Source: Fibrobacter succinogenes subsp. succinogenes S85
GTDB lineage: Bacteria; Fibrobacterota; Fibrobacteria; Fibrobacterales; Fibrobacteraceae
Direction: 5' to 3'
Length of the DNA: 32,000 nt
Assembly: GCF_000146505.1 (NCBI RefSeq)
Contig: NC_017448.1
Location: 2,040,001 to 2,072,000 of the forward strand
Part shown: positions 1 through 32,000 of the stretch, piece after piece
How positions within the stretch are numbered: position 1 is the stretch's first letter
Layout: each line of letters starts with the position of its first letter
Position numbers and translations under genes: made by a program
Notes under the pieces: generated by a model
Told to the model about the DNA's origin: nothing
Seen by the model: the letters and a program-made list of their open reading frames with translations, nothing else
Database searches by the model: none

Positions 1-2719
1 TCAGGTGGTCGTATAAATGCTGGTGCGTTTCGCAAGCATTCATGCCGAGGCGTCCCTTCATCGTGTTATCTGTAAAGATGCTCGTCTCGTAACTGGATTC
101 CAGTTTGTTATACGTGATATGTTCAATGATGACGGTCGCCTTCTGCTCGTTTATTAGGCGGCTTGCCTTGATGATAAACTCCTCGGGGTTTTCCTGGAAC
201 TGCTCAAAGACGGGCTTCTGGATTTTGCTCAGAATTTCGCCAACGGTCTTGCGGGTAAGTCCCGTATCTTCAACAATCTTTCCAATCAAGTCGTACTTGA
301 CGCTGGAATTTGCGGTGGCGACGGCAGCCCTAGACTCCGTAGTTTCCATCTTAAAGGCATTGCCCGCTTCCAGTTGTTCCTTGGACTTGATTTTGTCCAG
401 GGAACCCTGCGACACCCTGAAGAAAATCTTCGTCACGCGCAAGTTCGCATTCAGCGCGTCAACTGACTTACAGACAAGTTCATCCGTCTCAAAATCCACC
501 ACGTAAGCAGACTTCGCATTAATCTTCTGCCAAAGTTCCTTGAATTCCTTAGAATTGTACTTGCTCTTGTTCAGGCGCAGTTCCACATTGTTCTTGCGGG
601 CATCTTCGGGCTTAATCGCATCGGCATCGTAAAGCGTATCAAGTACATTGCAGATACTTGCGCAATAAGGAGCGACTTCTTCGCAAAGAGTCAGCGCACC
701 GGCAGCCTTGTCCGTGCGATACTTATCCGTCAATGCCCCCTTCTTCACATAGCCGCATTCTAGCAACGCGTCGTAAACCGTCTGCGCAAAGTCATCCGTT
801 ACAAACAACTTTTCGCCGGCTTCCGACGTAAACGACTTTCCCTTGAACAGGTCAATCGTCACCTTGATCGGGCGACTGCCAATCGTTTCCGCCATTTCGG
901 TTTGCAACGCCTTCGCAAAATCCTCGTAACTTTCGTTAGCGACAACCGTCAACACATTCACCGAATGCACGTCACCGCCCAAGACGCTCTCGTCCATGCG
1001 TTCGCCATTCTGGTTCACGCATAAACGCAACCCGCGGCCCACTTCTTGTCGCTTGCGGACTTCCGAAGCGCTGCTCTTGAGCGTGCAAATCTGGAACACG
1101 TTCTGGTTATCCCAACCTTCCTTCAATGCGGAATGGCTGAATATAAACCGCACCGGTTCTTCGCGCGAAAGCAAGCGTTCCTTGTCTTTCATGATCAAGT
1201 CATATGCGTCGATATCGTCGGAATCCGATGACCCGCGGGCGACCTTGCTATCTACAAAGCGACCGCCGCCCTTCTTGCTCTTGTCGATGGAGAAATACCC
1301 CGCATGCGCCTTGTGGGCATCCGTCTTTTCCAGAAATTCAAAATACTCCGGGCTCTCCAGCAAATCCTGCTGCATCGACTTGCGGATGGAATCGTATTCT
1401 TCTTCGAACATTCTGGCGTAAATGCCCATCTCGTCCGGAGCGTCGTAATCGCGATACTTTTTGACCTCGTCAATGAAGAACAGCGAAAGCACCTTGATGC
1501 CCTTGCCGAAAAGCGCCCGCTCGCGTTTGAAATGCGAAATAATCGTTTCGCGAATCTGAATGCGGCGCAACTGTTCTTCGTTCACCACGCCCACGCAGTC
1601 GCCGGCAAAAATCTTCTTGCCGTTCGTGAAAGTCACAGAAGAATCATTGCCGTTCACGTCGGTAATGGTATAGCCGTCCTTGTATTCTTCGAGACCGCCC
1701 GACTGTTCGTAAAGATTAAAACCCTTCGTGACGTGGGCCTTTTTCTTGAGCAGGCCGCCCTTGCCCTTGCAATCAAATTCAAGAGTCGCGACAGGAGCCT
1801 TGTCCGTAAACACCTGAACGCCTTCCAAGTACAAATAACCCTCGGTCGCCGTAGAACCGCTCACCGTAATGCCCTTGACGCTAATCTTCTTGACCAGGTG
1901 CTTGTTGTAGGCATCCATCGCATCGAGGCGGTAAACCATGTTGTAGATGGCGTCCTTGCGGTGCGTCGCCGAATAGCGTAAAGTCAACAGCGGCTGGAAT
2001 TCCGCCAGGCCCTCTTTCGTCTTCTTGCCCTCGACACTCTGCGGCTCGTCGATAATCAGAATCGGGTTCGTGCTCGCGATAACGTCTATCGGGCGGCGGC
2101 TGCGGAACTCGTCCAGCTTCATGCGGATACGGCGCGCGTCCTTGCCCGTAGCGTTGAACGCCTGCGAGTTAATAATCATCACGTTGATGTGACTGTCCGA
2201 CGCAAAGTGGTCTATCTCGGTCAGGTTCTGCGAATTGTAGATAAAGAACCGGATGGACTTGCCGTATTCTTCCAAAAAATGCTCCTGCATAATCTGGAAC
2301 GACTTATAGACGCCCTCGCGAATGGCTATACTCGGAACCACCACGATAAACTTGGTCCAGCCATAGGCGCGGTTCAGCTCGTACATCGTCTTGATGTAGG
2401 TGTAGGTCTTGCCCGTACCTGTTTCCATTTCGATGGTCAGGTTGTAATGGCCTTCCAGCTTGTCGGACTGCGGCAAAAGATTCGCCGACTGCACTGCCTG
2501 CAAGTTCGCAAGCACCTTGGAATCACTCAGCTCGGGCACCAGACGCTGGTTGCAAAAACCGGTCACGCCCCTCTGCGCAGGCACACTGCCGCCAAAGAGC
2601 TTGGTCGTACCCGAATCCATCAAGTAGCTCGATTCCAGGTAGGGTTGCCCCGCAAAAACATCGCAAACGGCCTTCGCGGCATCTGCCTGGAACTGCTGGT
2701 ACTTGAACTGGATTTTCAT
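1..2719 (-). CDS. res: Type III restriction-modification Res subunit (helicase/endonuclease), 3'-partial: C-terminus runs off the left window edge
   Basis: Not in the ORF track because no stop lies inside the window; I translated the minus strand by hand. ATG at 2719..2717 gives MKIQFKYQQFQADAAKAVCDVFAGQPY..., open to position 2. Helicase motif I IEMETGTGKTYTYIKTMYEL, motif II NPILIIDEPQS, motif VI RKRQEVGRGLRLCVNQ with FSHSALKEGWDNQNVFQI. This is the classic Type III Res pattern. The + strand ORFs here (996..1421, 1304..1981, 2189..2941) are antisense shadows. Confidence 0.85.
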   Translation of the reverse strand, partial: MKIQFKYQQFQADAAKAVCDVFAGQPYLESSYLMDSGTTKLFGGSVPAQRGVTGFCNQRLVPELSDSKVLANLQAVQSANLLPQSDKLEGHYNLTIEMETGTGKTYTYIKTMYELNRAYGWTKFIVVVPSIAIREGVYKSFQIMQEHFLEEYGKSIRFFIYNSQNLTEIDHFASDSHINVMIINSQAFNATGKDARRIRMKLDEFRSRRPIDVIASTNPILIIDEPQSVEGKKTKEGLAEFQPLLTLRYSATHRKDAIYNMVYRLDAMDAYNKHLVKKISVKGITVSGSTATEGYLYLEGVQVFTDKAPVATLEFDCKGKGGLLKKKAHVTKGFNLYEQSGGLEEYKDGYTITDVNGNDSSVTFTNGKKIFAGDCVGVVNEEQLRRIQIRETIISHFKRERALFGKGIKVLSLFFIDEVKKYRDYDAPDEMGIYARMFEEEYDSIRKSMQQDLLESPEYFEFLEKTDAHKAHAGYFSIDKSKKGGGRFVDSKVARGSSDSDDIDAYDLIMKDKERLLSREEPVRFIFSHSALKEGWDNQNVFQICTLKSSASEVRKRQEVGRGLRLCVNQNGERMDESVLGGDVHSVNVLTVVANESYEDFAKALQTEMAETIGSRPIKVTIDLFKGKSFTSEAGEKLFVTDDFAQTVYDALLECGYVKKGALTDKYRTDKAAGALTLCEEVAPYCASICNVLDTLYDADAIKPEDARKNNVELRLNKSKYNSKEFKELWQKINAKSAYVVDFETDELVCKSVDALNANLRVTKIFFRVSQGSLDKIKSKEQLEAGNAFKMETTESRAAVATANSSVKYDLIGKIVEDTGLTRKTVGEILSKIQKPVFEQFQENPEEFIIKASRLINEQKATVIIEHITYNKLESSYETSIFTDNTMKGRLGMNACETHQHLYDHL

Positions 2720-2728
2720 ATTGTAAAA

Positions 2729-2956
2729 TTAGGAATGTTTTGCAGAAAGTTCTGTTTCTTCAAGTATCTGCACAAGGACTTTGTAATCAAGATACTGGAT
2801 GCCTTCAACGCCCTCATGGATTTTATCGGCAAGCTTGCTCTGGTAATAAAGATCCATAGCTTCTTCCAGCGAACACTTACGCACCTGCGCCAAATACGCT
2901 ATAATCCGTTCTTCCAGACGTTCCTGATAAACCTTCTCTAGAACTTCGCCATCCAT
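2729..2956 (-). CDS. DUF3791-family small protein
   Basis: 75 aa. The helical pattern ...IIAYLAQVRKCSLEEAMDLYYQSKLADKI... resembles DUF3791, and it flanks a DUF3990 gene as that family usually does. Its stop is 9 nt upstream of the res ATG. Confidence 0.55.
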   Translation of the reverse strand: MDGEVLEKVYQERLEERIIAYLAQVRKCSLEEAMDLYYQSKLADKIHEGVEGIQYLDYKVLVQILEETELSAKHS

Positions 2957-2959
2957 AAG

Positions 2960-3439
2960 CTAAGCCTCTTCGCCAGAAACAAACGTCAGTAACGAATCAA
3001 TCGCTTTCTGCGTAATGAAGGCAATCTGATCGTAATGCGGATACACCTTGATTTCTCTCAAGGCGCGGTCTAAGTCCCAGATTCCAGAATGATACATGTC
3101 CACCACACGGAAAACCTTGTCATTCGCAACCTTGCCTACGATAACATCATAATCCTTGTAATCCAATGCCCCATCGCGGCACTTGCAGACAAAATTTATC
3201 CATTCGGTCAAATCTTCTGGAAAAGTCTTTACCGATAAATCGCTTGTAAAATCCGACATCTCGTAGATGTTCAGAACAGGACTCGCACCATCATAAATTT
3301 TTGACTTTCTTACGGCCCAGCGGATAGCCTGCTCGCGAACGGTAGTCACATAGAACCCCATCCCGAAATCAAGGGGCCTATAGGAATGGTTGATATCAGG
3401 CTTCTGCACAACCTGTATTGAGCCGTGGTAAACAATCAT
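2960..3439 (-). CDS. DUF3990-family protein
   Basis: 159 aa. The N-terminus MIVYHGSIQVVQKPDINHSYRPLDFGMGFYVTTVREQAIRWA matches the conserved DUF3990 start (hhYHGS...KPD...LDFGxGFYxT...QAxxWA). It overlaps the upstream DUF3791 gene by 4 nt. Confidence 0.65.
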   Translation of the reverse strand: MIVYHGSIQVVQKPDINHSYRPLDFGMGFYVTTVREQAIRWAVRKSKIYDGASPVLNIYEMSDFTSDLSVKTFPEDLTEWINFVCKCRDGALDYKDYDVIVGKVANDKVFRVVDMYHSGIWDLDRALREIKVYPHYDQIAFITQKAIDSLLTFVSGEEA

Positions 3440-3651
3440 ATAGCCACCTTGCGGACTTTCAAATATTCTTCGATATCGCTCACGACAAAATCAGTCCCTT
3501 GCGTGTGCATTATTTCGTAATTGGGGACAAGGAACTTTTGGATACAACCGGAATCCCTAAGTTTTTTATATACGGCGGACGGCAGCCGATTCCACTTGTT
3601 CGCGCAAGCGTGAATCATGTACACGACAAATTCGAAAGAATCCTGGATCAT
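3436..3651 (-). CDS. DUF3791-family small protein
   Basis: 71 aa. EFVVYMIHACANKWNRLPSAVYKKLRDSGCIQKFLVPNYEIMHTQGTDFVVSDIEEYL fits the DUF3791 pattern. It has a 4-nt overlap with the DUF3990 gene. Confidence 0.6.
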   Translation of the reverse strand: MIQDSFEFVVYMIHACANKWNRLPSAVYKKLRDSGCIQKFLVPNYEIMHTQGTDFVVSDIEEYLKVRKVAI

Positions 3652-3755
3652 AATGCCTCCGTATAATTTAAAAGATACTTATTTTTCATTAAAGAAGGTA
3701 ATATCCGCCGTTCTTTGGAGGTTTACGAACCCACATTTTCTCACGTTATGACGAA

Positions 3756-5981
3756 TCATCCTTTCTTCAAAAATTCAACACGCCATCCCAAATTCAGTGC
3801 ATCCGACAAGTCTTCCAATTGTTTCTTCTTGGTTTCTGTGCTACTATGAGTGTTTAGATAATACCCATCACCCATGGGAACTGAATTTGCATATTTGGAA
3901 CTGTGTTCTCCTTTTTTGAATAAAGGTTCACTATCTAGTACAGATAAATACTTTTGAGCATATTCACACATTTGTTTTTTATCAATGCTCCTTAGAATTT
4001 CTTCAAACGCTTCTATCAATGTGTCTTTTGCAGAATCATGTTGGATTGTCGAGCCATCTTTTTTATAAAGGATAATATTTGTTTTTTTACCCTTTGCGCC
4101 CACAGATCTTATCAGCGGCTTAGATACATTGACGCCAATGACATTAAAAGATTCCGGTTCATCAAAATCACCGTCATCAACGCCCCATATATCCAGCACT
4201 TCCTTTGTCAATGCTACCTGACGCTGGAGACATTGGTATTCATTCCATTCCTTGTGAGCATTGTAAACATTTTCGACAATATCGATAGAAGTAATGCTCA
4301 GTTCCGCATAAGCCTTGACACCCTTGCGTTTGGGCGAGCCTTCCATTTTCACTTTAAACTTATTATTCTGGATAGACGTATTCAGTTTGCTGGTCAAAAG
4401 CGTCATGTTGCCAATGGAATACACCATCTTTTGACGGTTAACCTTACCTTCGGCCTCATCAATTTTCTCGCCCTTGGCATTAACATACGGTACATCGCTC
4501 CAATTTTCCTCCCACTTTTGCGGTATGATATGTTCAAGCGTGTAATCGTATTTCAATTCCTTAAGATCATATTTTTTAGAATCGAAGCGGCGCTTGAGTT
4601 CAATCCAGAAAAGAATTAGAGTCGCTTCGCGGTTCTTTATTTTAGAAAGGCCGGTAAATACCTCGTCATTCGAGATAAGTTCTGCCATCTGGCATGGCTT
4701 CGTCTCGTCATCAATAAACTCAAGGCAATTCTTGTTGTACCCCTTTGTACTTTCTCCCGCAATCATTCTGCGCATAATGAATTTTTCCAATTCATTCATT
4801 CGCTGATTCAGTGTACCTTCGTCTTTTTCATACTTTTTCAGCAAGAATAGAATGTACGGATTAAAGGTTGTCAGACCAAGTACGTCCAGAATATGGAATA
4901 GGCGTTTGGCGCTATCTTCATAAGAATAACAAGTTGTCTTGCCCAATTCCGGGACATTGTCACGATATATCTGAGCATAATTAATGATTTTCCGGACAAA
5001 TTCCTTTACCTCTTTTTCTTTCATTTCTTCGATATACTTTTTGTAGAGGTCAGGAATATCCGTCAAGGTATGCTCGCTTGGGTCAAATATTTTTTCAATG
5101 ATCGCTACGGATTGTAGTAGGACTTCGCTGTTGTCACGCTGAATGCGACCGATGGTCCTTTTCTTGCCCCAATAATGCAGGGTCTCCTCGTCCTTGCAGA
5201 AAACATTTCCCCAAGTGTTATCGTAGAACTCAACGACATCTTCTTCTGTGCAAAATTCAAGAGCCTTTTGGAAGAGGGCGTTTTTCACGATGTCCGTAGA
5301 TGTCAGGCGCACACCCGCACTATTGATGGTATCGAATATCTGCTGTTCGTGGTCATCTTCGTCCAGGGCAATAACCACAATCATCTTGTTATTTTCGGAC
5401 AGCAGATTGTCAAAGATATCGCTCACGATATCAGGAGAGGATGTTTTTAATTGGTCGATGAAATATTTATAACAGCAGAGAATTTTGTGTGACGAATTGT
5501 CATCATCGACATCTAAATTTACGATTTCCGAATAGTCTATAGACGTGATTCCGTTGGCCTCTACACTTCCGATAACTTTTTCAAAATCCTGCCTATCTAC
5601 TTTTGAATGCTTGACTTTGATATGATAAGTCGAATCCGTCTTTTTCCTTTTGTAGAAAAGAGCGTTCCGCGCATCGTCAAGGACATTAGCCTTGATTTCA
5701 TCGCTGAAGGTATCGTATATAGCTTTTAGCAGAATGCTCAATGTGGTCAAGCGTTGCTGGCCGTCAATTACGCTTACACGCGTTGTTGCACCGAATACGG
5801 ACGAATCGTTGATCTTCTTGAGGATGATAGACCCAAGGAAGTGCCTGCGATTCACCTGTTTAAGATCATCCAAGAGTTCTTCCCAGTTGTCTTTTTTCCA
5901 CACGTAGGCTCGCTGGAAAAACGGAATTTCGAAAGTCTGGATTTCGTTCAAGAAGGAAAAGGATTTAGATTCTGCTTTCAT
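3756..5981 (-). CDS. GmrSD-like Type IV restriction enzyme (N-terminal DUF262 ParB-like NTPase + DUF1524 His-Me finger nuclease) with an extra C-terminal domain of about 150 aa
   Basis: 741 aa. DUF262 motifs FEIPFFQRAYVWKKDNW and VIDGQQRLTTLSILLKA. DUF1524 motifs YTLEHIIPQKW ... IGNMTLLTSKLNTSIQNNKF. The tail after about aa 590 matches nothing I recognise. Confidence 0.8.
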   Translation of the reverse strand: MKAESKSFSFLNEIQTFEIPFFQRAYVWKKDNWEELLDDLKQVNRRHFLGSIILKKINDSSVFGATTRVSVIDGQQRLTTLSILLKAIYDTFSDEIKANVLDDARNALFYKRKKTDSTYHIKVKHSKVDRQDFEKVIGSVEANGITSIDYSEIVNLDVDDDNSSHKILCCYKYFIDQLKTSSPDIVSDIFDNLLSENNKMIVVIALDEDDHEQQIFDTINSAGVRLTSTDIVKNALFQKALEFCTEEDVVEFYDNTWGNVFCKDEETLHYWGKKRTIGRIQRDNSEVLLQSVAIIEKIFDPSEHTLTDIPDLYKKYIEEMKEKEVKEFVRKIINYAQIYRDNVPELGKTTCYSYEDSAKRLFHILDVLGLTTFNPYILFLLKKYEKDEGTLNQRMNELEKFIMRRMIAGESTKGYNKNCLEFIDDETKPCQMAELISNDEVFTGLSKIKNREATLILFWIELKRRFDSKKYDLKELKYDYTLEHIIPQKWEENWSDVPYVNAKGEKIDEAEGKVNRQKMVYSIGNMTLLTSKLNTSIQNNKFKVKMEGSPKRKGVKAYAELSITSIDIVENVYNAHKEWNEYQCLQRQVALTKEVLDIWGVDDGDFDEPESFNVIGVNVSKPLIRSVGAKGKKTNIILYKKDGSTIQHDSAKDTLIEAFEEILRSIDKKQMCEYAQKYLSVLDSEPLFKKGEHSSKYANSVPMGDGYYLNTHSSTETKKKQLEDLSDALNLGWRVEFLKKG

Positions 5982-6138
5982 AGGGGTAAAAATACTTATT
6001 TATGACTGGAACGAAAGACTTCAAAACTCAATCCCTATATAGGATGAAGATTAGACACACCTTTATAGTGGCTCATTACACAAAACATGTCGAATTAAGT
6101 TAAATTTCGGCGTTTTATTCATTTTTTGAATAAATATA

Positions 6139-6167
6139 TTGACAAAACAACAAAAAAAACATATCAT
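6139..6167 (+). promoter_or_regulatory. Putative sigma70-type promoter for the + strand toxin/XRE pair
   Basis: TTGACA at 6139-6144, a 17-nt spacer, then TATCAT at 6162-6167. A 7-bp inverted repeat ttattca-N5-tgaataa (6115-6133) abuts the -35 and could be an operator. An AGGAG Shine-Dalgarno (6219-6223) lies 5 nt before the ATG at 6229. This is a sequence-pattern call only. Confidence 0.3.
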
Positions 6168-6277
6168 TATTCGCAAAACGAATAGCAACCACATTAAAGG
6201 ATTAACTTATGAAAATCTAGGAGAACATATGCCTTCCGCATGGACAATAAACAACGACGCCTCGTGCTTTTCTCGCA

Positions 6278-6610
6278 GTGCAGCAAAGAGCTTTTCAAAA
6301 GAATTACCCTCAAGAGTTTGTCAATATCATGGCAAACTTAGATAGATACAAAAGTGCTTTAGATTCTGGGATACACCCTGAGCAAATCAAAAAAGAAAAC
6401 ACTTTTGTCCATAACGAAGGAAAAGGAGTTGTGTCTATAACGCAACACCCCCTCCGTAAAGGAGCGCATCCTCTTAGACTGTACGTTTACCCTTGTTTGA
6501 CCACACACGTATTACACATTCTTTTTATAGGCGACAAACATCATCAAGAAAAAGACATCCAAACAATTCACAACTATGTGAAAAAGAACCTTCAAGAACC
6601 AAACGCTTAA
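6278..6610 (+). CDS. RelE/ParE-superfamily (HigB-like) toxin candidate; start uncertain, possibly frameshifted
   Basis: The C-terminal half ...HPLRLYVYPCLTTHVLHILFIGDKHHQEKDIQ resembles the RelE/ParE core (R-h-h-Y ... hhhhhh-G-x-R/K). It sits directly upstream of an XRE HTH gene, the toxin-first HigBA order. The track start at 6278 is GTG and the first in-frame ATG is 6328. A well-placed SD+ATG at 6229 is in the other frame (see findings). Confidence 0.45.
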   Translation: MQQRAFQKNYPQEFVNIMANLDRYKSALDSGIHPEQIKKENTFVHNEGKGVVSITQHPLRKGAHPLRLYVYPCLTTHVLHILFIGDKHHQEKDIQTIHNYVKKNLQEPNA

Positions 6611-6643
6611 AACATCACATACACCCTAACAAGGGAGACCGCT

Positions 6644-7294
6644 ATGGACAAGAAGATAACTTCAGTTTCGGAATTATTAAAGGATATGGGAATTGATGAC
6701 GACGCAAGAAAGGGCGTCGATAAAGAAATCGAAAATCACATTCTTGGCAAAAATCTGATGATTCTCCGCATGAAGAACAATCTTTCTCAAGCAGAAATGG
6801 CGAAAAAAATAGGTGTATCGCAACCCTGCATTTCCAGGCTTGAATACGCAAGCAATGACCAAATTAGACTTGGCGATTTGAATAAATATGTTGCTGCTTT
6901 GGGCTACGAAACAACGCTCATTATTTCCAAACCGCAGAACATCGCACAAAAAATCAAGAATACCTACAATCAGCTTTCTGCGTTACTAACAGAGTTGCAA
7001 AAATACGCAGTTGATGATGAGGCAATTCTTCAAGGCATCGCCAAATTCGAACTGGAAGCGACCCACAACATGCTCAATCTCGCTTCTGCATTAATAGAAA
7101 GCAGTTCTTCTAAATTGAAGAAGATTCATCCTCAACAAGAAACTCAAATTATTCTTGACGATTCAATAGTTGAAAGTAAAAAGAAAAATTTGGCATTTGC
7201 TCAAGTCAAGGAAGTCGGCGGAATGGCCGACTTTTTGATTCTATTACAATTCATTTTTACGTTGCAAAAGACCACCCATCGTCTCTATTTTTAA
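6644..7294 (+). CDS. XRE-family helix-turn-helix protein (antitoxin/regulator) with a helical C-terminal extension of about 120 aa
   Basis: 216 aa. HTH LSQAEMAKKIGVSQPCISRLEYASN. GGGAG lies upstream of the ATG at 6644. The 3' end overlaps the convergent 905-aa gene by 51 nt. Confidence 0.75.
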   Translation: MDKKITSVSELLKDMGIDDDARKGVDKEIENHILGKNLMILRMKNNLSQAEMAKKIGVSQPCISRLEYASNDQIRLGDLNKYVAALGYETTLIISKPQNIAQKIKNTYNQLSALLTELQKYAVDDEAILQGIAKFELEATHNMLNLASALIESSSSKLKKIHPQQETQIILDDSIVESKKKNLAFAQVKEVGGMADFLILLQFIFTLQKTTHRLYF

Positions 7295-9961
7295 CATACA
7301 ATCAGGTAACATTTTATCCCAAGGCATATTATGAGCCCTCAAAACATACGCATGATTAGATAGACTTGAATCAAATTTCTTGTCATACAATTCAGCTATT
7401 ATTTTCCCCACATTCTCATTCACCTTATAATCATTATAAGGAACTAGATGCATCGCATTCACCTTCAAAGAATAATTTGAATTTTCCGATTCTACCTTAC
7501 TTTTCCCATATGGAATGTTTTTATCATCCAATGCGAAAATACACCTAACCTCAACTTCAACATCTTTTCCAAGAATCTTCTTATTCGTAGCCAATATCTT
7601 ATCAATTGTCGTATTAAGTCTTACATATGATCTTTCAGTTTCTTTACAATTACGGAAATAATAATTCAACATTTTCTCTGTTGAAGAACCTGAAATAATA
7701 TTATCCGTCAAAAAAATTATTTTTGAAATGGTTTTAGGTTTTTGGCCTTCAATATTCAAATAATAACCATAAATAGCATCATTTTTAAGGTTTGCATTTA
7801 ACAACCCTGCATCAATGGCCCATTTTATAATACTTCGGTCTTCTGTGATGTTTTTTGTAATAATATTCGATAGAGTTCCCCCGTCTCCGTAGCTTTCTTT
7901 GCCAACAAATAAAACATCATTACTCTCCAATTCTTTGATTTTCTTGATAAAAGTAGAATCCCATTCATCACTATTCAAAACATAATTTGAATAATATTTA
8001 TTTAAAAGCAAGTCCTTAAATTTTTCGAACCAATTTTTTTCATCCCCCGGTTTAATAAATACCTGTATGTGCCAATATAATTTAAAAATAGCCAAAGCTT
8101 TACAATCTGTTCCGTTTGTAAATCCGTACAGTTTTCGTAATTTATCTGTAAATCCAGTGTGTTCAACAATTGTAGCAATCCTAAAAAAATTTGAATCTTT
8201 TAAGAAAATATCTTTTGTTAAAGAACTTTCTTCCCTTATATTATGCAATTTTTTTAAATATTTTTCCGTATCTATCCATTTACGAGGAATAAGAATATAA
8301 TGGCTATTTTTGTTTATCGCCCATATTTTTTCTTCCTCGTAATCATTTATATTATCATCTTCATTCTCGCACTTAATTACACTCGCGTCAATTCGATGAG
8401 AGTCGACATAAAATAAATTTTTTCCTTTATTTTTCTTTATTTCAACAGAAACAATATTTCCTTCATGTTCGGAGAAATATTCTTTCCTCAGCAAATTTTC
8501 AAAAAAAACTTTTATATCGCCATTACAAGGCACATAGATTTGATAAGGCATAATTAGCTTCGGAACCAAATCCATAGAAGTATTTTCGTCATAACGATCT
8601 GGATTTACATATTTTTTTATAAAATTAAAATAAAGGATAAGCGCATTTTCAATCTTTCCATGCTTTTCATTTTCTTCAATAAATCGTTTAAAAAGAGCAT
8701 TTTGATAAAACTCATCGTCAGTCAACGTTTTAATACATTCTAAATATTTCGTATTTTGAACGCAATCATCACCTGTTAAGTTTGCAAAAAATTCAGCTAA
8801 AAAATCTATTGTAAGAATATTTGTTTCTAATCTATTTTGTTTAAGAATTACACCTCTTATTCCATTCTGACTATTTCCTATGATTTTCCAAAAATGTCTT
8901 GGTGTGCAAGGAGAGGATTTATTTTCTGATTCAACAATTTGTTTGTCTTTGAATTGATTTGTTATTTGAAGATAACGGCCATCATTTCTATCTACAATAA
9001 AGGCCTTATCAAAAAAAACATTATAACAAGATTTACTACTCACGTCGAGTAAAACATCTACTTTTGCATTTGAATTACTTCCTAAAAGAATTTCTTTTAG
9101 GGAACAAAACCTCCAGTTTTCCTGAACAGCTAAAACTATATACCATGCAATTTCTTCATTTTTAGAGTTTTTTTCAGCTTGAACTGTTTCTCCGCCAAAA
9201 TAATCTTTTTTTGTACTTCTAATAATTAAATATGATTCGTCGTGAACCATCAAAACTTGGTTTGCTAAATTGTTTTTTCCTGCAAGTGCTCCTCCTATAA
9301 AAGATCCATTATTGCATAAAAGTTCAAGAATTTTAATATTGTATTTTTGGGCAATCTCATTCACTTTTTGGCGAATAGAAACCTTGTCATCAAAATCTAT
9401 TTGTGTATAGATTTGCAACGCGAAGAAAAGCTGAATTAGATTTTCTTTTGTTGGATCCTTTGCGTCTTCAATAACTCCATCTAACAGGTCATGAATCGGA
9501 TAAACGTATGCTCCTATGTCATCCTTAATCCGAAAAATCCACGAAAATTGTTCTGTAAACTCCCCAATATGGGTATAAAAAACATTAAACTTATCTTTTA
9601 AGGTATTAAATAGCAATCTGTTCTTATTTGCTAATTCGCTTAAAAATTGTACTAAAACAATTCCATGATGAGAATAAATGTTTTTTCGTTCTTTTGCTAG
9701 AGATAAATTATTTATGTAATCAATAAAATTTTTGAATAGATTTATAGGAAAGTCTTTAGAGTGTGCAGATTCCAATTTTATTACACACGAGAGCATCCAA
9801 AAAATTCTACATATTTCTTCAATGTTTTCTTCTTTTTCAGTATTCTCGAATTTTTCAGATAGAGTTAAATTCACCAATTCAATAAGAATTTTGATTTTAT
9901 TTAAATCTTTATTTTCTAAATCTAACGACAACTGTTCTAGACGACGCTTCAACATCTTCAT
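7244..9961 (-). CDS. Large (905 aa) uncharacterised partner of the AEP-RT, with a C-terminal PRTase-like nucleotide-binding loop
   Basis: A long uninterrupted ORF in roughly 25% GC DNA. Its ATG lies 7 nt after the RT stop, and the spacer reads AAGGGAA, which is SD-like. KIIFLTDNIISGSSTEKML near aa 740 resembles the PRPP-binding loop (hhhhDDhhsTGgT) of type I phosphoribosyltransferases. I recognise nothing in the remaining roughly 700 aa. Confidence 0.7.
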   Translation of the reverse strand: MKMLKRRLEQLSLDLENKDLNKIKILIELVNLTLSEKFENTEKEENIEEICRIFWMLSCVIKLESAHSKDFPINLFKNFIDYINNLSLAKERKNIYSHHGIVLVQFLSELANKNRLLFNTLKDKFNVFYTHIGEFTEQFSWIFRIKDDIGAYVYPIHDLLDGVIEDAKDPTKENLIQLFFALQIYTQIDFDDKVSIRQKVNEIAQKYNIKILELLCNNGSFIGGALAGKNNLANQVLMVHDESYLIIRSTKKDYFGGETVQAEKNSKNEEIAWYIVLAVQENWRFCSLKEILLGSNSNAKVDVLLDVSSKSCYNVFFDKAFIVDRNDGRYLQITNQFKDKQIVESENKSSPCTPRHFWKIIGNSQNGIRGVILKQNRLETNILTIDFLAEFFANLTGDDCVQNTKYLECIKTLTDDEFYQNALFKRFIEENEKHGKIENALILYFNFIKKYVNPDRYDENTSMDLVPKLIMPYQIYVPCNGDIKVFFENLLRKEYFSEHEGNIVSVEIKKNKGKNLFYVDSHRIDASVIKCENEDDNINDYEEEKIWAINKNSHYILIPRKWIDTEKYLKKLHNIREESSLTKDIFLKDSNFFRIATIVEHTGFTDKLRKLYGFTNGTDCKALAIFKLYWHIQVFIKPGDEKNWFEKFKDLLLNKYYSNYVLNSDEWDSTFIKKIKELESNDVLFVGKESYGDGGTLSNIITKNITEDRSIIKWAIDAGLLNANLKNDAIYGYYLNIEGQKPKTISKIIFLTDNIISGSSTEKMLNYYFRNCKETERSYVRLNTTIDKILATNKKILGKDVEVEVRCIFALDDKNIPYGKSKVESENSNYSLKVNAMHLVPYNDYKVNENVGKIIAELYDKKFDSSLSNHAYVLRAHNMPWDKMLPDCMLKIETMGGLLQRKNEL

Positions 9962-9968
9962 TTCCCTT

Positions 9969-12482
9969 TTATTTTTCTAGTGATTTTGACAAGAAAATCA
10001 ATATACTTTTTTCTATGAACTCAACTCCATCATCTTTTGAAAAATAATCAACTAAACATTTTAATTGATTCTCCTTATTTTCTAATAAGGTGTTATTTTG
10101 AACCGACGTAAATAAAATCTGAATAAAATTTTTAAAATTGATAGAATTAATTGGAATTTCTTTGTAATACTCTTTATTAATAAAAAGTTGAAATAAAAAA
10201 GGAGATGAAAATAGTAATTTGTAGAATTTTCTAAAGACGCTTCCTCTTCCCATATCAGAAGCTGCTATTTGTTCCAAATGCTTTTTTGCAAAATCAATCC
10301 TATTTGGAAGATCAATACAATTACTCAACAAGAAATTGGCATCGTTAATACTCCATTCTCCATTTCTTAAAACAAATCTATCCATTGCAAAACACGGATC
10401 TCCATCAAGTAAAACACTTTTTTCTTGCGTAACATCATACATCAATTGATTTAGACGACCAAATTCTTCTAATTCTTCTAATGACAAATTCGAAATTTTA
10501 CCATAAATCTTTGTTTTTTCCTTGTTAAAGAAAAGACTATTTTTTTCAAAAAAAGAAGCTAATTCCATCAAAATTTTTTCACCATCCAGCGTTGAGTCAT
10601 AGAAAATATACATATCATCCACATATCTAAATATTTTTACTTTGTTAGACAAAGTAATATTTTTTTCAATAAATTCATCAACTATAGAATCAAGAATAAA
10701 TTCTACAAGAACTCTAGCATAAGCTGGACCTTGTGGAACGCCTTTTTGAGAGCCTACAGCATTAATCATTAGTCGTTCGTTGAATGAAATAAGGTAATTG
10801 CAAATATTTGAAATTTCTTTTCCTATTTTTTCTTTTTTGTCAATACTTTTCAGCAAAGTGTTTTTTAGAGAGCTCAAAAAAATGCTATCATAACAATTTT
10901 TTAAATCAGCCTTAATAAAGCCGAAATCTTCAAATAGTTTTAGATTAAAAAACACAGATACATCTTGGATAAATTTACTCCATGAATTTATCCAAGGAGA
11001 AAAAACATCGCCGCCCTCTGATAAATTTAAATGGTAGCTATAAGACTTGTAATCTTTTTGTATGCGACTCACTAGTTCAAAAATAAGTGCAGTAGTAAGA
11101 ACTCTTTCTTTCACCCCAAGTGATATCATTATTCGTTCTTTTTTTTCTTCTTTTCGCAAAAAAGACATATAATCTATATCAAGAGGAGTTTCCGCTTCAC
11201 CAGCAATAATTTTTTTTAAAACGCTATTAGATTCAGAAATATCATAAAAAGAGAAAAAACGAAAATCTTGTTCTATTTTTAGAGAAAGAACTTCATCGTT
11301 GTAATGAAAATAGTTATTCTCTTTCTTTAAAATACTTTCAATTAAAAGAGAATCTTTACTTTTTTTTATTTCACAACTTTCAAAAGGAATGTCCATTTTC
11401 TCTAAAACAAACTCAGCAATAGAACGCTGATCCTTACAAGGAGAAACTCCATATATGCTATGTAGATATTGAATTGTCAGCGGAAAATAAACTCTTTTAT
11501 TTTTCCGAATTTCCTCATTTGTAATCTCGGCATTAAAATTCGACTGCATTTTAAATATTTGCCATAAAATTTTTTCACCTTCTCTAATATGGGCAAATGT
11601 ACCTAGCATTATTTTTCGATCACATATTGTCATTTTCCCATTAGAAATATTTCTCCATATAATTTTCAAAGCAGAATCAGATTCAAATGCTCGCTCTAAC
11701 TGTTCAAAGGAGTAATTCTCTTTGGGGGTGACAAATTGTCTTTTTACAAATTCTTCTATTTCAATTTGTTGTACATCTAGCTTAATTCTTTCTACAAGTT
11801 CTATAGGATTATTTACAGAAAATTTTTTCAAACATTCAAGTTGGCTTCTTAAAAACGACGTGTCAAATTTTTCAATTTTTTCGCAAGAGAAATTGTTTAT
11901 ATCGTTTACAAAATATGAATAAGTTCCTTTTTGATGTCGCGAAAGCGGAATTTTTACCATAGATCCATATTTGTTTTTTTTCTTTCCGCTCAATACTTTA
12001 GGAAATCTATCTAAACCATAGACCAAATCAGCCGCCAAACAAGATTTCATGCCATCCAACAATCGATCTTGTATTAAATAACCTAAGTTTTTAGGAATTG
12101 CACGATTAAATAGAATCCAAATATGAAAACCTCTTCTTCCGGAATATTCTATTATATATTTAATATTTAATGAATCTAACACCTTTGTAAAAGGAATTAC
12201 ATACTTTTCTTTTAATTCTTTTACATTCCCTCCGGCGTCCTTCTTGCAATCAAAGTCAAAACAGATCCATCTTAGCAAATCTAAATATGTCAGCTGTTGA
12301 TACGCTCCTAATGCGGCGCCTGATTTCAACATTTTTTTTATTAAAAATGGAGTTACCGTTGCTTTGGTTGCTATATAAATACCATCGTCTCTTTGCACTC
12401 CAACTACAGTGTCATTGGTGACAAATTTTTGAAAAAGTTCATTTGATACTTCATCCAATAACAAATCCATAGAATCTTTCAT
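9969..12482 (-). CDS. Fusion protein: N-terminal archaeo-eukaryotic primase (AEP/PrimPol) domain + reverse transcriptase (UG/Abi or DRT-like)
   Basis: 837 aa. AEP motifs in order: ICFDFD (DxD), YSGRRGFHIWILF (SGxGxH, compare eukaryotic PriS SGRRGVHCW), GLDRFP...GSMVKIPLSRHQKG. RT motifs: FIKADLKNCYDSI (A), KGVPQGPAYARVLVEFIL (B), FRYVDDMYIF (C, YxDD), FNKEKTKIY (D). The ATG lies 3 nt after the mod stop. Confidence 0.85.
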   Translation of the reverse strand: MKDSMDLLLDEVSNELFQKFVTNDTVVGVQRDDGIYIATKATVTPFLIKKMLKSGAALGAYQQLTYLDLLRWICFDFDCKKDAGGNVKELKEKYVIPFTKVLDSLNIKYIIEYSGRRGFHIWILFNRAIPKNLGYLIQDRLLDGMKSCLAADLVYGLDRFPKVLSGKKKNKYGSMVKIPLSRHQKGTYSYFVNDINNFSCEKIEKFDTSFLRSQLECLKKFSVNNPIELVERIKLDVQQIEIEEFVKRQFVTPKENYSFEQLERAFESDSALKIIWRNISNGKMTICDRKIMLGTFAHIREGEKILWQIFKMQSNFNAEITNEEIRKNKRVYFPLTIQYLHSIYGVSPCKDQRSIAEFVLEKMDIPFESCEIKKSKDSLLIESILKKENNYFHYNDEVLSLKIEQDFRFFSFYDISESNSVLKKIIAGEAETPLDIDYMSFLRKEEKKERIMISLGVKERVLTTALIFELVSRIQKDYKSYSYHLNLSEGGDVFSPWINSWSKFIQDVSVFFNLKLFEDFGFIKADLKNCYDSIFLSSLKNTLLKSIDKKEKIGKEISNICNYLISFNERLMINAVGSQKGVPQGPAYARVLVEFILDSIVDEFIEKNITLSNKVKIFRYVDDMYIFYDSTLDGEKILMELASFFEKNSLFFNKEKTKIYGKISNLSLEELEEFGRLNQLMYDVTQEKSVLLDGDPCFAMDRFVLRNGEWSINDANFLLSNCIDLPNRIDFAKKHLEQIAASDMGRGSVFRKFYKLLFSSPFLFQLFINKEYYKEIPINSINFKNFIQILFTSVQNNTLLENKENQLKCLVDYFSKDDGVEFIEKSILIFLSKSLEK

Positions 12483-12485
12483 ATC

Positions 12486-14405
12486 TTACACCACCTTCAC
12501 GGTTGTATTTGGGCTGAGGGTTTTGAAGATTTCGGTGACATTGATTTTGGCGGAGTCGCTTTTGAAGCTGGAGTCACGGAAGACGGCGCGGAGGGGCTTG
12601 GTTGCTGCGATTTGGCGGATGGCGGCTTCGGGGATGTCGCTTGCAAAGCAGGCGACTAGGTCGCCGTCATTGACGTTATAGACTTGGAGGTTTTCGATGG
12701 TTTCGGTTTTGATGGGGAGCGAGAGCGGGACGCCCCAATCGACGAGGCAGCCGAAGAGGAGGTCCATGTCGGTGCGGCCGTCCTTGATGTTGCTGATTTG
12801 CTCGACGAGGTCTTGCTGGGAGATTTCGCCGGCGGAGTAATAGACGTCCTTCATGTTGGAGTCATCGATTTTCAGGACGCGGAAACCGATGTCCAACGGT
12901 TTTGCAGTTGTGGGCTTGTCACTTGCGCTATCAAACAGGTCCGTTTTGTCGGCGGCAGATTTTTCTTTGGCTTGTTGTTCTGCAAGGATTTTATCGCCTG
13001 CGCGGCGGATGCGTTCCTTACCGATTTCGCAAATGGTCTTGTAGCCAGCCTTTGCGGCTTCAGAATTTTCATCGCATTTTTCTGGAAGTTGAACCATGAT
13101 GAATTTGCGATGGCCGCCGTCTTCAGCATTCAATTGCATAACGGCATGAGCAGTTGTTGCAGAGCCAGAGAAGAAGTCTAAAACAATTCCAGACGGGTCT
13201 CTTAATAGAGCCAACATATTTTGGACAAGTTCTATTGGTTTTGGAGTATCGAAAACCTGAATTCCATTAAATAGCTCTTTTATCATTGCCGCAGATTGAC
13301 GAGTTGTTCCATATTTTGGTCCATCCCATAAATTTTCAGGAGTTCGCCCCACTTGATCGTTCAAATAAATTTTTCGTATAATGCCACTAAAATCACTTTT
13401 AAACTTAATTTCACCCGTAGAAATTTTTTCTTTGATTGATTCTTCCGACCATCTCCAACCTTTTTCTGGAGCCTTTATCACATTTCCATTTGGAGCAACA
13501 ATATCATAGCACAACGTTTTTCTGTAATTTGGACTGCGGACATCCCCACTTCGCCACAAGCCCTTCGGATCGTTATCAGGATTACTGTAATTTACATTAT
13601 CTTCAGCAGTCCTTTCCATATAAAATCTTGGCAATTGGTTCATATCGTGAGCATACACGAACGTATGATTATACTGTCTTGAAAAATGAAGTTCATCATT
13701 TTTGCTTTGTTGTGTATGTTTCCATATGACATTTGCAACAAAATTACTTCCACCAAACACTTCGTCGCAAATCTTTTTCAGGTTCGCTTGTTCGTTATCG
13801 TCGATGCTGATAAATATCACGCCATCGTCGGTGAGCAGGTTGCGGGCGAGCAGCAGGCGGCTGTAAATCATGGAACACCAGTCGGAATGGAAACGGCCGT
13901 TGCTGTCGGAATTCTGCACCATGCGATTTCCTTCGTCGTCCACGGCGCCGCTTTCTTCGGCGTACTTGGCGCTATCCATGCGGAAGTCGTCTTTGTAGAT
14001 AAAGTCGTTTCCGGTGTTGTAGGGCGGGTCGATGTATATCATCTTGACCTTGCCCAGGTAGCCCTCTTGCAGGAGTTTCAGGGCTTCGAGGTTGTCGCCT
14101 TCGATGTAGAGGTTCTCGGTGGTGTCGAAGTTCTTGGATTCTTCCACGCAGGGGCGCAGCGTCTTGCGGATGGGTTTCGCGGCTTCTACCATGGCGTCGC
14201 GCTTGCCGACCCAGGTGAATTCGTAGGACTCGTCGCCTTCCGCGACGCTCTCGCCGAGCATCTGCTTGAGCGCATCGAAATTCACCGCCTTCTTCAGCTT
14301 GCCATCCTTGGCCTTGCTTTCGGTCACGCAATTCGGGAACAGCGCAGCAATCTTCTCGACGTTCATCTGCACCATATCGGGAGTTTCAAACTTCATCTTT
14401 TCCAT
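12486..14405 (-). CDS. mod: Type III R-M Mod subunit, beta-class N6-adenine DNA methyltransferase
   Basis: 639 aa. Motif IV MIYIDPPYNTGNDFIYKDDF is N-terminal and motif I VLDFFSGSATTAHAV is C-terminal, with a central variable region between them. That is the Type III Mod architecture. The flanks are GC-rich and the centre is AT-rich. Confidence 0.9.
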   Translation of the reverse strand: MEKMKFETPDMVQMNVEKIAALFPNCVTESKAKDGKLKKAVNFDALKQMLGESVAEGDESYEFTWVGKRDAMVEAAKPIRKTLRPCVEESKNFDTTENLYIEGDNLEALKLLQEGYLGKVKMIYIDPPYNTGNDFIYKDDFRMDSAKYAEESGAVDDEGNRMVQNSDSNGRFHSDWCSMIYSRLLLARNLLTDDGVIFISIDDNEQANLKKICDEVFGGSNFVANVIWKHTQQSKNDELHFSRQYNHTFVYAHDMNQLPRFYMERTAEDNVNYSNPDNDPKGLWRSGDVRSPNYRKTLCYDIVAPNGNVIKAPEKGWRWSEESIKEKISTGEIKFKSDFSGIIRKIYLNDQVGRTPENLWDGPKYGTTRQSAAMIKELFNGIQVFDTPKPIELVQNMLALLRDPSGIVLDFFSGSATTAHAVMQLNAEDGGHRKFIMVQLPEKCDENSEAAKAGYKTICEIGKERIRRAGDKILAEQQAKEKSAADKTDLFDSASDKPTTAKPLDIGFRVLKIDDSNMKDVYYSAGEISQQDLVEQISNIKDGRTDMDLLFGCLVDWGVPLSLPIKTETIENLQVYNVNDGDLVACFASDIPEAAIRQIAATKPLRAVFRDSSFKSDSAKINVTEIFKTLSPNTTVKVV

Positions 14406-14419
14406 GGGATACCTTTTGT
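14320..14419. repeat. Direct repeat copy A: functional mod 5' end plus about 14 nt of leader
   Basis: Aligns with 17211-17309 at an offset of 2891 nt. There are 3 substitutions (14346 a/g, 14361 g/a, 14371 a/g) and one T indel at the distal end. Confidence 0.9.
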
Positions 14420-14451
14420 ACGAAATATAGGATCATTTCTTCATTTTGTGC

Positions 14452-17148
14452 TTACACACTATGAAAACGCCTTTCTAAATCATCAACAGTATTCTTCAAT
14501 TTTTTATATACACCCAAGAATGTATTATCTTTTTTCAAAAATTCCAAAATATTTAATGTTGAACGGATTGACGAATAATATGTTTTTGGGGGATAGCCAT
14601 CAATAAGCTTCTCAACCAATTTACAAACCTCATTTTTATTTTTCTTAAGATTAAAAGCAATTAAATAAAGATGATAATTTGTAGTGTTAATGAACTGTCC
14701 AAAGTCATTATTCTCCATTTTACTTATTTTTTGATTTACAACATATTGCTTTATAATTTTTTGACAATTTTTATCTGATATCTGGTATAATTCAAGTAAT
14801 ACATTTTGAATGAATTCTATTTTTTCTTTCTCAGAATAATCATCAATATTTCGAATTATATTATGAATAATATAATCAGAAGTAAATTTAGATTTAAGAA
14901 TACGGCCACAATAGTAAAGATTGTATAATCTATTCCATGACAATGCTGTTTCTTCATAACCGTTCATTTTTTTGCAAATAAATTTATTTAACAAATTTTC
15001 CAACAATGTAATAATTTGTTTTTGATTAAATGAACGTGAGTATAGATTCCACTGAATAGCAAAAAAACTATTGATTGCGCTAAAAATAACAAGGGTATTC
15101 TTAGCTTCATTCACCAGACGATTTAGTATGGCCCATATTTTCTTATATAATTCATCCGATAACTCATTTAATGATAAGATGAAAAGTGCTTTTTCTATAT
15201 ATCCATCAAAATTATCCCAAATAGAATAGGATGTTCTATCAATAAAATGATTCACACAATTTTTTATTACAGAATCAACAAGCCAATTTAATAGATCCTG
15301 GTCTAAAGCCAAATTCTTCCTTTTGCCTTTCTTTTGAAAATCTTCAAATAGGTATTTTAAATCATCGCTCTTATAATATTTGATGCATACATACAAATCA
15401 ATTTTACTTAAAGTAATTTTTTTCTTTTTCTGCTGTTGTAATAAAGCTATTGACACATAATTTTTGCATAATTCACGATAAATTGAAAAACCTTCTATGC
15501 AAATACCATTTAGTAGAACAAAATCAATCAGATTTTGCAATTCAGATTCCGGTTTATTTTCATTTGACGAAAAAACCATTCCTCCACGATCGATAATTCT
15601 GTAATTCTTTTCTTTTTCCTTTACATTTGTAAAAGACTCAAATTGAAATTTGTAAAGATCAAGCATCGTTAAGAAATTCTTCATTTCTTCACAATCTCTT
15701 TGAGCATCTTTAGGGAAAAAGCTATACTCTATATCTATTGAAAACCGACTTTCCTGCTTAAATTTTATTTCAAGGTCACTTATATATTTTAGTTCATTTA
15801 AAAGAAGATTGTGATTAAAAAAACCTACAAGCAAATAAAGATAATTATGTTTTCTTTTGCATAACGAAATCATTCGCCTATTACACTCAAAAGCATCTTC
15901 AATTCTACCTAGATTTCTGAAACAGACAATATTCCTAAGAACAGAAGAAATATCATCCTCATCCCTTTTTATTGAGTAATCAAAATTTATTATTGCAGAC
16001 TCTTCACGTACATTATTTTCTGTAAAAAGGCGATATTTATAACAATTTTTTTCATCTATAGATGTCACAAATCCTGTAATATTGGCTTTAGCCAGTATAT
16101 TACATATTCGGTTAATTTTTTCATCACATCCACTCAATTCTTTTATAAAATTTTGGTATATTTCTTTTCTCTTCTCATCTTCTTTTTCTCTAAAGTTATA
16201 CTCATGAAAATGCAGGATACCTCTTTTTTGTGAATCGTATAATATTTCACTATTTTTTAAAGAATTGCAAATATTCTTTTGTAATGCTACATAGTAGTTA
16301 TCGTATTTCTTTATTTCGTTATATACATATTCAACGGGATTTTGAGAAAAATCAGTTGGCGTCCCAAGTTCCGTTAAAAAACTTTTTAACGACTCGGTTC
16401 GATTTTCGTTTTCAACAACAATTGTGATAATTCCAAATTTTTCTAAATACCTTTCCGAAAATTCGTCATACTTATTGACCACCATATAAATAGGGGGTTG
16501 GACTGTAGAATGATTTTGGAACCAGTTTACAATTTGTTTTAAGTCTATATCGCTAAACGAGTACCCTATCATTACAATAGTATGAGTGGATACAATACTC
16601 TTTATATAATTTTCTATTAAAGGAAAATTGTTTGAGTAATTGAGATAATCATCTTCAGTAAAAATATAATTGTCGTGGTGAAAATCACCATGCATTTTAA
16701 TAATCTTATTGTCGTTCTTTGATTTAATTAATTCATTATCAGAAGCAATAACATCATAGATATAATTTATTTCTTCTTCTATACAATTTTCAAAAAGACA
16801 ATCCCAATTTGTTGTAATTATGCAGTGTGGTCGTAATTTTAAGATAGCTCGTTGAATATCAGATGGAATATCTTTTGTGGGGAAGCAACTACCAACAGTA
16901 CTCTTTAATTTTAATGGTCCATACTTTAAAGCATAAAGTTGAGCAATTTTTAAAGGATCAGAATCCTTGCATCCAATAAGGCCTCTCTGCAACTTTTTTA
17001 ATATATCCGACCATAGTGGATATGTATCACCAGAGGCAGAGGCCCTAGACACTCCCGAACCAACAAAAAATGCCAATTTGTGTTCCGATAAAGATTCTTT
17101 TATCAATCTATAGTATTCAATATTTTTGTCAACAATAGAATTAGCCAT
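14452..17148 (-). CDS. SIR2_2-domain protein with a long helical C-terminal region (DSR1/DSR2-like defence-associated sirtuin candidate)
   Basis: 898 aa. The N-terminal roughly 260 aa carry SIR2_2 landmarks: KLAFFVGSGVSRAS, YPLWSDIL, CIITTNWDCLFE, IIKMHGDF, VMIGYSFSDIDL. The remaining roughly 630 aa are low-complexity helical. A hand-counted sample gives about 28% GC. Confidence 0.8.
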   Translation of the reverse strand: MANSIVDKNIEYYRLIKESLSEHKLAFFVGSGVSRASASGDTYPLWSDILKKLQRGLIGCKDSDPLKIAQLYALKYGPLKLKSTVGSCFPTKDIPSDIQRAILKLRPHCIITTNWDCLFENCIEEEINYIYDVIASDNELIKSKNDNKIIKMHGDFHHDNYIFTEDDYLNYSNNFPLIENYIKSIVSTHTIVMIGYSFSDIDLKQIVNWFQNHSTVQPPIYMVVNKYDEFSERYLEKFGIITIVVENENRTESLKSFLTELGTPTDFSQNPVEYVYNEIKKYDNYYVALQKNICNSLKNSEILYDSQKRGILHFHEYNFREKEDEKRKEIYQNFIKELSGCDEKINRICNILAKANITGFVTSIDEKNCYKYRLFTENNVREESAIINFDYSIKRDEDDISSVLRNIVCFRNLGRIEDAFECNRRMISLCKRKHNYLYLLVGFFNHNLLLNELKYISDLEIKFKQESRFSIDIEYSFFPKDAQRDCEEMKNFLTMLDLYKFQFESFTNVKEKEKNYRIIDRGGMVFSSNENKPESELQNLIDFVLLNGICIEGFSIYRELCKNYVSIALLQQQKKKKITLSKIDLYVCIKYYKSDDLKYLFEDFQKKGKRKNLALDQDLLNWLVDSVIKNCVNHFIDRTSYSIWDNFDGYIEKALFILSLNELSDELYKKIWAILNRLVNEAKNTLVIFSAINSFFAIQWNLYSRSFNQKQIITLLENLLNKFICKKMNGYEETALSWNRLYNLYYCGRILKSKFTSDYIIHNIIRNIDDYSEKEKIEFIQNVLLELYQISDKNCQKIIKQYVVNQKISKMENNDFGQFINTTNYHLYLIAFNLKKNKNEVCKLVEKLIDGYPPKTYYSSIRSTLNILEFLKKDNTFLGVYKKLKNTVDDLERRFHSV

Positions 17149-17206
17149 ACAAACCTTTTTAAAGAATACTTTGATTTGTCACGATGCTCATCATTTTAAA
17201 ATCACC

Positions 17207-17296
17207 TTATTCGGTCACGCAATTCGGGAACAGCGCGGCAATCTTCTCGACATTCATCTGCGCCATATCGGGAGTTTCAAACTTCATCTTTTCCAT
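17207..17296 (-). pseudogene. Truncated 5' remnant of mod (29 codons + stop)
   Basis: Hand translation gives MEKMKFETPDMAQMNVEKIAALFPNCVTE*. The intact mod starts MEKMKFETPDMVQMNVEKIAALFPNCVTESKAK.... The two diverge exactly after codon 29. Confidence 0.85.
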
Positions 17297-17309
17297 GGGA
17301 TACCTTTGT
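17211..17309. repeat. Direct repeat copy B: mod 5' remnant
   Basis: See copy A. About 97% identical over about 97 nt. Confidence 0.9.
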
Positions 17310-17323
17310 CCGAGGTATCGCCT

Positions 17324-18646
17324 TTATTCTGCCGCTTTTTCCGCTTTTTTTAAATTTTTTATTGTAGCGATTCCGTACAGCGGTATATTCAGCATCTTTT
17401 CGTTGTCACGGAAGGGGAGCATCGATGTTTTTACCGCCAAATCGGGCGCAAACTGGTCACAGAACAACGTAAAACTGCGTGAGCGCAGGTTCTCGCCGGA
17501 CTTGACTTCAATGGGGATAATCAGTCCATCCTTTTGCAGAATGAAATCCACTTCAGAGGTGCTGCGTTCGTTTGTCCAATATCCGAGGTAGTCGGGGTCC
17601 AGAGTAGAGAGCTCCTGCATCACGAACTGTTCGGCCATTGCGCCCTTGAACTCCGTGAAAATTTTGTTCCCGTCGATTAACGTTTTAGCGTCTAAACCAG
17701 CGGATGCGCCAAGCAAGCCCACGTCCAACATGAAAAGCTTGAACACGTGAGTGTCCTGGTAGGCCTTCAGCGGCATACGGGGTTCCTTGACCCGGTGGGA
17801 TTCCAGCACCAGCCCGCAATCGCGGAGCCATTCTATGGCAATTTCAAAATCCTTGGCGCGTGCGCCCTCGCGGATAATCCCGTACACGAATTTCTTGTTT
17901 TCCTTGCTGAGCTGGGCAGGGAGGCTGTCCCACACCATGTTCAGGCGCGGAATCTGCTCGCCAGGCGCATGCTTCGAAAAATCCGCCGCATACGAGCGCA
18001 GTATTTCGCGCTGGATTTCGCGGGCCTCGAAGTAGTCGCCGGTATCGACCCATTTCTGCACCACTTCAGGCATTCCACCCACAAACAAGTAACTCCTCAG
18101 CAAACCGAGCAGTTCATCGTGAAATGGTTCCAATGCGTTCCATTGCCCGTTACGGATGGCTTCGCAAAGCATTTCTTTTTTTGCGGCGTACAGGAATTCA
18201 AAAAACGAGAGCGGACCAAGGTCCAAGAAAGACACCTTGCCCACCGGAAACGAAAGGCCGGAGTGCAGCGCAATGCCGAGCAGCGAACCAGCCGCGACTA
18301 CGGCGTATTGGGGAGCGTCTTCGCAAAAATACTTGAGCGAGGTCAGGCCGCCCTCTGCCGCCTGGATTTCATCGAAGATAATCAGGGTGTTTTCGGGGTC
18401 GATCTTTTTCCCGTAATTGAGCTCAATCGTAGAAACAATTCTCTTGATGTCGAAATTTTCAGAGAACAGGTCACGGAGGCGGCGCTCATTTTCGAAGTTG
18501 ATATAGACGGTCTCGGCAAAGGAGGTCTTGCCGAACTCCTTCAAAAGCCAGGTCTTTCCAGTCTGTCTAGCTCCACGGACAATCAGCGGCTTGCGGTCCT
18601 TACGCACTTTCCACTGAGCCAGCTGTTGCATCGCAAATCGTTCCAT
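17324..18646 (-). CDS. AAA-family ATPase with C-terminal DUF4143 domain
   Basis: 440 aa. Walker A VRGARQTGKTWLL, Walker B LIIFDEIQ. The C-terminal SEVDFILQKDGLIIPIEVKSGE is typical of the AAA_14/DUF4143 family. GC is host-like. Confidence 0.8.
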   Translation of the reverse strand: MERFAMQQLAQWKVRKDRKPLIVRGARQTGKTWLLKEFGKTSFAETVYINFENERRLRDLFSENFDIKRIVSTIELNYGKKIDPENTLIIFDEIQAAEGGLTSLKYFCEDAPQYAVVAAGSLLGIALHSGLSFPVGKVSFLDLGPLSFFEFLYAAKKEMLCEAIRNGQWNALEPFHDELLGLLRSYLFVGGMPEVVQKWVDTGDYFEAREIQREILRSYAADFSKHAPGEQIPRLNMVWDSLPAQLSKENKKFVYGIIREGARAKDFEIAIEWLRDCGLVLESHRVKEPRMPLKAYQDTHVFKLFMLDVGLLGASAGLDAKTLIDGNKIFTEFKGAMAEQFVMQELSTLDPDYLGYWTNERSTSEVDFILQKDGLIIPIEVKSGENLRSRSFTLFCDQFAPDLAVKTSMLPFRDNEKMLNIPLYGIATIKNLKKAEKAAE

Positions 18647-18704
18647 AATGCCTCTTTTTTGCCTTTTTATAGTAAATATATATAAAAAAGCCGTAAAACA
18701 ACAA

Positions 18705-18752
18705 AAATATCTTGATAAAAGTGTAGTTTAAATACATTTTTATCAAGATATT
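18705..18752 (-). terminator. Perfect 16-bp inverted repeat; likely intrinsic terminator of the SNF2-PLD operon, or an operator for the ATPase gene
   Basis: aaatatcttgataaaa (18705-18720), a 16-nt loop, then ttttatcaagatattt (18737-18752). On the minus strand the hairpin is followed by TTTTGTTGTTTTAC. The stem is almost entirely A/T, so stability is modest. Confidence 0.4.
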
Positions 18753-18865
18753 TAAGTTTTGGGAGGGGAAATGGCGATTTTAGCGGAATTTTGCCATTTT
18801 TCGGCAAAAATCGCGCCGTATGTTGAAATATCTATAATTTTGGCCGGATTTTTTGTTGAAAAAAA

Positions 18866-20065
18866 CTATAATTTTTTGGATTTCTTCTTTTTTGGGGGAC
18901 ATATTCTCCAAATGAGCGTATCTATTCCGGCAAGATCTTTCACATAATTTGAATTTTGTCTTACAACAGAGCGCAACCTCCTTGCCAAATCAATATACTT
19001 TTGACCTTCTGTTCCCCCACGATCTAAGGACCACTCATTCTTTTTTATCCACGTTTTTACAGGATCGTTTAAAACAGGGTATTTCTTCGGGAAGAACTGG
19101 CACAACATTTCGGATAACCAAGCTTTTCTCGCGGGATTTTTCCTTTTGGCTAATAGGTCAATTTTCTTCGCCACCAATTCATCTAAATCCAGAAGACTCA
19201 TTTTCTTTTCATTTTCAATGATATCTATCAAAGCCGTAGTTGCTTCTCGCCAATTAATATTCTTTGTGCAGATTCTTTCAACACCACTTCCTTGAAAACG
19301 GAAGCAGTCTTCTTCCTCCCATCTTCTATGCCATAATTGAGTAAATTCAGTCCAAAAAGCAGCGTTACTCATCGATCCGGTTGCATTTGATCTTAATAAA
19401 TGAAGAATTTTTGCCTTTTTTTCTTTGAAAAGTTCTTGTTTGTATTCTCGTTCATTCAGGAGATCTTTAAAGTCCTTTTCCCAGGGTAATTTAATATTCA
19501 AATCAATTTGATCTAATGTAATTTCACCTTTAACTCTTTTTCCACCTATTTTGCTCTCTTCATATCTTGCAATCCAACTCTTAGAAATAGGATCCGATAA
19601 TTTGATACAACCATTAAACCACTGCACTATCCTTTCGTATTCTTCCTGTTTTATACTACTAAAACTATTTATCTCATAATTTTCAGACAACGCTGCACTC
19701 GTCATATTAGAAGAACCGATTAAGGCAAAACATTCCTTTCGTTCTTTCCAAATTAATACCTTGGGATGAAACGTATTCTCGTTCGACGGGAAAGCAAACA
19801 CATTTCCGCGCAAATTTCTTGGAAGCCAATCCAACAGAGACTGACAAGCCGCCTTTCTCGTCAGGCCAAAATTTGTTCCCACCAGAGCAACGAATTTCTT
19901 GCAATCCTTCTTTGGCTTTTGAGAAAAAGACCAGTCTGTCAAAAAAGCTGTGGCGATGTAGATTTCCTCAGCTCGTTTAAAAGCTCTATTGTATAGAGCT
20001 TTTAGATTTTCGTTATCTTTGGGATTGAGAAGTACTTTCATAATGAACAACTTCCTGTTATGCAC
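18866..20065 (-). CDS. PLD-superfamily (single HKD) nuclease-like protein with an uncharacterised C-terminal domain
   Basis: 399 aa. The HKD region is FHPKVLIWKERKECFALIGSSNMTSAAL (HxK...GSxN). An alternative ATG at 20041 (MKVLLNPKD) would remove the 8-nt overlap with the upstream gene. Confidence 0.7.
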   Translation of the reverse strand: MHNRKLFIMKVLLNPKDNENLKALYNRAFKRAEEIYIATAFLTDWSFSQKPKKDCKKFVALVGTNFGLTRKAACQSLLDWLPRNLRGNVFAFPSNENTFHPKVLIWKERKECFALIGSSNMTSAALSENYEINSFSSIKQEEYERIVQWFNGCIKLSDPISKSWIARYEESKIGGKRVKGEITLDQIDLNIKLPWEKDFKDLLNEREYKQELFKEKKAKILHLLRSNATGSMSNAAFWTEFTQLWHRRWEEEDCFRFQGSGVERICTKNINWREATTALIDIIENEKKMSLLDLDELVAKKIDLLAKRKNPARKAWLSEMLCQFFPKKYPVLNDPVKTWIKKNEWSLDRGGTEGQKYIDLARRLRSVVRQNSNYVKDLAGIDTLIWRICPPKKKKSKKL

Positions 20066-20522
20066 CAGAGCTATGATTTCTTTTTTCTTCGCGAGCTTTT
20101 AGCCATGCATTTACACCCATTTTCAATACTATAAATAATAAAATTCCAATAACAGGTCCTATAAAAACAGATGCCGTACCAACAATTCCTGCAATAGCTT
20201 CTGATATTTTAGCGACAACAGCATACTGAATTATATTAGTATCCGCCAGCAATGTTGTTATTTCGTTCTTATATTTGTCATCTCCTCGCAAAAGTAATTC
20301 TAATTCATCCAGAATTCTTTCTAAAGTAGGTGTCTGTGGAGCCTCAGATCCAAAAGGAGCAGTGCTATTATTTGTTACACAAAGCCATTCTCTAGCAACT
20401 TTTTCGTAGTCGCCTAAATTAGCATACATTGTTGTTATCATGGACTGCTGATATTTTGGTATAGTTTGAAGCCAGGAATCTGTACCATACTGTTCTAATA
20501 GAGCAATAAATTGTTCATTCAT
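20058..20522 (-). CDS. Small protein (154 aa) with a C-terminal hydrophobic, probably membrane-inserting, segment
   Basis: The soluble N-terminal roughly 100 aa are followed by AIAGIVGTASVFIGPVIGILLFIVLKMGVNAWL and a basic tail KAREEKRNH. Its start shares one base with the protease stop (TAATG). Confidence 0.6.
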   Translation of the reverse strand: MNEQFIALLEQYGTDSWLQTIPKYQQSMITTMYANLGDYEKVAREWLCVTNNSTAPFGSEAPQTPTLERILDELELLLRGDDKYKNEITTLLADTNIIQYAVVAKISEAIAGIVGTASVFIGPVIGILLFIVLKMGVNAWLKAREEKRNHSSGA

Positions 20523-21169
20523 TATAGCATCTCCTTAATATATTCTGCAGAAATGGCATGAGTTGTTTGATGTAATGTCATAGGATCAATTCCTCCTAAA
20601 CTAATTCCTCCTGCACCTTTGGGTACATAGGAGCCAATTAACATCCCCACAAGCATATTATTGTAAATAATCGGACTTCCTGATTGCCCTGGTCGTGATT
20701 GAATATTCAAAACAATATTTTTCATTTTTATTCCAGCTCTTTCAATCAACACTTTTGCTCCCACATTTGCATTTTGTTGAGTCAAAACCATTCTTCCGTA
20801 GTTGCAGTGAGGATATCCAAAGAGAACTACTTCCTCTCCAACTTTTATCGAATCTAAAGAAGACGTTATGAGTCTCGAAGAAGCTGATCCACTGGATTTT
20901 AGAACACATATATCATGAATCGGATCGAATTCCGCAACTTCAAGAGGAAAACACTTTCGATTATTAATAGAGGTATCTTGAAATTCCTGTATAGTTTCCA
21001 TATCATTTAAAACAATTGCCAATTTTTTTTCATTTCCCGCAATTACATGAGCGGCAGATACAAAGTATCCAGGCTTTTCACTTAGAAAAACTGTGCCCAA
21101 TAACGAAAAATTATGCCCTTCAATGCGCGCTATAGGAAATACTATTTTCGAAATATCCGAAAAAATCAT
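20522..21169 (-). CDS. Trypsin-like (S1/Trypsin_2) serine protease with no signal peptide
   Basis: 215 aa. Catalytic triad context: VSAAHVIAG (His), IHDICVLK (Asp), RPGQSGSPII (Ser, GxSGxP). No N-terminal hydrophobic leader is present. Its start shares one base with the DUF4391 stop (TAATG). Confidence 0.8.
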   Translation of the reverse strand: MIFSDISKIVFPIARIEGHNFSLLGTVFLSEKPGYFVSAAHVIAGNEKKLAIVLNDMETIQEFQDTSINNRKCFPLEVAEFDPIHDICVLKSSGSASSRLITSSLDSIKVGEEVVLFGYPHCNYGRMVLTQQNANVGAKVLIERAGIKMKNIVLNIQSRPGQSGSPIIYNNMLVGMLIGSYVPKGAGGISLGGIDPMTLHQTTHAISAEYIKEML

Positions 21170-21840
21170 TATTTCATCTCCTTTTCCAATTTCTTTATCT
21201 CGGCCCTAATTTCCACCTGTCTGTTAAACTGTTTTTCGTTGGCGAGTTTCTTTTCCAGTTTTTCGATTTGAGCCTTGATTTTGGCGTTTTGTTTATTTTG
21301 TAAAATATAATCTTTTAGAGACGGCTTGGGTTGTTCCGCTTCTCCCTTCGGCAAGCTCAGGGAGCTTAAACTCGCAACGGCATTTGAGGAATCTGCACTG
21401 CGGACGATGGATTCGTAGATTTCGTCCATGTTGCTGCCAAACAAATTAAATACGGGTTCGGCGATGGGTTTCCACGGTGTTTCGAAGGATTCCAGGAAGG
21501 TTTCGTCCTTCTCTTTTTCTTTGAAGTTCACGAAGAGTTTCGCCTTGTCGTCATAAGTTAACACGAATACGTTGTGGTGGTGCAAATTCTGGTCGATGAA
21601 CTCGAACAACTTGCGCGGGCACTCGAACGACTTCATCTTGACTTCAAAGACATCGATTTCGTTTACCAGCAAACCCTTTTCTGCGGCCATGGTCTGCGCG
21701 GTCAGCTTATTTTGCCAGACAATCTGTTCTACATACTTGACAAAAAGGTTCTTGGTCGCCGTATTCACGGCGCACTTGCTATAGAACTTTTCCTTGGGCA
21801 CCACCTTGCCCACGAATGTCGAAGAGGGCAGGTTTATCAT
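21169..21840 (-). CDS. DUF4391-family protein
   Basis: 223 aa. MINLPSSTFVGKVVPKEKFY...VEQIVWQNKL...VNEIDVFEVKMK... matches my memory of DUF4391 N-termini. It has an ATGA overlap with the SNF2 helicase stop, which is the usual genomic partner. Confidence 0.6.
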   Translation of the reverse strand: MINLPSSTFVGKVVPKEKFYSKCAVNTATKNLFVKYVEQIVWQNKLTAQTMAAEKGLLVNEIDVFEVKMKSFECPRKLFEFIDQNLHHHNVFVLTYDDKAKLFVNFKEKEKDETFLESFETPWKPIAEPVFNLFGSNMDEIYESIVRSADSSNAVASLSSLSLPKGEAEQPKPSLKDYILQNKQNAKIKAQIEKLEKKLANEKQFNRQVEIRAEIKKLEKEMK

Positions 21841-24800
21841 TTTACCACCAGGAATGTCACGAGTTCAAAATCGTCCAGACCGCGGATTTCGCCGGTGAGT
21901 GCGGTGGTCTCGCCTTCGCCAAAGAGACTGTCGATATCGGATTCTTCCTTGACTTCGATAATCGAGGCGATTGCCTGCTGCAAAAGGTCGCTGTACTTGC
22001 CCATCTTGCGGCCGTCAGCAGTTTCCTTGTTGAAGGCCTTGCAGAGTGCTATGTCGGGCGTGGCAAGCCCGCGGCAAGCGTGGCGCATCAGGTCAAGAAT
22101 CTTCTTTGGCGAAAGGTGGTTGCAAACGACGCTGCCGTCTTGCTTCAGGTAAACCATGTAGAAGGGGTGCAGGCGATTCTTGCTGCGGATATTCACGGCG
22201 TTGTTGCGTTTGCGCAAAATGTAAATCACGCCGGGCGGCAATTCGCCTGTTTCGTCGGCATGCACGAGCGCATAAATTCCCGTGGGCGCATTTTCAACTT
22301 CTTGATGGGTTTCGCGATATTGCAGCAAGTCCATGCGGAAATCGTTCAAGCCCAAATCCACGATATTCACGCCGCCCTTCATGTCTTCAAGGTCAACTAC
22401 GTCTTCTTTCAACTTGCGCAGTTGTTCCTTGCGGTATTCCAAGTCGCCCTTCTCTTCGGCGCTGATAGGGTTGTCATCGCCAGTGGCGGTCATCACCGAA
22501 ATTTTCATGCGGGCGACCACACGCGATTTCAGGTTGATGTATTCATCGAGGCTCACGTTGGGCCAAAAGTTCACCAGCTGGATTTTTGCATTCTTGCTGC
22601 CGATACGATCTATACGGCCAAAGCGCTGGATAATGCGCACCGGGTTCCAGTGGATGTCGTAATTGATTAGGTAGTCGCAATCCTGCAAGTTCTGGCCTTC
22701 GCTAATGCAGTCCGTCGCAATCAGCAAGTCGATATCGCCCGGAACAACGTTCCTGAGCAAATGGCGTTCCTTGGACTGCGGCGAAAAATACGTCAGAACC
22801 GTATCGTAATCGGCTCGCAAATTCGGGAGGTTCGTACGGCCATCCATATCGCCCGTCACCAAAGCCGTATGAATTCCATACTCTTTGTTCAATCTCGCAG
22901 AGAGCTGTTCATAAAGGTATTTCGCAGTATCGGCAAATGCCGTAAACAAAATTATCTTCTTATTCCCAGGATTAATTGGGGCTTCTATCTTGTTGCAAAT
23001 TCGGTCATAAAGCGTCTGAAGTTTTGCATCATGTTCAGGCGAAAGCTGCTCGGCAATCTTTTGCAACTGTGCAAGTACGCCCAATTCTTGGCGGAGTTCG
23101 TTCAGCCAGCCAATGTAATCCATATCGGCCAAATTGAAGTGCACATCCTTGCCGACGGTAAATTCGTCATCTTCCAGGGCCGCGCTATCGATATCGTAAA
23201 TAACATCTGCATCTGCGGCCTCTTTGCCCGCATCAACACATCTCTTGTAGTTCTCAATCTTGTCAACTGTTTTTTGAACCAGTTCGTGATAACGGTCCAA
23301 TGTCAGCCTGAACGAATAGACGGAACTTTCCAGGCGCTTGAGCATGTTGATGCTCATGAGTTTCCGAATGCCCATTTCGCGGCCAAGCAACAAATCCTTT
23401 TCTTCGGAACTGTCGATATAGCCCTCGATACGGCTCGGGTGCACAAATCGCGCCGGACTATAAACGCTCATCTGCAATTGACTCAACAACAGATAAATGC
23501 TATCGAACGAGATCCCCGCCAAATCAGTCAATTCGGGAGATTCCGAAATAGGCGGCAAACGCTCCGGGAACTTACCCACTTCATTGATGTCGTAAAATTT
23601 TTCGATATGCTTGCGGGAACGCGCAATCGTCACCGAATCAAGCAGCTCAAAAAAGTCAAAGTTCAAAGTATCTAGAAGAGCCTGCGTTGTTCGCTGAGAA
23701 GCAGGGAGTTTTGCCCATGCATTGTAAGCACTCTGCGCCTGCTTAAAAATGGAATCAATGCCGTTGTTCAAGTTCAGCAAAGAATCCATCTTTTCCGAAT
23801 CGTCTTCGTAAGCCAAACGCAACTGATTCTTCAAATCGTTAAAGCGATTATTCACCGGTGTGGCCGAAAGCATCAGCACTTTCGTTTTCACGCCTTTGCG
23901 AATGACCTGATTCAACAAGCGCTGGTAACGATTTTCCTTGCGATCGGCATCGTCGTCAAAATCATGAACCGAAAAATCCTCGCCCGTCGCTGTGCCGCCA
24001 TTACGGAAATTATGGGATTCATCAATCACCACAAGGTCGTAATTGCTCCAAATAATGCGGCTCAAGTCAAGGCCATTCGTGCTCCCCGAATCGCGCGAGA
24101 GATCCGAATGATACAGTACGTCGTAACGGAAGCGGTCCGTAACAAGCGGGTTGTTTGTTTGGTTGTTCTTGAAGGTCATCCAGTTGTTGTTCAACTTCTT
24201 GGGGCAAAGCACCAACACGTTCTTGTTGCGGTTTTCGTAATACTTGACCACCGCAAGCGCCGTAAATGTTTTGCCTAGACCCACGCTATCGGCGAGAATG
24301 CACCCGTTGTATTTTTCCAACTTGTTGATGATGGCTAGGGCCGCATCTTTCTGGAAGTTGTAAAGCTTTTTCCAAATAGCACTTTCCTTGAATCCCGTCG
24401 CCGAATTCGGCAGAACATCTTCACTGATGTCGTTCAAGAATTCATGGAAAATATTGTAGAGCGTTACAAAGTAAATGAAGTCGGGAGAATTTTCCTTATA
24501 GACCGTGGCAATGCTATCCATAACCGCCTGGGTCACTTCTTCAAACTGCGATTCATCAAACCAGCATTCATTAAACTTGTTGATATAGTCATTGGAAAGA
24601 GGCGCCGAAACCCTCATGCTGAAATTGGAAATGTTGTTGCCTTTTTCTACACCAAGGCCCACCGCCGAAAACTCATTGAACGGCGTATAAAGCGCGTCAT
24701 CATCGGGCTGCTTTACATGCATAAACGTCTGATAGTTCAAGTCGGTTATGTTCGTCCGGAATTTTACCTTCTGGCGAATCCATTCCGCACACTCCACTGC

Positions 24801-25139
24801 AATCGCCTTCTGGTTCAGCTGGTTGCGCAACTTCAATTCAAATTCACTACCGAACAGTGAACGCTCGCGAGAAGACTGCTCTTCGTTGAGTGCTTGTTCT
24901 CGTGCGTTACGGGAGATGTCAAATTCTCTACTTTCTTTTGAAACCTGCTTCTTGACAAAAGTCCTTGAAGTAAAAATAAACCGCAAGGAATCAATCTTCC
25001 AAAGCTCATCCTTTAAAGTCTCGAACGCATAAAGCGAAAAACTAGCCGCAGCAATCGAAAGTTTTGAACCAGGAATAACAACTTTACGAAGGTCATCCAC
25101 GACCTTCTCCGTCATATTATTAAAAAACTTCTGTTCCAT
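21837..25139 (-). CDS. SNF2-family DEAD/DEAH helicase (1100 aa) with an N-terminal extension of about 250 aa
   Basis: Motif I ILADSVGLGKTFTALAVV, motif II DLVVIDESHNFRN, motif III LMLSATPVNNRFNDL, motifs V-VI ATDCISEGQNLQDCDYLINYDIHWNPVRIIQRFGRIDRIGS. Confidence 0.9.
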   Translation of the reverse strand: MEQKFFNNMTEKVVDDLRKVVIPGSKLSIAAASFSLYAFETLKDELWKIDSLRFIFTSRTFVKKQVSKESREFDISRNAREQALNEEQSSRERSLFGSEFELKLRNQLNQKAIAVECAEWIRQKVKFRTNITDLNYQTFMHVKQPDDDALYTPFNEFSAVGLGVEKGNNISNFSMRVSAPLSNDYINKFNECWFDESQFEEVTQAVMDSIATVYKENSPDFIYFVTLYNIFHEFLNDISEDVLPNSATGFKESAIWKKLYNFQKDAALAIINKLEKYNGCILADSVGLGKTFTALAVVKYYENRNKNVLVLCPKKLNNNWMTFKNNQTNNPLVTDRFRYDVLYHSDLSRDSGSTNGLDLSRIIWSNYDLVVIDESHNFRNGGTATGEDFSVHDFDDDADRKENRYQRLLNQVIRKGVKTKVLMLSATPVNNRFNDLKNQLRLAYEDDSEKMDSLLNLNNGIDSIFKQAQSAYNAWAKLPASQRTTQALLDTLNFDFFELLDSVTIARSRKHIEKFYDINEVGKFPERLPPISESPELTDLAGISFDSIYLLLSQLQMSVYSPARFVHPSRIEGYIDSSEEKDLLLGREMGIRKLMSINMLKRLESSVYSFRLTLDRYHELVQKTVDKIENYKRCVDAGKEAADADVIYDIDSAALEDDEFTVGKDVHFNLADMDYIGWLNELRQELGVLAQLQKIAEQLSPEHDAKLQTLYDRICNKIEAPINPGNKKIILFTAFADTAKYLYEQLSARLNKEYGIHTALVTGDMDGRTNLPNLRADYDTVLTYFSPQSKERHLLRNVVPGDIDLLIATDCISEGQNLQDCDYLINYDIHWNPVRIIQRFGRIDRIGSKNAKIQLVNFWPNVSLDEYINLKSRVVARMKISVMTATGDDNPISAEEKGDLEYRKEQLRKLKEDVVDLEDMKGGVNIVDLGLNDFRMDLLQYRETHQEVENAPTGIYALVHADETGELPPGVIYILRKRNNAVNIRSKNRLHPFYMVYLKQDGSVVCNHLSPKKILDLMRHACRGLATPDIALCKAFNKETADGRKMGKYSDLLQQAIASIIEVKEESDIDSLFGEGETTALTGEIRGLDDFELVTFLVVK

Positions 25140-25242
25140 ATAAAAATATTCACCACATCAAGCGGTACAAAAGTGAATATAGACTATTATAGGAACAAGT
25201 GCAAATTTGAATTTACGAGAAAAGGAAAAAAGCCGCTATAAT

Positions 25243-25277
25243 AAAAAAATTCTCCGGCTCCCTCCAAAGCCAGAGAA
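25243..25277 (-). terminator. Rho-independent terminator of the VWA lipoprotein gene
   Basis: The minus strand reads TTCTCTGGC-tttggaggga-GCCGGAGAA, a 9-bp stem with one G.U pair, followed by TTTTTTTATTAT. It lies 30 nt after the stop at 25307. Confidence 0.65.
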
Positions 25278-25306
25278 TGAAATGTTGTACCTAGTGCCGG
25301 CGCATT

Positions 25307-27010
25307 TTACTCTACATATTTCTTAATCAGTCTTACCATCAAGTTAGCGAGTCGTTCCACCTTGTGGTCCCCCACAGTAGCCTTTATATGAGAATTGCCA
25401 ATGCCGCTATCATCAGTGAGGAACACATACGTGCCGCCCGTTGCAAGGTCAAAGAATCTCAGCATAAATTCAGTATCCTTGTCAACACCGCTTGCCGCCA
25501 CAGGGATCAATTTGATACCGTTTAAAGCAAAAAGCGTGATGGACTTCTGGAGACTTTCGATAACGTCATCCTCATGATGCGCAGGCGCATCGAGAATGAG
25601 GAACGCAACGCGCGCACGGGCCGATTCATCCCAAGAAAGTTTCTTCAGCGTAGTTTCAAGCGCAGAGTGTACAGCTTCAGGGTAATCGCCGCCATCTTCA
25701 GCATTTTGTTCCGCAACGTAATCCTGAATCACGGACACATTCCTGGAGAAGTCATGATGACGAGTGAGGTAATCATCGCCCTTGTCGCGGTAGAACACTG
25801 CAGCCGTACGCAGCGGGATATTGCTTTCCGAGCTCGCATGGTCAATGATATAGCTGAGGTCCGATTTGAGGAACTTGATCTCATCTTTCATTGAACCTGT
25901 CGCATCTACGATAAATGCAACATCGGCACTGGCTTTGGGGCGCTTCACGTTCTTGTGCATAACAACGTTCATGTTGAGTCTTTCATCGCCTCTAGAAGTA
26001 ATCTGAACTTGCTCCTTGATTAGCTTGCCATCGACAATCAACGTGAGATCCCTCGCCCTGACTTCATCGAACTCGCCATCCATCAGGCCAATCCAACAAT
26101 AGGCACGCCCGGTATTATCTGTCTTTGTAACAAATTCAACCTTTTTGCCATTGAGGAGAATGACGGAAACATTTGCTGCACCTCTGCCATTTTGGTCTAC
26201 CACTTTGACGGCTACAAGTTTCTTCGGGAAGAACTGCCAGTAATCGGTTTTATCACTGAAGTTTTCGTCATTGATGATATCGTCCCAGAAATACCAATGT
26301 TCCAAATCGTTCCACTCGCCAGCGGTGAGGAGTCCCGATCTACGTTCATTGGAATCGCCATAGCGTCTTCTGGATTTTCTATACGTAGATTCGTCATCAC
26401 GCCATTCGCCACGGTCTTCACTATCTGACATCAGATAAACTTCGCTAGCCGAAGCTTCGGCAAATTTATGGCTTGCCCTCGGTGCTGACTTTGCTTTGAC
26501 CGACGACTTTCTAGCGACACTTCTTGACTCAGAAAGTCGCGAGGTGCTCCCGGCCATCAGCCCGGCCAATCCGTCACCGATTCCGCCAGAGCCTGCAACA
26601 CCTTCGTTAAACCCAGCGACGACTTTTCCGCGGCGGCCACCGAGAGTTGCTTTTCCGGTCGTGCGTATACCTTCTACTTTTTTAAGAACTTTATCTATAT
26701 CCTTTGAGTATTTTGCGTCAGTCGGAAACGTCGCGGGCTTTGATGATGAAGCCAACAACTTCAGCGCACCGCTCGAAGGCGCGGCCCTCTTGGCCTTTAC
26801 CTTCTCTCTGCCTCCATCTGACAATTTGGAACCGTCAATAGTCATCGTAGTCGTCAAGGCAACAGCGGATTCACTTACGAGTGAAACTTCGTCTTCTTTG
26901 GACTTTTCGACTTTTGTTTTTTCGGTTTCTTCTGGTTTGTTTTCTTCGCCACAATTCATGCAGAACATGGCACATGCTACTACTGCGATTAAAAGGAATT
27001 TGTTTTTCAT
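25307..27010 (-). CDS. Secreted/lipoprotein von Willebrand factor A (VWA) domain protein
   Basis: The track ORF extends to 27226. The ATG at 27010 is preceded by AAGGAGGA and gives the lipoprotein-type signal MKNKFLLIAVVACAMFCMNCG. The longer version would overlap the divergent gene at 27162. The VWA MIDAS motif is DVAFIVDATGSMKDEI. Confidence 0.75.
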   Translation of the reverse strand: MKNKFLLIAVVACAMFCMNCGEENKPEETEKTKVEKSKEDEVSLVSESAVALTTTMTIDGSKLSDGGREKVKAKRAAPSSGALKLLASSSKPATFPTDAKYSKDIDKVLKKVEGIRTTGKATLGGRRGKVVAGFNEGVAGSGGIGDGLAGLMAGSTSRLSESRSVARKSSVKAKSAPRASHKFAEASASEVYLMSDSEDRGEWRDDESTYRKSRRRYGDSNERRSGLLTAGEWNDLEHWYFWDDIINDENFSDKTDYWQFFPKKLVAVKVVDQNGRGAANVSVILLNGKKVEFVTKTDNTGRAYCWIGLMDGEFDEVRARDLTLIVDGKLIKEQVQITSRGDERLNMNVVMHKNVKRPKASADVAFIVDATGSMKDEIKFLKSDLSYIIDHASSESNIPLRTAAVFYRDKGDDYLTRHHDFSRNVSVIQDYVAEQNAEDGGDYPEAVHSALETTLKKLSWDESARARVAFLILDAPAHHEDDVIESLQKSITLFALNGIKLIPVAASGVDKDTEFMLRFFDLATGGTYVFLTDDSGIGNSHIKATVGDHKVERLANLMVRLIKKYVE

Positions 27011-27161
27011 GATGTCCTCCTTGTTTTCTTTCAAACTAGCACATTCAATTTCGCGAGACCAACAAATCGGCATCGAATCTGGATAAATGTTTTTTACGTT
27101 CTGCAACGAAAAAATTTTTTCATAAAACCATGAGTCACCGCGATTTACTATAATTTGGAAT

Positions 27162-28319
27162 ATGCCAGAAAAATTTTCAAAATGGGTCGCATGCTGGGGC
27201 AACGCCACATCTATCACCGACCGCAAAGAAGCGACTTACGCTAAAGACTTGACTCTCCGCTATCCGATTCGCGCTTGCTTTTCAGGGAGCAAGTTGCGTT
27301 TCCATTTTTCAAACCTCACGGGTACAGAGTCCGTACAAATTTGCGAAGCATACGTTGCAAAGTCCGCGCAATCCACAAACACGGCCTACGCACCAACAAC
27401 AATTACTTTCGGCGGAAAGACTTCTGCAAGCATTCCTCCAGGCGAAGAAATTCTGAGTGACGAAATTGCATTCAACGTGACCGCGGGCGAGACATTTGAT
27501 GTAAGCCTTTACTTTGCAGATTTCACACAAATGAACGCCGGCACAGCTATCACGGGCCCGCTTTCTGGTGGCAAGTACAGCTACGGCAATTTTGCAAAGT
27601 CGGCCACACTCCCCGACGACCTCACGCGCAAAACGAACTGGATTTATTTTCTCAACACAATTGACATTTTCACTGAAGAAAAGAACTTCGCACTTGTCTG
27701 TTTTGGCGATTCCATCACGGCACAAGATTGGCCCGACTACCTCACGCTCCGTTGCGCACGAGAAGGTTTCAACAACGTTGCCATCATCCGTCGCGCTGTG
27801 AGCGGCACACGCATCCTCCGCGAATACAGCTGTATCACCTACGCCGCTTACGGTCTCAAAGGCGCTACGCGCTTCCCGATTGAAATGAATGTCGCAGGCG
27901 CCCGCACGGTCATCGTGCAGCACGGCATCAACGACATCATCCACCCAGTCGGCGTTGAAGTCAACAAGTTCCGTCCGTGGAGCGATATGCCCACCGCAGA
28001 CGATCTCATCAATGGCGTGCGCTCGCTCTACATCACGTACGCGCGCAAACTCGGTCTCAAGATTTACAGCGGCACACTCCTCCCGATTTACGGTTGGCGC
28101 ACCTATAACGAAAACCGCGATATCATCCGCACGGCATTCAATGAATGGCTCCGCACCGCACCAGATTTCGACGGTTGCGTAGACTTCGACAAGGCTGTGC
28201 GCGGTCACGATGATCCGAAGGCATTTGCCGCTGGATTCGACTCGGGCGATCACTTGCACCCGAGCGCCAAGGCGTACGAAGCTATGGCCGAATGCGTCCC
28301 TGAGGAATTGCTGAAATAA
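27162..28319 (+). CDS. SGNH/GDSL-family hydrolase
   Basis: 385 aa. Block I LVCFGDSITAQDW and block V GDHLHPS (DxxH). The antisense ORF 27309..28328 is a shadow. Confidence 0.8.
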   Translation: MPEKFSKWVACWGNATSITDRKEATYAKDLTLRYPIRACFSGSKLRFHFSNLTGTESVQICEAYVAKSAQSTNTAYAPTTITFGGKTSASIPPGEEILSDEIAFNVTAGETFDVSLYFADFTQMNAGTAITGPLSGGKYSYGNFAKSATLPDDLTRKTNWIYFLNTIDIFTEEKNFALVCFGDSITAQDWPDYLTLRCAREGFNNVAIIRRAVSGTRILREYSCITYAAYGLKGATRFPIEMNVAGARTVIVQHGINDIIHPVGVEVNKFRPWSDMPTADDLINGVRSLYITYARKLGLKIYSGTLLPIYGWRTYNENRDIIRTAFNEWLRTAPDFDGCVDFDKAVRGHDDPKAFAAGFDSGDHLHPSAKAYEAMAECVPEELLK

Positions 28320-28357
28320 ATTTGACACCTGACACGTTAATTATTTATTTTAAAAGC

Positions 28358-29374
28358 ATGAGCTTAAAAGAATCCATTAAGCAACTTCAAAAACGGGAGC
28401 ACATCACGCAAGACGAACTTTTGCGCCGTCTTGGCTGTTCCCGCAGTAGCCTTATGGAACGCAATAGCGATGATGCACAAGTCGCATTCCAGCTCGCTTT
28501 CGGGAGCGATTCCGGTCGCATCTCCGAAGCCCCGTCATTCAAGAACGAAGAAGAGCTAGAAAAAATTTTAATGTGGGTTCGCAAGTTCCCTATCCGCGCA
28601 TTGCAAAAGATGGGTCACATTCCCGAGAACGTCAAGGACGCAGACCTCGTTCGAGCGGTGTTCAAGTTTATGCAAATCGGGAGCATCGCCGGATTCGAAA
28701 ATTATTACTGCGTCACATTGCCATCTGCAAATCCGCAGACATATGCTGCCTGGACACGCCTCGGCGAGCTCCAGGTCAAGCGCTTGGCAACGGAATTCAC
28801 ACCGGACCGCAACGCCATTATTTCTAACCTGAAATTTTTGCGGACAAATACATTTTTCCACAACAAGGATATCCGCAGCATCGCCCGTGAAACGCTCCAC
28901 GCTTGCGGTATCGAGCTCATCGAAGTAGAACCGTTCCTCACGGCACCCACGCCCATTTGCGCTTTCTACTGGAGAGGCTCACGCCCCGTGATCCAATTCC
29001 CGACAACTAAGATGGAAGATTCCAAATTTTTGGAAGCTTTGTTCCATGCAGTCGGGCACTTGCTTTTGCACGCGAAGCACACTTCGTGTCTGCAACTCGG
29101 CGCACTCTCGCAACAAGCAAAAGTTTCTGAAATGCACGCGGCCCGTCCTGAAGAAATTCTCGAACTTGAAGCCGACCGTTTCGCGCAAGACATTCTCCTC
29201 TCCGAAGCCGAAGAATGCGAGCTCATCTGTTGCGGTCGCTTTAACGAACGCCGTTGCATCCAGCACTTTTCAGGATTATTCCACGTGCGCCCAGGCATTC
29301 TCGTTGAGCGCTTACAACAACAAGGCAAGCTCAACCGCCGCACACTTTTAAACGATTTCAAAATCGCCGTATAA
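28358..29374 (+). CDS. HTH (XRE-like) + ImmA/IrrE-like domain protein with a degenerate metal site
   Basis: The track start 28322 is TTG; I prefer the ATG at 28358 (MSLKESIKQLQKREHITQDELLRRLG, HTH-like). The C-terminal region has FHAVGHLLLH plus LEADRFAQDILLSE, which is the ImmA/IrrE layout (HExxH ... ExEAxxFA) with Ala in place of the catalytic Glu. Confidence 0.55.
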   Translation: MSLKESIKQLQKREHITQDELLRRLGCSRSSLMERNSDDAQVAFQLAFGSDSGRISEAPSFKNEEELEKILMWVRKFPIRALQKMGHIPENVKDADLVRAVFKFMQIGSIAGFENYYCVTLPSANPQTYAAWTRLGELQVKRLATEFTPDRNAIISNLKFLRTNTFFHNKDIRSIARETLHACGIELIEVEPFLTAPTPICAFYWRGSRPVIQFPTTKMEDSKFLEALFHAVGHLLLHAKHTSCLQLGALSQQAKVSEMHAARPEEILELEADRFAQDILLSEAEECELICCGRFNERRCIQHFSGLFHVRPGILVERLQQQGKLNRRTLLNDFKIAV

Positions 29375-29381
29375 AAAAATC

Positions 29382-29401
29382 GCGCGGACATTTCGCCGCG
29401 C
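29382..29401. terminator. Hairpin between convergent genes (possible bidirectional terminator)
   Basis: gcgcgg (29382-29387), loop acatttcg, ccgcgc (29396-29401). It is preceded by an A7 run, so the minus strand reads a T-tract after the stem. Confidence 0.45.
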
Positions 29402-29425
29402 AATTCCTAAAGAACTTTTTTCAAA

Positions 29426-29995
29426 TTAGTAGTTCACAGCAAAGAAGAGGTTCCAGCTCTTGAAGCTCTTGGTAAAGTCAACCTTCGTAGCAAGGATGTT
29501 GAAACCAAAACCGGCTTCGAGCTGAACGGCAGAATTGTGGAAGAAGTTCAAACCGACTTCACCGCCCAAACACATACCGAAAGCACCAATCCAGTCGTCA
29601 AAGAATGCGTCAACCTGGAAACCAAGACCAATACCGGCGCCGACAAACGGACTTACGATTTCATCAAGCGGAGAAAAACGTCCACCGATAAGCATATTGC
29701 CTTCAAGTTCCCAGTCCGTGCCAAATTCGGCATGCCAGTTCGAAATCGCCGTAATAGCGCCGTGGGTCGTCATTTCCCAAATGTGACCGTAGCGGATAAG
29801 CGGGAAAGCCGTGACGTGATCCTTTTCAGGATTCTTCACGTCATCCTTATAGTTACTCCAGAAAGAAAGGCCAAAACCAGCCGTCTGGAAACTATAAACC
29901 GGACGTTGGAGTTTTTTCTCCGGTTCAATAGTGTCGTAGTTCTGGGCAAATGCCGCAAGGGCGAGGAAAGTAACGAGTAAAAGTATCTTTTTCAT
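29426..29995 (-). CDS. Small outer-membrane beta-barrel protein
   Basis: 189 aa. Signal peptide MKKILLLVTFLALAAFAQ, alternating hydrophobic pattern, Gly/aromatic rich, C-terminal ...NLFFAVNY ending in an aromatic residue. Confidence 0.65.
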   Translation of the reverse strand: MKKILLLVTFLALAAFAQNYDTIEPEKKLQRPVYSFQTAGFGLSFWSNYKDDVKNPEKDHVTAFPLIRYGHIWEMTTHGAITAISNWHAEFGTDWELEGNMLIGGRFSPLDEIVSPFVGAGIGLGFQVDAFFDDWIGAFGMCLGGEVGLNFFHNSAVQLEAGFGFNILATKVDFTKSFKSWNLFFAVNY

Positions 29996-30024
29996 GATAA
30001 GAAATATATAAATTTTCTGTCAAC

Positions 30025-31618
30025 ATGAATAAAGCCGCTGTTATTGTTGCCGTTTCGATGCTCCTGAGCCGCGTACTCGGGATTTTCCGTGAAATGCTCC
30101 TCGCCCACGCCGCCGGCGTGTCGCTTGAAAAAAACGCCCTTGACCTCGCCTTCATGATTCCAGACATCCTGAATCACGTGGTCAGCACCGGATTTTTGTC
30201 CATTATATTTATTCCGATTTTCACGGGCTACAAAGTCGCAGGTGACGAGAAGGCGGGCTGGAAGTTCTTCAGCAACGTGCTCAACACCTTCGGGCTTGCA
30301 CTGTTGATTCTCGTGATTCCGGCATTCATTTGGATGAAGGAACTCATCTCGCTCTTGACCGTCGATGGCGTGACGCCCGAGCTTTTGGAACGCGCAACCT
30401 ATTACGGACGTATTATCCTTCCGGGGCAAATCTTCATCTTTGTCGGTAGCATCCTTGTCGCGGTCCAGCATACTCGCAAGCAGTTCCTGATTCCCTCCCT
30501 CACTGGTCTTATTTACAACATTGCGATTGTCGGTGGCGGTGCCGCAGGCCTTGCGCTCACGAATTACACCGGCAACGATTACGGTCTCGCCGGATTTGCT
30601 TGGGGCGTTCCGGTCGGCGCATTCATCGGATTTTTCGCTCTCCAGATTTTTGGCGCCAAGCGTGGCGGCGTCCATTATGAATTTATCATTGAACCGAAGC
30701 ACCCGGATATCGCGCGCTATTTCAAGATGATGCTCCCGATGTCTCTTGGCGTGGGTTCCATGTTCGGCCCTTGAATTTATCATCCGTAGCTTCGGTGCAA
30801 ACTTTGGCACAAGCGGCATTTCGAGCCTCAACTACGCTTACCGCGTCATGTACACGCTCGTTGCAGTCTTCGGATTCTCGGTCAGCGTCACAAGCTACCC
30901 CGACATGGCGCGTCTCGTCAAGGAAGGCGACTTCCCGCAACTCAACCGCAAAATCTGGAAAAGCCTCTCGCGCATGTTCTGCATTTTGATTCCGGCAGTT
31001 GTCGCCGTGTGGGCTTTGAGCTTCCCGGCTGTGCGCATTCTCTTTGAACGTGGCGCTTTCCACCGCGAAACGACCGAAGCGATTTCTGAAATTCTCCGCT
31101 GGTACTTGCCCGTAAGCCTTGGGCTTTGCCTGCAGGCGGTTCTCGTCCGCAGCTTCTACGCTTGTGAACGCATGTGGGTCCCGACACTTTTGAACACCGG
31201 CATCTTTGCAGCGACCATCCCCGCCTACATTTTGCTTGGCGCCCCCGAAGTGGGGCTTGGCATCAAGAGCGTCCCGATTATCGGTGCTACAGGCGCCATT
31301 CTGCAAGTGATTTCGATGATTTTCATGTGGGCTAAAAAGAACGGCACTGACGGCATGAAGGAAGCTCTTTTCAACATGGCTCGCGCCCTCGTCGCTTTTG
31401 GCATCATGATTGCAGCTGCAGTCGGCCTAGACCACATTTCTGGAGACTTTGTCCGCAATGCAGGATTTATTGCGCTCGTCGTTTACGCTTGCGCCGCAGG
31501 AATTGCACTCTTTACGCTTACGCTCATCATCCAGCGTTACCTCGGCAGCAAAGATGCCAAAGACATTCTGAACGAGCTCTTAGGAAAGGTTCTCCGCAAG
31601 CTGCACCTCGCACATTAA
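30025..31618 (+). pseudogene. murJ: Lipid II flippase MurJ/MviN interrupted by one frameshift (or a sequence error)
   Basis: Two consecutive ORFs in frames +1 and +2 (30025..30774, 30746..31618). Together they give a MurJ-length protein of about 530 aa. N-terminus MNKAAVIVAVSMLLSRVLGIFREMLLAHAAG. The junction ...MLPMSLGVGSMF|ALEFIIRSFGANFGTSGISSLNYAYRVMY parallels E. coli MurJ ...[33 protein letters not shown]. Confidence 0.75.
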
Positions 31619-31623
31619 AAATA

Positions 31624-31643
31624 GCGGACAAAAACATGTCCGC
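31624..31643. terminator. Hairpin between convergent murJ and the downstream minus-strand ORF
   Basis: gcggaca (31624-31630), loop aaaaca, tgtccgc (31637-31643). It begins 6 nt after the murJ stop. Confidence 0.5.
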
Positions 31644-31653
31644 CACCATTCTA

Positions 31654-32000
31654 CTATAATCTACCGCCGTATTCATCATCTCTCGTCGGCGGTAAAATAT
31701 CTTCTGGCAAGGGCTCTGACCTTGCCATATTGTCGTCTTGAAATCCGTTGAACATCCACTTGAAAAATCCAACGGTCCCGCCGAGAATGGCGCCAACAGC
31801 AAAGCCTCCGGCAGCAGCCGCAAGGCCAAACAATCCTAATTGTTCAACATCTTTACTTGAAGAACCCTCTTCGCTTAACGAACCCGCCACACACATTGCA
31901 GCAAAGCCCGGCCCCGCTAAAGTCACCCCAGTATTCGCGGCATAGCGGATCATGGGATTTGGGTTCCGGCTAACAGCGCAGCCCACAAGGCTAAGCGCAA
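31654..32000 (-). CDS. Hypothetical Gly/Ala-rich small membrane protein, 5'-partial (open to the right window edge)
   Basis: The track start 31986 is GTG and the frame stays open to position 32000. It contains glycine-zipper-like GLFGLAAAAGGFAVGAILGGTVGFF. I recognise no family. Confidence 0.35.
   Translation of the reverse strand, partial: ALSLVGCAVSRNPNPMIRYAANTGVTLAGPGFAAMCVAGSLSEEGSSSKDVEQLGLFGLAAAAGGFAVGAILGGTVGFFKWMFNGFQDDNMARSEPLPEDILPPTRDDEYGGRL

Follow-up and report, generated by a model that had tools for sequence, protein, structure and literature searches.

The embedding of defense genes in restriction-modification (R-M) operons is a known habit. Type I R-M operons carry PrrC (in EcoprrI), RloC, and, between their hsd genes, RhuM, DOC, Ymh, or DUF1016, and the methylation-based multi-gene BREX operons hold extra effectors such as BrxU/GmrSD and backup nucleases (PMC12839542). 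Hundreds of putative type III R-M systems possess an extra ATPase/helicase without a nuclease motif upstream of mod and res (PMC8259958), and the UG10-small reverse transcriptases (RTs) have been described with a separate accessory ORF of ~800 aa (PMC9226505). We found that a locus of Fibrobacter succinogenes S85 is a clear new example of this habit. In Fibrobacter, a type III-like SNF2-DUF4391-Mod-Res operon probably serves as a defense-island scaffold, with two slots flanking mod in which independent modules are swapped between strains.

The window, which is the whole 32,000-nt stretch of DNA that we analyzed, matches at 100% the finished isolate genome of S85 (CP001792.1). As the preliminary description had placed them, the mod stop (TAA at 12488..12486) is followed after a GAT spacer of 3 nt by the RT ATG at 12482 (minus strand GTG GTG TAA GAT ATG AAA GAT), the res ATG lies at 2719, 9.8 kb past mod, and the spacers at the upstream junctions measure 58, 46, 3, and 7 nt. 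The exact mod–res distance is 9,766 nt. The gene content reported for this gap also holds apart from the corrections given below, and it comprises four modules: a UG10-small RT pair, an opposite-strand XRE module, a GmrSD gene, and a triad of DUF3791, DUF3990, and a 75-aa gene whose stop lies 9 nt before the res start (Table 1). The GC content of the RT pair had been put at about 23% and is in fact 29.0-29.2%; the N- and C-terminal parts of mod have 52-53% and res has 52%.

Table 1. Features of the S85 locus, with positions counted within the window
Feature	Position	Strand	Remarks
res, type III restriction subunit	1..2719	minus	906 codons in window, runs off left edge
Triad: DUF3791 (3436-3651), DUF3990 (2960-3439), 75-aa gene (2729-2956)	2729..3651	minus	Pfam; PADLOC candidate PDC-M13
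Conserved leader 5' of triad	3652..3739	minus	Breakpoints 3706-3739; upstream-region alignment
GmrSD-family type IV restriction enzyme	3756..5981	minus	Pfam GmrSD_N, GmrSD_C
Small ORF upstream of XRE gene	6278-6610	plus	Same opposite-strand module as XRE gene
XRE-family HTH gene	6644-7294	plus	Pfam HTH_3; opposite-strand module
GC-rich hairpin	7209..7236	both strands	Between convergent 905-aa gene and XRE; edge of XRE module
905-aa accessory protein of UG10-small system	7244..9961	minus	Starts 7 nt past RT stop
UG10-small RT (DRT7-like), N-terminal AEP primase + RT	9969..12482	minus	PADLOC RT_UG10_small; Pfam AEP-TOTE, RVT_1
Junction TAA-GAT, then RT ATG	12483..12488	minus	Homology of other strains ends at 12476-12493
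mod, type III methyltransferase	12486..14405	minus	PADLOC MTase_III E=1.6e-233, full length; Pfam N6_N4_Mtase E=8.6e-34
SIR2 cassette (ORF 14452-17148)	14417..17209	minus	27.8% GC; Pfam SIR2_2; partial PADLOC/NCBIfam Dsr2 match
Direct-repeat copy of mod start, 98 nt	17210..17307	minus	Other copy 14319-14416; also in L087
AAA_14/DUF4143 ATPase	17324..18646	minus	PADLOC candidate PDC-S01; cargo in DUF4391|mod slot
AT-rich palindrome, 29-nt arms	18700..18758		Hairpin + U-run on gene strand
PLD-family nuclease	18866-20065	minus	Cargo after DUF4391 (region 18866..21169); strain-variable
Trypsin-like protease (20522-21169) + partner (20058-20522)	20058-21169	minus	Match to PADLOC candidate PDC-M35; right after DUF4391 stop
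DUF4391 gene	21169-21840	minus	Pfam; scaffold
SNF2-family helicase gene	21837-25139	minus	Pfam; motifs GLGKT and DESH; scaffold

Both subunits are of the type III kind. Mod is a beta-class N6/N4 DNA methyltransferase with a DPPY motif at residue 126 and a central target-recognition domain (13188-13719, 36.8% GC) that is exchanged between strains, and domain breakpoints between strains delimit its conserved N (13720-14405) and C (12486-13187) parts. Res is an SF2 helicase fused to an endonuclease domain; it matches Pfam ResIII and PADLOC REase_III (E=8.8e-259) and contains the Walker A motif GTGKT. Against the NCBIfam type III endonuclease, the query, which is clipped at the window edge, reached E=1.5e-97 and 327.6 bits with a cutoff of 564, and full-length res (the 1015-aa S85 gene; locus L081) has both ResIII and RE_endonuc. 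The usual adjacency of mod and res in one operon is absent from S85.

The expectation that type III mod and res normally form a tight pair was sound, but the conserved unit proved to be four genes, SNF2-DUF4391-Mod-Res, rather than two. This synteny is present in 27 non-Fibrobacter loci and on plasmids, with SNF2 and DUF4391 tight in 25 of the 27. The module as a whole is tight in many phyla and on E. coli plasmids, pLAO18 among them. Since the orthologous mod and res genes lie no more than 150 nt apart in 28 of 51 non-Fibrobacter relatives, we regard the S85 genes as cognate, and the possibility that mod and this res are never adjacent in relatives is removed. DUF4391 had no match in PADLOC, NCBIfam, or PDB sequences, literature searches on it returned nothing relevant, and megablast of mod and res against E. 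coli genomes gave no match. We found no paper describing an S85 methylome or Fibrobacter defense islands.

We compared the mod–res gap across relatives, most of which are metagenome-assembled genomes where mis-assembly is possible in variable regions. The gap spans 3.2-9.8 kb in all 17 Fibrobacter loci (16 genomes), and apart from the ~1-kb triad its content is largely unique to each genome, with modules shared as a mosaic. The cargo includes ThsA_Macro/ThsB_TIR (Thoeris-like), DndB, Peptidase_C14 with TIR and DUF6602, PIN_12 with Ymh, McrBC, an Mrr-like nuclease, AAA_21, and GmrSD. Without exception, the ATG of the first cargo gene falls 1-15 nt past the mod stop, and at least 10 different first genes follow the same ...AAGGTGGTGTAA mod end. 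Homology breaks recurrently at gene boundaries (21182, 14408-14430, 12476-12493, 7236, 3718-3739, and 2728). In L003, the Mod allele is 99% identical to that of S85, yet Mrr-like, Thoeris-like, and McrBC genes follow it; L086 carries the RT cassette as in S85, but its Mod has a different target-recognition domain. Outside Fibrobacter, more than 600 nt separate mod and res in 19 of 51 relatives. All 30 ORFs of at least 60 aa in these inserts are co-oriented, and those identified are RhuM, Schlafen/AlbA_2, YhcG/DUF1016, DUF6602, AAA_21, and DUF2971.

Divergence between strains points in the same direction. S85 and L086 are ~99.5% identical from ~12480 to 7450 with flanks at 85-94% (sliding window), and their dS is 0.01 for the RT and 0.05 for the 905-aa gene, compared to 0.30 for res and 0.37 for the C part of mod. 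Between S85 and L087, dS is 0.05 for SIR2 and 0.27 for res. Since cassette dS (0.01-0.05) is far below that of the scaffold (about 0.3; 0.27-0.37), we conclude that cassettes were exchanged recently. The cargo is predicted to be functional from its dN/dS of 0.06-0.18 (0.06 for GmrSD; 0.10 for the RT, S85 vs L086). Among called genes within 10 kb at 10 loci, no recombinase family was found, and a repeat search at module borders returned no att-like or border-shared repeats, only the 98-nt mod duplication and the palindrome. Neither search yielded an element that would account for precise insertion at stop codons. The variable content of the gap and the divergence data bear out the earlier suggestion that the mod–res junction is an insertion hotspot: variable, defense-rich cargo lies between conserved flanks, it differs among all 16 Fibrobacter genomes, and it has been exchanged horizontally and independently of the older scaffold. 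The comparison with relatives that had been proposed as a check thus came out in favor of this view, with mod and res adjacent in many genomes outside Fibrobacter and the junction filled differently across Fibrobacter. Mod and res of S85 are 9.8 kb apart because the junction is a swap-in slot for defense genes.

The RT itself matches its PADLOC profile over the full length (RT_UG10_small, E=1.6e-290; residues 5-836 against profile positions 1-823 of 824). It combines an AEP primase with a class 1 UG/Abi RT domain and carries the motifs DFD76 and YVDD620. Immediately 3' of it is a separate accessory ORF in the range of ~800-900 aa. The UG10-small relatives sampled have an ORF of 740-1040 aa in this place, and in about half of them its product recognizably resembles the 905-aa protein. 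The 905-aa protein itself had no match in PADLOC, NCBIfam, or PDB sequences; in particular, likeness to the fused UG10-large form, whose C-terminal 'arch' domain would be its counterpart, did not show up against the RT_UG10_large profile. Judged by these features, the two genes form a self-contained UG10-small (DRT7-like) system. Among 80 UG10-small relatives, we found no type III Mod or Res homologue within 7 kb. Seven of the 80 metagenomic loci have the UG10-small pair 3' of the gene for the BREX methyltransferase PglX, five of them immediately behind it, and in L140 the pair sits between pglX and pglZ, so there may be a looser association with methylation-based systems. The other 73 loci have no upstream PglX-type methyltransferase, and those sampled adjoin defense or housekeeping genes (GMP synthase, glycosyltransferase).

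The remaining modules of the gap differ in their persistence. The small ORF upstream of the XRE gene had been taken for a toxin, an assignment that finds no match in Pfam, PADLOC, NCBIfam, or PDB sequences. A protein alignment that included L084, L001, and L086 revealed that the XRE stop codon is lost in S85, so the ORF runs on for 30 codons and shares 51 nt with the 905-aa gene; homology breakpoints set the module boundary at 7236. The hairpin at this edge begins 8 nt past the 905-aa gene stop, folds at -15.9 and -19.4 kcal/mol (z ~ -3.7), and looks like a terminator on both strands. GmrSD is optional: L010/L084 and L088 have this module, whereas L086 and L001 do not. The triad is fixed beside res in 15 of 16 Fibrobacter genomes, and the marker protein beside res is found in more than 1,000 indexed blocks of the public assembly collection. 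The conserved leader 5' of the triad is the common end-point of variable cargo and holds what is left of the 3' end of a lost wHTH-type gene, which in relatives ends in ...KIEFRGAPKNGGYYPL*.

Strain alignments identify the DUF4391|mod junction as a second slot, occupied either after the DUF4391 stop, where homology of other strains stops at 21155-21188, or before mod. The AAA_14 gene directly adjoins mod in L001, L017, and L082, and the SIR2 cassette of S85 appears as an insertion into the 5' end of mod. What had been listed as a gene starting at 17296 is a duplicate of the mod ribosome-binding site and first 29 codons, 98 nt long, 97% identical, and ending in TAA. This repeat encodes the relic ORF MEKMKFETPDMAQMNVEKIAALFPNCVTE* and is best read as a scar left 5' of the SIR2 insertion. 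Across the Fibrobacter loci that were compared, the palindrome is kept ~80 nt upstream of mod, or of AAA_14 where AAA_14 precedes mod, and it is likely a terminator or operator that parts SNF2-DUF4391 from the mod unit.

We then considered how the locus may be expressed. The stretch shared between strains runs exactly to the mod stop, which leaves no space for a promoter belonging to the cassette, and it is reasonable to infer that the RT pair is co-transcribed with mod. A Shine-Dalgarno-like AAGGTGG lies within the final mod codons, and the mod–RT junction of L086 is alike with a 4-nt spacer. Cargo in general is probably expressed from the mod transcription unit, because it is co-oriented and its first gene starts so close to the mod stop. 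It is doubtful that transcription in S85 reads through from mod to res, because the convergent XRE pair and the GC-rich hairpin lie between, and res of S85 would probably have a separate promoter, located 5' of GmrSD. Scans gave 51 promoter-like sites vs 52 expected in shuffled sequence and 20 terminator-like sites vs 17; since these counts were in effect no higher than those of shuffled sequence, we used only individual conserved hairpins. Within the 75-aa gene, nucleotide diversity dips over the 3' half (0.008-0.024 vs 0.03-0.06 nearby), which is too weak a signal to mark a res promoter.

The layout also allows a bolder reading, which we hold to be possible but unlikely. It takes the four-gene operon for an integrase-free expression platform, in which promoter-less cassettes are caught exactly at the DUF4391 and mod stops. 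Cassettes would then share the transcription of the R-M genes and perhaps be coupled to them in translation, and part of the cargo would serve as a backup sensor of anti-restriction DNA mimics. The UG10-small pair would be the recurring example, since it follows the type III mod in S85 and lies 3' of the PglX methyltransferase in BREX loci. If this were true, methylation-based immunity in general would use the junction 3' of the methyltransferase gene as a docking site, and new defense genes could be sought there systematically.

A guard or backup role, in which the embedded cargo with its UG10-small pair would be coupled physically or through regulation to the R-M system and be set off once phage anti-restriction proteins have put that system out of action, seems improbable to us. 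Such a role has a parallel in PrrC, which is embedded in the hsd locus of the type IC system EcoprrI (PMC12707154, PMC3710099), and it would agree with the report that the DNA-mimic protein Gam triggers DRT7 (bioRxiv 10.64898/2026.02.16.706125), with the UG10-small pairs placed 3' of PglX in BREX loci, and with the strict co-orientation of cargo abutting the mod stop. However, cargo varies by genome and consists of many unrelated stand-alone systems, and the UG10-small pairs lack a constant association with the R-M system, as none of the 80 relatives sits beside type III Mod/Res and the near-identical Mod allele carries other cargo. The sampled loci without PglX have other neighbors. UG10/DRT7 also protects on its own in E. 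coli, a result that does not come from a UG10-small system (PMC9226505).

It is very unlikely that the insertions broke the R-M system and left mod as an orphan methylase with res decaying or independently used. The length of the split and the convergent gene pair with its terminator-like hairpin would suit such a history, but the mod and res ORFs are intact with catalytic motifs kept, res is under strong purifying selection (dN/dS 0.058), and the split is kept with an intact res in 16 of 16 Fibrobacter genomes. The preliminary description had also suggested that the RT pair is functionally tied to this Mod, with self/non-self marking as an example, and a 3-nt spacing that reflects obligate translational coupling would fit the Shine-Dalgarno-like motif and the similar L086 junction, but we see almost no chance of this since at least 10 different first genes lie equally close, the near-identical Mod of L003 precedes other cargo, the L086 cassette follows a different target-recognition domain, type III Mod is absent near all 80 RT relatives, and the cassette is much younger than mod by dS.

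Under our preferred reading of a scaffold with exchangeable modules, homologous recombination between the N and C parts of mod, the triad, and res would move cassettes and the target-recognition domain between lineages. Occasional illegitimate insertions or deletions would leave scars such as the duplication of the mod 5' end and the gene remnant 5' of the triad. Each module would act on its own: Mod/Res would restrict unmethylated DNA, GmrSD would cut modified DNA, the UG10 enzyme would make protein-primed poly(dT)/poly(dA) DNA and abort infection, and SIR2 would deplete NAD+. The locus shows that conservation of a restriction system is compatible with its subunit genes anchoring a fast-turning defense island, with specificity, in the form of the Mod target-recognition domain, and accessory immunity shuffled at one address. 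The slot is a ready discovery resource, as many cargo ORFs in the 16 genomes are without family assignment, and it warns against taking tight gene spacing as functional partnership. We also flag the SNF2-DUF4391-Mod-Res module, found in many phyla and on plasmids, as uncharacterized.

Several known systems were weighed for this locus, and DISARM, MANTIS/Gao_RL, and integrons were rejected because their defining components are missing. DISARM was considered for the joint presence of SNF2, PLD, and a methylase; SNF2 scored 157 bits vs the DrmD cutoff of 610, DrmB is absent, and PLD is strain-variable cargo. For MANTIS/Gao_RL and BREX-related systems, DUF499 and DUF1156 domains are absent, and Mod is an N6_N4_Mtase of the type III kind. 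The locus resembles integron arrays in its co-oriented, tightly packed, apparently promoter-less cassettes past a fixed expression point, and no integrase gene or attC-like repeats were found. With the core defense hotspots described for Pseudomonas aeruginosa and E. coli (PMC10250203, PMC10121019), it shares conserved flanks and strain-specific mosaic cargo; here, however, the flanks are subunit genes of a defense system instead of housekeeping genes, and the cargo has no mobile-element genes.

Further likenesses are found among the systems named at the outset. The UG10-small/DRT7 systems (PMC9226505; bioRxiv 10.64898/2026.02.16.706125) have the same AEP primase and RT with a separate ~900-aa ORF directly downstream, and the S85 accessory protein shows no detectable similarity to the fused UG10 form. 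Murray et al. 2021 (PMC8259958) report type III R-M systems in which a third gene, for a helicase/ATPase, precedes mod; its gene position is like that of SNF2 here, and that paper makes no mention of DUF4391 and describes no cargo insertion. BREX operons are likewise methylation-based and multi-gene with inner defense genes, and unlike them, the S85 locus uses other scaffold proteins and has no BrxC or PglZ. In the type I operons, the embedded genes are co-oriented stand-alone defense genes as here, and RhuM, DUF1016/YhcG, AlbA_2/Schlafen, AAA_21, and Ymh are common to them and to relatives of this system. Unlike the type I examples, S85 has a type III-like host system that includes SNF2 and DUF4391, its slot takes as many as four modules over 9.8 kb, and turnover of the cargo is documented at the population level.

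ORF mapping and profile searches bore out the gene anatomy in the preliminary description of the window, and its central observation, that foreign genes split mod from res, is real and, small points aside, accurate. Across the mod-RT junction the sequence is GTG GTG TAA GAT ATG, and 9 nt separate the 75-aa gene from the res ATG. GC content is 29.0% in the RT gene and 29.2% in the 905-aa gene (the earlier figure of about 23% for this pair was somewhat too low), 52-53% in the conserved parts of mod and 52% in res. Catalytic motifs are intact in Mod (DPPY), RT (YVDD), primase (DFD), SNF2 (GLGKT/DESH) and Res (GTGKT). Since the S85 genome (CP001792.1) matches the window at 100% across 13.65 kb, the arrangement belongs to the finished genome of an isolate and does not result from misassembly.

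Genes of the window and breakpoints of homology between S85 and other strains
Feature	Position	Strand	Basis or remark
SNF2-family helicase	21837-25139	minus	ORF map + profile searches
DUF4391	21169-21840	minus	ORF map + profile searches
Trypsin-like protease + partner (PDC-M35)	20058-21169	minus	ORF map + profile searches
PLD nuclease	18866-20065	minus	ORF map + profile searches
AAA_14/DUF4143 ATPase (PDC-S01)	17324-18646	minus	ORF map + profile searches
SIR2-domain protein	14452-17148	minus	ORF map + profile searches
Type III Mod	12486-14405	minus	ORF map + profile searches
AEP-primase/RT	9969-12482	minus	PADLOC RT_UG10_small, E=1.6e-290
905-aa protein	7244-9961	minus	no family match
XRE gene	6644-7294	plus	
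Small ORF	6278-6610	plus	
GmrSD	3756-5981	minus	ORF map + profile searches
DUF3791, DUF3990, 75-aa gene (PDC-M13)	2729-3651	minus	ORF map + profile searches
Res	from 2719 past window edge	minus	ORF map + profile searches
Breakpoint	~21182		DUF4391 stop
Breakpoint	14408-14430		3-25 nt upstream of mod ATG
Breakpoints	13705-13753 and 13178-13193		edges of Mod target-recognition domain
Breakpoint	12476-12493		mod stop
Breakpoint	7236		
Breakpoint	~6191		
Breakpoint	3718-3739		
Breakpoint	2728		9 nt before res ATG; in one genome without the triad

Housekeeping genes (GDSL lipase, MurJ) lie to the right of ~27.2 kb. Just upstream of SNF2, 25307-27226 encodes a protein of 639 aa whose C-terminal domain is of the von Willebrand A type; homology to other Fibrobacter loci stops at ~25224, and therefore this flank is also strain-specific. 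The lipid II flippase gene murJ (30025-31618) comprises two overlapping ORFs in different frames, 30025-30774 covering profile positions 2-212 and 30746-31618 covering positions 219-437, which could be a genuine split or stem from a frameshift or sequencing error. At 6140-6610 (7043-7513 in comparison locus L081), the public gene call gives a 156-aa product, although this frame holds several stop codons under genetic code 11 and is open only as a 110-aa ORF from 6278.

Two readings of the split had been proposed, namely that the mod-res junction is an insertion hotspot or that the RT module is functionally tied to the methyltransferase. The first proved right. We found 3.2-9.8 kb between mod and res in all 17 Fibrobacter loci (16 distinct genomes), the largest gap being that of S85, and gene calls with Pfam revealed that the cargo differs from genome to genome: ThsA_Macro/ThsB_TIR with unknowns; DndB with Ymh; Peptidase_C14 with DUF6602, TIR and SocA; PIN_12 and Ymh with XRE and GmrSD; Mrr-like, Thoeris-like and McrBC genes; AAA_21 proteins; or a different GmrSD. 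Excepting the ~1-kb triad beside res (DUF3791, DUF3990 and the 75-aa gene), the cargo DNA that pairs of genomes have in common consists of single modules in a mosaic, and homology between S85 and other strains breaks recurrently at the same gene borders. A second slot, at the DUF4391/mod junction, holds 1.6-5.3 kb of strain-variable cargo. In the Pfam-annotated Fibrobacter loci, the interval from mod to the triad holds 47 cargo genes, of which 41 are co-oriented with mod, and the six counter-oriented genes all belong to the XRE module. Outside Fibrobacter, more than 600 nt separate mod from res in 19/51 loci; every insert ORF of at least 60 aa there is co-oriented (30/30), and those scanned against Pfam matched RhuM, Schlafen/AlbA_2-HATPase_c_4, YhcG/DUF1016, DUF6602, AAA_21 or DUF2971.

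In every Fibrobacter genome with a locatable junction, mod ends in ...AAGGTGGTGTAA and a different gene begins 1-15 nt past its stop (for example TAA-G-ATG, TAA-A-ATG, TAA-ATT-ATG, TAA-AATATG and TAA-AGGAGAAAGT-ATG). Since these differing first genes all start so close to mod, the tight spacing is a property of the slot and not a sign of an RT-Mod partnership. In some strains (L017 at 8616-8680, also L002, L087 and L089), GGCGGTGTAAA occurs up to three times, at intervals of 21-24 nt, in non-coding DNA upstream of the triad (DUF3791); this motif is similar to the mod 3' end GGTGGTGTAA and does not occur in the S85 window.

The interest of the locus lies mainly in its use for finding new defence genes and in the attention it draws to the uncharacterised SNF2-DUF4391-Mod-Res module. 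Both slots in comparison loci L080-L089 and L001-L017 contain many co-oriented cargo ORFs without a Pfam match (for example 268, 328, 222, 260, 203, 189, 403 and 406 aa, and a small-gene trio of 71-136, 196-198 and 133 aa that recurs before mod), which are candidates for new defence genes. The triad is no obligate three-gene unit, since DUF3990 has been cleanly deleted from two strains (L085 at 10216-10288; L007 at 13934), with breakpoints equivalent to window positions 3431 and 3024. The Mod target-recognition domain (13188-13719) has 36.8% GC versus 52-53% in the rest of mod; because it is swapped between strains at fixed breakpoints, cargo and specificity are both shuffled at this one locus. 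Mod proteins are 639-758 aa long.

The second reading, a functional tie between the RT module and Mod, is unsupported. PADLOC identified the window RT as a UG10-small enzyme. UG10 systems pair an AEP-primase/RT with an accessory part of ~800 aa, which is fused to it in some and encoded by its own ORF downstream in others, and the fused form (DRT7) defends E. coli alone (PMC9226505). The DRT7 RT makes protein-primed poly(dT), which is copied by the primase, and the trigger is lambda Gam (bioRxiv 10.64898/2026.02.16.706125). A 740-1040-aa ORF follows the RT in the metagenomic relatives whose ORFs were listed, and none of 80 metagenomic RT relatives (29-55% identity) has a type III Mod/Res homologue within 7 kb. 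Moreover, Fibrobacter locus L003 combines a 99%-identical Mod with entirely different cargo, while L086 carries the same RT cassette (junction TAA-GAAT-ATG), without GmrSD, behind a Mod with a different target-recognition domain. Between S85 and L086, the RT has a dS of 0.01 and the 905-aa gene one of 0.05, compared to 0.30 for res and 0.37 for the C-terminal part of mod, and nucleotide identity is ~99.5% from ~12480 to 7450 compared to 85-94% on both sides. With L087, dS is 0.05 for SIR2 and 0.27 for res. Together, these comparisons indicate that the RT pair is a cassette of its own that was exchanged recently, and dN/dS values of 0.06-0.18 point to functional cargo.

A BREX PglX-type methyltransferase gene lies upstream of the RT pair in seven of the 80 UG10-small loci (L140, 101-15114; L132, L142, L144, L149 and L169, ~3200-12250; L124; human-gut metagenome contigs), directly so in five of them. 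In L140, the pair sits between pglX and pglZ with an AAA_21 gene. BREX is a second methylation-based operon hosting the same cassette type, and because of these seven loci, a looser preference of UG10-small for slots downstream of methyltransferases, or a backup role against anti-restriction DNA mimics, stays a residual lead.

A Mod-protein scan of one genome per species yielded 79 loci, which were then compared by tblastn with all window proteins. The order SNF2-DUF4391-mod-res appeared in Firmicutes, Planctomycetes, Proteobacteria, Spirochaetes, Chloroflexi and further phyla, and the unit split in S85 is this set of four genes, not a mod-res pair. In non-Fibrobacter loci, mod and res are at most 150 nt apart in 28/51, DUF4391-mod is tight in 14/29 and SNF2-DUF4391 in 25/27. 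E. coli IncFIB plasmid pLAO18 (L171, 3154-12215) likewise carries these four genes tightly spaced. On Raoultella plasmid p3045-3 (L170, 5687-17625), an inserted 900-aa ATP-binding gene separates DUF4391 from the methylase, and a WYL-domain gene is located upstream. Since mod and res are adjacent or tight in these relatives and on plasmids, they are cognate, and the possibility raised earlier that this res belongs to another mod falls away. Type III systems with a third helicase/ATPase gene 5' of mod have been reported before (PMC8259958), and our search found no literature on DUF4391. The SNF2-DUF4391-Mod-Res module is widespread across phyla and on plasmids, and uncharacterised.

Several scars record how cargo may turn over. 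A 98-nt direct repeat (97% identical; 14319-14416 and 17210-17307) flanks the SIR2 cassette (2.8 kb, 28% GC); the upstream copy repeats the ribosome-binding site of mod together with its first 29 codons, and what had been taken for a gene at 17296 is the relic ORF it left, 29 codons ending in TAA. L087 has the same duplication, which could have arisen by single-crossover (Campbell-type) insertion of a DNA circle bearing that homology stretch. In the conserved leader upstream of the triad, a lost gene has left its 3' end, more or less truncated depending on the strain. The S85 XRE gene lacks the stop codon of its orthologues (ending ...NLAFA*) and runs 30 extra codons (7205-7294) through the terminator hairpin into the neighbouring cassette, so that its last 51 nt overlap the 905-aa gene at the 3' end. 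Since gene calls and a repeat search found no integrase, transposase or shared border repeat, we infer that cargo spreads between strains by homologous recombination in conserved scaffold segments, while new combinations would arise by rare illegitimate events.

Sequence common to all strains extends up to the mod stop, so a promoter specific to the RT cassette would have to sit within conserved mod coding sequence; the simplest reading is that the RT pair is co-transcribed with mod. An AT-rich palindrome (18700-18758, 29-nt arms), which on the gene strand forms a hairpin and then a U-run, is conserved across the compared Fibrobacter loci. It lies ~80 nt upstream of mod, or upstream of the AAA_14 gene in loci that have this gene before mod, and its 221-nt intergenic region has a fold z of -5.7. 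The palindrome could be a terminator or operator, and its presence suggests that SNF2-DUF4391 is transcribed as a unit of its own. A GC-rich hairpin (7209-7236) 8 nt past the 905-aa gene stop, together with the convergent XRE pair, makes read-through to res unlikely, and res probably shares a transcript with GmrSD and the triad. A consensus promoter scan of the window performed no better than on shuffled sequence. The stretch 2721-2900 (the 3' half of the 75-aa gene and the 9-nt res leader) is the least variable of the triad-res region, with pairwise diversity of 0.008-0.024 versus 0.03-0.06 nearby and dS of 0.00-0.09 versus ~0.3 for res, and may hold a res promoter or translation-initiation element.

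DISARM, MANTIS/Gao_RL and an integron were each rejected as the identity of the locus, their defining components being missing. It is well established that R-M operons can have defence and toxin genes embedded in them: PrrC lies within EcoprrI (PMC12707154), RhuM, DOC, Ymh and AbiA-type RTs have been described "in operon with R-M" (PMC3710099), DUF1016 and RhuM occur between hsd genes (PMC9881135), and BREX loci carry internal backup effectors (PMC12839542). The S85 locus is a new, well-resolved example of this known arrangement; it is type III-like, and its turnover is unusually large and well documented.

Follow-up and report, generated by a model that had tools for sequence, protein, structure and literature searches.

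A putative arch subunit with a PRTase-like C-terminal domain, encoded beside a UG10-small (DRT7-type) reverse transcriptase in Fibrobacter succinogenes

The closest described relatives of the gene pair presented here are the UG10 (DRT7) systems. In the UG10-large form, exemplified by E. coli DRT7 (WP_247156398.1; represented here by the 1776-aa protein WP_096936834.1, L027), the reverse transcriptase (RT) is fused to an arch domain (AD; MID+CTD) of 941 aa, to which the literature assigns the part of a regulatory scaffold above the primase-RT core. The deletion delta666-1776, which also removes alpha-Rep, abolishes defence, and delta1458-1776 is listed among the C-terminal truncations tested (bioRxiv 10.64898/2026.04.18.719102); the C-terminal region of E. 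coli DRT7 is counted as required for defence. For the UG10-small form, Mestre et al. 2022 (PMC9226505) reported that a partner of ~800 aa has its own CDS; in Figiel et al. 2026 (bioRxiv 10.64898/2026.02.16.706125) this partner, encoded downstream of the RT, is given the name arch protein. UG10/DRT7 is not a single-gene family. One such pair is that of S. salivarius (WP_104020715.1/WP_104020716.1, 'cluster 1038' of Mestre 2022), to which we liken the present genes by its described architecture, an RT of ~830 aa followed by a separate ORF of ~800-900 aa. Because PADLOC v2 lacks a model of the UG10-small partner, automated annotation reports UG10-small systems as a lone RT.

The window analysed here is a stretch of 32,000 nucleotides from F. 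succinogenes subsp. succinogenes S85 (NC_017448.1:2040001-2072000), and both genes of interest lie on its minus strand. The partner ORF occupies 7244..9961 and encodes 905 aa behind an AAGGGAA box, just as the preliminary description had reported. Upstream of it is the RT ORF (9969..12482, 837 aa), which ends in TAA at 9971-9969. The junction (9953..9971) consists of this stop codon, AAGGGAA, ATG (9961), AAG and a second ATG (9955). The 7-nt interval given earlier between RT stop and partner start is correct for the ATG at 9961. The likelier start, however, judging from the alignments, is the ATG at 9955, which gives a protein of 903 aa and a gap of 13 nt, because the database entry Fisuc_1296 (F. 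succinogenes S85) is 903 aa long, its close homologues are of that length or less, and all of these align from Met3 of the partner. From this second ATG the GGG of AAGGGAA is 8 nt upstream, a normal Shine-Dalgarno spacing. Eight nt downstream of the partner stop codon is a GC-rich hairpin (7209..7236) with a T-run on the plus strand only; it likely marks the end of the transcription unit, and the minus-strand operon may terminate there. A search of 1.84 billion proteins yielded 68 cluster representatives of the partner family at E<=1e-3, and nearly all full-length homologues among them are 850-935 aa long. The whole partner protein matches no Pfam or PADLOC model, while its AlphaFold2 model has a pLDDT of 89.9 and a pTM of 0.87.

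The 837-aa RT matches the PADLOC RT_UG10_small profile with E 1.6e-290 (residues 5-836 on profile positions 1-823/824) and contains the Pfam domains AEP-TOTE and RVT_1. Its sequence marks it as a UG10-small enzyme of the DRT7 family; the nearest relatives found are only 25-39% identical to it. In alignment with E. coli DRT7, the primase residues D76/D78 correspond to D68/D70, Y620-V-D622-D623 corresponds to the YVDD at 624-627, and Tyr682 corresponds to the priming Tyr682 of alpha-Rep. The AEP DxD, the RT YxDD and the alpha-Rep priming tyrosine are all intact, and these catalytic and priming residues are conserved in 23 aligned sequences (Y620 is replaced by F in two).

The co-occurrence of the two genes, which had been proposed as a check, is complete in the loci covered. 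The partner lies directly downstream of the UG10-small RT, on the same strand, in the window and in 19 of 19 UG10-small loci, a count limited to usable loci with an intact RT plus downstream DNA. In the opposite direction, look-ups starting from four distant partners each found an AEP-TOTE+RVT_1 gene of 834-855 aa directly upstream (4/4). The 23 loci with this conserved order are independent and come from different phyla; a cluster look-up covering 10 representatives turned up no Streptococcus entry. In 18 of the 19 UG10-small loci the reading frames either share 4-29 nt or are separated by 1 nt, and the remaining locus has a gap of 120 nt under a first-start-codon rule. GC content is 29% in both genes of the pair, whereas the neighbouring Mod gene has 48% and the window as a whole 42%. 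The idea that RT and partner form one tightly coupled AT-rich unit is borne out, and the pair was gained horizontally and placed in a defence island. The window is a mosaic of such genes (SNF2, PLD, SIR2, Type III Mod, GmrSD). We take the ORF to encode an 'arch' subunit that acts in trans within a putative two-gene anti-phage system of the UG10-small (DRT7) type, a reading to which we give a probability of about 0.8. The pair is a Fibrobacter copy of an already described two-gene form of DRT7 (Mestre 2022, Figiel 2026), and the preliminary, conditional proposal of a new two-gene variant or a new effector is not supported.

Comparison of the partner with UG10-large proteins by hhalign reveals two homologous blocks. 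The first, aa 180-383, matches UG10-large 1068-1286 with a probability of 98.5% (E 3.1e-15); on E. coli DRT7 numbering it falls at ~1026-1251, inside module 2 (991-1271). The second, aa 623-905, matches with probabilities of 96-97% (E 7e-11 to 2.6e-9) and aligns to E. coli DRT7 1482-1774. The C-terminal family profile matches E. coli DRT7 residues 1592-1677 (E 2.3e-9), and the C-terminus of PADLOC RT_UG10_large is matched both by the domain from the window (E 1.5e-6) and by the family consensus, at positions 1437-1605 (E 1.3e-14). These profile comparisons with UG10-large found no match for the N-terminal 180 aa or for aa 385-620. The ~600-700 N-terminal residues that the preliminary description could not name, which include the homologous block at aa 180-383, are the probable counterpart of the DRT7 arch domain. 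Outside the two blocks, the probable full-length equivalence of partner and arch domain rests on collinearity. The RT is 837 aa long and the arch domain of E. coli DRT7 begins at residue 837, so that the fission point and the start of that domain agree.

The modules of the partner can be followed along the model. The N-terminal part, aa 1-181 (9419..9961), contains only helices and gives weak Foldseek matches to HEAT/ARM-repeat proteins; its assignment to the arch is suggested by collinearity and by the split point at residue 837. It is followed by a mixed alpha/beta region, aa 182-399 (8765..9418), which hhalign identifies as homologous to module 2/MID of the UG10-large arch. Next, aa 400-559 (8285..8764) begin with helices and continue into small beta-sheets (502-557). 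The modelled secondary structure here resembles module 3 of E. coli DRT7, described with two beta-sheets at 1370-1435; since the region has no significant profile match, it is presumed from the model to be the counterpart of this primase-gating module. A helical bundle resembling module 4, aa 560-677 (7931..8284), precedes the PRTase-like core in the model. Its last ~55 residues (from aa 623) belong to the C-terminal homologous block, and aa 560-622 are tentatively placed by the model and by collinearity.

The remaining residues, aa 678-905 (7247..7930), form a PRTase-like alpha/beta domain with a C-terminal tail. Its model (pLDDT 89.6) has the PRTase alpha/beta core fold: the best 24 Foldseek matches in the PDB are all type I PRTases, with a best E of 1.9e-4 and a probability of 0.99, at TM values of just 0.2-0.4. 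The best Pfam family is PRTase-CE (PF24390), which has a curated cut-off of 27 bits. The window protein scores 19.6 bits (E 9.3e-4) and the E. coli DRT7 C-terminus 20.1 bits, both below this cut-off, while the family consensus reaches 26.5 bits (E 7.3e-6), one homologue (L001) exceeds the cut-off with 28.2 bits, and a Retron-Eco11-type effector scores 101 bits. PADLOC PRTase_III-A is matched by the family consensus with E 1.9e-6 and by the window protein at a sub-threshold 0.014, and a collinear alignment of 230 columns to the Eco11-type effector has a probability of 72% (E 3.4e-5). There is no match to Pfam Pribosyltran (PF00156) in the partner, and the domain profile matches no PDB sequence at E<=10. 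On these profile scores, the domain appears to belong to the same divergent branch (PRTase-CE) as the type III-A retron effectors. Structure and profile comparisons agree with the preliminary placement of the C-terminal loop in a PRTase-like fold, and the suspected kinship with the PRTase-like effectors of retrons is upheld for the domain, which is a relative of the type III-A effector domain (PRTase-CE, PRTase_III-A) and not a retron effector. To call the whole protein an effector, as was tentatively done before, is unproven, given the role of regulatory scaffold ascribed to the arch. A literature search found no paper linking DRT7 to PRTases, and the annotation of a PRTase-like domain in the DRT7 arch is apparently unreported.

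The domain contains the PRPP-loop-like motif KIIFLTDNIISGSSTEKML (aa 747-765; 7667..7723, minus strand), in which a strand leads through T-D and an S-G-S-S-T loop into a helix. The segment IIFLTDNIISGSS at aa 748-760 fits a variant of the PRPP loop, hhhh-T-D-x-I-x-S-G, seen in Eco11 as VVILTDTIGSGNQ. Its aligned counterparts are KVVILTDTIGSGNQ in the Retron-Eco11-type effector, residues 1593-1603 (IITDNIITGSQ) in E. coli DRT7, which lie in a 'module 5' not resolved by cryo-EM, and KVLVVDDLLATGGT in E. coli APRT, the last alignment being non-significant alone (hhalign E 0.34). All 51 of the 51 family members compared have D753 and G758. The canonical 13-residue PRPP motif has two adjacent acidic residues and is not found in the partner; T752-D753 contains a single one, position 752 being T, F or V throughout the family and never D or E. 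A second conserved element, LFVGKESYGDGGTL at aa 684-697 (7871..7912, minus strand), comprises the first core strand and a loop with Lys688, with K688 present in 48 and T696 in 40 of the 51 members. Because of the order of secondary-structure elements in the model, this loop probably occupies the position of the pyrophosphate loop of type I PRTases. The third element is the tail motif R-x-x-N-x-P, LRAHNMP in the window protein (aa 874-880; 7322..7342, minus strand), of which R875 is conserved in 51/51, N878 in 50/51 and P880 in 50/51. The family pattern is R-x-x-N-[MQL]-P; in thirteen of the 51 members position 877 is also N, so that their motif reads R-x-N-N-[MLQ]-P where the window protein has H-N-M-P. 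The tail is reminiscent of the PNNxP motif of retron effectors (PMC12746101); one such effector (L028) has PNNAP at 258-262, in a register that is ambiguous relative to the partner tail (retron motif Gx14PNNxP).

The domain is most likely to bind PRPP, a nucleotide or another phosphorylated ribose ligand; this prediction is made because a phosphate-binding-type loop (D753, G758) occurs together with the near-invariant polar residues K688, R875 and N878. One alternative is a degenerate, non-catalytic fold serving as a structural or nucleic-acid-binding module (for a 5' phosphate, the ssDNA product or docking to the primase), with no small-molecule ligand. In its favour, the motif lacks the first of the two classical acidic residues, there is no Pfam Pribosyltran match, and similarity to solved PRTases is low. 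Moreover, in E. coli DRT7 the C-terminal tail beside the PRTase-like domain contacts the primase (V1723, F1724, K1726), and the core domain is mobile in cryo-EM. Against it, all 51 sequences keep D753, G758 and R875 at an overall identity of just 16-25%, a degree of conservation that a structural role alone would not usually require, and the same T-D variant occurs in the Retron-Eco11 effector, in which inactivation of the catalytic site changes the PRPP phenotype. We regard a degenerate fold as rather unlikely.

A toxic effector is also to be considered: the PRTase-like domain would be an active enzyme using up PRPP or otherwise upsetting nucleotide pools, in the manner of Retron-Eco11 or ShosT, and the core and its DNA product would restrain it until infection. 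Membership of the PRTase-CE/PRTase_III-A branch would suit such a role: activation of the Retron-Eco11 member lowers PRPP by ~50% and causes abortive infection (PMC12746101), and ShosT is a PRTase toxin (PMC11961720). The near-invariant D753, G758, K688, R875 and N878 suggest an active site, the S. salivarius arch protein could not be cloned alone, 'likely due to toxicity', and the way in which DRT7 harms phage or cell is left open in the literature. These points must be set against the lone acidic residue of the motif, published accounts in which the arch domain of E. coli regulates the primase sterically, and the lack of cell death with DRT7 in one study. In addition, N878 is Ser in UG10-large, so the putative site is not uniformly conserved, and most of the protein, some 600 of 905 residues, is scaffold and not enzyme. 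On balance a toxin seems unlikely to us. In a further reading, drawn by analogy to the control of a PRTase effector by retron RT-DNA, the domain, common to UG10-small arch proteins and 'module 5' of E. coli DRT7, would provide DRT7-type immunity with its output or with a sensor of metabolites. As an enzyme from the type III-A effector branch of retrons, it would use up PRPP or nucleotides, or respond to how much of them is present, once the poly(dT)/poly(dA) synthesis of the core had switched it on; this we consider improbable. That the ORF is a spurious long frame or an unrelated neighbour without functional link to the RT is rejected on the synteny and fusion evidence as extremely improbable: adjacency alone proves little in a mosaic defence island, but across 23 independent loci the two genes strictly accompany each other, in conserved order and with overlapping stop/start codons, UG10-large has a homologue of the protein as a domain fused to its RT, and a 905-codon open frame would arise by chance at 29% GC with a probability of only ~5e-34.

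For the arch-subunit reading, the following mechanism can be proposed. A single, tightly coupled transcript would yield both the 837-aa core and the arch subunit. If the core works like E. coli DRT7, its RT-like domain would synthesise poly(dT) by protein priming at Tyr682, and its AEP primase would synthesise poly(dA). By the same analogy the arch subunit is expected to bind over the core; there the alpha-Rep solenoid would be continued by the helical N-terminus of the subunit, and its middle modules would control whether nascent DNA reaches the primase. The C-terminal domain would sense the infected state or deliver a toxic output. The gene structure, the strict synteny, the homology of two blocks to the arch domain, the PRTase-like fold and the family link are what the analysis shows; the physical binding to the core, the gating role, the ligand binding and any catalysis are what we infer. 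The gene pair is itself ordinary, and the value of the analysis lies in the domain assignment. Three DRT7 studies of 2025-2026 left open the arch/C-terminal role and how phage is stopped, and for this question the PRTase-like domain provides a short list of point mutants and metabolite measurements.

Several known systems share features with this partner. ShosT (ShosTA), likened by description only, is the PRTase-fold toxic arm of an anti-phage system; unlike the partner, it belongs to a toxin-antitoxin pair, has an additional pyrophosphatase activity and is not associated with an RT. The type I PRTases (APRT, UPRT, OPRT, HGPRT) run through the same succession of elements (strand, PPi-like loop, hairpin, motif strand, helix), and E. 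coli APRT VLVVDDLLATGGT aligns with the partner motif (E 0.34), but the partner differs in its one acidic residue, extra helical bundle and conserved C-terminal tail. The retron type III-A effectors (Retron-Eco11) and the partner both have a PRPP loop of the T-D type (KKIRKVVILTDTIGSG and KIIFLTDNIISG) and resemble each other in an N-x-P tail motif, and both pair with defence-associated reverse transcriptases. In contrast to these effectors, the partner has neither a winged-helix DNA-binding domain (a Pfam search found no HTH/wHTH domain in it) nor the YYPxxLR tail, and its PRTase-like domain is fused to ~680 aa of arch scaffold. Its RT is a class 1 UG/Abi protein-priming enzyme and not a retron RT with an ncRNA; no Rfam RNA was found in the window. 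E. coli DRT7 has a fused arch, S in the tail motif (R-x-x-S-x-P rather than R-x-x-N-x-P) and a setting that differs from Fibrobacter DNA of 29% GC, whereas the partner is a separate polypeptide of 905 aa; the two have the PRPP-loop-like motif in common, and the modules of the partner are collinear in order with those of the E. coli arch domain.

The partner gene (7244..9961, minus strand, 905 aa) lies directly behind an ORF of 837 aa that encodes a UG10-small reverse transcriptase, the core (9969..12482, minus strand), and its product is 100% identical to Fisuc_1296 of F. succinogenes S85. The RT and partner genes have 29% GC each, where the window as a whole has 42% and the Mod gene, which ends 3 nt ahead of the RT gene, has 48%. 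The chance probability of an open frame of 905 codons at the partner's composition is ~5e-34. The junction between the RT stop and the partner start reads TAA-AAGGGAA-ATG-AAG-ATG. The coordinates, this junction, the shared 29% GC and the location of the quoted motif at aa 747-765 bear out the ORF, its coupling to the RT, its low GC and its motif as set out in the preliminary description. The ORF does follow the RT and AAGGGAA, but translation from the first ATG is less well founded: the sequence comparison makes the second ATG, at 9955, the likelier start, because neither the database entry nor its nearest homologues exceed 903 aa, and their alignments begin at Met3. The GGG of the purine run stands 8 nt upstream of this second ATG. 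Promoter and terminator scans gave results no better than those for shuffled sequence.

The 837-aa core protein matches the PADLOC model RT_UG10_small along its whole length (E 1.6e-290) and covers the first 799 of 1688 positions of RT_UG10_large; its Pfam matches are AEP-TOTE and RVT_1. In an alignment that also includes E. coli DRT7 and a further 21 UG10 proteins, it retains the primase DxD (D76/D78), the RT YVDD (620-623) and Y682, which corresponds to the tyrosine from which E. coli DRT7 primes DNA synthesis. These residues are conserved through all 23 aligned sequences, except that the YVDD tyrosine is replaced by F in two. Judged by these intact motifs and by the UG10_small match, the core is a DRT7-type enzyme and looks active.

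Relatives of the partner are few. An exhaustive HMMER search, run over 1.84 billion cluster representatives, yielded just 68 at E<=1e-3, none of them fused to an RT, and the full-length relatives are nearly all 850-935 aa. Word-indexed searching returned only 4 close relatives for the partner itself and zero matches when the C-terminal alignment served as query. A scan with the RT, using one genome per species, gave 22 loci, mainly from Lachnospiraceae and other gut and rumen anaerobes. Three were kept out of the count, one at a contig end (L003) and two with degenerate or partial RTs (L021 and L022). The other 19 have an intact RT and sequence beyond it, and in every one of them the ORF that follows is a hit to the partner profile (E 1e-45 to 1e-213); it overlaps the RT stop by 4-29 nt or lies 1 nt from it, with the exception of one locus where the first-start-codon rule gives a gap of 120 nt. 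In the reverse direction, four distant partners were looked up, and immediately upstream of every one lies an AEP-TOTE+RVT_1 gene coding for 834-855 aa. The second gene had looked conserved in the preliminary description, and its homologues indeed accompany AEP-RT genes in both the RT-anchored and the partner-anchored loci. The genes that flank the pair in the window are all absent from the 22 RT-anchored loci; the Type III Mod gene was considered as part of the unit and rejected, since it has no homologue in related loci.

Several variants were seen among these loci. The UG10-like primase-RT remnants at L021:2238-3259 and L022:6252-7289 are broken or partial and have no arch homologue nearby, which is consistent with joint loss of both genes. 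The Roseburia-type arch proteins (L011, L012 and L013; 8520-11645) are 1041 aa long and carry ~160 extra residues, without a Pfam match, past the PRTase-like domain. A Desulfovibrionaceae homologue (L006:4520-6808), perhaps truncated or in decay, has only 762 aa; its alignment stops at position 753 of the 882 in the profile, so that the R-x-x-N-x-P tail is missing.

UG10 RTs were already known to go with an ~800-aa domain of unknown function (Mestre et al. 2022, PMC9226505), which is a C-terminal fusion in UG10-large and a CDS of its own, "cluster 1038", in UG10-small (PMC9226505). The name "arch domain" or "arch protein" comes from Figiel et al. 2026 (bioRxiv 10.64898/2026.02.16.706125), who solved structures of E. 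coli DRT7 and of the S. salivarius UG10-small core. Their attempts to produce the arch protein of S. salivarius (WP_104020716.1) failed, and it could not be cloned into pET28, "likely due to toxicity" (Figiel et al. 2026); a cluster look-up gave no link between this accession and the partner family. The preliminary description had made novelty depend on a nominally single-gene DRT family, and this premise fails because both studies describe a separately encoded partner. The Fibrobacter partner adds a member to an already known two-gene system and is not a new variant. PADLOC v2 has no model for the UG10-small partner, which therefore looks orphaned in automated annotation.

Profile-profile comparison relates the partner to the fused arch domain. 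The UG10-large set comprised a 1879-aa protein from a B. thuringiensis plasmid, eleven more, and a 1776-aa E. coli protein that scores 1920 bits on PADLOC RT_UG10_large and bears the published DRT7 landmarks (DFD 68-70, YVDD 624, Y682, D970). Partner aa 180-383 align to UG10-large 1068-1286 (probability 98.5%, E 3.1e-15), approximately 1026-1251 or module 2 in E. coli numbering, and the C-terminal ~280 aa align to the last ~290 aa (96-97%, E 7e-11 to 2.6e-9), which in E. coli is approximately 1482-1774, modules 4/5 of Figiel and the CTD of Song et al. No hhalign signal against UG10-large was obtained for the N-terminal 180 aa (query of 190 aa) or for aa 385-620 (query 385-640). From its N-terminus, the full-length AlphaFold2 model (pLDDT 89.9, pTM 0.87) starts with helices and continues through a beta-rich block, a second set of helices, small beta-sheets and a helical bundle to an alpha/beta domain; the modules described for the E. 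coli arch domain follow this order. The split point also corresponds: the RT here has 837 aa, and the fused E. coli arch domain begins at residue 837.

The C-terminal domain most probably (about 85%) has a phosphoribosyltransferase (PRTase)-like fold of the PRTase-CE branch (PF24390), with activity that is only putative. Whole-protein Pfam and PADLOC scans of the partner found nothing, and matches came only from domain-level and consensus queries. The domain alone matches PRTase-CE with E 9.3e-4 and 19.6 bits, the E. coli DRT7 C-terminus with 20.1, the family consensus with 26.5 and a Lachnospiraceae homologue with 28.2 bits (cut-off 27 throughout); PRTase-CE is the only Pfam family recurring across the domain, consensus and homologue scans. 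The PRTase_III-A models of PADLOC, which represent retron effectors, hit the family consensus at E 1.9e-6 and 6.6e-5 and reach E 4.7e-5 on the E. coli DRT7 C-terminus. A separately built model of aa 615-905 (pLDDT 89.6) was compared by Foldseek with a PDB set free of DRT7 structures; type I PRTases took the top 24 of 24 places (best E 1.9e-4, probability 0.99), and 9 of the 10 best matches of the full-length model were PRTases. These structural matches, with those to PRTase-CE and PRTase_III-A, uphold the earlier guess of a PRTase for the C-terminal loop. All 51 sequences compared share D753, G758 and R875, while K688, N878 and P880 are nearly invariant. With a single E. coli APRT, hhalign placed the right motif at a score that was not significant, and PDB sequence searching with the domain profile gave no match. 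Short PDB matches of the full-length profile to designed PPR repeats (aa 422-464) were discarded as helical-repeat noise.

The window is a mosaic defence island without tRNA or Rfam RNA, in the order SNF2 helicase, DUF4391, trypsin-like protease, PLD nuclease, AAA_14/DUF4143, SIR2, Type III Mod, UG10-small pair, HTH gene, GmrSD and DUF3990. Low-GC cassettes, namely the SIR2 gene and the UG10-small pair, sit between higher-GC genes. The SIR2 gene (14452-17148, minus strand, 28% GC) is as extremely AT-rich as the pair, with the higher-GC Mod gene in between; its 898-aa product matches SIR2_2 in the first ~240 aa only (Dsr2/ThsA-like), the other ~650 aa being without annotation. The segment 18866-25139 (minus strand) encodes the SNF2/ResIII helicase (1100 aa), DUF4391, the protease (215 aa), a 154-aa ORF and the PLD-family nuclease (399 aa). 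Protease and PLD nuclease lie in a lower-GC stretch and resemble nuclease-protease pairs, for which repeated acquisition by defence systems has been reported (PMC12799240). The Mod gene (12483-14405, 48% GC against 29% for the RT; junction to the RT 12482-12488) has no Res gene in the window. At an unrelated locus (GCA_028748445.1, L030:1-1487) a UG10-small RT begins 10 nt after a Res-like gene of Type III (ResIII + RE_endonuc, 1072 aa); possibly UG10-small cassettes have some preference for the 3' ends of Type III R-M operons, or the two cases coincide by chance within defence islands. The Cro/C1-type HTH ORF (6644-7294, plus strand) converges on the partner, with which it shares 51 nt at the partner's 3' end. 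A terminator-like hairpin with a T-run (7209-7236, plus strand) lies within the last 86 nt of the HTH ORF, so the C-terminal tail annotated for it may be spurious. DUF3990 genes occur a few kb downstream of UG10-small pairs both here (2960-3439, minus strand) and at an unrelated metagenomic locus (L033:8061-8531), where DUF3791 is present too.

By homology and from the DRT7 papers, the core would make tyrosine-primed poly(dT) and primase-made poly(dA), and the arch element would lie over the core, blocking or modulating the primase. The Fibrobacter partner may play this role in trans, its PRTase-like domain binding a phosphoribosyl or nucleotide ligand. C-terminal truncations of E. coli DRT7 lose DNA synthesis or defence (DRT7 studies). 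That the domain would be, by analogy with Retron-Eco11, a toxic output rather than a sensor of cell state seems rather unlikely; activation of that retron halves PRPP (PMC12746101).

A Retron-Eco11-type effector recovered from E. coli genomes belongs to PRTase-CE over its full length (101 bits) and aligns to the partner domain profile over 230 columns (probability 72%, E 3.4e-5), the published Retron-Eco11 PRPP motif region KKIRKVVILTDTIGSG (PMC12746101) standing opposite partner KIIFLTDNIISG. In both complete E. coli genomes with a Retron-Eco11-type RT an IS3 element interrupts the gene of the PRTase-like effector (L028:196-2684, L029:1-2184), which is probably inactivated. Neither the three DRT7 studies nor Mestre 2022 mention a PRTase, and the literature searched yielded no paper combining DRT7 or UG10 with PRTase or phosphoribosyltransferase, and none for "PRTase-CE" or "Calcineurin-CE". 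Residues 1528-1681 of E. coli DRT7 contain both the motif IITDNIITGSQ (1593-1603) and the conserved lysine (1554); this region could not be modelled by cryo-EM, and the prediction for it is a compact domain with flexible linkers (Figiel et al. 2026); the R-x-x-S-x-P tail (1743-1748) is near the primase-contacting residues 1723-1726. The result that transfers from this analysis is the PRTase-CE assignment for the C-terminal module of DRT7.

What the first reader, a model, noticed from the sequence alone, without database searches (positions are those of the whole stretch)
14320..17309. Single-gene SIR2 cassette bracketed by about 97-bp direct repeats that duplicate the mod 5' end
Positions 14320-14419 and 17211-17309 are direct repeats at an offset of 2891 nt, with 3 substitutions and 1 indel. 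They cover the first 86 nt of mod plus about 14 nt of its leader. The upstream copy is a dead 29-codon stub (MEKMKFETPDMAQMNVEKIAALFPNCVTE*). The downstream copy heads the intact mod. Everything between them is one AT-rich gene, with no integrase, transposase or inverted ends. This is the footprint expected from Campbell-type single-crossover integration of a circular cassette carrying a short mod-homologous segment. Unequal recombination between diverged mod alleles would leave the same footprint. As a consequence, the intact mod has lost its native promoter-proximal position and must be read through from the stub and SIR2 gene. This could be a general route by which single defence genes hitch-hike into R-M loci.
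Basis: seen in the sequence. Interest (0 to 1): 0.7.

Follow-up and report, generated by a model that had tools for sequence, protein, structure and literature searches.

The report
Defence sirtuin gene embedded before mod
A foreign anti-phage sirtuin gene sits just upstream of the methylase gene of a Fibrobacter restriction-modification operon, flanked by a duplicated copy of the methylase gene's start. Comparison with related genomes shows this is an old, shared recombination seam rather than a recent mobile-element insertion.

Summary
Positions 14319-14416 and 17210-17307 are a 98-nt direct repeat with 3 substitutions. It duplicates the leader and first 87 nt of mod (minus strand), leaving a 29-codon stub, and brackets one 27%-GC gene.

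The window is Fibrobacter succinogenes S85. The gene is a full-length DSR2-type defence sirtuin. It lies inside a conserved SNF2-DUF4391-mod-res scaffold whose two variable slots carry different defence cargo in every Fibrobacter genome examined.

Matched empty sites exist (L001, L017, L010). The identical stub junction occurs in independent metagenome assemblies (L090, L091). There SIR2 is 98.3% identical in DNA, while SNF2 is 79% and the rest of mod 76%, so the module reassorts by homologous recombination. A sister clade (71% aa) has mod codons 1-18 fused in frame to SIR2, with a different repeat extent. More distant relatives are free-standing.

The seam is therefore old and specific to this SIR2 lineage; no other cargo has one. 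No integrase, transposase, terminal inverted repeats or tRNA is present.

An integrase-free recombinational origin fits the data. A circle, a recent event, a general route and obligatory read-through are not shown.

This is a new variant of the known "embedded defence gene" theme, of moderate interest.

The parts
17210..17307 (-). Upstream copy of the direct repeat: 11 nt of mod leader plus the 29-codon mod stub (ATG at 17296, stop at 17209-17207).
   Evidence: It carries the consensus bases of all Fibrobacter mod alleles at the three positions where the two copies differ.
14319..14416 (-). Downstream copy of the direct repeat, heading intact mod. Homology to other mod alleles starts at 14429 (-24, TATATTTCGTAC).
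   Evidence: It carries two substitutions private to S85 (GTG, GCT).
14452..17148 (-). DSR2-type defence sirtuin, 898 aa, 27% GC. This is the embedded cargo.
   Evidence: Pfam SIR2_2 E = 1.8e-24 and PADLOC Dsr2/ThsA. PDB DSR2 E = 3e-28 over residues 7-212. AlphaFold2 model with pLDDT 86 matches DSR2 over its full length, Foldseek E = 4.6e-23, TM about 0.6. N114, D116 and H153 are invariant in 40 homologues.
17149..17206 (-). 58-nt spacer between the stub stop and the SIR2 ATG. It contains a Shine-Dalgarno-like AAGGTGA and an 11-codon mini-ORF (17194-17159).
   Evidence: It is only 82.8% identical to L090, against 98.3% for the ORF.
14406..14451 (-). Downstream seam: 22 nt of SIR2 3' UTR, then the mod leader starting at TATATTTCGTAC.
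   Evidence: The junction lies at the same base where the AAA gene joins the leader in L001.
17299..17319 (-). S85-specific hairpin (GAUACCU...AGGUAUC) covering the stub's Shine-Dalgarno sequence. It replaces the TATATTT motif.
   Evidence: Folding energy -10.9 kcal/mol (z = -2.7), against -2.8 for the homologous L001 sequence. Also flagged.
12486..14405 (-). Type III-like mod methyltransferase, 639 aa. It is mosaic: a conserved 5' arm of about 690 nt, a variable middle and a conserved 3' arm.
   Evidence: Pfam N6_N4_Mtase and PADLOC MTase_III E = 1.6e-233. Arms are 96-97.5% identical across alleles.
17324..18646 (-). AAA_14/DUF4143 ATPase (PADLOC PDC-S01), 54% GC. It lies between the promoter region and mod in a subset of strains.
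18700..18758 (.). Conserved palindrome, followed by TTTG, 21 nt, then TATATATTTAC. This is the presumed operator and promoter of the mod transcription unit.
   Evidence: It is present upstream of mod or of AAA in every Fibrobacter locus.
21169..25139 (-). Scaffold genes: HKD-SNF2 helicase (21837-25139) and DUF4391 (21169-21840).
1..3439 (-). Scaffold genes: Type III res (from 2716, running off the left end of the window) and DUF3990 (2960-3439).
18866..21169 (-). Other slot-1 cargo: PDC-M35A protease, PDC-M35B and a PLD nuclease-like gene, about 35% GC.
3756..12482 (-). Slot-2 cargo between mod and res: DRT class UG10 reverse transcriptase (9969-12482), a 905-aa partner (7244-9961), an HTH gene (6644-7294, plus strand) and GmrSD (3756-5981).

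Best explanation
**What it is.** The repeat is the recombination seam of an embedded defence gene. A foreign, AT-rich gene for a DSR2-type NAD-depleting sirtuin was joined in front of the mod gene of a Fibrobacter SNF2-DUF4391-mod-res restriction-modification scaffold. The gene came with about 58 nt of upstream and 22 nt of downstream sequence.

**How the seam formed.** The join duplicated mod's translation-initiation region, roughly -24 to +87. A 29-codon stub remains upstream and an intact mod downstream. No element-encoded recombinase was involved. The primary event was a host-mediated recombination: either an illegitimate join anchored by homology (HFIR-like), or a single crossover through a short mod-homologous segment.

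**Age.** The event is old. It predates the split between S85 and the L090/L091 lineage. It probably also gave rise, by a deletion of about 117 nt at a short 'V-E/D-K' microhomology, to a sister form in which mod's promoter, ribosome-binding site and first 18 codons drive SIR2 directly.

**How it behaves now.** The module is passed between Fibrobacter lineages and between mod specificity alleles by ordinary homologous recombination. The arms are the conserved flanks: AAA plus the stub on one side, and the roughly 690-nt mod 5' arm on the other. Recombination between the two repeat copies could delete it precisely.

**Shown**
- The anatomy of the seam.
- The matched empty sites.
- The shared junctions in independent assemblies.
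- The mosaic identity pattern.
- The DSR2 fold of the cargo.

**Inferred**
- The type of primary event.
- The direction from the unfused form to the fused form.
- Gain and loss by homologous recombination.
- Co-transcription with AAA and mod.
For: - **Seam and composition.** Searches confirm the repeat, the stub and the GC contrast.
- **Empty sites.** In L001 and L017, AAA is followed directly by the leader and mod. L010 is collinear with L098 at about 95% identity on both sides, and the two alignments overlap by 89 nt at the duplicated segment.
- **Same junctions elsewhere.** The junctions GTGACCGAA|TAAGGTGATTTT and GAAATGATCC|TATATTTCG are both present in L090 and L091.
- **Mosaic identity, S85 vs L090**: SNF2 78.9%, DUF4391 84.7%, AAA 93.6%, stub plus leader 92.1%, spacer 82.8%, SIR2 98.3%, mod 5' (666 nt) 96.4%, rest of mod 76.1% (this last block measured on L091).
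- **Same mod allele without the module.** L003 has a mod 96.9% identical to S85's but lacks this module.
- **Sister clade.** It has an in-frame mod(1-18)::SIR2 fusion and repeats of 58-144 nt at 82-89% identity, including the -10-like CGATATAAT.
- **Native state.** Free-standing relatives have their own N-termini and no mod nearby. S85's N-terminus MANSIVDKNIEYY matches that native form.
- **Fusion point.** It falls on a V-E/D-K codon run shared by mod codons 16-18 and the native SIR2 N-termini.
- **No mobility genes or ends.** Searches find none, and no viral relatives exist.
- **HFIR is documented.** It is RecA-dependent and uses 3-10 bp microhomology joins (PMC6382021).
Against: - The donor sequence is unknown, so microhomology at the S85-type junctions cannot be checked.
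- The two module types differ at both seams. S85-type duplicates -24 to +87; fused-type duplicates about -88 to +54. A single origin therefore needs at least two further deletions plus an exchange with an AAA-bearing allele, and two independent insertions cannot be excluded.
- Both AAA and SIR2 join the leader at the same base (-24/-25). Random illegitimate joins do not predict this.
- No experiment shows natural transformation or repeat-mediated loss in Fibrobacter.
- Empty sites cannot be told apart from precise excision products.
Confidence: 0.65

Rival explanations
1. Campbell-type cassette. A circular molecule carrying SIR2 plus a mod-homologous segment of about 100 nt integrates by one crossover into any mod 5' end. 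It excises again by recombination between the repeats, so the module is an integrase-free mobile cassette.
For: - The anatomy (homologous segment, cargo, homologous segment) is exactly what a single crossover gives.
- Matched empty sites exist.
- The module sits on different mod alleles.
- The mod 5' end is more than 95% conserved across alleles, so it could serve as a universal landing pad.
Against: - A circle with mod homology can only arise from an already embedded copy, so this explains spread but not origin.
- The spacer, which would be internal to the circle, is 82.8% identical between S85 and L090, against 98.3% for the ORF next to it. Exchange breakpoints therefore lie inside the 'cassette'.
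- The repeat extents differ between lineages.
- The Logan contigs of 2906 and 2921 nt are what a de Bruijn graph yields from the linear arrangement. They are not evidence of a circle.
Confidence: 0.15
2. Tandem duplication, or promoter capture. SIR2 was first ordinary slot-1 cargo lying just upstream of the mod promoter. One tandem duplication with end points 57 nt upstream of SIR2 and at mod +87 placed a copy of mod's promoter, leader and 5' end in front of a second SIR2 copy. The first copy was later lost.
For: - A different SIR2 gene sits in exactly that slot-1 position in L003.
- In the fused type, the copy downstream of SIR2 retains promoter sequence right up to the SIR2 stop codon.
- Only one rearrangement of a very common kind is needed to create the stub junction.
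Against: - No genome shows the predicted precursor (this SIR2 clade followed by the palindrome, with no stub).
- No genome shows the two-copy intermediate.
- The model needs extra deletions: SIR2 copy 1 and the second palindrome.
- L010 versus L098 looks like a clean presence/absence of one module.
Confidence: 0.12
3. Two or more independent, targeted insertions. Related SIR2 genes were inserted separately into the same window of about 150 nt at the mod start. Each insertion made a target duplication of 90-140 nt, by an unknown mechanism that prefers this site.
For: - Both seams differ between the S85 type and the fused type.
- AAA and SIR2 cargo join the leader at the same base.
- Only this SIR2 lineage carries such seams.
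Against: - The two embedded clades are each other's closest relatives, compared with the free-standing ones. This favours one entry.
- All differences can be derived by deletions at visible microhomologies.
- No candidate enzyme is encoded in or near the module.
Confidence: 0.06
4. Assembly or sequencing artefact that duplicates the mod 5' end.
For: None found. Short-read graph contigs do break at the 45-nt identical stretch.
Against: - The source is a complete genome, and the gene was found in two blocks of contigs longer than 1 Mb.
- The same junctions occur in independent metagenome assemblies with their own private substitutions.
- The two copies differ at 3 positions.
Confidence: 0.01

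Closest known systems
Defence genes embedded inside multi-gene defence systems (Payne et al. 2024, bioRxiv 10.1101/2024.01.29.577857). Classical examples are PrrC inside the EcoprrI hsd operon and BrxU inside BREX.
   Same: - Single- or few-gene defence cargo is nested between the genes of a restriction-modification-like system, in the same orientation.
- The cargo differs between strains.
- Several cargo genes here are PADLOC 'PDC' candidate families: PDC-S01, PDC-M35A/B and PDC-S06.
   Different: - That work covers Hma, BREX, DISARM and Type I R-M. Here the host is a Type III-like mod/res pair with HKD-SNF2 and DUF4391.
- It leaves the route of embedding open ('genomic sink'), and its main text contains neither 'recombination' nor 'direct repeat'.
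- Here a physical seam, matched empty sites and mosaic identities show how one such gene got in and how it moves.
DSR2 (defence-associated sirtuin 2) of Bacillus subtilis, PDB 8wy8, 8k98 and others.
   Same: - An N-terminal SIR2 NADase domain with the catalytic Asn/Asp/His.
- A long helical C-terminal region.
- Similar size, and a single-gene system.
- A full-length fold match.
   Different: - Overall identity is only 16-18%, and sequence similarity is confined to residues 7-212.
- The trigger (tail tube protein in DSR2) is untested.
- Here the gene is embedded in an R-M operon rather than free-standing.
Homology-facilitated illegitimate recombination during natural transformation (de Vries & Wackernagel 2002; Prudhomme et al. 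2002; summarised in PMC6382021).
   Same: - Foreign DNA is integrated without a dedicated recombinase, using one homologous anchor and a short microhomology join.
- This can leave a duplication of the recipient sequence next to the insert.
   Different: - HFIR has been shown experimentally in Acinetobacter, Pseudomonas stutzeri and Streptococcus pneumoniae, not in Fibrobacter.
- The donor and the microhomology at the S85 junction are unknown.
Integrating elements that carry a copy of the target gene's end so that the gene stays intact (phages and ICEs at tRNA/tmRNA 3' ends).
   Same: The outcome is the same: the cargo is bracketed by a duplicated piece of the target gene, one copy is a dead fragment, and the other copy keeps the gene whole.
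   Different: - Those elements encode an integrase and use a defined att core.
- Here there is no integrase, no tRNA and no att-like core.
- The duplicated piece is the 5' end with its expression signals, and its extent varies between lineages.
Allelic shuffling of Type III mod genes through conserved 5' and 3' arms around a variable target-recognition region (phase-variable modA/modH alleles; own knowledge).
   Same: mod has 5' and 3' arms that are 94-97% conserved and a variable middle, and the alleles are reassorted among strains.
   Different: Here the conserved 5' arm also carries an extra gene with it, and part of that arm is duplicated.

Membership tests
Embedded defence gene (sensu Payne et al. 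2024) | Gene(s) nested between the genes of a multi-gene defence system. | tested here: met
   SIR2 lies between SNF2/DUF4391 and mod/res. The scaffold genes are conserved in at least 10 Fibrobacter loci.
Embedded defence gene (sensu Payne et al. 2024) | Same orientation as the host system, and cargo that varies between strains. | tested here: met
   All genes are on one strand except a single HTH gene. The cargo differs in every locus.
DSR2 defence sirtuins | N-terminal SIR2 domain with catalytic Asn and His. | tested here: met
   Pfam SIR2_2 E = 1.8e-24. DSR2 PDB chains E = 3e-28. N114, D116 and H153 are invariant in 40 homologues.
DSR2 defence sirtuins | Full-length architecture: SIR2 domain, middle domain and C-terminal helical repeat domain. 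| tested here: met
   An AlphaFold2 model with pLDDT 86 aligns to DSR2 chains over about 1000 columns, TM 0.58-0.63, E = 4.6e-23. This is a prediction, not a solved structure.
DSR2 defence sirtuins | NAD+ depletion triggered by phage tail tube protein; tetramer; anti-phage activity. | not testable with these tools
   This needs biochemistry and phage assays.
Type III restriction-modification system | A mod (N6_N4 methyltransferase of the Type III class) together with a res (helicase-nuclease) gene. | tested here: met
   PADLOC MTase_III E = 1.6e-233. ResIII/DEAD matches in the gene at 2716 to below 1; RE_endonuc is on record for its homologues. One atypical point: mod and res are about 10 kb apart, and they are accompanied by HKD-SNF2 and DUF4391.
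Integron gene cassette | An attC recombination site at the cassette end and an IntI integrase nearby. | tested here: not met
   No integrase in 32 kb. No structured inverted repeat at the cassette ends.
Transposon or insertion sequence | A transposase gene, terminal inverted repeats and a short fixed-length target duplication. | tested here: not met
   No transposase and no terminal inverted repeats. The duplication is 58-144 nt and varies between lineages.
Campbell-type single-crossover insertion | The insert is flanked by two copies of the segment shared between the circle and the chromosome. | tested here: met
   However, other mechanisms give the same anatomy.
Campbell-type single-crossover insertion | Existence of the circular form. 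| not testable with these tools
   Read-level data or PCR are needed. The graph contigs L081 and L082 are uninformative.

The most novel reading that the evidence does not exclude
The duplicated mod start is a working adaptor rather than a mere scar. Because the SIR2 module carries its own copy of the most conserved 100 nt of mod, it has homology on both sides to any Fibrobacter mod allele. RecA alone could then insert it in front of a naive mod, and remove it precisely. It would also borrow mod's promoter, ribosome-binding site and start codon. This would be an integrase-free, homology-addressed mobile defence cassette, and a concrete mechanism for how defence genes become embedded in R-M operons.
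Probability: 0.15. Interest if true: 0.75.

Novelty: new variant of a known kind. Interest (0 to 1): 0.45.

Why it matters
Defence genes are frequently nested inside restriction-modification and related systems. How they get there is explicitly an open question (Payne et al. 2024).

This locus gives a traceable example. It has a physical seam that duplicates the host gene's initiation region, and matched occupied and empty sites. It has two evolutionary states of the seam: a stub with its own stop codon, and an in-frame fusion that uses mod's expression signals. Its mosaic identity pattern shows exchange by homologous recombination among mod alleles.

It also identifies a conserved SNF2-DUF4391-mod-res scaffold in Fibrobacter as a two-slot hotspot holding a dozen or more different defence systems. 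That scaffold could be mined for new ones.

If the repeat proves to mediate gain and loss, it would show that host recombination plus a short borrowed homology is enough to mobilise defence genes.

Tried and rejected
1. **Assembly artefact.** Rejected, because the same junctions occur in independent assemblies.
2. **The Logan contigs of 2906 and 2921 nt as evidence of an excised 2891-nt circle.** Rejected. 2906 nt is exactly the unitig expected when a k=31 graph breaks at the 45-nt identical stretch of the repeat.
3. **Transposon, integron or phage vehicle.** No transposase, integrase, terminal inverted repeats, tRNA or viral relatives were found.
4. **A general seam for all cargo.** Self-comparison of 20 or more loci found repeat seams only around this SIR2 lineage.
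5. **The spacer as the native 5' UTR of SIR2.** It shows no convincing similarity to the upstream regions of free-standing relatives.
6. **L087 as the un-duplicated precursor in the R-M locus.** Its upstream genes are not the SNF2/DUF4391 scaffold. Only one gene is a distant homologue (23-26% identity) of the three-gene set seen in fused-type loci.
7. **The REP/MITE-like repeats that bracket modules in free-standing loci.** They are absent from S85 and from all the R-M loci.
8. **A docking role for the Mod N-terminal peptide fused to SIR2.** This is unlikely. The fused copy drifts (MNAETT variants) and has a 10-aa deletion in P0004, and the fused-type repeat copies are only 82-89% identical.
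9. **Literature searches.** Searches for DUF4391 systems and for Fibrobacter R-M found nothing relevant.
10. **Sigma-70 promoter scan.** It was uninformative in this AT-rich DNA: 14 sites found against 17 expected.
Full report
**1.

The window is part of the Fibrobacter succinogenes S85 chromosome (CP001792, about 1.60-1.62 Mb). All genes discussed here lie on the minus strand.

The repeat finder returns a single long direct repeat, 14319-14416 vs 17210-17307. It is 98 nt long with 3 substitutions and a spacing of 2891. Nothing else in 32 kb comes close; the next longest is 44 nt at 70%.

The copy at 17210-17307 holds 11 nt of leader and the first 87 nt of mod. It ends in a TAA created at the junction, and it translates to MEKMKFETPDMAQMNVEKIAALFPNCVTE*. 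The copy at 14319-14416 heads the intact 639-aa mod (12486-14405).

Between the two copies lie three things:
- a 58-nt spacer;
- one 898-aa ORF (14452-17148) with a SIR2_2 domain;
- 22 nt of 3' UTR.

The ORF has 26-28% GC, against about 50% for mod and the upstream AAA gene. The window contains no integrase, transposase, terminal inverted repeat, tRNA or Rfam family.

**2. What surrounds it.**

The locus is a defence island built inside a restriction-modification-like scaffold.

| Element | Window position | GC or class |
|---|---|---|
| HKD-SNF2 helicase (scaffold) | 21837-25139 | about 50% GC |
| DUF4391 (scaffold) | 21169-21840 | GC falls from about 50% to about 35% across the gene |
| mod (scaffold) | 12486-14405 | about 50% GC |
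| DUF3990 (scaffold) | 2960-3439 | about 45% GC |
| Type III res (scaffold) | 2716 to below 1 | about 50% GC |
| PDC-M35A/B and a PLD protein (cargo) | 18866-21169 | low GC |
| AAA/DUF4143 ATPase, PDC-S01 | 17324-18646 | 54% GC |
| SIR2 gene (cargo) | 14452-17148 | 27% GC |
| DRT class UG10 reverse transcriptase with 905-aa partner (cargo) | 7244-12482 | low GC |
| HTH gene (cargo) | 6644-7294, plus strand | low GC |
| GmrSD (cargo) | 3756-5981 | low GC |

mod and res are thus about 10 kb apart.

**3. Related loci.**

A scan of one genome per species, using mod as the query, returned nine Fibrobacter loci.

tblastn shows the scaffold genes conserved across them: SNF2 about 95% aa, res 90-99% aa and DUF3990 97-100% aa. 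The content of two slots differs in every genome. Slot 1 lies between DUF4391 and mod; slot 2 lies between mod and DUF3990/res.

The slots carry a wide range of defence cargo:
- Lit-like proteins, AriA/PtuA-like ATPases, PDC-S06 and AbiL;
- a ThsA-like macro-domain protein and PD-T4-1;
- type IV restriction enzymes and Pycsar-like cyclases;
- KwaA-like genes and AIPR.

This is the 'embedded defence' pattern described by Payne et al. (2024). They note that the biological significance of embedding remains to be explored and invoke only a 'genomic sink'. Their main text mentions neither recombination nor direct repeats.

**4. Empty sites.**

In L001 and in F. intestinalis L017, the AAA gene is followed directly by the leader and mod.

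In L002, L003, L007 and L010, a conserved palindrome and a -10-like CGATATAAT sit directly upstream of the same leader. In S85 that palindrome lies upstream of AAA, at 18700-18758.

The mod 5' region is 93-98% identical in DNA across all alleles for about 690 nt. That is far beyond +87, so the end of the stub is not the end of homology.

**5. The seam is shared and old.**

A SIR2 protein 98% identical to S85's (P0001) lies on two ENA metagenome contigs, L090 and L091. The order there is SNF2, DUF4391, PLD, AAA, stub, SIR2, mod. Both junctions are base-for-base the same as in S85...GTGACCGAA|TAAGGTGATTTT... and ...GAAATGATCC|TATATTTCG....

Block identities between S85 and L090 are strongly heterogeneous:

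| Block | Nucleotide identity |
|---|---|
| SNF2 | 78.9% |
| DUF4391 | 84.7% |
| AAA | 93.6% |
| Stub plus leader | 92.1% |
| Spacer | 82.8% |
| SIR2 | 98.3% |
| mod 5' (666 nt) | 96.4% |
| Rest of mod (measured on L091) | 76.1% |

Within SIR2 there are 46 differences, 29 of them at third codon positions.

Conversely, L003 has a mod 96.9% identical to S85's but lacks this module.

So the same module sits on different mod specificity alleles, and the same mod allele occurs with and without it. That is the signature of exchange by homologous recombination through conserved arms.

In S85 the stub carries the consensus bases, and intact mod has two private changes (GTG, GCT). In L090 it is the stub that has the private changes. 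The two copies therefore drift independently.

**6. A sister form.**

Rumen and gut metagenome contigs carry SIR2 orthologues of 69-71% aa identity (72% nt), also directly upstream of mod. These contigs are L083-L086, L088 and L098-L103.

In them, the palindrome, the -10-like box, the leader and the first 18 codons of mod are fused in frame to SIR2: MEKMKFETPDMAQ..VEK|NNEYF.... The copy downstream of SIR2 keeps the -10-like box and promoter sequence up to the SIR2 stop codon. The repeats are 58-144 nt long at 82-89% identity.

L010 is the exact empty counterpart of L098. Both flanks are about 95% identical, and the two alignments overlap by 89 nt at the duplicated segment.

The fusion point falls on a V-E/D-K codon run. 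That run is present in mod codons 16-18 and in native SIR2 N-termini, for example MSDLVVEKNNEYY in P0018 and MANSIVDKNIEYY in S85. A deletion of about 117 nt from an S85-like seam would produce the fused form.

The Mod-derived leader is decaying. It shows MNAETT variants and a 10-aa deletion in P0004. This argues against a function for the peptide itself.

**7. The native state of the gene.**

Relatives at 55% identity (P0006, P0007) and at 68% identity (L087) are free-standing genes with their own N-termini, in unrelated defence islands with no mod nearby.

The protein is a DSR2-type sirtuin:
- Its SIR2 domain matches DSR2 chains at E = 3e-28.
- N114, D116 and H153 are invariant among 40 homologues.
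- A confident AlphaFold2 model (pLDDT 86) aligns with DSR2 over its full length, at Foldseek E = 4.6e-23 and TM about 0.6.

By analogy with DSR2, it is expected to deplete NAD+ when it senses a phage protein. This has not been tested.

**8. How it most likely arose and behaves.**

Shown:
- A foreign gene is joined to mod at +87 on one side and at -24 on the other, with duplication of the region in between.
- Matched empty sites exist.
- The junctions are inherited across lineages.
- The flanks are reassorted.

Inferred:
- The primary join was host-mediated and recombinase-independent.

Homology-facilitated illegitimate recombination is a documented process that gives such products. A single crossover of a circle carrying a mod segment gives the same anatomy, but it can only explain re-insertion of an already formed module. 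The poor conservation of the spacer next to a 98.3% identical ORF also fits allelic exchange better than transfer of a fixed cassette.

A tandem duplication from SIR2 -57 to mod +87, with SIR2 first resident in slot 1, is a third possibility. It lacks any observed intermediate.

Two independent insertions cannot be excluded, because both seams differ between the two forms. An odd coincidence remains unexplained: AAA and SIR2 cargo join the leader at the same base.

**9. Expression.**

AAA, the stub, SIR2, mod, the DRT gene and the 905-aa gene are all co-directional. The gaps between them are 27, 58, 46, 3 and 7 nt. No terminator-like site is predicted on that strand between SIR2 and mod. Co-transcription from the palindrome-associated promoter is therefore plausible.

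Two points weaken the claim that SIR2 displaced mod from its promoter:
- AAA had already separated mod from the promoter in the empty-site strains.
- The retained leader starts with TATATTT. The same motif lies 35-40 nt upstream of the free-standing SIR2 genes, and 21 nt downstream of a TTTG upstream of AAA. It resembles the -7 element of Bacteroidetes-type promoters (my own knowledge, untested).

In the S85 stub copy, three substitutions convert this motif into a hairpin over the stub's Shine-Dalgarno sequence. Its folding energy is -10.9 kcal/mol, against -2.8 kcal/mol in L001. In L090 and L017 the motif is deleted.

**10. Verdict.**

Embedding of defence genes in R-M-type systems is a known kind of arrangement. 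What is new here:
- a seam that duplicates the host gene's initiation region;
- two evolutionary states of that seam;
- matched empty sites;
- evidence for reassortment by homologous recombination;
- the recognition of a Fibrobacter SNF2-DUF4391-mod-res scaffold as a two-slot defence hotspot.

Interest is moderate. It would rise if the repeat is shown to mediate gain and loss of the module.

Noticed in passing
window 18700-18758, and the homologous sites in L001-L010, L017, L083, L085, L090, L098 and L102: A conserved palindrome of about 18-nt arms (ATATCTTGATAAAAnTGT ... ACACTTTTATCAAGATAT) marks the boundary between slot 1 and the mod transcription unit in every Fibrobacter locus. In S85 it is followed by TTTG, 21 nt and TATATATTTAC. 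It looks like an operator plus promoter. The regulator is unknown; the HTH gene at 6644-7294 is a candidate.
   Followed up: partly
window 17299-17319: Three S85-specific substitutions turn the leader motif TATATTT into GATACCT. This pairs with AGGTATC, the stub's Shine-Dalgarno region, to give a -10.9 kcal/mol hairpin that is absent from L001. It may silence translation of the stub, or an internal promoter.
   Followed up: partly
window 17159-17194 (minus strand); L090 about 7957-8010: The spacer between the stub and SIR2 holds a strong Shine-Dalgarno sequence (AAGGTGA) and a mini-ORF, MMSIVTNQSIL*. In L090 the mini-ORF is 17 codons long and overlaps the SIR2 ATG. Its first residues resemble the SIR2 N-terminus (NSIVDKN), so it may be a relic of an older SIR2 start or a coupling ORF.
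   Followed up: partly
window 14429/14430; L001 about 9976: The AAA cargo (in L001) and the SIR2 cargo (in S85 and L090) join the mod leader at the same base, immediately before TATATTTCGTAC. This could be the functional limit of a promoter element or a preferred break point. It remains unexplained.
   Followed up: partly
window 12482-12486 and 21169: Cargo is spliced very tightly onto the scaffold genes. The DRT UG10 ATG lies 3 nt after the mod stop, and the PDC-M35A ATG overlaps the DUF4391 stop (ATGA). This suggests translational coupling of cargo to scaffold.
   Followed up: no
window 7244-12482: A class UG10 defence reverse transcriptase with an N-terminal AEP primase-like domain (PADLOC RT_UG10_small, E = 1.6e-290) lies here. 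Its 905-aa partner has no Pfam or PADLOC match. Both are 28% GC and are embedded between mod and res.
   Followed up: no
L092 4348-4485, 5305-5437 and 14534-14671; L094 1847-1921, 5877-5961 and 10862-10948; L096 28-112 and 5013-5099: In the genomes where the SIR2 relatives are free-standing, GC-rich structured repeats of 85-135 nt (REP/MITE-like) separate neighbouring defence modules, including the SIR2 gene. They could supply homology for module shuffling. They are absent from S85 and from the R-M loci.
   Followed up: partly
L098 8417-9841; L102 8379-9808; L010 8444-9853; L087 3859-5457: A set of three small genes (about 133, 196 and 133 aa, no Pfam hits) always precedes the palindrome in fused-type loci and in L010. 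A distant homologue of the middle gene (23-26% identity) precedes the free-standing SIR2 in L087. This may be a functional link or a co-transferred pair.
   Followed up: partly
P0004 (L102 10001-12679): The Mod-derived leader of the fused SIR2 has lost 10 residues (MDKM|NVEK), apparently by slippage between two AGATGAA repeats. This shows that the borrowed peptide is dispensable.
   Followed up: yes
L003 3649-6323: A different, only 30-46% identical SIR2 protein occupies slot 1 of a strain whose mod is 97% identical in DNA to S85's. It appears split into 120-aa and 765-aa ORFs. SIR2 effectors have therefore entered this scaffold at least twice.
   Followed up: no
L098/L099 355-552 vs 1245-1441; L004 1126-1258 vs 3201-3284: Further direct repeats (201 nt at 79%; 43 nt plus 35 nt at 93-94%) lie upstream of the SNF2 gene, near HicAB-like genes, at the outer edge of the scaffold. 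They were not examined.
   Followed up: no
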